From positions 20,708,001-20,772,000 of the forward strand of contig OZ241829.1 in NCBI GenBank assembly GCA_965202585.1: a DNA stretch of 64,000 nucleotides. Direction: 5' to 3'. The notes below the pieces were generated by a model. That model did not search any database, had not been told where the DNA came from, and worked only from the letters and a program-made list of their open reading frames with translations. Source of the DNA: Thalia democratica (lineage: Eukaryota). Positions 1-64,000 of this stretch are shown here, in pieces. The position numbers and the translations under genes are program-made. How positions within the stretch are numbered: the first letter of the stretch is position 1; every line of letters starts with the position of its first letter.

Positions 1-962
1 TTTGAGATTTAATAAATTAGGTATATAGTTGGTCTTGAGTGATATAAAATGCGTGTTTTTAATTAATACTTTTTACTTAAACAAGATAATATTATGTATA
101 ACATGTCTTTTTGTTTCAGAAGTTTCTCAGTAAATTTTTATATTAGTAATTGTTTTTTGCTTCTTGTTCAACTTGCTCAGGTCTTAATATGCATTATCTG
201 GTTTGTAAATTAGTTCCATCAGATATTAAACACTTATATTCAATGATCTAAAAAGTTACTTAAGTCTTTTCACAACTGCTTTTAATCGTGTAGCTATTGT
301 ACCTTCTACAAAAAATAACACTATAAAGAATAAGCAATGGTTAGACATAACTGTATAACCCCATAAGCATAGTAGCTCAAAGGAGAAATACAACTATCTT
401 TAAATTTAAATATTTCAACTGTTTGATTTTATAAAGTTAAATAGCTTATTTAATTAATCTATCTCAAAGTGCTTGGCTGTTTTCAAAATCATGTACTTAG
501 ACGTTAAAACGAAAAAAAAGACATTGTTTCAGTTAAAAAAAACTTGTAGAGTGTATAACTTGTAAGTTTCTTTACGAAACAAAAAATAATATTTTCCTTA
601 TTAACTATTTAAAAATCTAACTTAATGGGACGTAGAATAGGATTGACTAACGTTATATTAAATTGAAAAATATTAGGGACTGTACATTAAATTTTCATAA
701 CAAGTTCTACTGCACTTTACTTTTACAAGTACGGTTAACTTACAATAGCAACATTTCCTTTTTACACGTTATATTATCTAGTGATCTCAGGTTTTTTACA
801 CTACTGTTCTGTGGACAGATTTTAATTAATTGTACAGTTAATGATCAGAATATATAAACTCTCGTAACTAGTAATAAACTTTTTTTTTCAAAAACGTATT
901 TATTCTAAAGTCAAACAATATCGACACCAAACAGAAAAATCACGGAGCAAATTTTAATGTTT

Positions 963-3900
963 TCAATGCATTTTTGGAAAATCCTTGTTGGGTGCAGTGT
1001 AGTGATTGACTGGCATCATGGGGTTGAAACTTCCGTTGCTAGGGAACGAAGCGTTGCTAGGCAGTGAAGGGTTGTTAGGTAACGACTTGTTGTTGCCAAG
1101 GACACCAGCTAGATGTTGGGGCAGCAAGTTGCTATGGAAGACCCTGCCGGCTGCTTGCTGGTACATTTGAGCCATCTGAGCAAACTTCAGTTCGTTCTGC
1201 ATGGCAACTAACGGCACGTTGCTAGGCAAGTTGTTACTAGGGAGGTTGCTGTTGTCAGGGGTTCCACCGGAGTTGCTGCTTATCGCAGGAGAGGAACTCA
1301 AACTGTTCGACAAACTCTGCTTACTTGCAGTTTCAGCACTAGAGGGCAACATTGATGGCGTCATCAAGTTTTTACCCATTAATCCACTGGCAGCGATTAC
1401 GGGAGGATTCATAAAGGGAAAAACACCGGTTGTGGCTCCGAAACAAGGAGAAACGTATTTCTGCGGCAACAAGTTGTTCTGTGACGTCAAAGAAAACAGG
1501 GGGTTCCCGGCTGAAGCAGCCAACTGCATATTCTTGAAAAGATCAACCTGGTTGGCTTGGTGCGTGGTGGGGGAAAACCCTGCGGTAAAATTGGGGAAGA
1601 CTTGACTCGGGAAAGCCCCCGGAAATTGGTTGCCATAGAAGTTCTGCATGGCGAAGAAACTCTGGTGTTTGAGGATCTCCAATTGGCTCGAATATTCCCG
1701 TTTGTTTTTTGACCTCCTGTTCTGAAACCAAGTTTTTACCTGTGAAAAATAGAAACTGCGTTGGTAAGATTTACAAATAAATAAATTTTTTGGGAAAATA
1801 CTTTCAAATTTAATCAAAACTCTTCTAGTAAGTAATAAAAACACGCAATAACTGTTAGCTGTAACAGTGAAAAACTTTGTGAGAAATATTAATATAATGT
1901 TGTTTTTGGTTAAAGTTTTGTAATAGAGTTTACAACCATTTTCAACTAAACAATAAAAAATATAATTGAATATTTAAACAAAATACAAACTTGATCTTCA
2001 GTCAGATCGAGTTCAACTGCCAGCTCTCGTCTCGTGTTACCAACCAGGTACTTTTCTCTGTTGAACGCCAGCTCCAAAGTTCTGAGCTGCTCAGGAGTGT
2101 AGTTCGTCCTGGGTCGCTTCACGGGCTCCACGCGAGCCTGATCTTCCCTGCTCCTCTTCATTGAAGAGCTTTCACATGCAGGCCTTCTTTCACCTGTTGA
2201 ACTTACACGTGCAGGTCTTTTACCAACAGGCGAATCGCTCGCGCCATGTCTTCTGTTGCATTCACCTTGAAAGCCGCTTCTCATACCATCACTCAAATGT
2301 TTGCTTTCACTTTTTAATTCTGCTACTCGAGATGTACTGTTGCTTTCGGTCTCTTCAACATTTCTGCTTGTCGCTTCACTACTTTCGCTCTCATACATTT
2401 CTCTGATGTTTCTTTCTTCCGCATCAGATCTTCTCAGCATCCCTTCAACGGAAAATTTTCTTTGACCTTCTACGGTTGCTCTGCTCCCTCTTGCCTCGCT
2501 CTCGTAACCACTTTTGCCAGATTGCATGTCTCTTCTCTCGAAACCAATGTCTCTTCTCTCAACGCTTTCGTGTTTTACGCACCGTCTCTCGTTTTGCACA
2601 TCTCTTCTCTCGTTTTCAGATGCCGACTCAGGCCGGTGTTCAGCACGCTGTACTGCAGGTTCGCAACTTCTACCGTTGTGACTAGAGGCCGGAGTTCTAC
2701 TCTCAGAATTATGAGATCTAAACCCAGGGTTGTTGAACACCACAGGTTCAGAGTTTTCAGAAGCGTGCGGTGTGAACTCGGAGTTTTCAGAAAAGCCCGA
2801 TCTAAACTCTGAGCGCAGAGACTTTTGCGCTCTTGAACGTTGCTTAGATATGTTGAAAGCAAAGTCGGACTTCAACTGGTTGCTCCTGACGTTTGCTTCA
2901 GGTTTAACATCAGGGCTCGTACCATGTCTTACGTCACATCTCTCTACGGCCCTTACGTCACGTCTTAGATCGTGTCTGACGTCACTTTTTTCGTCACGTA
3001 CAGGTCTCACGTCAGGTCTTGTTTCTTCGGATTCCATGGCAGGATTCTCGTCTAAAAAAACAATTAGTAATAAGCACATAGCTTTTTTATACAAACTAAA
3101 CTTGTAAATAAGTGTAGAAGGCTTTGTTTAACTTAACTTACTCTTTAACAACAGCTCGTAATATGGTAAGCGATTGTATCGAAGATAGATAGTAAAGAAT
3201 ATTCTTATTTTTTAAAGTTTCAAGGTATTAAACATACTTTAAAGCTGGATCTTTGATTTTTATTATAAAAGGAATACAAACTAAACTTGAAATAAAATAT
3301 TATGAAAGTAAAATTAAAAAACAATTAATTAAACTGTTAAAAACTATAAGTTTAAAAAAATTTTTAGAATAAAAACTATTAAAAACGATAGTAATTTTGA
3401 CATCTAAACATTTTGTTTTAAATGTAAAAACATACTTTATTCAATTTAAAGTAAACATTATATACATACGTTCATTTTGCTTTAATCCTTTTATGCTTTA
3501 TAAGATTTTTTTTAATTAAAAATATTATATTAAGGCTAAATTAACTAATCAAAGTAGGTGTTAAACCAACGAGCAATCTAATAGTAATAAACACGTTTGA
3601 TATTCTAGTAATTAAAGTTAAAGCACCAGGAAGTTAAAGAACCTCAATGTAATAAGAACCACTTCACTTGATCACTTTTATAATTAATTTTAATTAACTC
3701 AACTACTTAAGCAATACATGTTAAGTGAATAGAAAAATGATATTTCCTTTCTATCAAAAAATTTAAATTATAAAATTAGAAACTGTTAAACTACTCTATT
3801 TGCTTTAGTTATTTAAGTTGTTTAAAACATTTCAATCTTATTCTTCGCTTCTTAAAATTAAGTTTCTGTTGCTTTATACTTTCCAAAAAATAAATAAGTT

Positions 3901-6900
3901 CAACATTACAAAGCTACCAGTTAAGCTTGTACTTTTTATAACCAATCTTAATGTTTATATTACACATAATTTTTTACATGGTGTACATAAGATTCTTAAA
4001 TATTCTTTTTTTTTCTTTGTATTTTATATTTATGCTTCAAATTTAAGTTTAATTATTTAGACTTTACTTTATATAATTTTATTGTTTTGGTATATTATAC
4101 TAGTTATTTCCAGCTACAAGTAGAGGAACTATTAAATAACTAATAACGAATACACATGATAATATAGAAACATTTTTGAAACGCAGATAGGATAAACTTT
4201 ATTGTTTCTTTTTTAGGGACAAGCTACATTATAAAAGTCAAATAACTAACAAAACCTTGACGAAAAATTAAAAATACTGAAACAGCTTAAACACATAATG
4301 CTTACAAATAGCCTTGGGAACAAATACTAGCTCTGCTACAAATTAAGTATTCACAATTAAGTAGGTAATGTTTAAAAAAATTAACAAAATACTTGACAAA
4401 CCTAAAAACACAGTAAAGTTGGTACCTTTTAATTCCTTACCAGTTAAATAATCTTTTAACTTGCTGTCCATAAAGAAAATGCAATGTTTTAATCTACTTA
4501 GCTTCCTTATAAATTGACTGATAATTATAATACCTTCTTTTAATATAAGCACTTATAAGGTGTTTAGTATTGGTGTATTGTTTTACTTAATTAAGTTGCA
4601 AGTGATTAACGTTTAATTATTAAGTAAATTAGTTAATCACTTTATATTTATATGATAAGTAAAAGTTTAAAATTTGAATATTGTCAGTTTCAACATTTTA
4701 GTTGTTTTAGTGTGAACTGTCAGAAAGATACAGTTTCATTGTTTGTAAGTTTAATTTTAACTAACTGTTTCAGTCTAATGCTTATGAACTTTACAAAACT
4801 GTTTATGCTTTTAACCAAAATGCTGTTTTAAACTGTGATTTAGTAGTTTGTAAATTGGTTAGCTTGTATTGGTGTAAACAGACAAAAAGATTCAGTTTCA
4901 GTTGTTTGTGAGTTAAATTGTAATTAATTGTTTTTAATCCAACACTTGTGAACTCATTATGATTGTTTATGCCAGTGCTTCTGAAATGGGGTTCCGCGGA
5001 ACCCTAGGGTTCCGCGAAGCCTTTCGAAATTTATAAAAGAAATTTGAATGAAAAAAAAAACACAGATAATAAAACTTTAAAAAAAAATGGAACATATATA
5101 ATTATAGCATTCATTGATCTGCTTAGTGTGTGTCTAGTGGTAGGACTTTTAATGGGTATTCATTATTAATAGGTGTCCTGGTTGTGCAAATTTTTTCAAA
5201 ATTTTTGAATTTCTATTGTTAGTGAAATCATAAAAATACTGGTATTATCACTAAAGCAAACAATGTAGGAGCAATCAAAACTAATTCTGAATGTTTACAC
5301 AATAAAACCAAACAAAAATCTTTATCAGAAACTTATTTCTGGCATATTATATTGTTTCAAATGCTGTAAAAATGTTTAAAAAGATGTATATTAGCTTGAT
5401 ATAAAATTAAATATGTATAAAAGCTTATTTTTTACTTAGAAATTGCTACTATAATTAAAAAAAAATCTGGCCGGGCCTATAAAATTTTAACAGAAATTGA
5501 ATTTGAAATAGTTTTTTTAGACTTACATGATAAAAAATAAAACTCTAATTTTTTAAAGTTGTGGCCAGGTCTTTAATATTTTAACAGAAATTGAGTGTGA
5601 AATATTTTTTTATGTTTACATGATAAAAATGTTTAAATGTATATGTGTTAGCCAGACAACAATTCCTATGTCTAATGACACCATCCAATCCAGGGTCATG
5701 GATATGGTTAGTGATACAGAGGAGCAACTACTGGCGAAATTAAAAGCCAGTCTAATTTATGCTGTGCAACTAGACGAGTCCACTGACGTAAGCAAGAAAG
5801 CCTTGTTACTCGTTTTTGTTAGATATTGTGGGCAGGAAGGATTCAACGAAGATATATTATTTTGTGGAGAATTACACACAAAAACAACTTCTGTTGAAGT
5901 AATGAAATGTGTCAAAAATTATTTCATAAGCAAGGGTTTAAAGTTAAATAAACGTGTCGGCATTTGTACTGACAGTGCAGCGTATATGACTGGGTCCAAA
6001 AATGGTGTAGTGAGGAAAGTGAAGGATAAAGCAGTTAAAGCTAAATGGATACATTGTTTTTTACATAGAGAAAATTTGGCAACAAAACATATTCCTTCTT
6101 GTTTACAAGAAGTTCTTTCAGCGTCGATTAAAATTGTTAGTTTTATTTAGAAAAGTGACACGAAAGTCAGATGTTTCAAAGACCTATGTGAAAGTTTAGA
6201 TGCTGACCATCTGCGACTTCTTTATCACAACGAAGTTAGAAGAAGAAGGCTATCGAAGGGGCGGACACTAGTTCGTCTCGTTGAATTAAAGAATCAGGTG
6301 TTTACCTTTCAAAAAGATGAAGGCTCAGAATTAGTGAAGTTCTTTGAAGATGATGTTTTTTTGGCAAGGCTAGCTTATCTCACTGATATTTTCAAAGAAT
6401 TGAACGCTTTGAACTTAAGCGTGCAAGGGAAGCAAAATTCCATTTTTGTCATGACAGACAAGATAGAGGCGGTTAAAAAGAGAATTAACTTTTGGAAGAA
6501 GGTTAGCAATGGTAATTTTGCGATGTTTCACCGGTTTGATGAGGCCCATGAAAAATGTATAGAATTTAATTCTCTGACAAAATATACAACCACCTTGATC
6601 TTTTGTCTATAAAGTTACATTGTTTTCCTGAAGATGTTCGTATTGGAAATATATGGATTTTGAATCCTTTTATGTGTGATATTGTTTTAGATAAAGTGAA
6701 TCTTCTTACAGATACAGAAAATAAATTGCTGCAACTATCTGAAGATAGCAATTTAAAATAGAGTTTCAAAAGGAAGGAGCTTTTAGATTTTTGGATATAT
6801 GCAATTTCAGAGTACCCCGTCTTAGCAAAGCATGCAGTAAAATTTATTTTACCATTCTCCACTACTTATCTTTGCAAGTCCGGCTTTTTGCATGTAACAA

Positions 6901-9900
6901 ACATTAAAACGAAGCAAATGAACTGTATGCTGACTCCTACCTTATCTGCCTGTCTCCATCTCAGTCTATCCGAAATCCAGCCGCGCATTGACATGCTTGT
7001 TGCTGAGAGATAAAATTAAGTTTCGCACTAAATGTTTTTTATTTATTTTTCGTTTGGCATCTTACCCGTTTATTACAGTAATCTTTGAGTTCGATTAGGT
7101 TCATGTTCATTTATTATTGTTTGTAGCTCTCATTTTGTTTTTATTAGCAAGGAAAGATTTTTATGACGTTGCGATTAATCATGTTTATTTTCGTTTATTT
7201 ATTATAGAATCATAAAATACCTAATGCCTCTGGCGCACTTTGAGTTTGACTTGACTTGATACTATTACAGTTGGTATGATTTCTAACAATGATATAGTTT
7301 TCCTAAAAAAATTGTTTTTCACTGAAATTCTTTTATTTTTTGCAGGAAATATTATATTAAACATTTTATGTAAAATTAATTTAGGGGTTCCGTGGAAAAG
7401 TTGAACTTAAGAAAAAGGTTCCGCCACTAGAAAAAGGTTCAGAAGCACTGGTTTATGCTATAATCAAAACACCGCTTAAAGTTTCAGCCAATTAGTAAAT
7501 TTTTAAGACGTTATTTTTTTAAATATTTTATTTAAACTATCAGTTACATTTTAACATTTATTTAAACTTTAACATCTTCGACTGAGGATTTTCAAACCAA
7601 TATTTAATTTAGTTTTTTCAAAAACTTATGCTTGTTTAATAATGTATTAAAACATTTATGTTGTTTCGATAAATTTCAAAAAAAAGTTAAGTGATTACTA
7701 ATTTGTTCCGGCCCTAAATAAGACAAATATTTTATTTATTATATAAAATTATAGTAATTATATAAAGTATTATATTTATATATATTATATTTATATTTTT
7801 TTTAATGTTTAAAAACATAACTACGAAAATTAAATGGTTCAATCGAGTATTTACCGAACAATTAAAAAAGTTACAGAAATTTATGTAACCACAACTTAAA
7901 TTATTTTATAACTTTTTTTTTTGAAAATTTTATGTAAACGAGTAATAACAAAAGCTCAAAATCGCATAACACAAAATTATTAATTTTGAAAAAAGTTAGT
8001 TACTGAAAAATGTATAGAAACATTTTTGTTTATATCAATAACCCGAAAACTAATAAAGAAACGAGTATTTATTTAAAAGTCGGACATACTAAACTTATGG
8101 AAATAAAATTTATTAAATTTTGACGGCCACACTGAAATAACTTCCTGATTTGAACAGTTTTTACTTATATAAAACTTTTAAAAGCATGTGTTTAATCTCT
8201 TTGAAAAAGTTGCATGTGTAAAATTAAAGACCACACAAACATTCTATAGATTCATAAAGATAAACTGCTATCAATTTGATCTTTTTATATACTCTACCGA
8301 TTTTAAACTTTTTTTTATAAAAACATTGGTTACGCAAATAAAAAAATTCTAAAAATAAATCCCGTCAAAGTAAAACAATTTTTCCAACTATTAATTAATA
8401 TGAACTATTTTCTAATTTTACTTTTCAGACCACATATCATAAATTATAGACTCCTTTCAATTACCACTACTAATAATGTACATAGCATCAACTCGATAAC
8501 CCCTGAGGGTTTCTATTGACTAACAACAAGGTATTTCGAATTTGAATACGCGCTTTATAAGTCCGATTATCAAGTTGTTATGGCAACCAACGACAAAATT
8601 CGAAAGCCACCCTTAAAGTCCGTAGAAATTACTTGAAGTTTTTTCTGACAATCGTAGCTATATTAAACTCAGTTTTTTTTTCCGCATTACATCAATATTA
8701 AATACAAGGTTGTTGTTCAAATTAAAAAATTATAATTATTTGATAATTATTTTTTAACTATTAAGTGTTCTAGTTTCAAGTGCTTAATTAAGAGTTTGAA
8801 CTTCAGTTGGATAAGTAGGTCTTATTGTAGTTATTAAATGTATTTAAAAAGTATTATACCATGAGGAACTGAACGACGCAATATCTAATAAGCTCTTACA
8901 TTGCATATTATTTAATAGGTAGTCAATTTACAGAATGTTAACACAAACGTTCCTAAATGTTTTAAACTTATCTAAACATATTCAAAAAACTATACTGAAT
9001 TAGTTAATTTAAACATACCTTTAAACATAAACCTTTCAATTGTGTGCTGTGTAATTTAATCAAAAAAAAATAAACTAAAAAAAAATTTAACATTTTTGTA
9101 GAGTACGAAGCATATACCAAGATGAAATAAAATATTTAACTGTTAAAAAAATGTTTGTAGACTAAATAATAACTTTTACTAACTGTTCATCCTGGTAGAG
9201 ACATTTTGTGAAGTCACAGTTTCACCTTGTGACATCATAATCATATCACTCTTATTCTGCTCACTTGGTACTGTATAAAATCATTGGATATTAAGTTTAG
9301 ATAAATAATGTATGTTTATCTTTTGTTAAGTTTGTTGCTTAAAAATTTAAAATCTTAACCATTTTTCATGGTCCCAACTGACTTTAAAAATAAAAAACGT
9401 ATGGTAGTTTACCAGTTTAACTGCTTCTGTGAAGATATTTACGTCGGTATGACTTCGAGGCAGTTTGGTAAAAGATAATTGAACATTTTCAAAAAAGTAT
9501 TGATGAATTTTGTAAAATAAGTAATAAAGAAAATAAATCTAAAAGAGTAGTAAATGTTTCAAAAATATCTGCTGTTTCAGAACACACAGTTAATAACCCT
9601 GATTGTGCAAGTATTTATAATTTGAAAAGACTAAAATCTATTTAAAAATGTTATAGCATTTTCGATTTAATTAAACTTGAAACTATATGTATTTTATTAA
9701 GAAGACCAAAGCTATGTAAACATAAAGATTTCGATTATACTTTTTCCTTAGTTTCATAAATGGGTTTATAATTTTTTAAGTATTTTTTACTTATTTTTAG
9801 TTTCATTGCAATTGTAAGCAGCAATTTAAAAAAAATACAAAATGTCATTTATGTTTATGTTACTAGAGAACGTTGTATAAAGCTGCTTTGATATTATTTT

Positions 9901-11460
9901 ATTCATTTACGTGTCAACTCATTGAAATCCTTTACTTCCCAAATAACACGTTAAAAAGCAATTTTAAACTTTTATAAATCTATATCTGTGTTTTTGTGGT
10001 CAGTTTTCAAAAAATGCAGTAAATTTATTGTCATTAAAAAAACTGTAGGACAATATATTAAATTGCCGATATTTTATATTAGTTGTATTCAAATTTCAAC
10101 CTACCAACTAAGAATTAATAAAATTAATAATCTGTCTCAATTATAAGGTTTTACTTTAAAGGTAAATATTTTAACTAAATTTTATTTTTGTCTTTTCGTT
10201 TACATGTAAACATCATAATAGGCTTCACTTTTTTATATAAGATTATCTCTAACGTTTAAATTTTTTCTAGTTGCATATTGATCTAATAATAGCCGTTTTT
10301 GACAGATATAATATAAAATTCTGTTCATTGACGCTAGTTAACTTTTATCTACTTTTGAGATCAATTTAAAATGACAGATTCTTATTTTTTAGTTGCTTAA
10401 AGGCATTTTATATGCGTTGAGATACATCTAATTTAAATACGAGTAAAATGCTTTGATTGCATTGAATTTTTCAAGTGGCTGTTATTTTACAATTTGAAAT
10501 AAAATTTTCAAAAGCAGAGTACTTCGAATACTAGTTTAAATATTGTAAAACTTAAGTTAGATATAATTGTTAATAGTACATATTAACTTTCAGCTTAACT
10601 AAATTTAAAAAAGTATGAATTTTTAAAAGAAACTTAAACTAATAAAACCAGACCGGTATATTGAAATTAACCAGTACTACAATTTGTATTGGTGAAATAT
10701 TAAGTAATTAGTAGATAAACATTTCAATTATAACCTTTTCGTTCCAAATTAAAACTAAAACTTTTTTTATATTTAAAACTATAAATTTCAATTAGCATAC
10801 GTAAAGTGTAATAAGCTACAAACTGAAATATATAAACGCCTACGCAGAGTATAATGTCAGTAAAAAAATAACTTCATTCAAATTAACGTAAACTTTTTGA
10901 TATAACTAAAACTATTAGCAACAAACTAATTATACAATTAGCAACTGATCTTATTACAATAGTTTTTGTTTTTTTGTATAGATTAAATTAAGATTAGTGG
11001 TATAAACAATCGTTAATGCTTGACTAGATTTACTGTTAATCTGACCTTTCAACAAAGTATTAAGAAAATAATTAATTTAAGTTCATATTTTGTAATTAAA
11101 CAAAACCAATAAATTAATATGTTTTACATTTCATAAAGTTTACTCGTATAAAGATTCCTTAATGGTTTACTAAAATTAAAATGAATTATATTGTTAGTCA
11201 ACGATGTAATTATTAGCTTTATATCTATTAAACAACTTTAATCAGTAAAAATAATATCCAAATAAATGCGAACCTTTGTTGTTGTGAGTAACTTTTTCAC
11301 CTCCGGTGTCTGCATACTTCGGATTGTTGAAACCAAACCTGTGATCACCTAACTGTCTTGCCATCTCCGTACCTGCTACACGGCCTGATTGTTGCCTCAT
11401 ACTGTTTACAGCTTGCTGGAACTGCAAATGATAAAAAGCAGCTAATTGTCGGTCCATCAT
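963..11460 (-). CDS. ANTP/NKL-class homeobox transcription factor, divergent Not/Emx/Vax-like; about 665 aa if exon 1 is correct
   Basis: Exons (minus): 11460-11301 (tentative), 3051-1991, 1739-963. The homeodomain KRPRTNYTPEQLRTLELAFNREKYLVGNTRRELAVELDLTEDQ|VKTWFQNRRSKNKRE is split by a GT-AG intron (1740-1990) between Q44 and V45, a common ANTP intron position. YLVG at positions 25-28 resembles Emx/Vax/Not. An eh1-like FSVEGML lies at 2435-2455. Exon 2 has an acceptor (tttttttag) needing phase 1, and the candidate exon 1 (MMDRQLAAFYHLQFQQ...) ends in phase 1 at either of two GT donors (after 11301 or after 11274). Without exon 1, the in-frame ATG at 3037 gives 607 aa. Confidence 0.85.
4973..7450 (+). 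mobile_element. hAT DNA transposon, Buster/Charlie (ZBED5/SCAND3-like) group, internally deleted and non-autonomous
   Basis: Perfect 13-bp TIRs: CAGTGCTTCTGAA (4973-4985) and TTCAGAAGCACTG (7438-7450). Perfect 8-bp TSD GTTTATGC (4965-4972 and 7451-7458) with the central TA typical of Buster elements. Subterminal GGTTCCGC repeats occur at both ends. Confidence 0.95.
5620..7031 (+). pseudogene. Disrupted Buster-type hAT transposase
   Basis: Motifs AVQLDESTDVS, LLVFVRY, ICTDSAAYMTG, WIHCFLHRENLA, LAYLTDIF and a C-terminal VSH* (stop 7029-7031). There is an in-frame TAG at 6148-6150, frameshifts occur downstream, and the N-terminal part is missing. Confidence 0.92.
9390..9759 (+). mobile_element. 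Penelope-like element remnant (GIY-YIG endonuclease, 3' end)
   Basis: Manual translation from 9401 gives MVVYQFNCFCEDIYVGMTSRQFGKR* ... SAVSEHTVNNPDC ... LIKLETICILLRRPKLCKHKDF. This fits the VVY..C..C..YVG.T.R..R..EH pattern of PLE GIY-YIG domains, with stops and a frameshift. Confidence 0.8.
11301..11460 (-). CDS. Candidate first coding exon of the homeobox gene
   Basis: This is a GC-richer island with an open frame and ATGATG. Its phase-1 donor (G|gtgaaa) matches the phase-1 acceptor at 3051 (G+AC = Asp). The link across an intron of about 8.2 kb is inferred from phase only. Confidence 0.45.
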
Positions 11461-14400
11461 CGACAACTTTACTTCTGCTTTATACTGATATCTAGATTCT
11501 AGATGATCTAAATTGTTCGCAGGTAGGGTATCTAAATATGACTTTTTTTCTATTCTCTCAAACTTTGAAGCTTTTTTTTTTCTTTCTTTTTTACTTCTCT
11601 CCTTTTACGCTGGTGGACAGCACTTTGATAATAATTAATTCAAATAAATCATATTCAATCTAAATTACATTAAACATTTTTTAAACTAAGCATACTTTTT
11701 TAAAGCAAAAGTATATAACTTTAACCAAAGTTTCAACAAAACTTGTAACCGTGTTTATATCCCTTAAATTGAAGAAAAATTTGTTCTTAAGTAAACGCAT
11801 TACAGTTAGATTCCTGTCAATAATCAAAGTTTATGTAAACTCGTTAAAACATGGTAGGATTTATGTAATAGAGTTTGAAGTAGAGTTTGACAAACATTTC
11901 TTGCCCGCGACGTATTTTATAGCTTCGATTGTGTGAATAAAAAAAAAGCTTTTTTCAATAGCTATTTTTAAATCTGCTCCTGATCTAATTTTCACTTAAC
12001 AGTAGTGCGTGTTAAACAATTAAAAATATAAATGTTATTTAAAGGTTTTTTTTTACATTCTAATGTACAACTTTTCAAGGCTACACGGTCAAGGAAAATA
12101 TTTTATTTTATAAATCTGGCCCGCCAACTATAAAAGATACCTTACGCTAGTATAAACTAAAATGAGAAAAAAAATCAGCTAGAACGATTATACTTAGTAG
12201 TTTTTTTAAAATAATACTATAAAAAGCTTGTTTTTAAGTTTCATTAACAATAATAAAAATTCAACAAAAACGGAATAAGTTTGAAAAATAAAATTTTAAT
12301 CAATCTATCCAACAACTTTTAAACTTTTAAAATAGAAACTGATCATAACATGTTATTTCGCAAAATAAAAACTAAGAATGTGTTTTACTCATCGAATTTT
12401 TTTTTCCTAAGATAAGAATTTTTTTTATAAAAGCAGCACTTAAGTACTTAACAAGTCTATAAACCAAAGACGTTTTCTAACTTCCGTTACAAAGACAAAA
12501 CTAAAAAGAAACAAAGCTTTGAAGAACACAAGTCTAATTGCCCCTTGTTTACATTTTTACGGTCAGGTAGTATTTTTTTCCTGGCCGGGCACGAAAATAT
12601 GCTAATTAGCCCATGGATTGTTGATTGAAGGAAAACTTACAAAGCGTTGTTTAGCACATGTGCCTAACAAGGACTTGTTTATGGTTTTAACATCAAACAT
12701 AATCATTCCCGGCTGGGCAGAAGTCTCTGTTAATTACCCAATTAAGAAGAGAAAAAATTCCTGAAAAGTACACCTATACATAATAAACCCAATTACCAAT
12801 ATAATAAATAAACAATATAAGTACCGAGTGAAAGTACAACTTTGTAAAATGAACTCCGGATCATTGTTTTTGGTCATGTCTCAATTCTCTTTGATCGTTA
12901 ACATCAAAGTTTTAATCCAATTTAGCTTCTGTTTACCTTTTTTATGTCCAAAAGCTAGTATGCAGGATTTTAATAAAAAAAGAGACTGTGAAAGTTGTCT
13001 AATTGGGTTTTGTTTACTGGTTTTTAGGAGAAAAGGTTATTATACAGCAAAGTGAAAAGCTGTTGAAAATGGTATGTGTTTCTCTACTAGAGTCTAGACT
13101 AATTAGTTTTTGTTTACAGTTTCACATGGTAACAGTTAACAACAGGTGCAAAAAGGGTTGGTTTTAACCAATAAGTTGTAGCAAAATTTTGTTTAACTTA
13201 AAGTTTAGAAAAAGTGTTCCAAATCTAAATAGAAAAATAAAAAATGATTAAAAAAGTTAAAGCAAGTTGTTATCATCAAAGAGTTTATAGTAAAAATTAT
13301 GTCATGTTTATGCTTCATGTAGTATGAATCATTAAGGTACATAACAATTTAAATACTGACATTTCGAATCAGTAAAAAATATTTAAGCAATAAAATCTCT
13401 AAAAGTGAAGTATATATTTTTAAATGCTTTTTTAGGTCTAACTAACAAAATACTTTTCTGTTTTTTATATAGTTTATATATGAAAATATACTAAAAGAGA
13501 TAATTGACAACGACTGAGAGTTGTCAGAACTGGAATTGTCTAGTACCCATTTAGTAAGTTTAATTTCAATGACTAAAAACTTTAAAATTATCTAAATTTG
13601 TCATAAACAGTCCTTTTCGAATTAATAAAAATCAGTTTAAATGATTCTTTCAACTTGACGGTAGATGTAAAATAATTTATACAATCTTTCAAACGACTTT
13701 AACTTTTCTTTTTATAAATATTATTCAAGATTATAAGTGCAATATATGAAGTAAATATTGTTAATAAAAAAAGACAAAACTTGCATGCAAAAAAGTAGAT
13801 AGCAACATAAACACTTATAAACCTTAATGTATATTTAAAAAGCAATAACACATATAATTTGCATTAAATCAAGTAATACCGCTGTTCATACAATGTTTTA
13901 TACTAGTTAATGTTAATTTTAACATTAGTAGCGAGAAAATTCATTGGTCAAAAAAAGCGCGCGAAAAACTAGTTTCCGTTAAAAATTCAACAAAAATTGC
14001 CTCGGGTCGCCTCCAGCGTTATTTTCACCTTTTCGTCGTACAACGCCAATAATAAGATAATAATACAACTGTCAATCGGCCACCCTGATAGTAAGTTTGG
14101 GCTTTCGGTCGAAACTACTTTTAGCAGTGATGATGTATTACGGTGTTTTAAATCAATAAGTTGATAATTTAAAACGGTTTGATAGATGGACATATTTTTA
14201 TAATATCTCTAGTGTATGACATAAAAGCAAAAAAATGCCTTACTTTAGAAAATAAAAATAAAACATATTTTCTTTAATTGTTAACAGTTTTCTAAAATTA
14301 TTTAAGTTTTTTTTATGTTTTTTATTGTATACGTTTAAAAAAAATGCTTTGTTTTTGATTAGCTTAAACAAGATTGATGAAAATATGGATTTAAAAGATA

Positions 14401-15309
14401 TAAAAAGAAAGTAAGTAAACTTTTCTGTCAATGTGTTTAATTATATTATTCAATTAAATATTAATAAGTATTAAACACGTTAACGGTTTACCCATTTAAA
14501 GACAGTTTTATTTTCCGATGATACACATAAATCTATTTACTCAACTTGACTTATCAACTTAAACGTATATTAAGTATAATAAATGTTTTTTATTTTATTC
14601 TTTCTAGTGAAAAAACAATATTTTTAAAGTTTACTAGTTAAAACACCATAAATTTTTCGAAACTTACAGTGAGTTTCTATCTTTATTACAGATTGATGTA
14701 ATATTTTTGTAAAACATTCTTAAATAAAGTTCTCAACACTTGTACCAAAGCTGTAAACTATTTTTTAAATATAAAAGATTTATTCAGCCTGGAAGTTTTA
14801 TTTTAACAAGTTATAACTTTTTGAAATATTTTTTCACAGGATGGAGTATTTCTAAATATTTCAAGTTTTGTTAACAAATTCAAGCTTTTTTTATTATTAC
14901 TCATTTTGCAACTAAAACACTTCAACTGCTAATTTATGACCAATTAATAAAAATAAAACTCAACAGCTTATTTAGCAGCTCAAACTCACTTAGCAAACAA
15001 ACTAACAACCGTGCGTGTAATTAAAACTATGCAGCTTTGTCAAGTCCCATCTGTATTAAACTTCTATGATAAGATAGTCCAAAATAGACCCTTAAACTAA
15101 TTACCATGGCTACAATGTGGGCACCTGAAAATGATTCACACCTGTAATAACTTGCTTAATCAATTTACCGGAAAACAATTTGATTTATTGAATTTTCAGG
15201 AGGTTATCATGAACTTAGATAAGCATGATCTTTAAAGGTACCAAAAATATGATTTACTTTTCAGCCGTTTAATAAAAACAAAATATTTAGAATCAATATA
15301 AACGCTATA

Positions 15310-15660
15310 CTAGATAATAAACTACAATTAATAAGCCAACAACAATATACAAATATAACATTTTTTGACTTTTTATTTTACTTTATTGACTTTTTAAGAA
15401 GCCATCATGTTTTAAGCATGACTATTGAAGGGATTCAAACTATGATCTGCCTTACAACAGTTTTAAAAAGAAAAATAACTTATGAACTACAAATAATAAA
15501 CCGACAATAATAAACTGATACAACATTTATTGACTTTTAATTTTATTTTATTGTCTTTTTAAGAAGCCATCATGTTTTAAGCATGACCATTGAAGGGATT
15601 CAAAATATGATTTGCCTTACAACCGTTTTATAAAGAAAAAACTTATAAACGTTATAAATT
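15310..15660. repeat. Two-copy tandem repeat, period 165 bp
   Basis: AAGAAGCCATCATGTTTTAAGCATGAC begins at 15396 and 15561, and the flanking sequence also aligns. Confidence 0.85.
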
Positions 15661-17389
15661 AAATACCAGGTAATAAACTACAAAAAAAATCAGCAATAAT
15701 AAACTAAGATTACAATTGTACCACCCTACTAGCTATATACTATTGGTCAAAAGTTTTAAAGATTACATATGTTTTATGTAAAAACATCAGCACCAGTAAT
15801 GAATTTTTTTAGTTCTAATTTGCGATAAACTGACTTTTTTAAGCGCATTAAGTTATTTTGAGCTTTGAGAGTAAAAATATACTATTTATTTTATGTAAAC
15901 CTGTTATCTGCTTGAAATTTGAATTCTGGTTTGTTTTTAAACATCTAACCGTTTATAAACAATGTTTTATGAATTGTTACAAAAATTTTGATATTAAGAT
16001 TTTTTGAATAACATTTATAAATTTAAAAATCAAAAACATAATTGACACTTTTAGGAACGGCTTTTAAATAAAAATAAACATTTAGGTTGCTTGTAAATAC
16101 TAAATAGTTTATTGCTCCGAAATAAGTCGCGGACTCATTGCACGGTATAGCTTTGTAACTTTTAGAAGATATAAAAATTAGGTCAAAACAAAAAGAAAAA
16201 AAGAAAAGAAAGTTAAGTGTTGTTTTTGCAAAAAAAATTGTTTAGTTTTAATTTCAAACAAAAGCATAAAGTGTTTTCAAACTGCTTTTGAAACACTTTT
16301 ATTAAACAATCTTTGCTCTAGATGAATTATTTTCTTTGCATATACGGTAACTTATTATGACAGACTAAAAAACTTTTAGTTTCTTTCTTAATCATTTCAT
16401 CTAAAAAAAAAAGAATCATCTGTACGGTACCTAGAATTAAAAAAAAAAAAACCACCTAAAAAAGTTTAATTTTTTATTTCAACAACTATTTCAATCAAGT
16501 GGTTATATTAGCCTTCATACGTAATAATATATTTGGAAAATCTTCGGAAGTATAATCGAAATTCAACATGTCTCAGAATAAACAATTTGCAAGCGTTTTT
16601 CGTATCAAAATTAAATTGCACTTATAATATTCTAATTATTTTTTTGTAAAACGTAAAAAAAATGAGTACTTGATGTTGTTGATCAGGTGTTAGATTTTTT
16701 TTGAGGTCACAATGTAAGTTTTTTTACATTAAATATAAGCACATGTGACAATATTTTCTCTGTAAAATCATAGCATTAGTTTAAATAATCATGTTGGTCT
16801 TTAAAAACAGTACTTTTGATAAGTCAATTTAAACTTTTGTAAGCTAGAAAACTTTTTAATAAAATGTTTCCTTTTTTATTTGTATTAACTTAAATTATTA
16901 CTTATAAGATATTTTATAAACTTATTAGTAAGCCGATTGACAACTACTAAACTTTAAGATATATTCCCACATTTGGGTGTTTATTTTTACTTTTTACTAT
17001 AACAACAAACAAAAAAATTACTATTTTTCAACAGTAACTTTCATGGTTTTCTAGTCTAGTTATACTTTTGACAATCTGCTTCAAAAAAAACATAAGACTT
17101 TATTATAATATTATTTACTTCATTCATTAAATAAAAAATTGTTGTATAACGAAGTATTATATTTTCTCAAGTTTTTATTTAGAAAGATCAGAATAAACAA
17201 ATTTTTTGTAAATAAATTCTAGTTTTTAATAAAAATGATTCAATTTAAAAAAAAATTTATCTTCTACATAGTTAAGTACAACAACAAACACATGTTTAAA
17301 AAACAAGTTTTTATTGATCACTGTTTTATTAAACAAAACTTAGTTTCAAGATTTGTTTTATAGATTTTTACAATAATGACAATTAAATA

Positions 17390-17600
17390 TTTATTCTTTT
17401 AAGAATTTATTTTATGAACTAAGTTTCGGTCAAAGACCTCGTCCGTGCTAAAATATGTTAATATAATATAATAAGAGTTGTTTGACCGAAACTTAGTTTG
17501 TAAAACAAATTCTTATAAGAATAATTTCATTATTTCTGCTCTAGTAGTTGAAATTTCTTTATTTGTTTTCTTAAAGCCAAAACATATAATAAAGATAATA
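17390..17600. mobile_element. Two inverted, decayed copies of a hammerhead-bearing short repeat (same family as 43896-44120)
   Basis: Perfect 18-bp inverted repeat at 17417-17434 and 17481-17498. The minus strand of 17416-17448 reads GCA CGGACGA GGTC TTT GACC GAAA CTTAGTTC. Segment 17488-17590 aligns by eye with 44018-44120. Confidence 0.75.
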
Positions 17601-20039
17601 ATCATGAAAATTAATGTTGTGTTATTGTGTCTTTTTTTTTTGAATATTAATACAACTTGCATAGCTGTAATTTCTCAAATTTCACAGTTTATAACAAACT
17701 TTTGTATAGGTATGCCTGTCTTTTCATTCAAGTATATTATATAAATTAAGAGTACTTACTTATGAACGCAATCCATTGTGATAATTAATAAAAGTTGTTG
17801 TTAAAAACTTAAACTGTTTTGGAAACTCAGGTCTTATTCTGTCCAAAATTAGTGGTCTAATATAGTCCTGATGGAATGATTAAAGTTAATAATTTTGTTC
17901 ACAAGACTTCAAACTTCAGGATTGTCTCACACATTGTGGGTGTTTTACATTTTATTAATATCATTTTAATCGAAAAAAAAGGTTTTGTGATTGTAGCGGT
18001 AAATGTATCTTTTTTATTTATTTACGTTAGCTAATATATGTGATTTTTTGTAAGGTAGAGTGTTTTTAATACTTAATTAATTAGTGAAAAAGCGCTTAAA
18101 AAAATTGGTTCTAGAACCTTGTGTACGAATAAACCTTTCGGTTATGGAGTCGCACATTACTTGGATTCCTTTTAACGTCTTGTCCAGGACAGTCGTTGTG
18201 TCAGAATTGACTTTTTTCATCAGGTCGTTAGACCATTTTCTCGTTTTTGTTTGTGTTCAATGAAATTATTTATTTAACTTGTTTATCTAATGATAATTTT
18301 ACTACTTTATGTGCATCAATTGTTTGAAACTTTAAATTTTTTATATTTTTGAGCTTAATTCTAGGTTTATACTACCAAACTTTTTTAATTTAAGGTATTA
18401 TGGGCTTTAGGTAAAATTTCTACACACATGCTTAAATTAACTGTAAAACTTAAACTTTTAAGAAAGAAAAACTCACAGTAAGACTTGAAAAAAATTAAAA
18501 ATCAATAAAAAAAGTTATTAAAGCGACAATATGACTAAAAATCACTGTTTTAAACAGAAAAAATATAAAGTTTTTACATTTTTATGTTTTATTATTAGAA
18601 TTTAAAAATTTATTAGAGTAAATTTTCTTCAATTTCATTTTATTAAAAATATTTTTACCTTAAATTTAAATTGCACAAAAGAAAATTTTCTTTTGGTAAT
18701 ATAATAATATCTAGATTAAAAGTTTAAGTGTAAAATTTAGTTTAAAGTCAACTTTATTATACTTCGCTTATTTGATTTTTTATTTCAGGTTATTTTAGAA
18801 TAGTTTTGTCTCATCCTTTATTACATTAAAGACAAAGTTTGAGGATAAAACAACTGTTTTTGTGAATGTTGAATTTTTAATGTGTAAAATAGTAAAGCAA
18901 AATATAAACTAAAATATAAACAAAAAGAAAAGTATTGGCCTGGTGGCATTGGATCCAACTGACTTTCTGAATTGAACAGTGTAAGATTGTAACTCAGTAT
19001 TTTACACAAAACAAAAGCTTGTACTTTTATAAATTCTGAAAGAAATTTTCAAAATACCAAGGGTAACCTTGTATAGGTCATTTTTAATTATACATAGAAA
19101 TTGTTTAAGTTTTAAGTTTTATAATTTTTGTAAAAGTTTCTGATACAAGTTTTTGGACCAAAACTGTTATCACTAATTCAGTTGGGAAACTTTAGATTAA
19201 CTAAATGTCTACTCACTTATTAAGTTTTCTATAAATGAAGACATTCCTAGATTTTTTTAAGGAAATGATAAGTTTGAGTTTTTAAAACAATTTAAAAAAA
19301 GTTGTCATTCCAAAACAGTCTTTTTAAAAAGTTTGGAAATCTCTTTTTAGTGAACAAAATGAATATTTTTAAGGGACTAACTGTAAGAATTTTAAGAATA
19401 TTGGTGAAAAAATAAAGAACAATATTTACTTTAACGGATATCTTATTTGTATTTTTGCTAAAGCCTTCCAAAAAAAAAACTTGTTGAATTGACACACCTG
19501 GATTTGTTATATGCAAATTTGTTTAAATTGTTTTGAATGTAAAAAGTATCTAATAGCTCTCAGGTATTTTTTTTATGGTAAAAAAACATCAGTCTCAAAC
19601 TCTACCCCTTGCAACGATAAACGTTTTCTGGGGAAAAGTGAGTGTGTTACATCATATGTAATTTTACCTGCACCATTTATAGTTAACTTTAACTATTCAA
19701 AAATAAAATAAACAAAAACTATCTCTTAAATAAATTAAAAAAAACCCTTGGTGACACGCCATTTGGAGAACACTCACAAGGCTAAAATCTCAACACTAAA
19801 AACCATAAAGTGTGGGAAAATCATGAAGCTCAAATCCTCAATTAAGTGTTCACCGGCGCTACAACAAAAAAATCACACCAACAATTTAATCATGTGATCA
19901 CCACCACCATAGTGAACTCACAATCAGTTGTTGAGCAAATACATAAAACTAGTATAATAATGAATACATTAGCATTAAATAACTATCCTAAAACTTGATA
20001 ACTAACTAATTTACTGAAACGTTACTCAGAAAAAAATCT

Positions 20040-23000
20040 AAAAATTAAGCTAAATTAGAAAAAAAAATTTAATAATAATAAAATAAAAACTATTAAGAAA
20101 AATGTAGTTTCTGAAACTTGTATTGGTAGAATTAATTTTAGTCTAATATAAGTAAGAAGAAAAAAACTTATATTAATGCAATAATAAGTAATATAAACAG
20201 CTAACAAATAAATATAACAAAAATATAATAAAAACTGGGTAGTAGCAAATAAACAATCACGCACAACAATATATTTCTCCATCAACAGACCAAAACCAGC
20301 CAATCATGATCAGAGTAGACACAAACAAAATTGACCATACATATATTAACAGAAACAGATAAAAATAACAACCAAAAGCAACTAATCAAAATCTGCATGC
20401 AACACAAAATACTCAACCACAGCACTTTAAACATATTCAGTATACTGGCTCAACAAGATTTTTTGTAACTATATTTAAACTGATCTTTTTTAGGTTTTTA
20501 AAAATTTCTGGAACACTAGACCACAACTTAGGGCCCAAATACTTGAAGGAGTTTAGGCCAAGTTGTGTTATAGGTCTTTCAATAACAAAATTATTATTTT
20601 TTGAATGTCTTGTATAGTGTGTATGAACCATACTTACTGGAGTAAAAGAACTGTGGTCAACCTCGTATCTTCTCAAAGTATTCAGCATCAACTTGCAAAT
20701 TAAACACTTCATTAAATTTCAGAATACCAGTTTTTAAAAACAATGAATTTGTTGGAATCAGTGCAGGTACGCGACAAACATATCTTACAATTCTTTTTTG
20801 CATACAAACAATTGGTTTCAAATGACAACTAGCAGCACCACCCCAAACAGATATACAATACAGGATATGAGGATAAAACAAACTATAATACACCATTTTC
20901 AAAGTACTCTTATCCAAATAATATCTTAATTTTGACATCATAAAACTACTTCTCGAAAGCTTAGACTTAAGGTATTTTAAATGTGCCTTCTAATTTAAAT
21001 TATTGTCTAATACCACACCTAAGTATTCAATATTTTCACTCTGGTCAATCACAAAACCATTTACCTTAACACTAAATTCATTCTTTTTTGCAGTTCTATT
21101 AAACTGCAAAAACTTAGTCTTTGAATAATTAATAAAAAACCTATTTTTACACAGCCATTCATCAATTTTCTTCAACTCCATATTTATAACAGCATTAACA
21201 TGGTCAATATCACAATGTTGATAACTCAGACAATCATCGTCTGCAAACAATCTCAATTTAATATTTGTAGCTGAAAATATGTCATTTATATATACAAGAA
21301 ACAACAATGGACCAAAACAAGAACCCTGAGGTATCCCAACATTCAAAATTTCATGCTCAGAAACAACATTATTTACAACAGTAGACTGACTTCTATCTTT
21401 TAAATAACTTTCAATAAAATTTAACATTGAGCATTTTATATTATAACATTTAAGTTTTGATATTAAAATTTTATGATTAACAGTATTAAAACCTTTATCC
21501 TTTATCAAGATCCAAGAAAACAGAACAAATTACTTTTTTTTTCACCAGCCTCAATTAGTTCCAACAATCTGATTTACTGCTAACTCAGTCGTACTATTTT
21601 TCTAAACCCATATTGTTTGCAGTGCAGTAAATCATTTGACAGAAAATAACCACTCAGTCTCTCACACATCAATAACTCAAAAATTTTAGAAAAAGGAGAC
21701 AAAGGAGAAATAGGTCTATAAATATTTACATCGTTTTTTTATTAATTTCATAAATCGGCACTAGCTCAGCATATTTAAGAGAATTAGGAAACACACCATA
21801 CTCAACACAACTATTATACAACATAGAAAGGTAGGGAGAAATTATTTTTCCACTGAGCTTCACAAAACGAATACTAGGGATATCAGAACGCACACTCTTG
21901 TTAGGGTTCATTGTTTTGATATAATTTTCAACTTCGCTCGCTGATATATTCTTAAAAACAAAACCATTTTTTACAGAATCTATTGAAAACTCATTATAAT
22001 CACAAGCAACATGTGTTCTTTTTTTTATTAAATCATCAGCAATTGACACAAAATTTTTATTTATAACATTACTAATTTTTTTTTGGTTCAAAAACAACAT
22101 TACCATGCAAATCAAGCACACCATTGATTTTTGGATGAGAGATAGGCTTAGTAGCAACAATATTGTTAATTATTTTCCACAACACTTACTGTTTGTTTTG
22201 TTTTTGTTCACAACTTGTTTAAAATAAAGTATTTTAGATCGTTCAATAACCCGATGAAGAATATTTCTATATTTTTTGAATAAAAATGAAATTTTTTTTT
22301 AATCTTTGATGGCAAACTTAAACATTAGATTTTTCTTTTTAATTGAAACAATAATCCCCTTTGAAATCCAAGGTTTAGCTTTTAGTTTTTGATCTTTTTT
22401 ATTTAAAATTTTAATCGGTGCATGATAAAACACTGTGCTACCAAACACACTCTCAAACTCATTCCAACACTCATTTATATCCTCACCTTTTGTAATACTC
22501 ATTTTCAATTTACCCAAGTTCCTTCTAAGATCATTCAAAGAAAACTCAAACATCAAACTTACTAAAATCTTGAACTGATTTTTGATAACACAATTAATTT
22601 TTATTCATTAAACATTTAATTTCACAAACAACAGGCATATGGTCATATATATCATAATCTACAACATTAACATTTAGCTTTTTACCCCTAAAACTAGAAT
22701 AAACATTGTCAATCAAAGAACTAGAGGAGCAATCAGAAAAAAGTCTAGTTGGGGAATCAACAAATTGTTTAGCACAAGCACTAGAAACACAATTCAAATA
22801 GTCACAAGTACGCTGATCAAGTCACAAATAAGTTTATATTTACATCACCACCAATTATATTGTTTTTTTATTTAATATATCTATAAATTCAACAAAATTT
22901 TCTTTAAAAGTATTAAATTTAGAGCTTGGGTGTCTGTACACATTACCTAGTATAAGATGTTTATTGTTTCCAAGTTTAATAGAGATCCACAAATCATCTA

Positions 23001-23430
23001 CATCACACTGTTAAATGACACACCTTCTACAACCTCAAAAGAGTGACAAGCTCTTATAAAAAATGCAACACCACCAGATTGATTACTATTAGACAGCTTA
23101 TTTACAAAATCATACCCATGCAGTTTACCCATAAAAGGTTTCAGACTAGTCAACCAAGTTTCACAAACACAGATTATATCAGGTAGATTTTTCACTAAAT
23201 TCAAAAATTCCTCAATTTTATGTAGATTTGCATTTATGCATCTAATATTCATGTAAACAACACTAATAGTGTTTTCTTTTCCAAAATTCACACAATTTAG
23301 TCTAAATATTGGTCAAGATCTCTTCTATTAATATTCATCCTATTAAGTTTATTGAAGCAATCATAGTCAAGATCATCAACATTCTGAAATGGAAAAACAT
23401 ATTTTTAACATAGATCACAATAAAATATAA
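20040..23430 (-). mobile_element. Decayed non-LTR retrotransposon (CR1/L2-type ORF2: APE endonuclease + reverse transcriptase)
   Basis: ORF fragments: endonuclease YMNIRCINAN...DIICVCETWL (22998-23291) and DHMPV (22594-22797); pre-RT YGVFPNSLKYAELVPIY (21726-22160); RT core GIPQGSCFGPLLFLVYIND and LFADD (20990-21508); C-terminal tail (20437-20941). Many stops and frameshifts are present. Boundaries are approximate and the 3' UTR may extend to about 19745. Confidence 0.93.
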
Positions 23431-23453
23431 AACCATTGCTTTTAAATTGGTAG

Positions 23454-23574
23454 TAGTGATGTACCGGACCCGGATCCGAACTTTTTTTTCAAATTAGAAT
23501 CCGGCCGTATCCGGATATCAGACAAAAATGGCAGTAACCGGCTGGACCCGGATAGTGAGTCCGGTACATCACTA
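23454..23574. mobile_element. 121-bp MITE-like element with 16-bp TIRs (hAT-like ends)
   Basis: TAGTGATGTACCGGAC (23454-23469) and GTCCGGTACATCACTA (23559-23574) are perfect inverted repeats, with internal CCGGA repeats. No 8-bp TSD is visible. Confidence 0.75.
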
Positions 23575-23992
23575 GTATAAACTAGCCTGAGTCAGAATGA
23601 GGTTTTTAAAAACTGAAAAAAAGAGTTTTAATCTAATAATAAGTAGAACAGCTAGCCATAAGGTTTACAAATTTAGGTATTATTTACAATTAAAAATCTG
23701 AAATCAAGTTCTTGAACAAAATACACTAGAAAATTTCAAAATATTGAAAACTGGATCAGCTCAAACTCATTCAAAATCTAAAAGAAAACTAGCCTGAAAT
23801 TTTATAAAAAACTAAACTAGCCCGAGGCAGTCCAAGATTTTCTAAAATTCCTAAAAATTTTCAAACTAGCAGGGTTGCCACTGTTTAAGTCAATAAAACT
23901 AGCTAGAGTGAGTATAAACAAGCCTGAGTTAGAATGAGGTTTTTAAAAACTGAAAAAAATACTTTAATCTAATAATCAGTAGAACAGCTAGC
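23574..23992. repeat. Direct repeat of about 82 bp, two copies 337 bp apart
   Basis: AGTATAAAC.AGCCTGAGT.AGAATGAGGTTTTTAAAAACTGAAAAAAA...AGAACAGCTAGC at 23574-23656 and 23911-23992. Confidence 0.85.
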
Positions 23993-26900
23993 AAAGGTTG
24001 ACAATTTGGTAGTAAAGTTGTGGACTGATTGTGATACACTTAACTTATTAGTACTACCCATCATAATTAAATCTTACCTTGTTTAATTAATATCTAACAA
24101 ATACTAAATTCTAACTGAGACTACTTTCTATAACCAGACACGACAGTTTTGAGTGATGAATCTTTTATATAAGTCTCAACAAGAAAAACTAGCATATACA
24201 AAATTATCAATTACTTTGGTAAAACTTTAAAAACTGGAAGCTATTTAAATCTATATCAAAAGACTTAAAACAATAAACTAAAAATTAAATATAACTTTTA
24301 GTAAACAAGAAACTGTAAAATTTTTAATAAACTATTAAACTAAAAACCTGGCTTAAATATTTAAACAATTAAACACCAGTTGAAATATTCACTTTTAAAA
24401 AAAAACACTACTTACAATAAGCATTAACAAAAAAGTTCAAGATATTTTGTTGCTTCAAGCTGCACACCAAACTAACTAACTGCTAACATATAAACTGACT
24501 GTCATGTTCTGATGTTTTGTTGCATCAGTATTTAGATTGAAACATTTCGTCATATAATTCTCATTGGCTCGTACATTCAACCGTAAAACTCTAAATATTC
24601 TCTGAGCTCAATTTTAAACAATAAATAATGCAAGTATTCATTCCAAAGTTTTCAATTTTACAACATATGTAAAGAGTTGCATTTCTGAAATATTTATTTC
24701 ATAGTTTAAATGTAAACAAATGTAAATTAGTCACGTGAAAATATCAATATTCTCATGTGTGCAGCCTATTTTTTTTTTAATGAAAAGTAAAATTGTTAAC
24801 GGACAAACATAATTGCAGTACATAGTAAGCTTAATTAGAAAATATTAAGTTAGGTAAAAAAAGCTTCAACCTAAATAAAGCTTGGTAATTAAAATAAAAT
24901 TCAGCACCTCTCTACCAAAGCTACCACGCGCTGCCAGTCCTTCCTATTGATACTGATCCAATACGTCATACTGATGTTTTTACAATACTTGAAAAGAATT
25001 TTCAATAAACTATTAACATTTTTTTTATTAATGTCAAAAAAAAATGTTCAAACATATTAGATTTTAATATCTTTAATAATAATTTTTACACTAACCAAAA
25101 AAAAAATAAATTAAACAACCTGAGGAATACATTTTAAATGTTAAGGTAAACATCAGTTTGACTTTATTTAATTTGTAAAAGAAAACTATCCTGTATGTTT
25201 TGCATGTCTAAAAAGAAATTATTAAATATGTAACGATTGAAATCTGATTTTATATCTAAGTGTAATAAAAGTCTATTTTTTATTAGTTGTTTATAATAAA
25301 GTAAAACTCATCATAATACTTAAAAATAATTAAAAATCAGACGATATAAAAATTCGGTATCTCTACAAAATAAAATTATAATAAAAACTTTTATTTATTA
25401 TTTATAACACATACAGTATTTGCCAAAGTAATTGAAATTAACCCAAAATCCTTAAAATTTAGAACTTCTGTTTTTGCAACATATTTTAAAACTAAGTCAT
25501 ACAAGTTTTATATAAATTAAACTAAATTTAGTTTGCATTATTTGAACAGTATAGTTTAGCTAAATTTATTCATTACTAAAACTTTAATCACTAACAATTA
25601 AAAAATAAATGAATAAACTTAAGGTTAGAACTTTAACTTGATCATTAAAACTAAAAAAAAAAAATTAAGTTAAAAGTGATATTCACATATTTTGTTTCAA
25701 TTTTTTTAAAATGATAAACGAAAACACTGTCTGTAAAAATTCTTTAATAGTAGTTATAACTTTTACTTCGATGAAATTTTAAATTAGTTGTTACTAAAAT
25801 TAAGTCTTCAAAAGAAAAGTAATTTAAGTTTAAAAACGATTTATTACTAAATATAATTTTTTAGTGTGCTTTAAAAACTAGACTAAAAAACGATACTAAT
25901 GTGAAAGGCTAGTTGAGCAAGAAAGCTTACTGTCATTAACAAAGTATCTTAGTATAGTATATATGTTATCATACCCTTAGTATTTTTACGAACAAAAATG
26001 ATAAAAACCAACTTTTCCATCATAAAACTATACAAAGTTTAAACTTCCACTTTTAAAAATAATCATTTTCTAGTTGCAACGTAGTAAACAAGCTTGTTTT
26101 TTGAAAATAGTGCTTAAATATAAATTTGCTTAACTTAAAACTTTTGCTTGGTAATATAAAAACTTAAGTGAGCTATATCATCACTATAAAAAAAAAAGTT
26201 TTTATAGAAATGAATTTAAGCGTTTAAAAATGAATGAGTATCTTATGCTACAACAGATTGTTATTAAACACTTAGCATTTGTCTTAAATTGATACATCCA
26301 CAAATAAATTTTCAAAGTAAATTTTTTCGACGTGGGTAAGTTTATTTCATGTTAAAAATTATTTATAGGATGACAAAGTAGTTCTTACTTACGTAAAAAA
26401 ATATGATGATAAACTGTTACTTAAAATTACTTAAAAAAAGTTGGCACACTTAAATTAAACCATAAAAGTGTATTTTGAACAGTTTTGTGTTTAACATAAA
26501 CTTTAAAATAAGCTTGAATGGACTTGGATCTTTAACATAAACTCTGGTTCAAACGAAGCCAGATAGGATTATTATAAAGCAAGACCCAGCTGAAGCCAGA
26601 TTTAATTGTATTTTCAAGTTAAAATCTGGTTAAATCATCATCTGTTTAATGTTCAGATTTAGTCGAATTTGGCGTTTGGATCCGGTAGAGCACTAGTTTT
26701 TGAAATTATTTGATTTTGTGTAAGGCTTATACTTTATATGTAAATTAATTGAACAAAAAAAAACGAAAACATATTTGGTTTAAAAATTATGAAATCACTT
26801 TAGTAAAACATTTTACTTTCTATTTTATCAAATAAAAAAACTTTTCCTCATGTTTTTCTGTCGTAAAATTTCAATAATTGGTATAAAATGATTAATTTAT

Positions 26901-28894
26901 TTGTAAATGAATATTCATACTCCAACAAAAATTTTTTTTACATATAAAACAATTGTTGAATATAGTTTAATATCCTTAATTAATAGTTCAAACTAAAAAA
27001 ATGTATTATAAAGTTTGAGCAAGTTTTCACAATTGCAGTTATTAATAAAAAGTAAAACTAAAGTTGCAAATTTTTTCAAACTAAATCATATTAGTAAACT
27101 AGTATTTTTAGAAACAATGTTTTAAATGTTCAAATTATTTAGCTATACATAAAAGTATAAATTAAAAGAAACTCAAAACTAAGCAGTTTTTAGTATAGAT
27201 AGAAAGCGTAAATATTTATTTGTATCAATATGATATTAAAAGTAAACAGCAATTAAAACTCAGAGTTTTAACAACAATTAAAATAAAATCCTTTTGTTAT
27301 CAAAATGTAAGCAAGTGCTCATTTAACAAAAATTTTACCGTATACCAAGTATTATGTAAAAGGAAAACATTGTAAATTTGAAAGACGTTCCGGTTTTAAA
27401 CTTATAAAAATAACGTTAAAAAAATCAAATTATTTAAAGCTAATAAATTTATAAATAAGTATTAGTAAAAACTAAAAAGCTTATTGTTTTTAAAATGTTA
27501 AAAAAAAACAAATTTTAAACTTAAACTAAAAAAATACTAATCTGTATTTCACTAAGCAATTTACTTATTTTGTTTATTTATTTTCTCTTTAAATCCTACT
27601 AACAAATAAACTTAAGCAAGTTTATAGATGTTGTTTGCTTAATGCTTGATTTTAATAGTTTTAACCAAAATAGCAAAACCAAACTTTAAAAAATTATTAT
27701 ATGTTTTAGATAGAAATACTTTAATTGATTTGAAAAATCTAAAGCTTTCTTATATCAAAATAGTTCGTAAAAACTGCAGGTTATTAACTATCATATAGAA
27801 GCATTTGCGACTAATTTTCTTAGTATAGTTAATTAAAAAATCAAACATTTTATTAATATTATTAAAAAATGTTTTAGTATTTTATAGATTGTTCCAACAG
27901 CTAAACTAGACAAGGTATACTTTACTTATTGATTTCTAAAAATAGAATCAGAAAATATTTACTGCTTTAAACTTTAAGTATTTTGTATTAACAGCAGTTC
28001 AATTTTTTCAAAAATAATTATAAAAGTACATCTATGCTACTTTATTTACATAGTTACTAAAAACTAAAGTAACAGTTTAGTTAAAGTTTTTATTCCTTTA
28101 AAAATTATGCTTTAGGAAAAGTTTTGATTTGTATCATTGTGATAAGTTTACTGGCTATAAGGGCGTTTTGTTTTAAAAAATAATTTCAAAGCTCGTTTAA
28201 AGTTTACACTAAATTGTGTGGTGCCGTAATTACCATAAAACTTACATGTTATTTTACGCAAACGGCAATACCCTTGACAACTTGGAAAAAACGAGCTCAC
28301 TTTAAGGATGTCGATTCCCGTAAACTTTATTACCAGCAACCTGACAATGGCCGCTTATTTGACTTGGAGGTGTTTTTATCGGAACGCAAGTTTCTTACGC
28401 ACTGTCTTGTGACGTCACAATAAAATATTTTTGATTTGTCGGAACGCCCCCTCTGCAAACTTGAAAGGTGTTTATAGTTTTGCGTTTGGTGTGAAAAATA
28501 GTTATATTTGTCTTTCAAGTTTGGAACTTGCAAGAGCTTTTTAAGCTCGTAGAGTAGGTATAACTTTAGATTTAGTTTTTACAGATAATTATAAAAATAA
28601 TTAGGAGTGTAAGCTAATAATGTTTAGCCTTTTCAGTTGAATTTTTATAAAGTTAATCTAAAAAAGCTGGAACACATTAGAAACACGATTTAGTTACATA
28701 TTAAGGGTAAAATGTTATACTGTATTCTATATTGTTAGTTTAAAAACTATTTAAAAACATTTTAAAACAACTGCAATAACAAATTAACATAAATTTCAAA
28801 TGTATTTATTGAGATAAATTTTTACATTATTTATTTTGTATTCAAAAATATTACAGACAATTATAAACGCTAAGTTAAAGCGTATTAAACTAAT

Positions 28895-31448
28895 ATGAAG
28901 TTTTTGTTGTCAACTGTACTGCTAGTTGCCCTCGTGACAATTTCACAACAATCTCTTGTCAACCAGGAACAAGAAGATGAACTTATTGGCGTTAGTTTAA
29001 CTTATTAGGTTACAATTGAATCACAGTACTAAATACGCTAAGAAAAAAAATAAATTAAACATTACAAGTAGTTTATTAGTTTAAACTTAACACATTTCTG
29101 AGGTTATTTAAGTTATTGAAATTTTATGTAAAGGTTTGTACATTGAATTTTTGCTAGTCTTAATTGTTTTGTAAAATTATCAAAAAATGATAAAAAAAGT
29201 TATGTCTTATATAAAAATTACGTTTGTGTATAAAAAACTTGTTTAATATTCTATGCCTAAAAAAGTTAAGTACGACTTAAAGCTTGGTAAATAATAGTAG
29301 CTTGCTTTTTAGATTTACGAAAAACATTCACGTTTTTATTAAGTAATTTAAATAGTAATATATTTTGTTACATAAATAATGTGCAGGTAATCAAAAAATG
29401 GACAAAAATCTATGAGGACGGCATCAAAGAAAAAGAAGCCATTGCAAAAAGAGGTTAACTTTTACTAAATTTGTTTAGTAGTTTTAGTTTTTAAAATGAC
29501 TAAACAACTTATAAATGTTACTAAAAGTAGAATTAGTAATAAGTTTAGCTTAAATTCAAGTTAAGTTACTAGTAGTACCTAAACTTTACAGCTATTAACT
29601 AAACTGTGGTCTTAAATGTAAAGTCGAATTTGCAGTCAAATCTTGTAAATTTACAAAATTTAAACTATTATTATTATTTTTCACTTTATACTTCAGTTAA
29701 TCACTAAACTATTTTCTTAAATATAGCGATGAACTACGAAGCCAAGGTTTTTAAACTCACAAAACTTAAACTATTATTATTACTAATATTTTTTAACAGG
29801 CGGACAATACCAGTCCCAGTCGCAGTACCAGGGTCAGGGTAACGGACAAGGTCAGTACCAACAACAAAGTCAATCGCAAAGTCAGGGACAGGGCCAGGGT
29901 CAGTACCAGCAACAAAGTCAATCGCAAAGCCAGGGACAGGGCCAGAGCCAGTCTCAAGGACAATCCCAAGGTCAGTCTCAGGTTCAGATGCAGTCGCAGA
30001 GCCAGACGGTAACCAACACCAACAACGTCAACATTCACCTCGGAAATCTGCAAACTGTGGTTCACCATGTCAGTCTGATTTTATAAAAAGTTTATTTAAA
30101 AAAATGCTTGTATGAACTCTGTGTGCTTATTCACTTTTAGCTATATAATAAAAGCTGTAAAAGCATTGTGAGAATATAGGTTTATCCTAACGGATATTTA
30201 AAAAACAGTTTTACCCACGGTTGCAAATACAACGTTTTAAAAACTTTGAAAATAAAATGATATTTAAATTTTGTAGACTTTAAAGATTCATTAAAAGCAT
30301 TGTATGTAGTTTGTTTTTATGATTTAAACTTTGAAATTAAAAGAAAAAGTTTAGCTGAGTAACTCAAAAAGTTTTACTTTAAAATTTTTTACTGTAATTT
30401 TTTTTTTGGAAGGCAAAAGTCACCAATTCAAAAAAAATTTTTATAACAACTTTAATATATTTAAAAAAACGACATATTTCACTGTCAAAGTTGTTTTGTA
30501 GGTTTTTTTGTTTATTCCAAACGTAAACGCACCTGCGGCTAGATTTTAATATCATAAAACTTTATGAGCCTTTGTTTTTTAAAACTCTTTCAAATGTGTA
30601 CATGTGTATGTATTGAAAATTTCAAAAAGTATATTTGTGAACTAAGCTTGACTTTCATGAAGCTTTGATAGTCTTTGTGTTCTTTGTTTACACTTACGTT
30701 TGAGCTATTCAACAAAATAAAAATTATAGCTTTAAAGCTTTAAAAACTTACGAATGGGTAAAATCTATCTTTTTAGTATATTTTTGTAAGTGTACTTAGA
30801 TTTAAAAGAATGCGTTTACTTATGTCACCAAATATATTTTAATATTAACAAAACTTGTTAGTTAAGTTTTAACATTTTATCATTGAGTACTTAAATTGAT
30901 GTTTTATTATTCTAACAGCAAACTTTAAAACAAAAAAGGATTGTAGTAATTATTGATAAAAATTAAAAATTAATTAATTTTTACAGTACCACCACTACTA
31001 TCCGGAAAAAGTTAGTTTTGTTTGTTATTAAACTAAAATTTTGTTTTAAATAAAACTTAAGTTTAGTCAGCAAACTTAAGCTTAGCTTTAAACTCATTAA
31101 AAGATAATGTTTACTGACCAAACTAACTTTGTATTGTTAAATGGTTTTAAGAAATTTTTAAATTCTACAACTTATATATTTTGTTTTTAAATACAAAACA
31201 ACTAGATAAAGTCAACTAATGTTAAGTTAACTATCTTGTTTAAACTTTATTTCTAACAGCATGTTTTACAGCCAAACAGAAAACCAAACAAAAAGCCCAA
31301 CAAAAAGCCAAACAAAAAACCGGGCCGTAAACCCCAGAAATCACCAAAAAAGTCCCCTAAAAAGTCTCCAAAACACTCCCCCAAAAAGAGTCATTGGAAA
31401 ACCAAGTCCAGGAAGCATTCCAAGTCTTCCAGGTCATCAAAGAAATGA
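28895..31448 (+). CDS. Orphan secreted low-complexity protein, 214 aa: signal peptide, pro-segment ending in KR, Gln/Ser/Gly block, His/Tyr linker, Lys/Pro/Ser tail
   Basis: Exons 28895-28990, 29387-29453, 29800-30068, 30987-31010 and 31260-31448, all GT-AG with matching phases (0,1,0,0), 645 nt in total. Translation: MKFLLSTVLLVALVTISQQSLVNQEQEDELIG|VIKKWTKIYEDGIKEKEAIAKR|GGQYQSQSQYQGQG...QTVVHH|YHHYYPEK|HVLQPNRKPNKKPNKKPNKKPGRKPQKSPKKSPKKSPKHSPKKSHWKTKSRKHSKSSRSSKK*. Confidence 0.8.
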
Positions 31449-34400
31449 ATTCAATAATTAAGAACCGAAACAAACTATCAATATTTTCTAGACGTTTAAT
31501 TTCACATTAATGTTGCATTTGTTTTAATTTACACAATTTTTTTCATCGAAGTTATGCTACTCTGTTAATTTAAACGACTAAACAATTGATTTTTAAATGT
31601 AAAGTATGTATTTATAACACACATACTGTTATTCTAATAAATTAAACACGCTGTTAGAATATCTATAATTATTAATTATTTATTTAATATCAATACTTAA
31701 ATTAAGTTAATTACTAAAGATATAAGTAATAACTTAAATTAATGTTGAGTTATATGTATAGTAAGCGAAAAGTGAAAACTTTTTATTATTTTTATTTTGC
31801 ATTACAATTTAAGCTTTAGTTAAATTAAAAGTACTTTTTATATAATTTTTCTTTTAAATAAAAAAAGTGTTGAAGCTAAAATAAAACTTAACTAGCTTTT
31901 AAATACTATTACAATTCTACAAGAGTATTAATTGACTGAATGTAAAAAGGATAGTATCTTTACAGGTGCAAAAACAATTTACAGTTTATTTTAAATATTT
32001 AAAAGCTATAAAATATTCTGAAATAACTTAATTTAATTAGAAATACAAATAATGTTTTCAAAGTTTTTTTTATAGGTGAAATGTAAGCATATGTCGCTAA
32101 CCTTTAAAGTTTAATAAAAACATTAACAATATCATTAAACCATCAACATTTAGTTCAGGAAAATAGTTTGTTGTAGCAAATCCAATACAGAATGTAAATC
32201 AATGTTACTATAATTAAAAAACAGAACCACCCTAGTATTCTAAAATTTCTTTCTCACTAAAACTAAAGCTAAAAATTTACCTTTAAAAAGTTTTCTAAAA
32301 CCAAGATAAATGTCTTTATATTATTGTATTACTAGCTTTGTAGTTACTTAAATATTACAAGCTTGAACAAAAAGTAAATTGTTATAATCATTTAAAAAGA
32401 TTAAACTTATTGTGTAAACTTTTAGTCATTTACTTTAATGTTCCTACTTTTACCTTTAGATAGAGGTCTTTTTACAAGTAAAAAGTTACTTTCATACCTT
32501 TTTAGCGGCAACTAAAATGAAGTTAAATATACATAATTTACATGATTAATTTGTTTTTTAAAATTGTTTCAGTAAAAGTGTTTGATAATCTTTGCATATT
32601 TATTTTATTTAGGTTTAGCTTACGACTAAAGTGTAAAAAATTATATACTAAATCATCGACTATTGCAAAAATGTTTTTCAATTTATCAGAAAATTTTACA
32701 AAAATGTTGTATACATCATTAACATTTGAAAATATTTCTTCACGAAAAACTAAAAAAGGCTAAATATTTAAAAATTCGCTATGATATATTTTATTAAGCT
32801 GTCAGCTTTAAATTTATTTAATTTTTTGTAATTATGCAATTAAAACTTCCAAAGTTTACGAAAACAAGTCACTCATGTATTACGTTAATCGTGACTAATT
32901 AGTTCACGAAAAAATGTATATGTTTATATACATGGCCGCGTTCTAAGCTATTACAGCAAATAGGTTCTTTTAAAACCACAATGACTTGTAGACTTTGTGA
33001 GCATTAGTTTACGACTTTAATATAAAGATTTATTGTTACAATTACATAAATTTAATTTTTAAAACTATTAGTAAAAACAAGTATTTAGATTTTCTGGTAA
33101 AATAAAAAATTATACTGTTTTATTTAACTTATATCTTTGCGATTATACTAGTTTTTGTTTTTCAAAGTTAAAAGTATTTCAGTGGTCTATAAAAGTAAAG
33201 TTTTAAACCTAAAAGCTAATTAAGCAAAGCAATGTTTTGGTTAATACTTATAAAATATTATAAAAATACTAAACATTAAATATAAAGTACATAAGATTTA
33301 AGTATTTTTGTACCTTTATAGTTAAATAATCTTTAACTAAAATAAAACAGTAACAATTAAAAAAAATCATTTGAGCTTTTTTAAATTTTCGGAATAGTAG
33401 TATGCGATTAAACTTTTGAGAAAATATTTTTTTTTAAGTATAATTATATTTTTAGATTAAGATTGCTTGAGTCACAAGGTTTGTTTCTTTGTCATATTTT
33501 TTGGTAAAGTAGCGAAAATATGCATTCAGGAAAAACTTTTTCATAAAAACTTAGTCAGTACACGTTGTTGTTGTTGTATACAAGCAACAGTTTTTTTTGA
33601 TACAAAATTCTGGAAATGTATTTACAGCTGTTGTTTATCGCAACTTTTTACATAACTTGTTGAAATAAAAAATAAAATATTTAAGCTGTTTTTGTTTTAC
33701 AAGGTTTTTAATAATCCTGGGTCACGATATTACTAAACATTATAAGAAAAAAATCACGTAAAATGATTTTCTTCGAAATTTCAATATTTTACAACGTCTT
33801 TTTTAATTTACAAACAATTGTTGTGTCACGCTAATAGTATAACAGTATATAAGTATTTTTGTAATTAGTAAGCTATTTAAGAAAGATAATTAATAAACAT
33901 GCTGTATCAAGTAATATTTGATTAGTTCACCTTAGTTAAAAGGAATAAATGCTTAAAAGTATTTAGTGAAAAGTGTTATGATATATTTATTGCAGACCTT
34001 CAAAATTTTGTTTAAAACGAATTATGGTTTTATTTAAGTTTTAAAGACATATAAAATGTACGACAAAATAATTTTATATAGTGTTATAAAATCAGAAAAA
34101 TTAAATAAAACCATAGTTCAAACTAATTATTTTTTTTAAGATTAGTGGTTAAATCAATGCCATTACTGTTCTAACGTATTTAAGTAGTTTATTTTAGGAT
34201 GAGTAATCTTTAAATGTATAACAGTTTTGTATAGATAGCCAGAAAATTATGAAAAATTTTCAAAAAAAAAACTTTATTTGTGTTACTATGTTTTACTACT
34301 TTGCATTCTACAAACTATTTAAAGCCCCTTGAAAAAATAATGTCAAATAAATAAATAAATCGGAAACCCTTACAAATTTTTGTTATCTTTAAGCGTGTGC

Positions 34401-34454
34401 TAATACTTTTAACACCATCTTAATTCGCAGATAAAAAAAAATAAAACCCGTATT

Positions 34455-34700
34455 GCCTACTGTTACGTCACAGTAATACTTGCTTTTGTATATACTTTCA
34501 AACGTGAGCGTAACGAAAACATCCGCACTACTGCAACGTATATTGTTGCTGGTAATCAGTACCAGCGCACCGAAATAAAGTAGCTGATCACAGAGGAATT
34601 GCTACTCGAATTGGCTCGAGGCATTAGCGACTTCTAAGCGCACGAGAAAAAGTTCAGTGCGTTTATAAAGCGCCGGTTGTCAGAAGTTTATTTCAGTTTG
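34455..34700 (+). promoter_or_regulatory. Candidate promoter of the trefoil-TSP1 gene
   Basis: A GC-richer island about 300-500 bp upstream of the ATG, with TTACGTCA (about 34463) and a TATA-like TTTATAAAG (about 34661). Motif evidence only. Confidence 0.35.
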
Positions 34701-34971
34701 AAAATCAGTAAAGATTTATTTGGTGAAAGATTAAAATACTTGGTTTGGTTGGATTTTGAATTAAAAGTAAAAATGTAGAAAATCATTTAAGCTCTAAATC
34801 TTTTTATTGTTTTTTACAGTCAATTGTGTATTTGTGTAGACTTATAAACTTTCATAACAAACTAAAGATTTTAATTTTGTTGAAATATGTTAAGTTTTAT
34901 TGTACTAAAAGTTTAATAATTTAATAATAAAATCTCTTTTAAATTCTAGATTTTGCAAAATAAAATAGAAA

Positions 34972-37900
34972 ATGAGACAGTTATGTGCACTAGTAGCACT
35001 AGTTGTATGCTTTATACAAAGTAAGTTTGTTTTTATACTACTTTAACTTTAAATTCTTATTTTAATTTAAATATTCTTAGTTATTTCAATTTTTATACAT
35101 AACTTTAGTATGTGTCATTATAACTAGATGGCACGTAAATACATTTAGGTGTTAATTAATATGATAAAATCAAAAGTAAACTAAGCTTAAAAAACAGTTA
35201 CCTTAAAACTACTCAACTGTTATATCAAATTATAGTATTATTGTCTATTTTTAAGCTTTTTTTGATTATGATTACAGCCAAGTCATTTTAGACTGTACTT
35301 TTAGATTGAAATATCTTTAAAATGATAAGAATACCTAAAAACTCTAATATTTTTAAGCAAAACAATAAATACTAAAGCAGCTAAAAAGTGCCTTTACTAA
35401 AAAAGTTTTTTATACTAAATTGTTGTAATTGTATAATGTGTGGCTTTAAAAAAATAAAGATCTTAATAGATCAACAGTTAAAACTATTTAAAAGTTGTTA
35501 TGAACTACTTTAAAGGATATATTTTTAGTAAATAGAGTTTTTGTAACTAGATAAAAAATCTTAATAATTTTTTGCAACAAGGAAAAATTGGTTTAAGACT
35601 TAAAAAAAATTAGTTTGCGTGCGTTTTATTTATACACAAATAAAAAATGCGGATTAAGGTAAAGGCGTGACTTAATTAATTGGAAAAAAAAAATTATAAA
35701 TATAGTCGTACATTGCAGCATATTCTTGTAAGCTCTGTTAAAAAGATGAGTAGTTTACTTTAAAAATATTTCAAGTTTCTACATTGAAACAAATGTAATT
35801 TTAGTAAAATATTTAAAGTCAAACATTTCAAATAAAAGAATAGGCCAAGAAGTTGAAGTTAATCATAAAAAATGTTTTGTATTAATTTCATACCATAGTG
35901 GTTTTAATATCATATTATGTTAGTTCGAAAACCAACTAATATACATATAGTATTTTGCATTTTATATTAGAGTTTTCAGTTCAAAAATAATTTGAATTTT
36001 TTCACACCAACCGTAGCCTTACATAAAGGTTTACTAAAAGGTGCGATGTCGACCACTTTTGAAAAAAAATCAATTATGCATACTAAAATTCTGACGTAAT
36101 AATGCAGTAAATTAACACTAATTAAAGTAAATTTTCACTTTATCAATCAGTAACTGTAAATAGCCCTATACAAAGTGATCTAAGTGCTTTTTAACTACTT
36201 ATGGTGTATTAATGCGCAAGCTAAATAAAAATACAAAATTAAAAATTAATTTTTTTATACAATATTTATAACAAATCACCCAACAGTAACCCCGTCCCAC
36301 CAGCAGAGCTGCAGCGGAGTGGCGCGCGACAAGAGGCAAGTGTGCGGAGTCGTCGGAGGAGAGGACAGCAGGAGTGCTTGTTTGAAGGTGAGGGGGTGCT
36401 GCTACGACTCGAGCTCCAGCCCCAAGTGCTACATAAACACCAGTTAGTTTGTATTAGCAAATAATAAAAAAATAACTTACAAATAGTTGCGACGACTTAA
36501 ATTCAAGCATCAAGTGTCACATCAACACGAGCTAGTTTGTTAAAATAAATAATAGAAAATTAATAAAAACTAATTAATACGATTGAAGTTGAAGCCCCAA
36601 TTATTACATCAATACAAGTGAGTTTGAGATGACAATTAAAAAGAATTATTTCCAAGCAAGTTGCAAGAAACCGTTTTTACCATAAAAATATTGTATTAAA
36701 CAAGTTTATTTTTTCAGACGCCAAGTTTGACGGGTTCTCGCTGACGCAAGCCAAACGGAAACTGGGAACTCCCCCAAACAAAAACATCGACATGAAACCG
36801 CTGCAGAGTGTGGCGAGGAACCTAAACGTTTCTTTGGTGAGTTTCTTGTATTAGGTAACATTAGAAACAACTAATAAAAACTTTTTCTCAACGTTTCATT
36901 GGTTCGGTTTTTTAATAGCTACTGCTATTTTTTGAGTTTTTGTTTTATACAAACTGTATGAATAAAACAAAGTTCAGTTTGTTTTCGCTGTATAAGGTGT
37001 AGATAGTGATGATAAAAAAAACTAAATAACTATAAGTTTGTACTCGAATAAACTGCTCTTTTTAAGTGACGCTATAAATAAAACTATTTTTATTAAATTT
37101 ATGTCGATTCAGCTGCATAGCTATGGCTAGTAAAAGAGACAAAAAGTTATTAGTCTGAAAACATTTTTACTTTTACTGCGTAGCTATGGCAAGTAGTATA
37201 TATGAAAAAAAAAACTATTAGAGTGTAAATGTTTTGTACTTTTTGCTTCTGTGATATACTATAATCTTAAATTATGAATCTTAATTGGTGTTATATGTAG
37301 TAGATTTTCTTAAATTTATTTATCTTGCAGTCGGACAAGAAAGATTTCCAGGGCAGACTTGGCATGTTCAGCACTGTAAACACTTTCACAACCCTCGCTT
37401 TCGGCTTTCCTAAATGTCCACTCAACGTGCCACTGTGTCAGAGGTTTGAGACAAAATATTTTTTATTAAAATAATAATTACTTGTAAACAGTATATTGTG
37501 CTTTTTAAACAGTTTGAAAAACTCTAAATAAGTAAAGTATGTTAGTTGTTATTTCAAGTAGTGTTATCACGTTTTAAAGATCTTTTGGATATCTGTTTAA
37601 AGACTTTTGAAATAATTTAAAACAATTTTACAGATAAATGAGTAAAACCTGTTAAAGTTTTGTATTTGTTGTAATTATTTTTTTGTACACTGTATAAACT
37701 ATTTTATACAAATAAAAGAGATCTGCTAAAAATAAACTTCAAAACTTCAACATTTGTTTATAAATAGCAATCCCCATTAACAGGTTGCTATGCCAACCGT
37801 TCAACCCCAACGCTGAGAAGAACGCTAACGAGTGCTACAAGGACCCCAGATGCTGCTTCGATGCCGACCTATTCGTCAACAAGCAGATATTCGGGGACAA

Positions 37901-40900
37901 TTACCTTGGCAACGCCCCTGTTTGCTTCCTAGGACCAACATCTTTGAGATTCATGTGAGTTAGTTGTATGTTAGGGGATTTTAGCTGGTACTTACTTTGG
38001 AAACACCCAGTTGGCTTTTTTGGATGAGAATCAATGGTGTTAATTCAAATAAACTAGTGTTTGAGGTTAGGGGTTTTTCTGAAACCAATGGCACTTAAGT
38101 TATTTGGAACAATAGAAATATTTTTATGAGTTATGTAAAGATGAACTAAATGTGAGACAGAAATTTTAGCTAGTTGTAAAGTAAATATAATCACCGGTTG
38201 TGCTGCCAAACTTTTGTGGTTAAATTTATGCTAAGTACGCCTTACTGTTGTCACAGTGTGTTGCTAAACTTTGGAAAAAAAAGTGTTAACGTCTGTTTTA
38301 GACAATCTTCGTTATCTAAAATTGACCCAAAATGGTGTTCAACTAGGAAAAGGTTAAAAGATAACCAGTTAAGTTTGTAACTGTATTTGTATAAATGGAA
38401 CTAGTTATGTACAAACGATCATCAGGTTAACAGGTCATTAATCAAATAATCATTAGTTTTTAAACTATTTCAGTTTACGTTATGCATAAACAAAAACAGG
38501 GAGCTTGCAAGGAACATCCGGCCGTGGTCTCCGTTCTACCTGGAACCGATCGTTGAGGTGTTTGGAAAGTATCTGGATCTGAACATAGACTTCCAGAAGG
38601 CCCGCCAGTGCCTGGGCGCCACCATTTTCGGAACCTCGAAATATTTCCAAACACCAAAGTGCGGCTGGCATGGTTTGTTGATGTTCTGTGCATATATTTT
38701 TGGACTATTATTTTTCAAACTTATTTTGTTGTAAGTATGTAATCTTAAAATAAAACAACTCAATTTTTATATTTTTTAAACTCTAGAAGCTTATAGTTTT
38801 AGAGTTCTTGGAATTTCAATTAGAATACTCGAAGTAAGTATATGATTAATAAAATTAAAATTTTATTTTTGTTTATAAAGTTTGTTAAATTTTCTAATAA
38901 TTGTAAAGTAATACATAAAAGTGAACATGATAGGTACAAAGCAAGTTGTTTAAACACATTAATAAGAAAAAAAAAAAAGTACAAAGTAGTTAAGCCATCT
39001 ATAATAGTATTACTTTTCAAAATTTCATCCTAACTATTCCAAACTTTAGGAATCTCGAAGATCGAGTGCAACTTGAAGGGGTGCTGCTTCAACGACAAGA
39101 ACGGACAGTGCGTGTACCCTAGGTACCTGTTCAAGGAGCTTCAGTCATTCGGTATCCAGCAACAGATTACCCAGGATGACAGGGTCCAGTTTCCCGAGCT
39201 GTTTCAGTCAACCACAATGTCCACCACTTGCTCCGATGTTAGTTGCTATTCATTTTTATTGAGTTTTAATTTGGTAATTAGTCTTAACTTTCTATTTAGT
39301 TGTTTTTAGGTAAAACGGTTGTATGCTATGTGTTCTGATCTTAATTTCTTTTGTTATAAAATTTATATTGCTAATTTTTTATCATGCTGAATGTTTAGAC
39401 ATTCAAACATGGTTTTTATGTACTATTTATTCCAGTTCAAGTTACATCGCATGAAGATTATTAAAATGATCATTAAAGTAATTAAATTTATTTAACAACG
39501 CTTTTTGCTGCTTACTCAGCCAATGTTTAAACTTTATGGCGTGAGTTAATATTAAGGTTACAAAGTTTGCTACATAAAAAATCTGAAAAAAGTGATTAAG
39601 GAAGTGTTCCTGAGTTTCTAAACTTTTGCTACTTTACTGTGCACATTTAAAAATAGTGCTAAAATAGTTTTTTAATGTTTTATGTACAACTTAAAATTTT
39701 CAATAAAAAAAAGTAAGTACCCATAAGCATGTCACGTACAACAAGTTCAAAAAATTTGTAATTTCGAAAACAATTTTTTTACACAGGTGCTCAGATTAAT
39801 TACCATCTGATTGATCTTTGCACTATTTACAAAAATGCTATAAAAGTATGTAAAATATTGAACAAACAATTTGTATACAAATATTTACGGAAGTGACTCA
39901 TAAAGTTTTAATATCATATAATACATACCATACATGTGTTTAATTCAGCTTTATGTACCGGTTTAACACATTTTAAAAGAATTGTGTAAACAAAATTTTA
40001 CAATTTTGTTTTATTTTGTTTAAAGTAAATTATTAAGACGATTAGAAACTCTATGTATTAAAAACCATTTAATAAATATTTTAAAACGAAATTTTTATAT
40101 TGATTTCGTTAATAAAATCTAATTTTCAAGCTCTAAAACAGGTACATAAAGCGTTTGAAATGTTTGTTTTCTAACAAATTAAGTATATGTTTCCTAAAAT
40201 TGCTTTTAAAAAGTTTTATTTTTCTTCTGCATGAAAACTTAAACTTAAAATCAGATTGTAAAACTAACCATACTAGCAGCTAATGGTTTATATATGATAA
40301 TATCTATTGTTTTAATAAATTCTAAAAAACATGTTTATTTGTCCAAACAAATCAGAAGCTTAATACTATTATTTTTTAAACCATAAAGTTCTTTAAAGTT
40401 CTTAAAAAATTACGCCAAGCGAAACAACTTTTATTTCTTATTTCTAATTCTTAAAATCTTTATTTCCTTATTTTTAATCCTTATTTTTTGTGTTTGCTTA
40501 AAAACCAGAAGTTTATTATTTTTTCAACCATAAAGTTATTAAAATCTTTTTTTACGATTTTTCTTCACAGCCGAACGCCAAGCGAAACAACTTCCATTTC
40601 TTATTTCTAATTTTTAAAATCTTTCTTCTTCACAGCCGAACGCCAACACTTCCCCTCTCGAGGTGTTCCAGAGGCTCCCCTGCTCCTCGGACACTTCCTC
40701 CTCCTCCTCCTCTTCGCTGGTCACCCTCCTCTACTCCTGCCCCGCCTCCTGCTGCAAGAACTACTACGCCTTCCTCGACATCGGCACGAGCTCCTCCTCC
40801 ACCTCTTCCAAGTGAGTTTGTGACGTCACAATGTACGCTTGTATGTGTTGTTCGTTGTAATAAAATTCTGCTGGCTTACCTAAAGCTTTATAACAGCGTT

Positions 40901-43900
40901 AAAGTTTAGTTGTTGTTAGTTTTGTAAAGCTTTACTTTTGTGCATAGCCTGTTATTTATTCGTTAATTTAACTTTTAAAATAAATTATTTAACTATTTTT
41001 AGCGTCATAATGCACACTTGTTTGTGTTGTTCGTTGTAATAAAATTCTGCTGTTATACCTAAAGCTTTTTTAAGTTTCTTAGTTTTGTTGCAACAGTGTA
41101 AAACTTTATTTTTGTGCATAGCTTGTTATTTACCAACTTCGTTAATTTAACTTTTAAAATAAAATATTTACATATTTTAACCGTCTTGGTGTTTTCTTAT
41201 CAGTATTACTGTGTTCAGTTATTTTTTAGTGAACCTGGAGTAATAACGTTAATTTAAGGTTTTTCATAATATTTTTATTCTTCCAGGTTAGCACTTTTGA
41301 CTGGAGGCAACTCTCAATTCAATATCGCATCTGCACTTTCTGGTAACAGGTATAAATTGTTTGATGTTTAACAATAAAAATTTCTTATCCGATATCTACT
41401 AAAACTGTAGTGTGGTAACTGTTTAAAAACGTGTTTTTATTTTTGTAAAAAGAATATAGTTGTACTTTTACTTAAAAAAAATGTAGCTTTGCAATTCTTT
41501 TTTTAACTCAAACTACATGAAATAAAATTATAATAGAAGAGCATGCTTATTATTTGGACTTAAATTTTAAAAAGCTTGTTAGTTTTGTTGAGTAATTTTT
41601 GACAATACTTTCATCGCTACGATGACAACTATGGCTTTAAAAACTCAAAATAGTTTTTATTTCGCAGGAGCTTTATTTCATTTTTACTTTTTTGAATTTT
41701 TATTTATATATTTTTACAGGAACCCCTAAACAGCACAGTTCCTTTTAAACGCATACTGCTACTTCATTTATTTCATACAAAAAAAAATTTCACAGGAACT
41801 TTTATAACTAGTTATTTTTTATTCTCACAGGAACCCCTTAAAAGCACAGTTCTTCTCAAACGCATACTGCTTCTTCTTTTATTTCGTACAAAAATATTGT
41901 GTTTTCACCGGAACTTTTACACTTAGTACACTTTTATTTTCACAGGAACCCACTGACAGCACAGTTCTTCTTGAACGCATACTGCCCGTATCTATACTTC
42001 CAGCTCAACGGACTCCCCGATCTTTCGGAATCGGTGAAGGGATGCTGCAAGCAGTCGTCTTGTTACCACAAATCTCTCGTTAGTGTTTGAATAGTAGTGT
42101 TTGTTACGATTCTTTTACTTAATAGTTATTAAAATCGTTTTAGCTTTTAGTAGACTTCAGTTAAAGTTGAGTTTGTTTTATTACCTTCTTTTGCCAGTCT
42201 AAAAATTTGCATGCAACACCGAGTGAGTTGCCAAGTTATAAAAAAATTATTAAGGTAACAATGTATTGCCTTTATTCTAGATTCTAGAATTTAAAATAAA
42301 GGCAATACATTGTTACCTTAATAATTTTTTCTATGGATATATATTTTTTAACTTGGCAATTCACTAGGCAATCTTGGCAACTTGGCAAACTAGAATCTAG
42401 ATAAAACTATCATACCAATCAGAGGGCCAACAATAATATTTACGATAACTTAAATGTATAAAAGTATAAAATTACTCTTTATTTCAGGGTCAACAGCAAC
42501 AAATGGCAATGTGGGGACAGTGGGGCCAATGGTCCCAGTGTACAGGTAATTATTGTGACTATTTATACATAAATGTATATATATATATATACAGAATTGT
42601 TTTAAGTAATGTCTTGTTTTTCTAATATAACTATCTCTTACGTACGTTCACAAATCAAAATATGGAAAAAAATATTTTGTATATTTGTAACTATGGTAAC
42701 TAGTAATGTATATTATCTGTTCAAAGTTGTATTTAGTAACTCTAACATTATCGGTTTTTATGTATGTACACAAACAAACACTAAAATAAAAATGTTTTCT
42801 GTATGAGTAAAAAGGCAACTGTATAAAAAATAGTTATGTAGTGCAAACAACAAGTTGACAAACTATAACTTCACATAAACAATGAGTGATGTTGTAATAA
42901 GAATTTTTACAAAACTTACAAAATGATAATTTAATAAACAACCCACAAAAAACAGGAGGATGTAACCAGCCTGGGCAGCAGCTGCGCACCAGGGCTTGCA
43001 TGATAATGGGGCAGGTCACGCAGGGCTCGTTCTGCACTGGGGGCAGCCAGGCGGGCACGGACAGGAGAAACTGCGTGGGACAGTGCGTGGGTCCCATATT
43101 CAACTGGGGGCTGTGGTCGGCGTACGGTAACTGCATCGGTGAGTAACAAAATGGATTTTAAACAACTGATAATAATTTTTGGAATTTAGTTTTGAATAAA
43201 ACATTTAGCTAGGGCCATTGGTCAGCTTATTGCAGCTGTTTTAGTAAACAAAACAAAACACTTATTTAATTATACTAGTTAATACAAGCTTAAGTGGGTT
43301 TCCTGGTCAACGAATAGTAACCGTATAGGTGAGTATCGACTACTTAAGAGTACAGATAAATCATATTAAACAATTTAAAAGAGTACTTCATTGAAATTTT
43401 TAAAATCTAAATAAATACAAGAAAATGTATAAAATTTAGTGTCTGCCAAAAAGTTAAAATCCATAAAAGTCTGTTCGGAAAAGTACTTCTATCTAGAAGT
43501 GATAATTTTTATTTTTACTAATTATAACGCGGCCTTGTTTAATCAATTACAATACCTTAAGTTATTCCAAGCTACTTTAAATAAAAATAAATAAACATTT
43601 TTGCAGGCCAATGCAGCATGGAAGGATACCAGCTGAGGTCCCGAGTCTGCCAGAGTCCCGACGGAGCCCGCGGCGACAGTTGCCCCGGCAACCAGGAGCA
43701 GAGGCTGACCTGCACCTTGGCCCCGTGCCCCTGCAGCTGGACGGCGTGGTCGGCGAGTGGCAGCTGCTCGAGGACTTGCAGGCCCCAGGGCACCCAGTTT
43801 TACGGGAGGCAGACCTACACCAGGGACTGCAGAAGGTAGGAAAATATCAAGGACATAAATACTTTGCTGCATTTTTAATTAAGTTAAGATATATGAATTT

Positions 43901-46900
43901 ATTCTTTTAAGAATTTCTCTTATTTAAATAGAATTGTATTTGAATAAGATTTATTTCTTATTTAAATAGAATTCTATTTGAATAAGATTTATTTAAGCAC
44001 TGACGAGGTCTTTGACTGAAATTTATTTTGAAAAGTAAATTCTTGAAAGATTAAATTCATTACTTCTTCTCTAGCAGTTGAGATCTCTTTATTTGTTTTC
44101 TTAAAACCAAAACGTATAACAAGTTAAGATATATGTCAAAATACTAATAAAGTATTCTTGAAAGAGGTAAGTTTTACTGCCTTTATACACAAAAACCTAA
44201 ATTTTATACTTTTCAACAAATGTTAAAACAGTTTTAGTTTTTTTACAATCTGCTTTTATTGTGAAAACCAACTTTAAAATCCGAGGTTTACAAAAAATAA
44301 CTGATAAACTAAAACATCTAACAGAGAAGGCACCAACGCCCCATGCAATTCAAACTCATGTCCGGGCTCGGCATCCAAACAGGAAATTTGCGCCTCAAAC
44401 GTGTGTCCAAGCTACCAGATAGGTTGGTGGACACTAACGCCCTTAAACATAAAAATATCTGTAGTTTAAATTTAATAAACAGTTTTACGTATATAAAACA
44501 CTGAAAGATAGTTCAAATGAGGACACTAATGTCCCTACTTGAAATTCCGTGTATCTTCAATTTATAGTTTTATTTTCACGGCTGTCTTTACACCTTTAAC
44601 TTAAAAAAAATAAAAGTTGACACTTTCTAAAAAACCCGCACATTTTGGTAGAATAGAACTTAAAGCGAAAACTAAGTTTTCTTATCAAGTAAGTTATCTT
44701 GACATATGTTAAGTAATAATTTTTATACAATTTAAGTATACTCAAACAATCTTGATCAATTTTCAAATTAAACGGTTAAAACTCTCTGTCAAGCCACAAA
44801 ACACCAACTAAAGCTTCATTTATAGTTAATATTACTTTACTTGAAATATTAAATTAATAATGGATTAACAAAATAATAAAAAAATAGTAATTTACTTTAC
44901 TTTCCAGGAGCGTGGACTCCGTGGGGACGGTGCAACCAGAACTGCCAGCAGGAGAGGATGCAGATGTGCACTTTGAACGGGAGGACGGCCGCAAGGAACA
45001 CTTGCCAGGGACAGCGGCAGACCAAGAAGTGCCAGACAGGACTTTGCAGGCCGCTGAGGTCTTGGGTGAGTTGACATACTTTTTATAAAGTGTAAATTAT
45101 AGAAAAAAAATCGGATTTATTGAGACCAGACTGTACAGACCGCTGAGGTTTTGGGTGAATTGAAGGATGATACATGCTATGTGTAACTATTTTAAAACTA
45201 GAGACCAGCACTGTCAATTAATTATACATTGTCGATAGAATAGCGACAGTAATTTTTAGACTCTGTTCAAAACGCGTACTTATCTGGTAGATTGCTGTAC
45301 GTACATTTCTTTTTTTTTTTAATTTTTATTGATAAACGAGGTACTCGTGTGTCGAGGGTCATGCTCTCGTGTAAACCAGAACTTACCACAGCTTACTGCT
45401 CCCTAAAGTTTGTACAAAGATAGTGCAAAGTGTTCTATAAGTTTTAAAACGTGAAACTGTATAAAAATATGCGAAATAGAATGGATGAACATGTGTTTTA
45501 TAATACCAAATGTTTAGTCTTGTTACCTGCTACTAAATAGTAATATTTCTACTTTAAATGGTTAAAAGTCTGCATAAAAGATTTCAAAAATACGACACGC
45601 TTATTTTAAACACTAAATGTTTAATTAATTTTTACCGAGCGTTTTTTTCCTGAAAGTGAACCAACATTCACTAAAACTTCTTCTTCACAGGTGAGCTGGT
45701 CCAACTGGGGCTCGTGGTCCGACTGCGTGCACACGGGCCTGTCCAGCAAGACCAGGTTCCGCATATGCCTGTACCTGGGCAGGAGCGATTCGGAGATTGG
45801 CGACGACATCTGCGAGTACGTGCACCAGAACACGAAAGCGGTTGAGAGCGCAGGGTGCTCGGGCGGCAGTGGGGGCAGCTTCAACTGTTAGTATTTGTTT
45901 GTTTTGATGCGTTTTTATTTAAGTTTTAGTTTTTATTTAATTTGATGTATTTTAAGGGAAATAATTTAATATAAATTTGAGTTCATTTGTTTAATAGTTA
46001 ATAATCCTAATTCATTTAGTTAGTAATCCAACTTGTGCAAACAATTGTAATATAGATAGATTTAAAATTATTAAAATTTTTAGTAGTGTTTTCGATTGGA
46101 TTAATTTAGAAGCCATTGGTTTTTTAATAAGGAAGCCTGTTTTATGTAAGCAAAAATATTTTGACCATACTGTTTTTTTATTTTCGTAACATTTTATAAG
46201 GATTGTTTCCATTTTATTTATGTTTAGTTTTACTGTAGATCAATTATAACGTAAATGGACTTATTTGATTTTAACTGTTACTAATTGCTTTTTTCTTTTT
46301 TTAATCTCTTGATTACTTTATGATTACTTGATTACTTGGTTACTTTATAAGTTTGTAAAATCTTATTATTTGTTAGCATTGTACTCTACTGAAGAGAATT
46401 GCTCGAAATATATTTAGTCTTTCTAAAATTGTGTGTCTTGTGTAACTTATTGTATACTTAAATATACTAAATATTTTTTTATTTATTTTAATGCTTCTAT
46501 TGTTAGTTTTTATCTATGTTTTTATCTTTTTTATGTAATGTTTAGACACTAGTTTATATTGTTTTTAACGTATTTTTAAGGATTAATTCAATTTAGTTGT
46601 TTGTCCATATATCTTTTAAAGTTTCTGCTTAACAACTTTAACTAGTTACTATATTTAATTTATATCTAATTTACACCATATTTAATTACTATATTTTATC
46701 ACATTTCGATACACAATAAGTTTCATTATATTCAGTTAAGTAATTTTTTTAATGGTCTTATGCTTGCTAACGTCTTTACTTCCCGCTTACTTTTTTACTT
46801 ATTTATTTAGTTAACAATTTTTAAGTAATTAATATAATTGATTTGTTAATTTTTATCTTATTATGATACGGAAGAAGTTCTGTTATATTCTTTATGTAAC

Positions 46901-47556
46901 TTGATTGAAGTTTTGCAAAAAAGTTGTTAAATGATGACGTCGTTACATACCGCTCACTTTTCTATTGTATAAAACATATCAAAAAAATATACTGTTTCAA
47001 AAACAAAATTTACACCACAAGACAAAAAAACAATAAATAAAACAATTTACAGACGCGTACAATTGGTCGTCTTGGGGCAGCTGGTCTCAGTGCGACGCCC
47101 CGTTGTGCCAGCAGGGTAGAAGGACTAGGACCAAGCGGTGTCTGAACAGAAACAATGGGGCAACTGTGAGTTGAAATAACACTTGTATTTTTTTTTGTAA
47201 AAAAGTTTAAATTTTACTTTTAGTGAGCTTAAATGTATTTTTTTTACAGTTTAAAAAAATAATGTATTAAAACTGGTTTTTTATTAATTAGTTACTTTTA
47301 AAACCTTTGATCTTAAAATTTTGAAATGAATAAAACCGCAGTACTTATAAAAAAGCTTGTTAAATACAAAACATTTTGGAACTGATTATGTTACCTCTAA
47401 ACTAGTTACGAGGTTAAGCAAATTTATTTTTTTCATTCAAATAAACAATTTATCAATTTTCAGGTTTCCACAAACAACTGCCCAGGAACTGCGTTCGAGC
47501 AAGAAACATGCAATGGAGATTGCAATGTCAACATATTTGCAGATCTTTTCGGATAA
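34972..47556 (+). CDS. Secreted trefoil (P-type) domain + thrombospondin type-1 repeat protein, 822 aa
   Basis: 18 GT-AG exons in one continuous frame (2469 nt): 34972-35020, 36287-36442, 36718-36836, 37331-37443, 37784-37954, 38500-38672, 39050-39237, 40636-40811, 41287-41349, 41946-42078, 42488-42545, 42956-43138, 43607-43835, 44325-44422, 44908-45065, 45691-45886, 47053-47165, 47464-47556. Signal peptide MRQLCALVALVVCFIQI. Trefoil patterns include RQVCG...CLKVRGCCYDSSSSPKCY, QRLLC...CYKDPRCCFD...VCF and KCGWHGISKIECNLKGCCFNDKNGQCVY. Six WxxW..C...R.R.C TSP1 units follow. Confidence 0.92.
42223..42364. repeat. Intronic fold-back palindrome (possible hairpin MITE)
   Basis: Perfect 36-bp arms at 42241-42276 and 42295-42330 around an 18-nt loop, plus outer 16-bp arms at 42223-42238 and 42349-42364 with one mismatch. 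Confidence 0.9.
43896..44120 (+). mobile_element. 225-bp retroposed insertion containing spliced-leader copies and a hammerhead ribozyme core
   Basis: Flanked by a 15-bp direct repeat AAGTTAAGATATATG (43881-43895 and 44121-44135). Contains ATTCTATTTGAATAAG (43971-43986) and CTGACGA-GGTC-TTT-GACT-GAAA (44000-44021). Confidence 0.8.
43997..44030 (+). ncRNA. Type I hammerhead ribozyme, probably inactivated copy
   Basis: Core CUGACGA and GAAA with stem II GGUC/GACU. Relative to the 17.4-kb copies, G10.1-C11.1 has become G-U and stem III ACUUAGU has become AUUUAUU. Confidence 0.65.
45310..45400 (-). mobile_element. Possible isolated 3' tail of a LINE or SINE
   Basis: The minus strand reads ...GAGAGCATGACCCTCGACACACGAGTACCTCGTTTATC AATAAAAATT followed by a poly(A) run: a GC-richer, stem-like segment ending in an A tail. 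Confidence 0.35.
46013..46420 (+). mobile_element. Second Penelope-like 3' remnant (GIY-YIG C-terminus + 3' repeat region)
   Basis: Segment 46013-46189 translates without a stop as HLVSNPTCANNCNIDRFKIIKIFSSVFDWINLEAIGFLIRKPVLCKQKYFDHTVFLFS*. It aligns by eye with the end of the 9.4-kb remnant (H..NNPDC...FDLIKLETICILLRRPKLCKHKDFDYTF). Confidence 0.75.
46386..46417 (+). ncRNA. Minimal type I hammerhead ribozyme candidate
   Basis: CTA-CTGAAGA-GAATTGCTC-GAAA-TATA-T-T-TAG: intact core, 3-bp stem I (CUA/UAG), 2-bp stem II, palindromic stem III (AUAUAU) and an AUU cleavage triplet. It lies about 200 bp downstream of a Penelope ORF end. Confidence 0.65.
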
Positions 47557-50500
47557 ACTGTATAGAAAATAGTAAATATAGTAATAACTGGTTTCAACAT
47601 AAAAAAAAACTTCTCGCTGTAAGAGCTATAAATGTCTTAATCAATTTATTTTTACTTTTATCATATAATACAAGTTTTTAATTTTAATGTTTGGAACTCA
47701 CAAGTATTTTTTTTAGCCTTATTACGTTCCTATTGCACTTACGTACTTTTGTACAACTTACTTGCGCTACCTACCGGTAAAGTTTAGAATTTATGGTAAT
47801 GCTTTTAAATGTTAAGCCAAATGGTTTTAGTAAATGTATTAGCACTTAAAGTATCTAGTTTCTGTTTATTTATGCGAACTTGCTTGCACTGCTGTAATTT
47901 GTTTTGAAGTTATTCAATAAACAGCTGTGAATTTATTTAGATTTGTTTTATTCGTACTTTTGTAAATATACTTGGCAAATTTTACAATGAAATTCATTAG
48001 TGGACGACTTGACGACCGAGAAGTCTTTTCGAATACCCAGGATTCTAAATCAATATTATTTGAGATTTTTCATTTTTTTCAGTAAACTTACTATTATGAC
48101 ATCATTTTAAAGTGACCACGAGTATTTAAAATTTATTAAACCTTTTTACTCCTTAAAAATGCATCAAGCTTTGTAAATGCAAACACGACTATTTTTTTCA
48201 TCAATATCAATCAATATATTTTTATACCTGTACGTAGAGTTTTAAAACATTTAAACACAACATCAAAACTTTCAAACTAAAAATACTAATACCTTTAGGA
48301 AAATGTTTTGCTTCAAGAATAAACAATGCAACCACATTCAAAAGTAAACTGAGCTAAATATAAAATCTGTTTCAACTATATTATTCAGCCATGTTATTGC
48401 TATCAACATTTTAGGCTAGGTATAAAATTGTTTTACACAAAGTTTAAAAGTTAGCTTAGGTCTGATTATGAAGTCTTAAAGTAAAGGTTTTTATAAACGC
48501 ACGACATTCTCCTAGTTGGCGGCGATTTTGGCAATCAGTAGTATAAGGACGAAAAATTAAATAGGCAATTAGTCTAGTAAAGGAGCGATTGTTTTTAAAA
48601 ATTCTACCAAATTGACGATTATGAAAATCTGTTTTAGAAAACCTGATTTAAATAAATCAGTTGTTTGATAATTAAAAGACAAAATTTGTTTTAATACCAG
48701 GTTGCAAACTAAAACTTATTATTAAGAAAAAAAAAAGTTTTATTCATCTTTTTAAGCTTGTTTAAAGTTTATTCTATGAAAAATATTTGCTTTGAAAACG
48801 AACTGAAAAAAAAGTAGTTTATCTAAAAAAAGTGTTCTTTAAATTACTTTACTATATTCAAAGAAACTGTGTAACCAAATAGAATTAATTTGATAAAACC
48901 ATCTTAGTTCGCGTGTGAGATTAAATATTTCAATTCATGCAATCATTGCCCATGAATAGAACCAAACGTAAATAGATATTCTTGCGGTTTCTAAAACAAG
49001 TTTGGTACAAAAACAGCGGTTTTGACATCAGAATAGCATCAACTAAGTGCTTGTATAAGGCTGATTTATTTATAATCTGGAGGCACATTCTTGTAAGATT
49101 GATGTTTTGTCAGAATATAAACTTGGATGGTTTTTTATAGGCTAAGTTTTAAGTGAAATAAATAAACGATTTACACATTACAAAAGAATGCCAAAAAAAT
49201 TAGTTATACTTTTGCATATTAGATATAAAAAAAAACATTTTAATTAAACAAAAGCTATTATATCTTTAAAAAAGGTTTTCAAATTGCCTTAGTTTTGTTG
49301 AAAAGGACTGATAACTATTTAAATGCTTAAACTTTAAAACCCTTGCTATTTAAAAGTTAATTTCTTATGAATAAAACGCAAATTCTGCAATAAATACCTA
49401 TTAACAGTGCAAAACACACTTGAAAACAAGTGTGATTAGTTTCTCAAGTACCTTGTGTTTACATAAGCTAAACTGTGCACTTCTTTCTTAACTGTTTATA
49501 AGTGCTAATCAGTTGCTGAGTGAAAATTATAAGAACTATTTGTTAAAAACATTATGAACTTTTAATTAATTATTTTACACTGCACATTCTCATAAAAAAT
49601 ATTTATTAAAAGTTTAACCCGTTTTAATATATCTAAGTCTACTGTGAAGCTATTTCCTTAATACTAATTACTTTTCTTTAAATGTTACTTGAGGTATTCA
49701 GTTTTCAAACCAAGCAATTATGAACTAGGCCAAAGGAAAAATGAGTTTATTTCTCAACAAAGACAAATCGACACGAAAAAGAAGTAAGTGGAATAAGCAA
49801 CACAATAATCCCATATAAGATGAATCTACTTGAATTGTCTTAAAATTCTCACGTTATAAATATTTCGGCACTTCAAATGCACTCTTGAGCGCATCCTTGA
49901 AAAATTTTAATTTTACATAATGCTCAAAAATGCAACTAAAGTTTAAAAGAGAAAAGCATGTTCGATGATTATAAGCGAGATAAAACAGATTTGTTCTTAA
50001 TGATAGTGTAAAGTAGTAATGTATTAAAAGCACAAGCTTTCAAAAAGGATGTGATTAAGATATACGCAAGTACCGTATGATAGAAAGTTTGAAATAATCT
50101 TTGTTTTAGTAAAGTAAAATGGTAAACAGTTGTGACGTCATAATAAAATCATAGTTCGATTACGTCACAGAGACACCATCCAGGCTTCTTCTGTGTTTAA
50201 CTCAAAATGTTTCATAACTCCATTTGATTGTGGCTCTGTTAGTTAAGTAAAAAATATCTTACTAACAGAAAAATTAAAGTAAAATTTAGTTCACACTAGA
50301 TATACTTAAAAAAAATGTTTTAAATTAGAGTTGGTGTTTGTTGTTATTACGTGTGCCGAATAAATAATGCAGCAATTTGTTTTTATAATAACAACGACCA
50401 TTATGAATGTAAAACACGTAAGTTGTTTATAATGCTAACTGCAACAGAGTAGTTCAACTACGTTAAAGCTACTACAGAGTGGTTGGAAGCCCAGGGAGAA

Positions 50501-50688
50501 AAAAAAAGTTACTTTGATAAAACTTTTGATAATACAATAACTATTATTCATTTATGTAACAAAACTGAAAAATTGCAATTTTAAAAACTAATGATCACTG
50601 ATTTTTAACTAATGTTAACAAAAGGTTCAATAATGTTAAAAATTCAGTAACATTAGTAACAATATGTTTTATCGAAAATTAAACAAAA

Positions 50689-53600
50689 CTAACTTTTGTT
50701 TCTTTTCACTTCCACATGACCACCTGCGTTGCCATTGGCAACCGGCTTCTTCCTGGCAACCTTGCTCCTGTCGAATCCCACTGCCCTCGCCACCTTCTCC
50801 ATCTGCTCCTCCCTCCGGGTATTCCCCTCTTCCCTCTTTCTCGTCTTCACCTCCGCTTCGTACTTCTTCTCCGTCAGCGGGCGCATCATCACCCGCTGGA
50901 ACCTGGCCTTCAAATCCTCCTCCTCCGACGACTCGGTGCTCTCTTTCCTAACAGGGGATTTTTCTTCTGGTTTAGGGGGTTTACCGTACAGGTGGTCGGT
51001 CGCAGCGAGCTGGTCCACGATGCTCTGGCGCCCCGGCGCGGAGTTGGTGGAGTCGCGGTGGGTTTTCGGTTCGACTGGGATTTCCGGGATTTCGGGCGTT
51101 ATCATTGGAGTTTTAGGCGATTCGGAGATTCTGATTGGCTGTTTGGGATTTTTCGCGCCGTTTTTAATCAGAAGGGTTTTTGGGGGAGCGGTTTTAGTTT
51201 TAGTCTTCTCATATTTTTTGCCCTGCTCTTCGGATTTTTGCCTCTCGATGCTCTGCTTGGTCACGAGCTCGTCCGTGTAATATTGGATGACCGGGGTCGG
51301 TGTGTTGCGCGCCCTAGCGGATGTTTTATCCTGCGCCGCTTGCTTCTTCAGAGCAGGTTTCTTCCCGTTTTGTCTCGACTTCAAGGATCCTTGAGACTTG
51401 GCCTTGACGGATTTAGGGTTCTTTCTTACTTGGCTTACCTTAATTGCTGACTTTGACACCAGCTTGGGTTGTGCAATCTCTTCCTCTGAAGAGCTTGATG
51501 AAGAAGAATAGGACCTCGTGAACCTCCCGCTCAAAACCGCTTCTTCTATCAGGTTGTCTGCGGAATTGCTCCTTGAGGGCCTTGACGCCGGTCTCGTACC
51601 CAAGATTCTTGCCGCTCTCTCCTCAAGAGTCTCGTTTTTTGGAGGAGGTGGTTTCTGAGACGGGAATTTTCTGTTGAAGAGAGGCGAGTCTCCGACCACC
51701 GAGCTGTCTGAGTCCGATTCAATTTGTTTCTGTTGCATTTGCGAGTTTGCGTTTGTTGGCTTCAGTCGAACGTTCTGGAAACTGTTGCTGCCTTGGGGTG
51801 AGACTCCGTTCAAATTCGTTCTGTTGTTAGTTGACCTCAGTACCACCTTTGGGAACCCGTTTTGTGGACCTTGCGCACTGAAGTTTGAGCTTCTTAGAGA
51901 CACGTTTTGTGGTTTGTTTTTGTAAATACTTCCCGCCACGCTTGTGGGTCTCAACCTAACCTGTTGAAATCCATTTTGCTGGTTGTTTTGTTGAAATCCA
52001 TTTTGCAAAAAGCCATTTTGTTGATTGTTTTGTTGCATAGGGGCCAAGCTTAAATCGTTGTTCCACGACGAAAAGTCCAGTGACTTTGGTCTCGGCTTCC
52101 GTGGTCTCTGGTTCATGGGGACGACTCTTTTGAAAACAGGTGAATCCCCGACTACGCTACCTTCCGATTCCTGCTCGTTGTCAGGGACTACCTGGGTGTT
52201 CAAGTCGTTGCCAGGGAAGTTTTGTGTGTTCAGGGTCAAAGTTGAAGAACTGTACTGTTGATTTAAATTGTGAGGTTTGGTGTTGAAATTATTTACAAAT
52301 TCGGGTTGATGTATGTTGTTTCTTCGAGATATGGTGTTAAATTGGTTGTTATGATTTTGAATTTCTGGTTGACTAAAACTGTTATAGTTGTTATGGTTAC
52401 CAAGCTCAACGGGTTCTTCTTTCGCCGGGGGCCACTGGGGAAGCTGTTTTCTTGCAGCGGCCGGGTTCCTCTCCTTGAAAACGTTCCCGCCGCTCGAGCT
52501 TCCGTTCCTCTGCCTCACTTGGCTCCTTTCGTCCACCCTCCAGTTTGAGCTGCTCAAGCTCGTCTTCCTCAGCTTGACGTTGAACGGACCTTCGCTTGTC
52601 GGTGACGTTCCAGTCGGTTTCAAAACTGCGCGAAAATTCGGCTGCGAGCTCGAAGACTGGTTTTCTGTTGCGGGAGTTTTATTTTCAGGAAAGGGGGTTT
52701 CTCGGTCCCCGTTCAAGATCCCGTTGACCCTGTGAAGCAAGTTCTCCGACTCCATTTTCTCCCTCTCCTGCTTCTCCTTCGCCCTCCTGATTTCCTCCAG
52801 CTCCTCCAGCTGCCTCCTCCTGATTTCTTCCTCCTCCCTCGCCATTTGCTCCTCTTCCCGTCTCATCTCTTCTTCCCTCTCCCTCAGGTCTCGCTCCTGC
52901 TCCTCTCTCAGCATCTCGAGCTCCTCCTCTCTCTTGCGGCGTTCCTCCTCCCCCTTCTGCCGTTTGAGCTCCTGCAAGATAGTCAGAGAATTGATAATCT
53001 TCCTCTGGTGAGACTATTGATTATAACTAGTTGTATTGTAGGAGCATTATAAAATTTTATTAATTTGTCAAAATTGCTAGACTAGTTTTAATACTAAAAC
53101 AGCCGATAAACTTTAAAAGTAAATTTAAACGCAAACAAAAAGTACAGTTAATAAACTTTTAAAACGTTTTTTATGATCCAGTTTGAGTTTGAATCACACA
53201 GTAAAACAAAGTTCTGAGACAAAAGTTATCCTAGTTGTTATGAGGAAACTGAAGTTAGTGTAAAGCATGTACTCCTTTCAACCTGTAATCTATGGGAACT
53301 GGCACTTAGCTCAGTGAGCATTGCTTCTTTACATAAAAAAAAATAAAGTAAAAGAATATCTAGTACCTACAAACCTGTAACCTCTGGGAACTGGCGCTCA
53401 ACTCTGCAAGCATTTCTTCTTTCATCTTTTCAGCTTCCTCAATCTCTTCATCGCTCAACCTCGATATTTCTGAGTCATCTGCAAAAAAAAATACTAGTGT
53501 TAGCAAATATAATTTGTTGTTAAAAACTTAACTGTACTAATTTAAAGTTCAAAATGTGTTTTTTTTTTATTTTTAGTAGTTTTTTTTTTTGATTTTTAAC

Positions 53601-56600
53601 TAAAGTTTTTTTTAAAAGCATGTTGTTGTGTTATATAATATTACTAAACGCGTGAATTGCACAAGTTGTCAGTTTAGTAAACCATCAATAAGTTTATTTG
53701 AATTTTTAATAAGCATTTTAGCTACAACTCTGCGGTCAGAACACGTTTTAAAATACTTTAACATTATTAAAGCTAGTAAGCAAAACAACTATTTGTTTTA
53801 CAAATAAAAAGTTGTACAATTAATTTTCTGAATAGTTTAGTTTAATTTCGATCATCAAAGCGTTTGAAGTTATGATAACTAAAACAAACAAACGAGTAAA
53901 AACATAAGTAGTTTGTTTAATCAACCATAGAAGAGTACTTGTGACATTAAACTACGTTGAAGCTACACATAGTGAGTTTAAACTTAGTAGGAGAAAAACA
54001 AATAATAAACTTTGTTTACGTGTAGTTTTTAAGTTTGGTTATAAAGTTTGATCTTTTTACTTAAACGATGTTTAAGTTTATGCAACTTATCTATGATCAT
54101 CTGCTTGAAACGGAAATGACTCAAACGTAGTAGAATCTTCATTAAAACTTAATTAAGGACTTATTTCTCAGTAAAAACTTTTTAATCCAAATACTTGAGT
54201 TTATTAAATTAAACCAAGTGTAGCCTTTAAACACTTAAACGTTCTAAATATGAATTTTGTTCAATTGACAAAAATTTTATAAAACAATCATTCATTAATT
54301 ATTTATTCAAATAAGATTTACTGATCCATGACTTATTTTAGTTTAAAACAAAATTAAAACAACCTTTAAACAACAAAACCTCAGTTTTTTAGTTTCCACT
54401 GTAAAGTTTATTCTATTTATTTCTAATATTTATATATAAGATTAATTATTTCACAAAAAAGGTTATTGAGTAAATTAAGTGTAACTTTAAATACTTTCAT
54501 TTCTAAAAAAATTAATTCACCTGTAAAAGAACTTTCACCGGTAGATGACGCGCTTTCCTCGTAAATAGTTTCCTTCTCAGGGCTATACAACTGAACCTCT
54601 GCATCTAGCATTTGTTGCTCGCTTACCACTGAAGCGACACCAAGAGATAGGACTGATCTAGGACGAGGTATTGGCGGCTTTATGACGTCACTGTGTGATG
54701 ATCGTGACGATGACGACGTCATGGAAGACATGTCGTCATCTTCGTTTAGGTCGTTTTGGTCTTTTTCTTGTGGAGCTGCGCTTTGGTCGTTTTGGACCTT
54801 CAGTTGGTTATTTTTTTGGGGTTCAGTTTCCTTTTTACTTTCTTCGCCCAAATTTTTATCTTTTGTGCTTTTTACTTTGTCGTCTTTCGTCGGTGGGATT
54901 TTCGGTTTGTCAATCTTCACCGGTCTCAGCATTTTTTTGATTTTTGCGATTTCTTCGTTCACGATTGACGGTTCGCTTTCTTCATCGTCATTCTAAAATT
55001 GAGTTAAGATATAATTATCTTTTGAAATATACTTTTTACTTATATAGTAGAAACAGGTTGCTGTGAAATGCTTTGTACTTAGGTAAAGATGTTTATATTT
55101 ATATTTCGGCAACACACAGCTGTAAAAAACAATTAAAGCTTGTTTTTTACGAAGCTGCTTTGTTGATCTGTTTATGTGTTGTGTGGAAATTTCATATGAT
55201 TGTGTTTGTATTGTTTTATGCAATTTTGGTATAAAATAAAGGCGTCTCAAAGTAACTGCAAAAACATTGAATGTCTTTTTAATCTTCAAAACATTTTGCA
55301 AAGTCTATAAGTAAATAAGATAAACTTTAGATCTAGTAAATAATATGAATAAAAATGCATACTTTTTATTGAACGATAAAGCATTTTTGAACATTTGAAA
55401 ACTTATAATGTACAAATAATCTTTGAATTTTTCAGTAAAACTAATTAAGAAACCATGTGGTATATTTCATATTTGTTTACCTTGATACGGTTTTATTAAA
55501 CCTCAAATATAGTTTGAACATCATTCTTGCATTTAAAAAGCAATTTAAATTAAGATATTAAGCTTATTGTGGTTGTTTTCTCGATTAATGTACAATTTTG
55601 GTCAAAACTAATTTACTGTTAAGTATGATCGATAAACTAAAATGAAGTTTGAAAATCTTTGGCTTAATAAGGTATTTGAAAAAAATGCTGTATTTTGTTA
55701 AAAAAAAAGTAGGTAACTTACAAGAGCTTATACAATAATAAATAGCTTAGAAAACTAAAAACATGATTAAAAGTTTCGTTTAAGTAACTGTACTACAATT
55801 TTATATAAGAACAAAATAGAAAAATGTTTTTAAAAAGCACTGTCAAAATCCTTAATCTTTGTCTATCATTTAAATATAAACATATTTAGTATCTTAAAAC
55901 ATTTTTAGATATCAAACTTAAGAACCTGATTTAAAATATTGAAAACTTTACAAACTTAAAATTTTTCACTTGTTAAACTTGAAACAAAACATAAAGTTCA
56001 AACTTTTTAAGTAGGGGATTTAATTTGACAAAAGTTGTTTAAAAACATGACAACAGTCAAGCAGTAATACAGAATTCAAGCTCAAATCCAGAAAACAACA
56101 AGTTTCTGCTTTAAAAAAAAAGCACTATATGTTCAACAACCTTTTTGTGTGCCTCTGAATCTTTCTCAGCGCTTACAGTTTCACTTGGTGAAAAACAATT
56201 TCTTGGACCATCACCTTCTGAATTTCTCACTTCATTTTCAATGTTTCCAGGGCTGGTCTCCAACGCTGCTGGGTTGTCAGTTTGTGAGGCTTCAACTTCG
56301 TTTCGGTTTTGGGGATTTTCTTTGGGCGGGCTGCTCTCTGAAGCGGTGCTGATGGACTTGGGTCTGGTCAGGCAGAAGAACTTACCTGAGTTTGTCTGAA
56401 AGGAGGTTGCCACGACTGAGTCGCACTCCTTCATAACCATCACTGGTTGCTCGTTCAACTCTGTTGAAGGATAATTGTAATTCGATAATGGATTATAAAT
56501 CTAATTTAGACATTTATAAATTGTTTACAGCATAAACATTTGTTTAAATAAAACTAGTTTATTGTGCACAAAAAAGGTTCCAAGATGAACAAACATTTTC

Positions 56601-59600
56601 AAACGACGATATTTGTGTTTTTCTATTAATAAAAATATAAACAAACACTAGTAAACACGCTATATTTTTTTTATTAAGTAATAAAATTAATTATTGATAA
56701 AAATGTAACAATCATAGGTTGTTTATTAAGTTCTCTGTGTTAAAAATAGTTAGGTAAAATGTTTTCAAATTCTATTCAGTGATTAACATAATAAAATTTA
56801 CTACTAGAAGCGTAATTGCGTATTCTAATTTAAAAAAATGCATAGAAATTTGAAACGATATTTTCTTTGTTTTAATAAACAAAAATTAATTCTTTTTCAA
56901 GTTTTACAAATACTTGAACTTAAACAAGTCGTAAATTTTATTTCAATAACTGCCTTTTTTGTGTACTTAAATAAATAATAATTAAATTCAATAGTTCTAA
57001 TTTTGAACATAAATAAAAGTATATGTAAGTTGTTTGTAAACTCTTTTTTATAATATGAAACGTGATATGCCTACTTATTACACTCCAAGCCGTCTACTAA
57101 AAAAATTTTTAAGTCAAAAGTTAATTCTTAAGAACACTTTAAAAGTCCATGACTGAGTTTGCAAATTCTTAATCGGGTTAACTTAAGTTTTTGCTGCTAC
57201 TTAAGTAAAGTTCTGCTCGAAAAACTTAAAAATCACGTATGTAGATTACAATTGTCAAGGTTTTCTGTTCACGCATACTTAAATAAATCTTTTAAACTTT
57301 CACTCACTAGATTATTTTTGATGAAAATTATGTTCGGTTATCAGTTTTAATAAATAAATGAGTATTTTTGACCTTTTTTGCTAGTTAACCATTTTAACTT
57401 GCGAATATGTCGTGGTTAAATATTAATTTGTCAAACGCATGCATTGCTTTAAGGCATGATAATACTTTTTTTTGATCGATATGAAGCAAATCTATGGTTA
57501 CAATAAACTTTTCATTTCACGTTTTAAAAGTTAACGACTTGTTTTAAACTATGCAATTTTTTATTAACAAAAATGCGAAACTTTTTATAAGTAAATGAAA
57601 GACTTCATTTGAAATATCAACATGTGGAGTTTACTATTGAATTAAAAAATAAGGTTTCTGCACAAGTTTAAGTAAGGTTACTGAGAAAGTCTACATTTTA
57701 AACTGAACATACCTAGCAGTTTTTAAAATTAAAAGCTAGAATGCAGCTTCGTACAACGTTTAGATTAAGATTCAGTTCAAACTTTTAAAAACTAGTAGTT
57801 GATTTTTAAAGACTTAGAGTGTACAATATTTTTTCAGGGTATTTTATTTGAGCATAGTTTGACAACGGAGCAAACATTTTAAATTAAACTTTTTGTAGAA
57901 TAGTTAAAAAGAAAAACATAATAAATATTTAATGCAAATTTTAGTGAAATGAACAGCTTTAATATTTTATAAACAGGTCATAAAACAAGTAGGCTAAAGT
58001 TTAAAAGTTTAATAAATTATGGAGAACCAATAAATAAAAAATACTGGATGTAAAATTAAATGCACAACTTTATATTTTAGCACACTTGTATGTAAAAAAC
58101 GTAGATATTATACATCTACACACGGACTTGATCTTATCTACGCTTAGACATTTGCATGTAGGTTGAAAAAGGTTTACTTGAACTTAAAATGAAGCCAAAC
58201 AAAACAACAAATATGCTTATTGTAATTTTCTTATTGCATAACACTTACATATAAGACAATAAGCAAGTTTAAAAAGGGTGTTCTTGTTTAAATTGTACTT
58301 TAAAAAGTTTAAATTACTTAGGCTTGCTCCTTAAATTGAAACTTTAATTGGGCAATTTCGATTTGTGATCTGTCCCATGGCTAAAATTTTTGACAGAACA
58401 AAACGTTTAAGTACAAAACAAGTGAATTAACTTTTTGGAAAATATTTTTTTGATCTAGTTTTATTTTATCTTTAGTTATGTAACGTAGTTTTAATGGAAT
58501 TTAAACATGTTTTATGAAGCATACTTAATAAAAGCAAATTATATTTTTTCTCGTTGTTTAAAAAAATGTAATTTATGGTAGGTAATGAATTTATTAAAAT
58601 ACTTATTGACTAATAAGAAACAAAAGTTTACTAAATATAAATAACTTGTTAAGTTTGCTTTATATTATTGTTGATAAATTCTGGAAAATATAGTTTTAGT
58701 GCTTTACTTAATTTACTTTTGTTGTGGTTTATAGTCAACTAATAGCATACTTTTATTAAAAAAACTATAATACTGCACTAGTTCAATGTACTTTAAACGA
58801 ACACAACTTAATATTTATGTTACTGTAGCAAGGTTTTAGTATGTGTTTGTAATAAGTAGCCATTATTACAACACATACAATTGTTCTATAAAACAAGCCA
58901 TCCAAACTAACTTTTTGTGTATATTTAACTTTTAACGACAAAAATAACAGTAAAACAATACAACAAACTTTAACAATATAATAATAAAAATGGAAAAGCT
59001 GTACAACGTTGAGATATGGTTATAATAAAATTTTTAATATAAATTTTTATTGTCATTAGCACCATTGATCTGCATACTACCGAATGCAAAAATGCAAAAA
59101 AAATCTTAATAAAGGCTTTTGGAAAGAAAATATTTTTTTTAAGTATTCAAACTTAACGCAATAAACTAGTGAAGGGTTTAATAAAAGAGAAAAATAAAAT
59201 ATTTTTAGTAAAAATATACCGGCGTATTTATTCAATAAACCAGCCGTGGCATAGAGACTAGTGAATAAAAAGCTGTGAAAAATCGATAACTTCTATACCT
59301 TTCCCTTTTCGCTACTGTGCGCGAAAAGTTTGAAAATTTATAAGTTGGCTTTGGTGTTTATGGCCAGATTGAATTAGTTCTGATGTTTCAATTTTTATTT
59401 TTGAAACGTTGAGTTTTTTGTTGGTGAGAAGTGAAAAAAAAATAAAAACTTTCTGAATTAAAAAGACTTTATTCACCAAAAACTTTTAAATTCAGAAAAA
59501 AAGAAAGAATAAAGAACTGTTTTAAAAGGTTAACTTTGTTCCACAATGACAAAAAATTGTATAAAACAAAATAAAACACATAAATTGTTTGTATTAGAGA

Positions 59601-60726
59601 AAAACATAACAAGCTTACAAAATCTTAGAATTAGTTATGCAAAGAAAATCTTACTCATAACTGCATTACTTATGCACAAAATGTGCTTTTCTTTAAGTAT
59701 ACATAACAGCTTATGTATTACAAAACGAGATTAGATCTGCATCCGATACAAAGGAATATATATTTCATGGTAATATCATTCAAAACAACAAGGTTCTCTA
59801 CAAGGGTACAGTGAATCGATTACTTATGTAAAAATATTCTCATTTTGACTCATATTCGTAAAGGTAGCCGATATTATGCGAAACAATTTATTAATCATAG
59901 GTGATCGTTTGTATTGTGAAGTACTTTAAGAGTTGCTAAAGAGCATATAAGGGAAAAATGTCAAAGATTTGCTGTTTAAATATTTCTGAGTCATCTAATT
60001 TGTGTCACTTGACCGTTTTAAACTATTGTTGTGCTAAGCTGTAACTTTATAAGTTGCCACTTGTTTTGCTAGATTATTGGATTGAATTACGTTAGATTTT
60101 TAGTTTTATAAATGTTCCCAGGCTTTAAGCAGCTAATAAATGAAGTCAATCTAGACTTTTATGCACAGATTGATCTAAAGAGAAAACAAAAGCTTTAGTC
60201 TGTTGAAATTTTTAAACTGTTTAGTTCATCTCAAAAAAATATTTTTCGATACAACTTTAGCTATAATTTTAAAAGTTTAAAATACACTGTAGCAGAATGG
60301 TAAAAAAATATTAGTTTTTATCAAGTTTGGTTTTTATATTTTACACAATCTCTATTTTTTATTCTATGCAATTATCTTTATCATATACGTAATTTTTTCC
60401 GAACTTTCATTAATTTTTTAACAACGTAATAAAAAAATTAACAAACTTTTTGCTTCTTTCAGCCCCAGGTTCACTTTCTCCCCTCCATTAACGAAGTTTG
60501 TTTCCTCCGCAATCGCTATGACGTCATTGAAGCTGCTTCCGGTGAAGGAGGACCTGTCGAGGGTGGCAAACGACTTGCGGTTCGACCACGTTGTGGTGCT
60601 TGGAGGTCTGGGGTGGCTGCCATGGTAACTGAACCGGTTACCAGGGTTACCATGGGAATTGCCACTAGGGGGATGTAGAAGGTTTGCTGTGGGGTCCTCG
60701 CTAATCATTCCTATCGAGCTCGGTGT
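50689..60726 (-). CDS. 5'-partial, largely disordered protein (about 1150 aa in the window) with an ER/K-rich helix; function unknown, possibly cytoskeleton-associated
   Basis: Phase-consistent exons (minus): 60726-60447, 56460-56141, 54992-54521, 53478-53375 and 52971 to 50710 (donor) or 50689 (stop). Exon 60726 starts at an acceptor, and no upstream exon was recognised before 64000. A possible terminal exon starts at 50190. No globular domain was recognised. Confidence 0.8.
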
Positions 60727-63700
60727 CTGAAAAGATTTTATAAATTTTATTCCTAAAGTATTTATAATTTGATGTTAATATTTATTTTTAGAAATCAAAA
60801 GAAAGCTTCAATATAGCTTCTATTGTTTGTCTCTCATTTTTGAAGTATGTACTTAATATTTTTGTTTTATAGTAGTAACGTTAAATAAAAAATCAAGTTT
60901 ACTTCTATGGTAATGTTTAAAAAAAGTTAAGTCATCAATTAAATTCCAAGAGATTTGTTTGTTTAAAAAAAAGTTTAAAAGAGCTGTTGATGTTATTTTA
61001 CATTGAAATGATGTTAAAATGTATCTTAATCAAGCTACCGAAAAGGTTTAGAAACTAGATAAATAATAATCGTGTACAAATAAGAAATAATATTCATTTG
61101 TTCTAACAAAAAAAACACTTTAAAGATTATATTTTGAACTTTTGTGAGTTTACATTTAGAAAAATGTAATGCTTTCCATAAAACTTAATTTTTATAAGAA
61201 CTTTTACAAGACATTTTTTAATGTTTAGATTTTACTGTTGAAAATGCTTGCAAAGCGCCATACAAGTTTACCTTTCAAAAATTAAAATAAAATACGTTAG
61301 AAAAAGGTGTGCCCCATACAATTGTAACGTGAAACTGTTGTAATATTGATTTCTTTGTTTCGAATTCTTAATGCCAATTCGGAAGTGCGAAATCCTAAGG
61401 TTTTTGTGTACGGGTTAAACAAATATCGTAAAGTTTTATTATTTAAAAACATAAATCTAGTAAAAAAATTTTTTTCAGTTTTCCGTTTTATCTTAACCTT
61501 TTTCAAAAATACCTGCTAATAAGAAGTCAACCGAGTGTAAAGTTTTAATTTTGAATTGGTTCCATGAAAGTTGTCATTATGGATCAAACTTTCACTTTTA
61601 ACCTATAATATTGATTTTATAAACCTTTATTACCACCTGTGAAAGTTTAATTAAGTTCTTAATTTTCTTAAATTATAATTGCAAAGAAAAAGTTATAAAG
61701 CTTTAAACTTTTAGCTGTATACTTTAAGTGCTTGAAAATAATAAGTTGATTTTTTTTTTTGCTTTTATCACCTTTTGTTTTGAAAAGTTACCTTCATCAA
61801 ATAAATAAACATGCTGAATTTACAAAAATCGTTTTTTGCTTTACATTAATAAGCATGCTTTAAAACTTGTAAAGATAAAGAAAACTAATAAATGTACAGT
61901 GAAGTTAAAGTTTGAGCATTTCGTTCAACCTTTTAAAACAAGTACTTTGTTTGTCTCTAGCTGTAAAACACCTTTTAGATATTATTCAGATAACAGTGCT
62001 TTCTTTGAAGAGCAATTTATAAAATTTATAAAGTTTATAAAGGTTTATCACAGTACAACTTTAAAAAAAGCTAGTCTAAAATTTAAACTTGAACTTTAAT
62101 AAAGTGGTAATAGGATTAACTTACAGATTATACTTTAATTTATTATTTTTATTTAAACTTGTATAAACAACTTGTTTGAAACGTGTAATGATACAATAAA
62201 TAAACGCTCGTCAACCTTTAAAGTTTCTTTTAGTATTTACCATATTCTAAATTGAATTATTTCCAGTTTGTATTATTATTTTTGCTAACGTAAATCTGTG
62301 TCGACACGTAGTATTTTTGTTAGGGGGTGCGAAAAATTTGAATATGATTGTCTTTTACTTGTTTTAAAAAATCAAAATATAAAATAACGTTTTATGATTT
62401 TTTTTCTAATTGCCTAATTTAGAATTGTTTTTTTGGAAACTTTGCTGCTTATATAGTTAAAACTGTAGTAGCACATTTTTATTATAACCTCAAGTATATT
62501 TTGAAACTTTTGAAGCCAGATATTCACTGGTCTACACGATATAAATTGAAATTAGAAATAAACTTTACTTTTGCAGTATACAAACAGTTAGTTTGCACTT
62601 CAATATAAAAAGGTAGGCAAACCTCTTTTGCAAACAATAAAAACAAATTGTTCAAAACAAAATATGCGAGTTTGTGGTGAAAATAGCTTTTGACGGTTTA
62701 GCTTGCTCTTTTTTATGTACAAATTGCTTGATGTAGTTTTATTGAAGTAGTTTGAAATGAAATTGAAACTTTTAAAGGTTTATGACAATATATATGATGG
62801 ATTTGTCAATTTATTGTGCAAAGTAAATTTAGTTTTCAAAATTTCAAAAATTTTAAAACTTTCAAAGATTAGCTAATAGATAAGAACAGTCTAGTGTTCA
62901 GAAATTATCTCAAGTTATGCTATACATTATGACGTAAGAATAGTTTTCTATTGACTTTCTTAAAAAAAGGCACCATTTAAACTAGTTACAATATAAAGTC
63001 AAGTTTTTATTGGTTTTTAAAATTCTAATTAAACATCAAACAGTCTTGTTAAACAATTTTTTATTATAACTTAAAACAACATAACCCTAAAAGCTTATGT
63101 CGTTGTTTATGCTATTGTGCAACTAAAATGGATATATTTCTATAGCTTTTTAAATGTCTATTTTTGTATGCAAAACAAAAAATTGTATGACGCAAAAACA
63201 AACTTTTCTTATGTGAGTTATGCAAGCATGGCATAATTTTTTTTGACTTGTTTGAACAGTAATTAAACTAATTGAAAGATTTGTGACAAATAGTGTTGTG
63301 TCATGTTGTTAGATATACAATACAAATTCCCTTGCGTAAAAGAAACTCTTTTGATGTCTATAGTCTGTGACACAGCAATGTGTCTTGTTATAATTTGCTC
63401 GTGTTATGATTGATCGTAATAATAGATGTTTAAACTCGTCTATGTTGTATAGAAAAGGTGTTTAGTAAAAAGAGGCTTTAAGAAAAAGTAGTATGTCGAA
63501 AGTATTTCAGTGTTTAGTGTTAAGAAAAGTGAAAGTTTAAGCACAAAAAATGAAACAACAGAACTTAATCAATTATAAAGATTAATTAAGCTTCTTGGCT
63601 GATTTAGTCAAGTCTAACAGAAATTTTTAGTATTTTAACTTAATGTCGTTCTACGTGCTTTTTACATGCTTGTTCTATCCATAGAACTATTATTAACGTG

Positions 63701-64000
63701 AGTTTCCTCATCAAATTGAGTAGAATTTCCCTTACAAGTCACGATTATAACTAAGTTAAGTTTAACGCGCGTTTAATTATAACTTTGGCGGGAAGTTTAA
63801 TTTTAAGTGAGGAAAACAATAACAACATAACTTGGTTATAGCGATGGGTGGTAAAAAACACTTAAATTTACTAATTTGTTTCAAAAGTTAGAAAAAAAAG
63901 TTCAAAGATAGTACTAGCTGTTAACATACAAAACAGTTAAGCAAACAAACTAACTGTTGCGGAACTTTTGGTCACTTTAGTAAAATAATTTAGCAAAAAA

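Follow-up and report, generated by a model that had tools for sequence, protein, structure and literature searches.

Locus and gene model

The window that we analyzed, a stretch of 64,000 nucleotides (C5:20,708,001-20,772,000) with a GC content of 28.7% in the 802-Mb assembly of Thalia democratica, carries a candidate gene of five exons on the plus strand, single-copy in this genome, between a LINE-type reverse transcriptase and a trefoil/TSP1 gene. The reverse transcriptase, at 20.4-23.3 kb (Pfam RVT_1, 1.6e-15), lies upstream and is encoded on the minus strand, while the downstream gene, on the same strand as the candidate, opens with a separate signal-peptide exon at 34973, after which come trefoil exons (Pfam Trefoil, 2.9e-6) and then TSP1 exons that reach to at least 45.9 kb.

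We examined the sequence from 28600 to 31800 and joined the proposed exons by script, which gave a coding sequence of 645 nt, or 214 codons and a stop (Table 1). All four introns are of the GT-AG type, the acceptors have pyrimidine-rich tracts and end in CAG, and the donors read, in order, GTTAGT, GTTAAC, GTCAGT, and GTTAGT. The first trefoil exon of the downstream gene, which is backed by Pfam, has the same GTTAGT donor as exons 1 and 4, so this donor type does occur in a domain-supported exon of the genome. The open frame of exon 3 spans 99 codons; exon 5 has a second open frame and an alternative in-frame acceptor at 31271/31272. An in-frame TAA stands three codons 5' of the ATG. Tunicates use spliced-leader trans-splicing, and the AG shortly upstream of the start codon would be compatible with such a leader acceptor. 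The AATAAA downstream of the stop is weak evidence for a 3' end, as this hexamer often arises by chance where the GC content is as low as 21%.

A sequence-only reading had placed a hidden five-exon gene here, and the splice borders, the 214-codon frame, the exon composition, and the allelic variants described below uphold that proposal, whereas the splicing itself is not confirmed. Exons 1-4 were also considered as the 5' end of the trefoil/TSP1 gene and rejected in that role, as that gene starts with a signal-peptide exon of its own; its first trefoil exon, moreover, needs phase 1, which neither exon 3 nor exon 4 supplies, both ending in phase 0. An antisense open frame of 91 codons over exon 3 was likewise rejected, being a Leu-rich mirror of the CAG/CAA repeats in which both allelic variants of exon 3 hit first codon positions.

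Table 1. Features of the candidate gene, in window coordinates
Feature	Position	Strand	Remarks
Candidate leader (trans-splice) acceptor AG or 5' UTR boundary	28855..28856	+	38 nt 5' of ATG
Exon 1, 96 nt, ends in phase 0	28895..28990	+	Start codon, signal-peptide-like segment, acidic half of pro-piece; last base G, donor GTTAGT
Exon 2, 67 nt, phase 0 to phase 1	29387..29453	+	Basic amphipathic half of pro-piece, KR at end
Exon 3, 269 nt	29800..30068	+	Charge-free Q/S/G/Y block, then Asn/Thr/Val-rich segment, HH end; last codon CAT, donor GTCAGT
48-nt (16-codon) tandem duplication in exon 3	29850..29952	+	Tandem Repeats Finder
Candidate micro-exon 4, 24 nt, YHHYYPEK	30987..31010	+	Acceptor TTTTTACAG, donor GTTAGT
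Exon 5, 189 nt including TGA stop	31260..31448	+	Lys/Pro/Ser/His tail
Candidate poly(A) signal AATAAA	31636..31641	+	188 nt 3' of stop

Coding potential and splicing

Composition sets the exons apart from their surroundings, with GC contents of 0.40, 0.34, 0.53, 0.42, and 0.41 in exons 1-5 against 0.21-0.23 in the four introns and 0.21 in the flank 3' of the gene. The exons also depend on one another for their frame: exon 1 closes on a complete codon (phase 0), the frame that is open in exon 3 takes one base from the exon before it, and exon 2 is required because only its 67 nt reconcile the two.

Polymorphism points in the same direction. From the second haplotype present in genomic DNA contigs we took allelic variants, seven of which fall in exons; six are synonymous third-position changes in the frame of the model and the remaining one replaces Thr with Ile, whereas the shifted frames make none and two of the seven synonymous. 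The binomial p for this excess is ~0.007 under a transition-only expectation and 0.0004 under an all-substitution expectation. Both variants in exon 2 (29410 and 29413) are synonymous at third positions and both in exon 3 (29852 and 29888) are synonymous as well, while exon 5 has two of three synonymous in the model frame and none of three in its other open frame, a count that is not significant when taken by itself. Further, the Gln/Ser repeat mixes serine codons of the TCN and AGY classes as well as CAA with CAG while keeping its amino acid pattern, which argues for repetition at the level of the protein and not for slippage of a DNA repeat.

A search of sequencing runs for RNA at the locus returned only two runs, from one study and neither recorded as RNA, and both consist of genomic DNA contigs, identified as such because they cover introns as fully as exons and contain none of the predicted exon-exon joints. 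Taking composition, frame logic, and synonymous-biased polymorphism together, we are fairly confident that the locus is a real coding gene. For the exact five-exon product the chances appear about even, or a shade better, and we regard the full five-exon form as plausible, not as proven.

The joining of the tail to the Gln block is a predicted one. Between exons 3 and 5 there are 23 AG..GT segments that are in frame and free of stops. Candidate exon 4 ranks best among them by GC content (0.42) and splice sites, and it prolongs the His/Tyr run that exon 3 opens with its final HH. Exon 3 can, however, be joined directly to exon 5 in frame as well, so that skipping exon 4 keeps the frame, and if the transcript were left unspliced at 30068 the frame would stop five codons later to give a short protein with the Gln block only. 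Both candidate exon 4 and the link of tail to Gln block are thus unproven, and the two-block design of the product depends on predicted junctions because exon 4 can be skipped and intron retention yields the Gln-only form.

Predicted protein product

The predicted protein begins with MKFLLSTVLLVALVTIS, a 17-residue segment that, by heuristic criteria, resembles a signal peptide, with Lys at position 2, a hydrophobic core of 14 residues (mean Kyte-Doolittle value 2.75), and Thr and Ser at positions -3 and -1 before Gln18. A pro-piece of 37 residues comes next and ends in KR at residues 53-54; its first half is acidic and its second half basic and amphipathic, giving a net charge of -1. Residues 55-123 form a block of 69 residues that consists of 35 Q, 14 S, 13 G, and 4 Y plus one each of N, V, and M, none of them charged, and that is therefore an uncharged Q/N/S/G/Y-rich stretch of at least 60 residues of the kind by which prion-like or hydrogel-forming domains are recognized. 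Within its coding sequence Tandem Repeats Finder reports a period of 48 nt, 2.1 copies, and 92% matches.

After the Q/S/G/Y block there is an Asn/Thr/Val segment of 19 residues and, in the five-exon model, an HHYHHYY cluster between the two halves of the protein, the YHHYY part of which comes from candidate exon 4. The tail of 65 residues has a net charge of +26 and contains PNKK three times and SPK[KH] four times, and exon 5 carries in-frame 12-nt repeats at 31272-31321 and 31344-31388 (Tandem Repeats Finder). Altogether the spliced product would hold 42 Gln and 30 Lys, and the predicted mature form would have ~160 residues, ~18 kDa, and a pI of ~10.7.

Most KK pairs in the tail precede Pro. 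A Pro after a dibasic pair disfavors cleavage by PC convertases. The site at residues 53-54 is a plain KR with no Arg at P4, and hence not a classical furin site. Because of the Pro residues that follow its Lys-Lys pairs, the tail should resist dibasic processing.

The initial description of this protein holds in most of its parts. The signal peptide, the repeats of about 70 residues, the 48-nt unit present twice, and the basic tail with its PNKK and SPKK/SPKH motifs were all recovered by the measurements above. The pro-piece ends in KR as described, but with a charge close to neutral it is not acidic overall, and the HH-YHHYY linker is found in the joined frame, but only with the help of the candidate micro-exon.

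Homology searches and two genes of similar layout

No Pfam family scored above threshold for any of the larger exon products, the only match being to TrAA12 below threshold. A phmmer search of exon 3 against 1.84 billion representative sequences gave four low-complexity matches and neither the protein itself nor an orthologue; a collection of 5.8 billion proteins provided no family for the exon products, one of 15 billion sequences held no match to exon 3 or exon 5, and the ESM Atlas gave no usable match to either. The queries were products of single exons, and the word-indexed searches with exons 5 and 3 used a length window that excludes full-length relatives; among the homology searches, only that of the representatives, made with exon 3, had no such window. 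In the literature we found no relevant tunicate family of Gln-rich/Lys-rich secreted proteins. As far as these searches reach, then, the protein would belong to no known family, in agreement with the first impression of the sequence. Secreted low-complexity proteins restricted to one lineage are nonetheless a familiar kind.

Its layout is not unique to this locus, however, and the label of orphan holds for the absence of homologues but not for the architecture, as two genes elsewhere in the genome start alike, with a signal peptide, KR-G, and Q/S/G repeats. A weak DNA match (67% over ~180 nt, of low complexity) led to a gene at 65.44 Mb on C1, which encodes a signal peptide, the junction ..TKR-GFQSQSQ.., a long (GQSQSQ)n array, and an end in ..GYYK-stop. 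A search with its protein located another at 46.15 Mb on C1, with a signal peptide, the junction ..QES-KR-GFQGQSQSQ.., and an exon of 574 codons made up of Q/S/G/H units of 58 residues that all close with NKR. A 113-residue entry (P0006) of a marine eukaryote transcript catalogue corresponds, with few substitutions, to the spliced 5' end of this polyprotein gene, which is also represented in the 15-billion-sequence collection; the gene is therefore transcribed, and its splicing agrees with our reading.

All three genes have a signal-peptide exon, a short pro-piece, KR-G, and a long charge-free Q/S/G repeat exon, with an intron at or just before the KR-G junction. The open frames of the other two end in Tyr-containing motifs with a final Lys (GYYK, VYLPK) that resemble the YYPEK of exon 4, and a 21-nt in-frame string, which is only suggestive, is common to our candidate and the gene at 65.44 Mb. 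On the other hand, intron phases and positions differ, the Lys/Pro/Ser tail is absent from both, and the candidate has Tyr where they have His. Compositionally adjusted BLASTP gave no alignment at E≤100 with one of them and E=62 with the other, and paralogy was rejected as demonstrable homology for want of significant similarity after composition correction. The likeness thus appears to be architectural, with homology not demonstrable from the sequences. Recurrence of KR-G in three genes, together with a KR at each repeat boundary in one of them, supports the reading of KR-G as a putative processing junction in genes of this kind.

Comparison with known low-complexity proteins

Each half of the product invites comparison with proteins of better-known function. 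FUS- and Sup35-type Q/N/S/G/Y low-complexity domains are mostly intracellular. In composition, the Q/S/G/Y block is like the prion-like domains in being uncharged and rich in Gln, Ser, and Gly with spaced Tyr, and the whole chain is like the transglutaminase substrates loricrin, SPRR, and seminal-vesicle proteins in combining Gln-rich with Lys-rich parts, but it has no sequence relationship to either group.

The tail recalls histone H1 and the basic proteins of sperm, whose SPKK is reportedly the minor-groove-binding motif of Suzuki, in that S-P-K-K/H tetrapeptides are repeated (four times) in a Lys-rich context. Both H1 and the sperm proteins are nuclear and have no signal peptide, and H1 carries a globular winged-helix domain. 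The candidate, in contrast to histone H1, starts with a predicted signal peptide and has no globular H1/H5 domain by Pfam. Binding of DNA or another polyanion by the tail is putative and suggested by its composition.

Another parallel may be the temporary-adhesion protein ap3 of flatworms, a secreted GRKHS low-complexity polycation of ~3,700 residues that is rich in Gly and Arg and whose expression has been shown in adhesive glands (PMC9229212). In both proteins a signal peptide precedes a stretch of low complexity in which Lys, Ser, and His prevail, and by analogy the tail of the candidate may be taken, like ap3, for the charged component that gives a secreted material its cohesion or its hold on surfaces. 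ap3 has no Gln block, however, and the tail described here is 65 residues long, Pro-rich, and known from genomic sequence; homology between the two is not expected.

Alternative readings of the locus

The foremost alternative is a shorter gene, either made up of exons 1-3 only, which would end at VSLIL-stop in a retained intron, or with exon 3 joined to exon 5 and no micro-exon. We regard this as unlikely. Were the intron retained, the Lys-rich stretch would lie outside the protein and the two blocks would be an artefact of the model. In favor of a shorter gene, the open frames of both genes of similar layout close directly after the Q/S/G block, exon 3 if read on past its donor meets a stop after five codons, exon 5 has just three variants, of which the two synonymous ones carry no significance alone, and the micro-exon is one of 23 candidates. 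The donor that would have to be ignored is, however, a canonical GTCAGT, and the GC content of exon 5 (0.41) is double that of its flanks (0.21). Exon 5 also has 12-nt repeats in frame and a correctly phased acceptor with a clean pyrimidine-rich tract, and its variants agree with the frame of the model but not with the alternative open frame. Skipping of the micro-exon, in turn, would leave unexplained that it extends the His/Tyr run begun by the HH of exon 3. A more radical view, that there is no functional coding gene here but only open frames that arose by chance around an in-frame minisatellite of high GC content, or else a young, untranslated proto-gene, we think improbable. It would account for the fact that the searches found no transcript, homologue, or domain, and low-complexity DNA rich in A and C does tend to stay open in several frames; yet it fits poorly with five exons that stand out in composition, show canonical borders, and rely on one another for phase, with the precise placement of a signal peptide at the first ATG, with synonymy of six variants out of seven, and with serine codons of mixed class, which are not a product of replication slippage.

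Another alternative accepts the gene but assigns it to defense, as the precursor of a cationic peptide in which the tail or the amphipathic pro-piece would be the active part and the Gln block a carrier. The proposal draws on composition, and the layout of signal peptide, pro-piece, and dibasic site, together with a tail charge of +26, is what such a precursor would show, but we hold it to be quite doubtful. There is no dibasic site between the Gln block and the tail, and a precursor becomes less likely because no processing site parts the two; most of the KK pairs precede Pro, which disfavors convertase cleavage, the tail itself is Pro-rich and non-amphipathic, and we found no similarity to known peptide families.

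Proposed function and significance

The reading that we prefer, and to which we would give an even chance, is that of a real, single-copy gene restricted to a pelagic tunicate lineage, whose product would be secreted and processed by a convertase and for which, judging from composition, a structural, gel-forming, or adhesive role is the most likely. We propose that the protein would enter the secretory pathway by way of its N-terminal signal peptide, and that a Kex2/PC-type convertase would remove the 37-residue pro-piece at the single Lys-Arg site to free an intrinsically disordered mature protein with two chemically opposite halves. The Gln/Ser/Gly/Tyr half might then self-associate in the manner of prion-like or hydrogel-forming low-complexity regions, while the other half, a protease-resistant Lys/Pro/Ser polycation separated from it by the short His/Tyr cluster, might bind polyanions such as the sulfated glycans of tunic or mucus, so that the protein would act in extracellular material, be it the tunic, the mucus net, or something similar. 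We infer secretion and cleavage at KR, and likewise that exons 4 and 5 are part of the transcript, that the protein self-associates and binds polyanions, and any cross-links that it may form. Cross-linking by transglutaminase or through Tyr and His, as put forward in the sequence-only reading, would be compatible with the composition of the protein.

A more speculative extension, to which we attach a small probability, would see in the product a natural diblock, with a gel-forming block, a His/Tyr hinge sensitive to metal or oxidation, and a polycation that docks onto sulfated glycans or coacervates. Such a molecule could serve as a building block of the transparent tunic or of the mucous filter, and could form part of a lineage-specific toolkit of KR-G Q/S/G proteins that would include the plankton-expressed polyprotein.

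On present evidence the gene is an entry in a list of candidates and not a discovery. To our knowledge, almost no protein components of the gels of pelagic tunicates have been described. If expressed, the gene would offer a compact and easily synthesized secreted protein with halves of opposite physical chemistry, and a handle on how these animals make the gels of, for example, their tunic and feeding mucus. It also illustrates how, where a genome is very AT-rich, gene finders overlook small genes of low complexity that are split over several exons.

Q/S/G-repeat genes elsewhere in the genome

Two genes on C1, another sequence of the same assembly, resemble the five-exon orphan gene in the signal peptide, the KR-G and the Q/S/G repeats. 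The polyprotein gene at 46.15 Mb, for which no named relatives were seen, first encodes a signal peptide and then a short pro-piece, after which an exon of 574 codons specifies Gln/Ser/Gly/His units of 58 residues that all terminate in NKR. Its spliced 5' end matches P0006, a 113-residue entry in a marine eukaryote transcript catalogue, and the gene is therefore expressed in ocean plankton.

The look-alike at 65.44 Mb is followed on the same strand, ~530 nt downstream, by CBM14 chitin-binding exons (Pfam, 3e-7), and beyond these by exons that resemble fibrinogen-related ones, as judged by eye. Given that no separate signal-peptide exon lies between the Q/S/G reading and the CBM14 exons, and that a phase-1 donor immediately 5' of the GYYK stop would connect in frame to the CBM14 exon, we propose that all of these exons may form a single ficolin-like lectin gene. 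If so, a Q/S/G stalk would replace a collagen stalk.

Features at the target locus and in its look-alikes (L002, L022 and L023 are stretches of C1; G000 is the assembly)
Feature	Position	Strand	Details
Trefoil/TSP1 gene	window 34973-45900	+	own signal-peptide exon at 34973
Its trefoil (P-type) exons	window ~36287-36445, 37.8 kb, 39.1 kb	+	
Its TSP1 exons	window 42.9-45.9 kb	+	several
LINE-type retroelement, degraded	window 20437-23291	-	several consecutive ORFs; reverse-transcriptase domain (RVT_1, Pfam, 1.6e-15)
Secreted polyprotein gene	L022 (G000:C1:46150000-46159999)	-	exon 1 ATG near 6800; exon 2 6499-4776 (L022 positions)
Two-exon Q/S/G reading	L002 1932-1369, on into L023 (G000:C1:65432000-65441999)	-	signal peptide, KR, (GQSQSQ)n, GYYK-stop end

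Haplotypes and genomic surroundings of the target gene

Around target exon 2 (window 29299-29548), the second haplotype, carried by DNA contigs, differs at 6 sites and by a 5-nt insertion in 250 nt (about 2.5-3%), indicating very high heterozygosity, such that coding constraint can be tested in this genome by comparing haplotypes. Trefoil and TSP1 domains are both typical of secreted proteins, and their pairing in the neighboring gene is an unusual combination. The LINE-type retroelement is fragmented, lying in pieces. Large ORFs in the window also carry a homeodomain-like stretch (..VKTWFQNRRSK..) at 963-3094 (-) and include a transposase-like pair at 5620-6612 (+).

Follow-up and report, generated by a model that had tools for sequence, protein, structure and literature searches.

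A host spliced leader at the centre of inverted-repeat hammerhead retroposons related to Penelope-like elements in Thalia democratica

Results

The window, a stretch of 64,000 nucleotides of Thalia democratica DNA, contains a 225-bp insert (43896–44120) that lies in an intron between the two copies of a 15-nt direct repeat, AAGTTAAGATATATG, which are 100% identical and which we read as target-site duplications (left, 43881–43895; right, 44121–44135). The insert opens with an inverted piece of its own 3' part: the outer remnant of a left arm (43896–43916, minus strand) is the reverse complement of approximately 44040–44060, and the inverted repeat in full pairs 43893–43916 with 44037–44060 (24 nt, 92% complementary). 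About 50 nt of this arm, the inverted hammerhead included, are deleted relative to the intact arms of other copies (L002–L029). A 38-bp tandem duplication follows (43918–43955 versus 43956–43993, 97% identical), comprising both pairs of direct and inverted copies of a 16-nt spliced leader (SL) of the Ciona type. Its first unit, on the plus strand, holds an inverted SL (43919–43934, minus strand) and a direct SL (43933–43948, plus strand), each with one mismatch, and then ATTTATT. The second pair forms a palindromic centre (43956–43986, plus strand), in which an inverted SL with one mismatch (43957–43972, minus strand) and the exact SL exon (43971–43986) overlap by 2 nt. A C-to-T change in the inverted SL is common to both units. 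Four SL matches were found at up to two mismatches, versus 0.26 expected, and none of 100 shuffles reached four. The palindromic centre also recurs in family copies, with variable junctions.

The exact SL is followed by ATTT, not GT, and CTGACGA begins 13 nt later, at 44000. By folding prediction, the intervening 13-mer ATTTATTTAAGCA (43987–43999, plus strand) is the 5' strand of hammerhead helix I and begins at the putative trans-splice junction. The hammerhead core (44000–44028, plus strand) includes CTGACGA (44000–44006), GAAA (44018–44021) and H17 (44028), with a helix II of GGTC/GACT and a TTT loop (44007–44017), in which a G·U wobble replaces a G–C pair, and a degenerate helix III (44022–44027), in which U·U replaces a C–G pair. 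Cleavage is predicted 3' of 44028. The 3' strand of helix I, in which position 1.3 has changed from C to A, and a spacer (44029–44060, plus strand) reach a first 3' terminus, where the inverted arm stops; a Penelope-type tail (44061–44120, plus strand), on a single side of the insertion, continues to a second 3' terminus. The insert, repeats, SL copies, ATTT, hammerhead core and inverted piece all lie where the earlier note had placed them. A BLAST search of the window with an intact copy found a second, more degenerate family member (17383–17591, plus strand), which has an inverted arm, a 5'-truncated right arm with a tail and a centre without SL.

The 16-mer is the SL of this species, as had been supposed: conserved SL RNA genes in the genome carry the same 16-mer followed by GTAAGT (L061–L064), and it equals the published Ciona SL (PMC7986045, PMC1488885). 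These genes share conserved upstream sequence and are housed in a 15,085-bp tandem unit. The window copy was rejected as an SL RNA gene, given the ATTT after its SL and flanks unrelated to those of the SL genes. It is very probably an old, rearranged and damaged member of a high-copy non-autonomous retroposon. Later changes would include the partial loss of its left arm, the duplication of 38 bp at its centre and mutations in helices I and III, and to judge from its sequence the copy is probably inactive.

The element is present in over a thousand copies: a first look gave 2125 candidates, and scored matches were approximately 90% identical to the window copy. Twenty-nine further copies share its anatomy, the typical order being target-site duplication, inverted left arm, SL, type I hammerhead and a one-sided 64-nt tail. 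Exact duplications of 8–18 bp (median 14) flank 25 of the 30 copies, which bears out the reading of the 15-mer as a true target-site duplication. The two arms within one copy differ by 3.0%, compared with 5.1% between copies (permutation p < 0.0002), and diagnostic variants agree between both arms of a copy. At the 5' end of the SL, the junction takes several forms (overlaps of 0–3 nt, filler, extra partial SLs), even inside one haplotype, and each of the four main haplotypes of family A is found in SL-bearing and unspliced forms.

These observations bear on whether a single hairpin-shaped founder acquired the SL once and then became a transcribed master, with no recurrent trans-splicing. Such a founder could explain the left-arm end common to most copies and, with 5' truncation, the short left arms of some (L004, L030, L019). 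However, it conflicts with the concordance of diagnostic variants in both arms, with junctions that differ within one haplotype, with the same four haplotypes in both forms and with the SL at the start of at least seven unrelated hammerhead families and several LINE families, and we consider it very unlikely. Because of the arm concordance, the variable junctions and the haplotypes in both forms, the sequences indicate that at every insertion event the RNA began with the SL. The within-haplotype junctions and the four shared haplotypes thus speak against the 16-mer being fixed internal sequence, which would have told against the earlier proposal.

By its architecture, the family ribozyme is a predicted type I (metazoan) hammerhead. 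The window copy and the family copies have CTGACGA and GAAA (C3-U4-G5-A6-N7-G8-A9 and G12-A13-A14), and core variation that defines haplotypes is limited to N7 in the sampled arms. Helix II is GGUC/GACC in family A; at least seven hammerhead families have the SL at the same position, and their helix II sequences differ yet pair (CUCG.../...CGAG, CUCC.../...GGAG, CUGC/GCAG and GCU/AGC in SL-linked families other than A). The helix I of family A, with 3 bp, an internal loop and 8 bp, is present in the minimum-free-energy fold (z = −2.3), and families B and C have a helix I of similar layout. In intact copies, the helix III region, A-C-[UUA]-G-U-U, fits a short metazoan type I stem; this stem is lost in the window copy because both 15.2 and 16.2 are U. 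Rfam made no hammerhead call in the window copy, nor in 10 loci at E ≤ 1; its best result on a 106-nt stretch was Hammerhead_3, at 17.5 bits versus a gathering score of 48.5 and with the wrong topology. Hammerheads with a short helix III have been reported to be active as dimers or with the help of proteins (PMC4209133, PMC11167929).

The point at which the SL joins the element coincides with a splice acceptor in its unspliced relatives. Genome-wide, 638 copies have (C or T)AG immediately 5' of (A or G)TTTATTTAAGCACTGANGAGG (reversed-pattern control, 0) and 381 arms have an SL ending in AAG at the same point, and because both search patterns fixed the other core positions, these counts are no test of core conservation. 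In these 638 relatives, a polypyrimidine tract and TAG occupy the very point of SL joining, before the 13-mer; their upstream sequence is conserved and ends in this T-tract and TAG. Master copies with an AG acceptor, which the earlier note had predicted, thus exist in number. Exact SL plus hammerhead matches number 373 genome-wide (control, 0), and several LINE families likewise start with the SL. As in retrocopies, a full SL exon is joined exactly at the acceptor of unspliced paralogues, and target-site duplications are present. Metatranscriptome contigs, the sole RNA source, gave a mixed picture, in which unspliced junctions and chimeras of repeats occurred alongside a single loose end resembling the SL. 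Trans-splicing at this acceptor would account for the origin of the SL copies. The acceptor-bearing relatives, variable junctions and target-site duplications all favour the earlier proposal that the cDNA of an SL-trans-spliced, ribozyme-bearing RNA was integrated.

The exactness of the join also bears on chimeras formed when reverse transcriptase switches from element RNA to SL RNA, or when the element captures an SL RNA gene, promoter included. The genome is rich in SL RNA genes, and template-switch chimeras occur for U6/L1 in mammals. Yet the copies contain only the 16-nt exon and never the part of SL RNA that begins with GTAAGT, they include no sequence from upstream of SL genes, and the SL is invariably joined at the position of the AG acceptor in unspliced relatives, as expected from splicing rather than template switching. 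We regard chimera formation as close to refuted.

Unspliced relatives run upstream into a reading frame that resembles a GIY-YIG endonuclease. A longer insertion (L079/L080) has 700-bp inverted arms that are 98% identical, a 12-bp duplication, a centre that encodes the GIY-YIG-like fragment and a tail on just one of its arms. Proteins of approximately 700 aa match the fragment with their C-terminal parts (E down to 1e-36); they contain a YRDD reverse-transcriptase motif together with GIY/YIG motifs, and Atlas clusters of these homologues carry RVT_1 and GIY-YIG. Pfam made no GIY-YIG call on the short fragments and gave a weak RVT_1 match in one homologue. The genome has many intact open reading frames of 707–727 aa; those of 707 aa are 86% identical over the fragment, a protein identity by which we tentatively assign the exact autonomous Penelope-like element (PLE) partner.

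The insertions themselves have a PLE-type structure: their 5' copy is inverted, a single end bears the tail and the target-site duplications vary. Throughout the family the tail is on right arms and, in nearly all copies, absent from left arms. The inverted 5' copy and the tail on a single end are both hallmarks of PLEs (PMC8557442), and the one-sided tail matches that described for PLEs (PMC8557442, PMC11167929). Together with the GIY-YIG reading frame upstream in longer copies, these features support the Penelope-like mobilization proposed earlier. A MITE or foldback DNA transposon, with an SL-like palindrome in its inverted repeats by chance, would also have long, AT-rich inverted arms, and Rfam scores the element as a miRNA-like hairpin. 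Against this, the right arm is not terminal, the left arms differ in length, the frame into which relatives extend is homologous to RT/GIY-YIG proteins and the 16-mer exactly equals the species SL; the asymmetric ends, with a 64-nt one-sided tail, and duplications that vary from 8 to 18 bp refute this explanation.

Taken together, we favour an origin in RNA from the 3' module of a PLE, SL trans-splicing and priming on two strands, to which we give a probability of roughly 0.8. The source would be the 3' (pseudo-LTR) region of a PLE, downstream of its RT/GIY-YIG open reading frame. There a pyrimidine tract with a TAG acceptor would come first; helix I of a type I hammerhead would start at that acceptor, and the first 3' terminus and the 64-nt tail would follow in turn. 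Transcripts crossing a source copy would be SL trans-spliced at the acceptor, yielding a capped RNA of approximately 165 nt that consists of SL, hammerhead and tail and that would serve as template uncleaved. PLE enzymes would then make a staggered cut in an AT-rich target, giving rise to the 8–18-bp duplications. They would begin reverse transcription at internal sites, using the end of the tail for one target strand and the inner terminus for the other. Once both cDNAs had reached SL nucleotide 1 and been joined there, the insertion would be an inverted repeat of head-to-head arms, with the SL in the middle and a tail on one side. This order of events is reconstructed from the finished insertions.

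A variant with the same SL-RNA origin, advanced in the earlier note, has the first cDNA loop back at its SL end and prime its own second strand. The exact centre of the palindrome is SL nucleotide 1, and the frequent 2-nt AT overlap could seed such a hairpin. A self-primed strand should, however, copy the entire first cDNA with its tail, whereas the left arm of nearly all copies ends at a fixed inner terminus without the 64-nt tail. Fold-back is also ill-suited to junctions with filler or no overlap (L013, L014, L021), and a PLE enzyme in vitro uses two internal reverse-transcription start sites and extends both target strands (PMC11167929). We consider it improbable; priming on two strands appears to fit the end structure better.

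Discussion

In this family, the SL shows precisely where the copied RNA began. The integration of PLEs is poorly understood with respect to their tandem and inverted structures, one-sided tail and the role of the hammerhead, and here hundreds of independent insertions carry a host SL as a tag on the first nucleotide of the template RNA. With this tag, the middle of the inverted repeat can be interpreted as the place where two cDNAs met at the 5' end of the RNA, and the two outer ends as two starts of reverse transcription, which would lend natural in vivo support to the recent in vitro results. An internal acceptor that is trans-spliced can also turn part of an autonomous element into a mobile non-autonomous one. 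SL-tagged copies of LINEs and PLEs further provide tunicates with a built-in marker of retroposition, hitherto exploited mainly in dinoflagellates.

A broader reading is that retrotransposons of this SL-trans-splicing chordate routinely use the host SL. PLE transcripts would be trans-spliced at a conserved acceptor abutting helix I and thereby become capped full-length mRNAs; 5'-truncated copies transcribed by read-through would supply promoter-independent mini-templates of SL, hammerhead and tail; LINE mRNAs would be tagged likewise; and in PLE insertions the SL would show that a pair of cDNAs, one primed on each target strand, had come together at the cap. We give this reading, taken jointly, an even chance.

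In our literature search, no paper linked SL trans-splicing with PLEs or hammerheads. Retroposed SLs are known from dinoflagellate retrogenes, which carry relict DinoSL (PMC6050394, PMC5585692), and SL tagging has been suggested for flatworm LTR and LINE loci with partial leaders (PMC12582326). As in those systems, the SL is DNA-encoded at the 5' end of a retroposed sequence, which implies that a trans-spliced RNA was the template, and the extra partial SLs in tandem in some copies (L009, L024, L029) resemble relict SLs. In contrast, the host here is an animal with a Ciona-type SL that is kept at its full 16 nt, the template is the ribozyme module of a retroelement rather than a host mRNA, and the SL is at the centre of a PLE-type inverted repeat.

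The Sm-alpha elements of Schistosoma are SINE-like hammerhead repeats, as summarized at second hand (Ferbeyre et al. 1998, via PMC4209133). In that summary they likewise appear as high-copy short retroposons with a type I hammerhead and short helix III in an SL-trans-splicing animal, although their arrangement is largely tandem. We know of no SL reported at the 5' end of Sm-alpha elements.

Non-LTR retrozymes are short non-coding elements with type I hammerheads (PMC7229834; bioRxiv 10.64898/2026.07.22.740005) and, similarly, are thought to be PLE pseudo-LTR derivatives moved by PLE enzymes. Their tandem repeats give circular RNA by double self-cleavage, whereas the copies described here are single, with one forward hammerhead and an uncleaved site that is kept, and no circular junction was present in the metatranscriptome contigs examined, which are weak data on this point. 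We rejected an identity with non-LTR retrozymes on the grounds that copies are dispersed and head-to-head, not tandem head-to-tail. Of the retrozyme-like family envisaged earlier, the mobilization by PLEs thus stands, but a separate retrozyme gene gives way to the 3' (pseudo-LTR) module of a PLE as the source.

PLEs and their non-autonomous derivatives with minimal or type I hammerheads (PMC4209133, PMC8557442, PMC11167929) are also close relatives in structure. They share a hammerhead in a terminal repeat, an inverted 5' copy adjoining the main one, a one-sided tail, two alternative 3' termini, variable duplications at AT-rich sites and dual hammerheads on opposite strands 100–700 bp apart, as noted in Schistosoma. 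Penelope of D. virilis also has an acceptor, that of its intron, at the 5' edge of helix I, a position in common that may point to a conserved connection of splicing with the ribozyme. Unlike in known PLEs, the acceptor here would serve SL trans-splicing, the tail is 64 nt rather than 30–40 nt and the host's 16-nt SL is at the centre of the inverted repeat.

Anatomy of the window copy

The 225-bp insert at 43896-44120 of the window (the window copy) lies between perfectly matching 15-nt direct repeats (43881-43895 and 44121-44135). It contains one exact copy of the 16-mer ATTCTATTTGAATAAG (43971-43986) and three copies with one mismatch, giving four matches against 0.26 expected; 0 of 100 shuffles reached four. 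The exact copy is followed on its 3' side by ATTT and, thirteen nucleotides on, by CTGACGA, then GGTC-TTT-GACT and then GAAA, and the insert starts with an inverted 24-nt copy of 44037-44060. The repeats, 16-mer copies, ATTT, hammerhead core and inverted start that the earlier note described are thus all present. The pairs of direct and inverted 16-mers form a 38-bp tandem duplication, 97% identical. The host gene is GC-rich and codes for thrombospondin type 1 repeats (parts at 43600-43836 and 44323-44420, with a CSWTAWSASGSCSRTC-type motif just upstream of the insert); the insert occupies an AT-rich intron and is in sense orientation.

The earlier note attributed the 16-mer to the Ciona spliced leader (SL), and published work on Ciona intestinalis gives the same sequence (PMC7986045, PMC1488885). 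Genome-wide, it occurs exactly 1299 times, compared with 9 for the reversed control, and 358 occurrences of the SL are followed by GT. In a subset of these, a conserved GC-rich upstream region precedes the SL, which is followed by GTAAGT and a 6-bp stem-loop (loci L061-L064); these loci are genuine SL RNA genes. They are spaced one per 15,085 bp on contig C26 (one of them at 7129), and C9 and C10 have further ones close to their ends.

A family with one-sided tails and a predicted hammerhead

A search of the 801-Mb genome from which the window is taken returned 2125 first-look candidates for the family. The scored matches share about 90% identity with the window copy, with both strands matched at each locus, and 29 further copies have one anatomy in common. 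From 5' to 3', the first target-site duplication is followed by an inverted left arm (~85-100 nt) and then by the SL. The SL leads into the 13-nt strand of helix I, after which come CUGANGA, GGUC-UUU-GACC and GAAAC-UUA-GUU, the last being the presumed cleavage site; a further 31 nt separate this from a tail of 64 nt, which is confined to the right side, and the second target-site duplication closes the insertion. In the left arm, the sequence that extends from the SL as far as a fixed inner terminus (...AATAAATATA) appears in reverse complement. Target-site duplications are exact in 25 of the 30 copies and measure 8-18 nt (median, 14); this range and the one-sided tail led us to reject a reading of the family as MITEs. 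Relatives that have a pyrimidine tract and TAG acceptor in place of the SL are here called unspliced. One such copy recurs with more than 600 bp of flank at four places on contig C1 (L073, L075, L076 and L078, at 3.29, 5.36, 5.45 and 5.57 Mb), indicating a segmental duplication that carries the element.

Rfam reported no hammerhead at threshold in the window copy, in ten family loci or in a 106-nt stretch. Strong Rfam matches to MIR5185 and MIR6288 at the centres of L002, L008, L013 and L014 (E about 1e-11, below the gathering score) were rejected as plant-miRNA-precursor artefacts, which arise because the inverted repeat of the element makes a long hairpin. The element nevertheless has the full catalytic core, the G10.1-C11.1 pair and U or A at H17; free-energy folding recovers helices I and II, and pairing is maintained across hammerhead families. 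Its helix III is short and near-palindromic, as is typical of metazoan type I hammerheads (PMC4209133). On these features, we assign a predicted type I hammerhead to the element.

Compared with the 29 family copies, the window copy has lost ~50 nt of the left arm and has a duplicated centre, and base changes at positions 11.1, 15.2, 16.2 and 1.3 of its hammerhead eliminate helix III and make helix I weaker. It is an old and probably dead copy. A second, more degenerate family copy at 17383-17591 of the window retains an inverted arm plus a right arm that is truncated at its 5' end and still has the tail; unrelated AT-rich sequence replaces its centre, and it lacks the SL.

The SL join coincides with a splice acceptor

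The earlier note predicted master copies with an AG acceptor at the SL join, and such copies are abundant. A genome-wide search for the pattern in which (C or T)AG directly precedes the helix I strand and core gave 638 occurrences, compared with 0 for the control. In 30 sampled unspliced copies, a conserved upstream sequence ends in a T-tract plus TAG, directly followed by ATTTATTTAAGCA, whereas 381 arms carry the SL-joined form, with AAG where the unspliced relatives have the acceptor. Because this acceptor falls exactly at the SL join, splicing explains the join, and template switching and SL gene capture do not; we therefore rejected a SINE derived from an SL RNA gene and a template-switch chimera. 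A search for a locus holding an SL-form and an unspliced copy together found none.

The RNA libraries containing the family were exclusively marine metatranscriptomes (runs X1-X4), which implies that the animal, or its larvae, was sampled in plankton. Mapping of the four runs on an unspliced copy gave a depth that is 10-50-fold greater on the downstream side of the acceptor, on contigs of a multi-copy repeat in which copy number and DNA carry-over may contribute. In these multi-copy-repeat contigs, the unspliced acceptor is bridged and one SL-like loose end occurs at the acceptor, and there are several opposite-strand joints. With chimeric repeat contigs among the data, these patterns do not establish trans-splicing, cleavage or RNA circles.

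Evidence for the SL as the 5' end of each inserted RNA

Judged from the sequences of the copies, the SL formed the 5' end of the RNA in every insertion event and was not inherited as internal sequence. The arms diverge by 3.0% within a copy and by 5.1% between copies (permutation p < 0.0002), and diagnostic variants (C or A at N7, C-G or U.G at the 1.3 pair of helix I, and TTT or TTC) agree between both arms of a copy. The central junction is variable: some junctions overlap by 2, 3, 1 or 0 nt, others contain filler of 3-5 nt or more, and additional partial SLs occur. Junctions are unlike one another even among copies of one haplotype. Each of the four main haplotypes occurs in SL-form and in unspliced copies. 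Concordant arms, junctions that vary within a haplotype and haplotypes shared by both forms led us to reject a single hairpin master.

The earlier note also proposed fold-back priming at the SL end. The left arm extends no further than the inner terminus and carries no tail, which argues against simple fold-back self-priming. The arrangement favours two cDNAs that would have been primed on both target strands at two start sites, each reaching SL nucleotide 1. The centres of L029, L009, L024, L007 and L028 contain one or two extra partial or mutated SLs in tandem ahead of the complete SL. These extra leaders may reflect re-trans-splicing of transcribed SL-form copies or slippage at the cap.

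Relationship to Penelope-like elements

In a longer insertion (L079/L080), two inverted 700-bp arms share 98% identity; a single arm bears the 64-nt tail, the other has the inner terminus, and the duplication measures 12 bp. Its 389-bp centre encodes a Cys-rich, GIY-YIG-like fragment, to which fragments at L081, L086 and L096 are related. Pfam made no calls on these short fragments; the protein Atlas groups them with "GIY-YIG domain-containing" clusters (scores of 0.95-0.97). An exhaustive HMMER search with the fragment found 5181 relatives; the region aligned to the query spans residues ~450-620 in proteins of ~700 aa. Among ten of these proteins, when aligned, the Y-R-D-D reverse-transcriptase (RT) motif is invariant, and the C-terminal motifs are CxC...CP...C, IVYKA and YIGST. 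Their Atlas clusters combine RVT_1 with GIY-YIG; Pfam gave one weak RVT_1 match on the ~700-aa homologues, a PDB profile search matched only a retron-type RT (E = 0.86), and a cluster look-up returned no names. Canonical Penelope-like elements (PLEs) are defined by an RT fused to a C-terminal GIY-YIG endonuclease (PMC8557442).

Many intact open reading frames (ORFs) of 707-727 aa are present in the genome, including a 707-aa group 86% identical to the GIY-YIG-like fragment. No PLE N-terminus was found among the family loci read. From coordinates, we estimate that the acceptor lies ~760 nt downstream of the PLE stop codon. Many of the intact ORFs, which contain no stops, form head-to-head pairs with 335-730 bp between starts or tandems 466 bp apart (for example, C4:91382168-91386748, C4:34944412-34948951, C7:48680867-48685802 and C2:9031217-9035995). 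These arrangements of intact ORFs suggest recent activity. The short head-to-head gaps would fit two SL-hammerhead-tail 5' UTRs, and the pairs with gaps of 335-375 bp, at C4:91384270-91384646 and C4:34946514-34946849, are suggestive of full-length PLE mRNAs that also bear the SL.

SL on other hammerhead families and LINEs

A genome search for the SL near a hammerhead core, a kind of check that the earlier note proposed, used the pattern SL, 5-35 nt, CUGANGA, 8-38 nt, GAAAC and gave 373 occurrences and 0 in the control. These include at least seven distinct hammerhead families, whose helix II sequences differ and still pair (3-9 bp); in every family, the SL is immediately adjacent to the helix I strand (for example, L036, L058, L065 and L046). 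Several further multi-copy families start with the exact SL 16-mer (L033, L035, L038, L045, L049, L056 and L059; contigs C1, C2 and C4). In these families, an ORF1-like protein with a coiled coil and a Baculo_FP_2nd domain begins 20-80 nt after the SL, with PHD-like zinc fingers further downstream; at L035, the downstream part also includes the beginning of an apurinic/apyrimidinic (AP) endonuclease. This protein content identifies them as LINEs, and their SL starts imply that LINE mRNAs, too, were SL-trans-spliced before retrotransposition. The joining of the SL to retroelements is a general phenomenon in this genome.

Comparison with known systems

Retrocopies with leaders encoded in the DNA are familiar from dinoflagellates (PMC6050394), and a passing suggestion of them has been made for LTR and LINE loci of flatworms (PMC12582326); PLE hammerheads and PLE-derived non-autonomous elements are likewise known (PMC4209133, PMC7229834, bioRxiv 10.64898/2026.07.22.740005). 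Our literature search found no paper that ties SL trans-splicing to PLEs or hammerheads or describes such a link in tunicates. An SL-tagged PLE hammerhead family is clearly of interest to researchers of retroelement mechanisms.

The tandem SL RNA unit is 15 kb here, compared with 264 bp reported for Ciona, and the tandem partial SLs resemble the relict leaders of recycled dinoflagellate retrogenes. Hammerhead families B and C have an extra unpaired U beside helix II, as described for PLE minimal hammerheads. The trans-splice acceptor occupies the same place as the intron acceptor of Drosophila Penelope, at the 5' edge of helix I. Genomic copies keep an uncleaved site, in agreement with in vitro work in which unprocessed RNA is the main PLE template (PMC11167929). 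The structures of this family match those that the literature gives as PLE hallmarks: a 5'-truncated inverted copy that adjoins the element, together with a one-ended tail of 30-40 bp (PMC8557442); a pair of adjacent internal sites at which reverse transcription starts and which delimit the tail, with both target strands extended in vitro (PMC11167929); and, in Schistosoma, dual hammerheads on opposite strands, 100-700 bp apart (PMC4209133).
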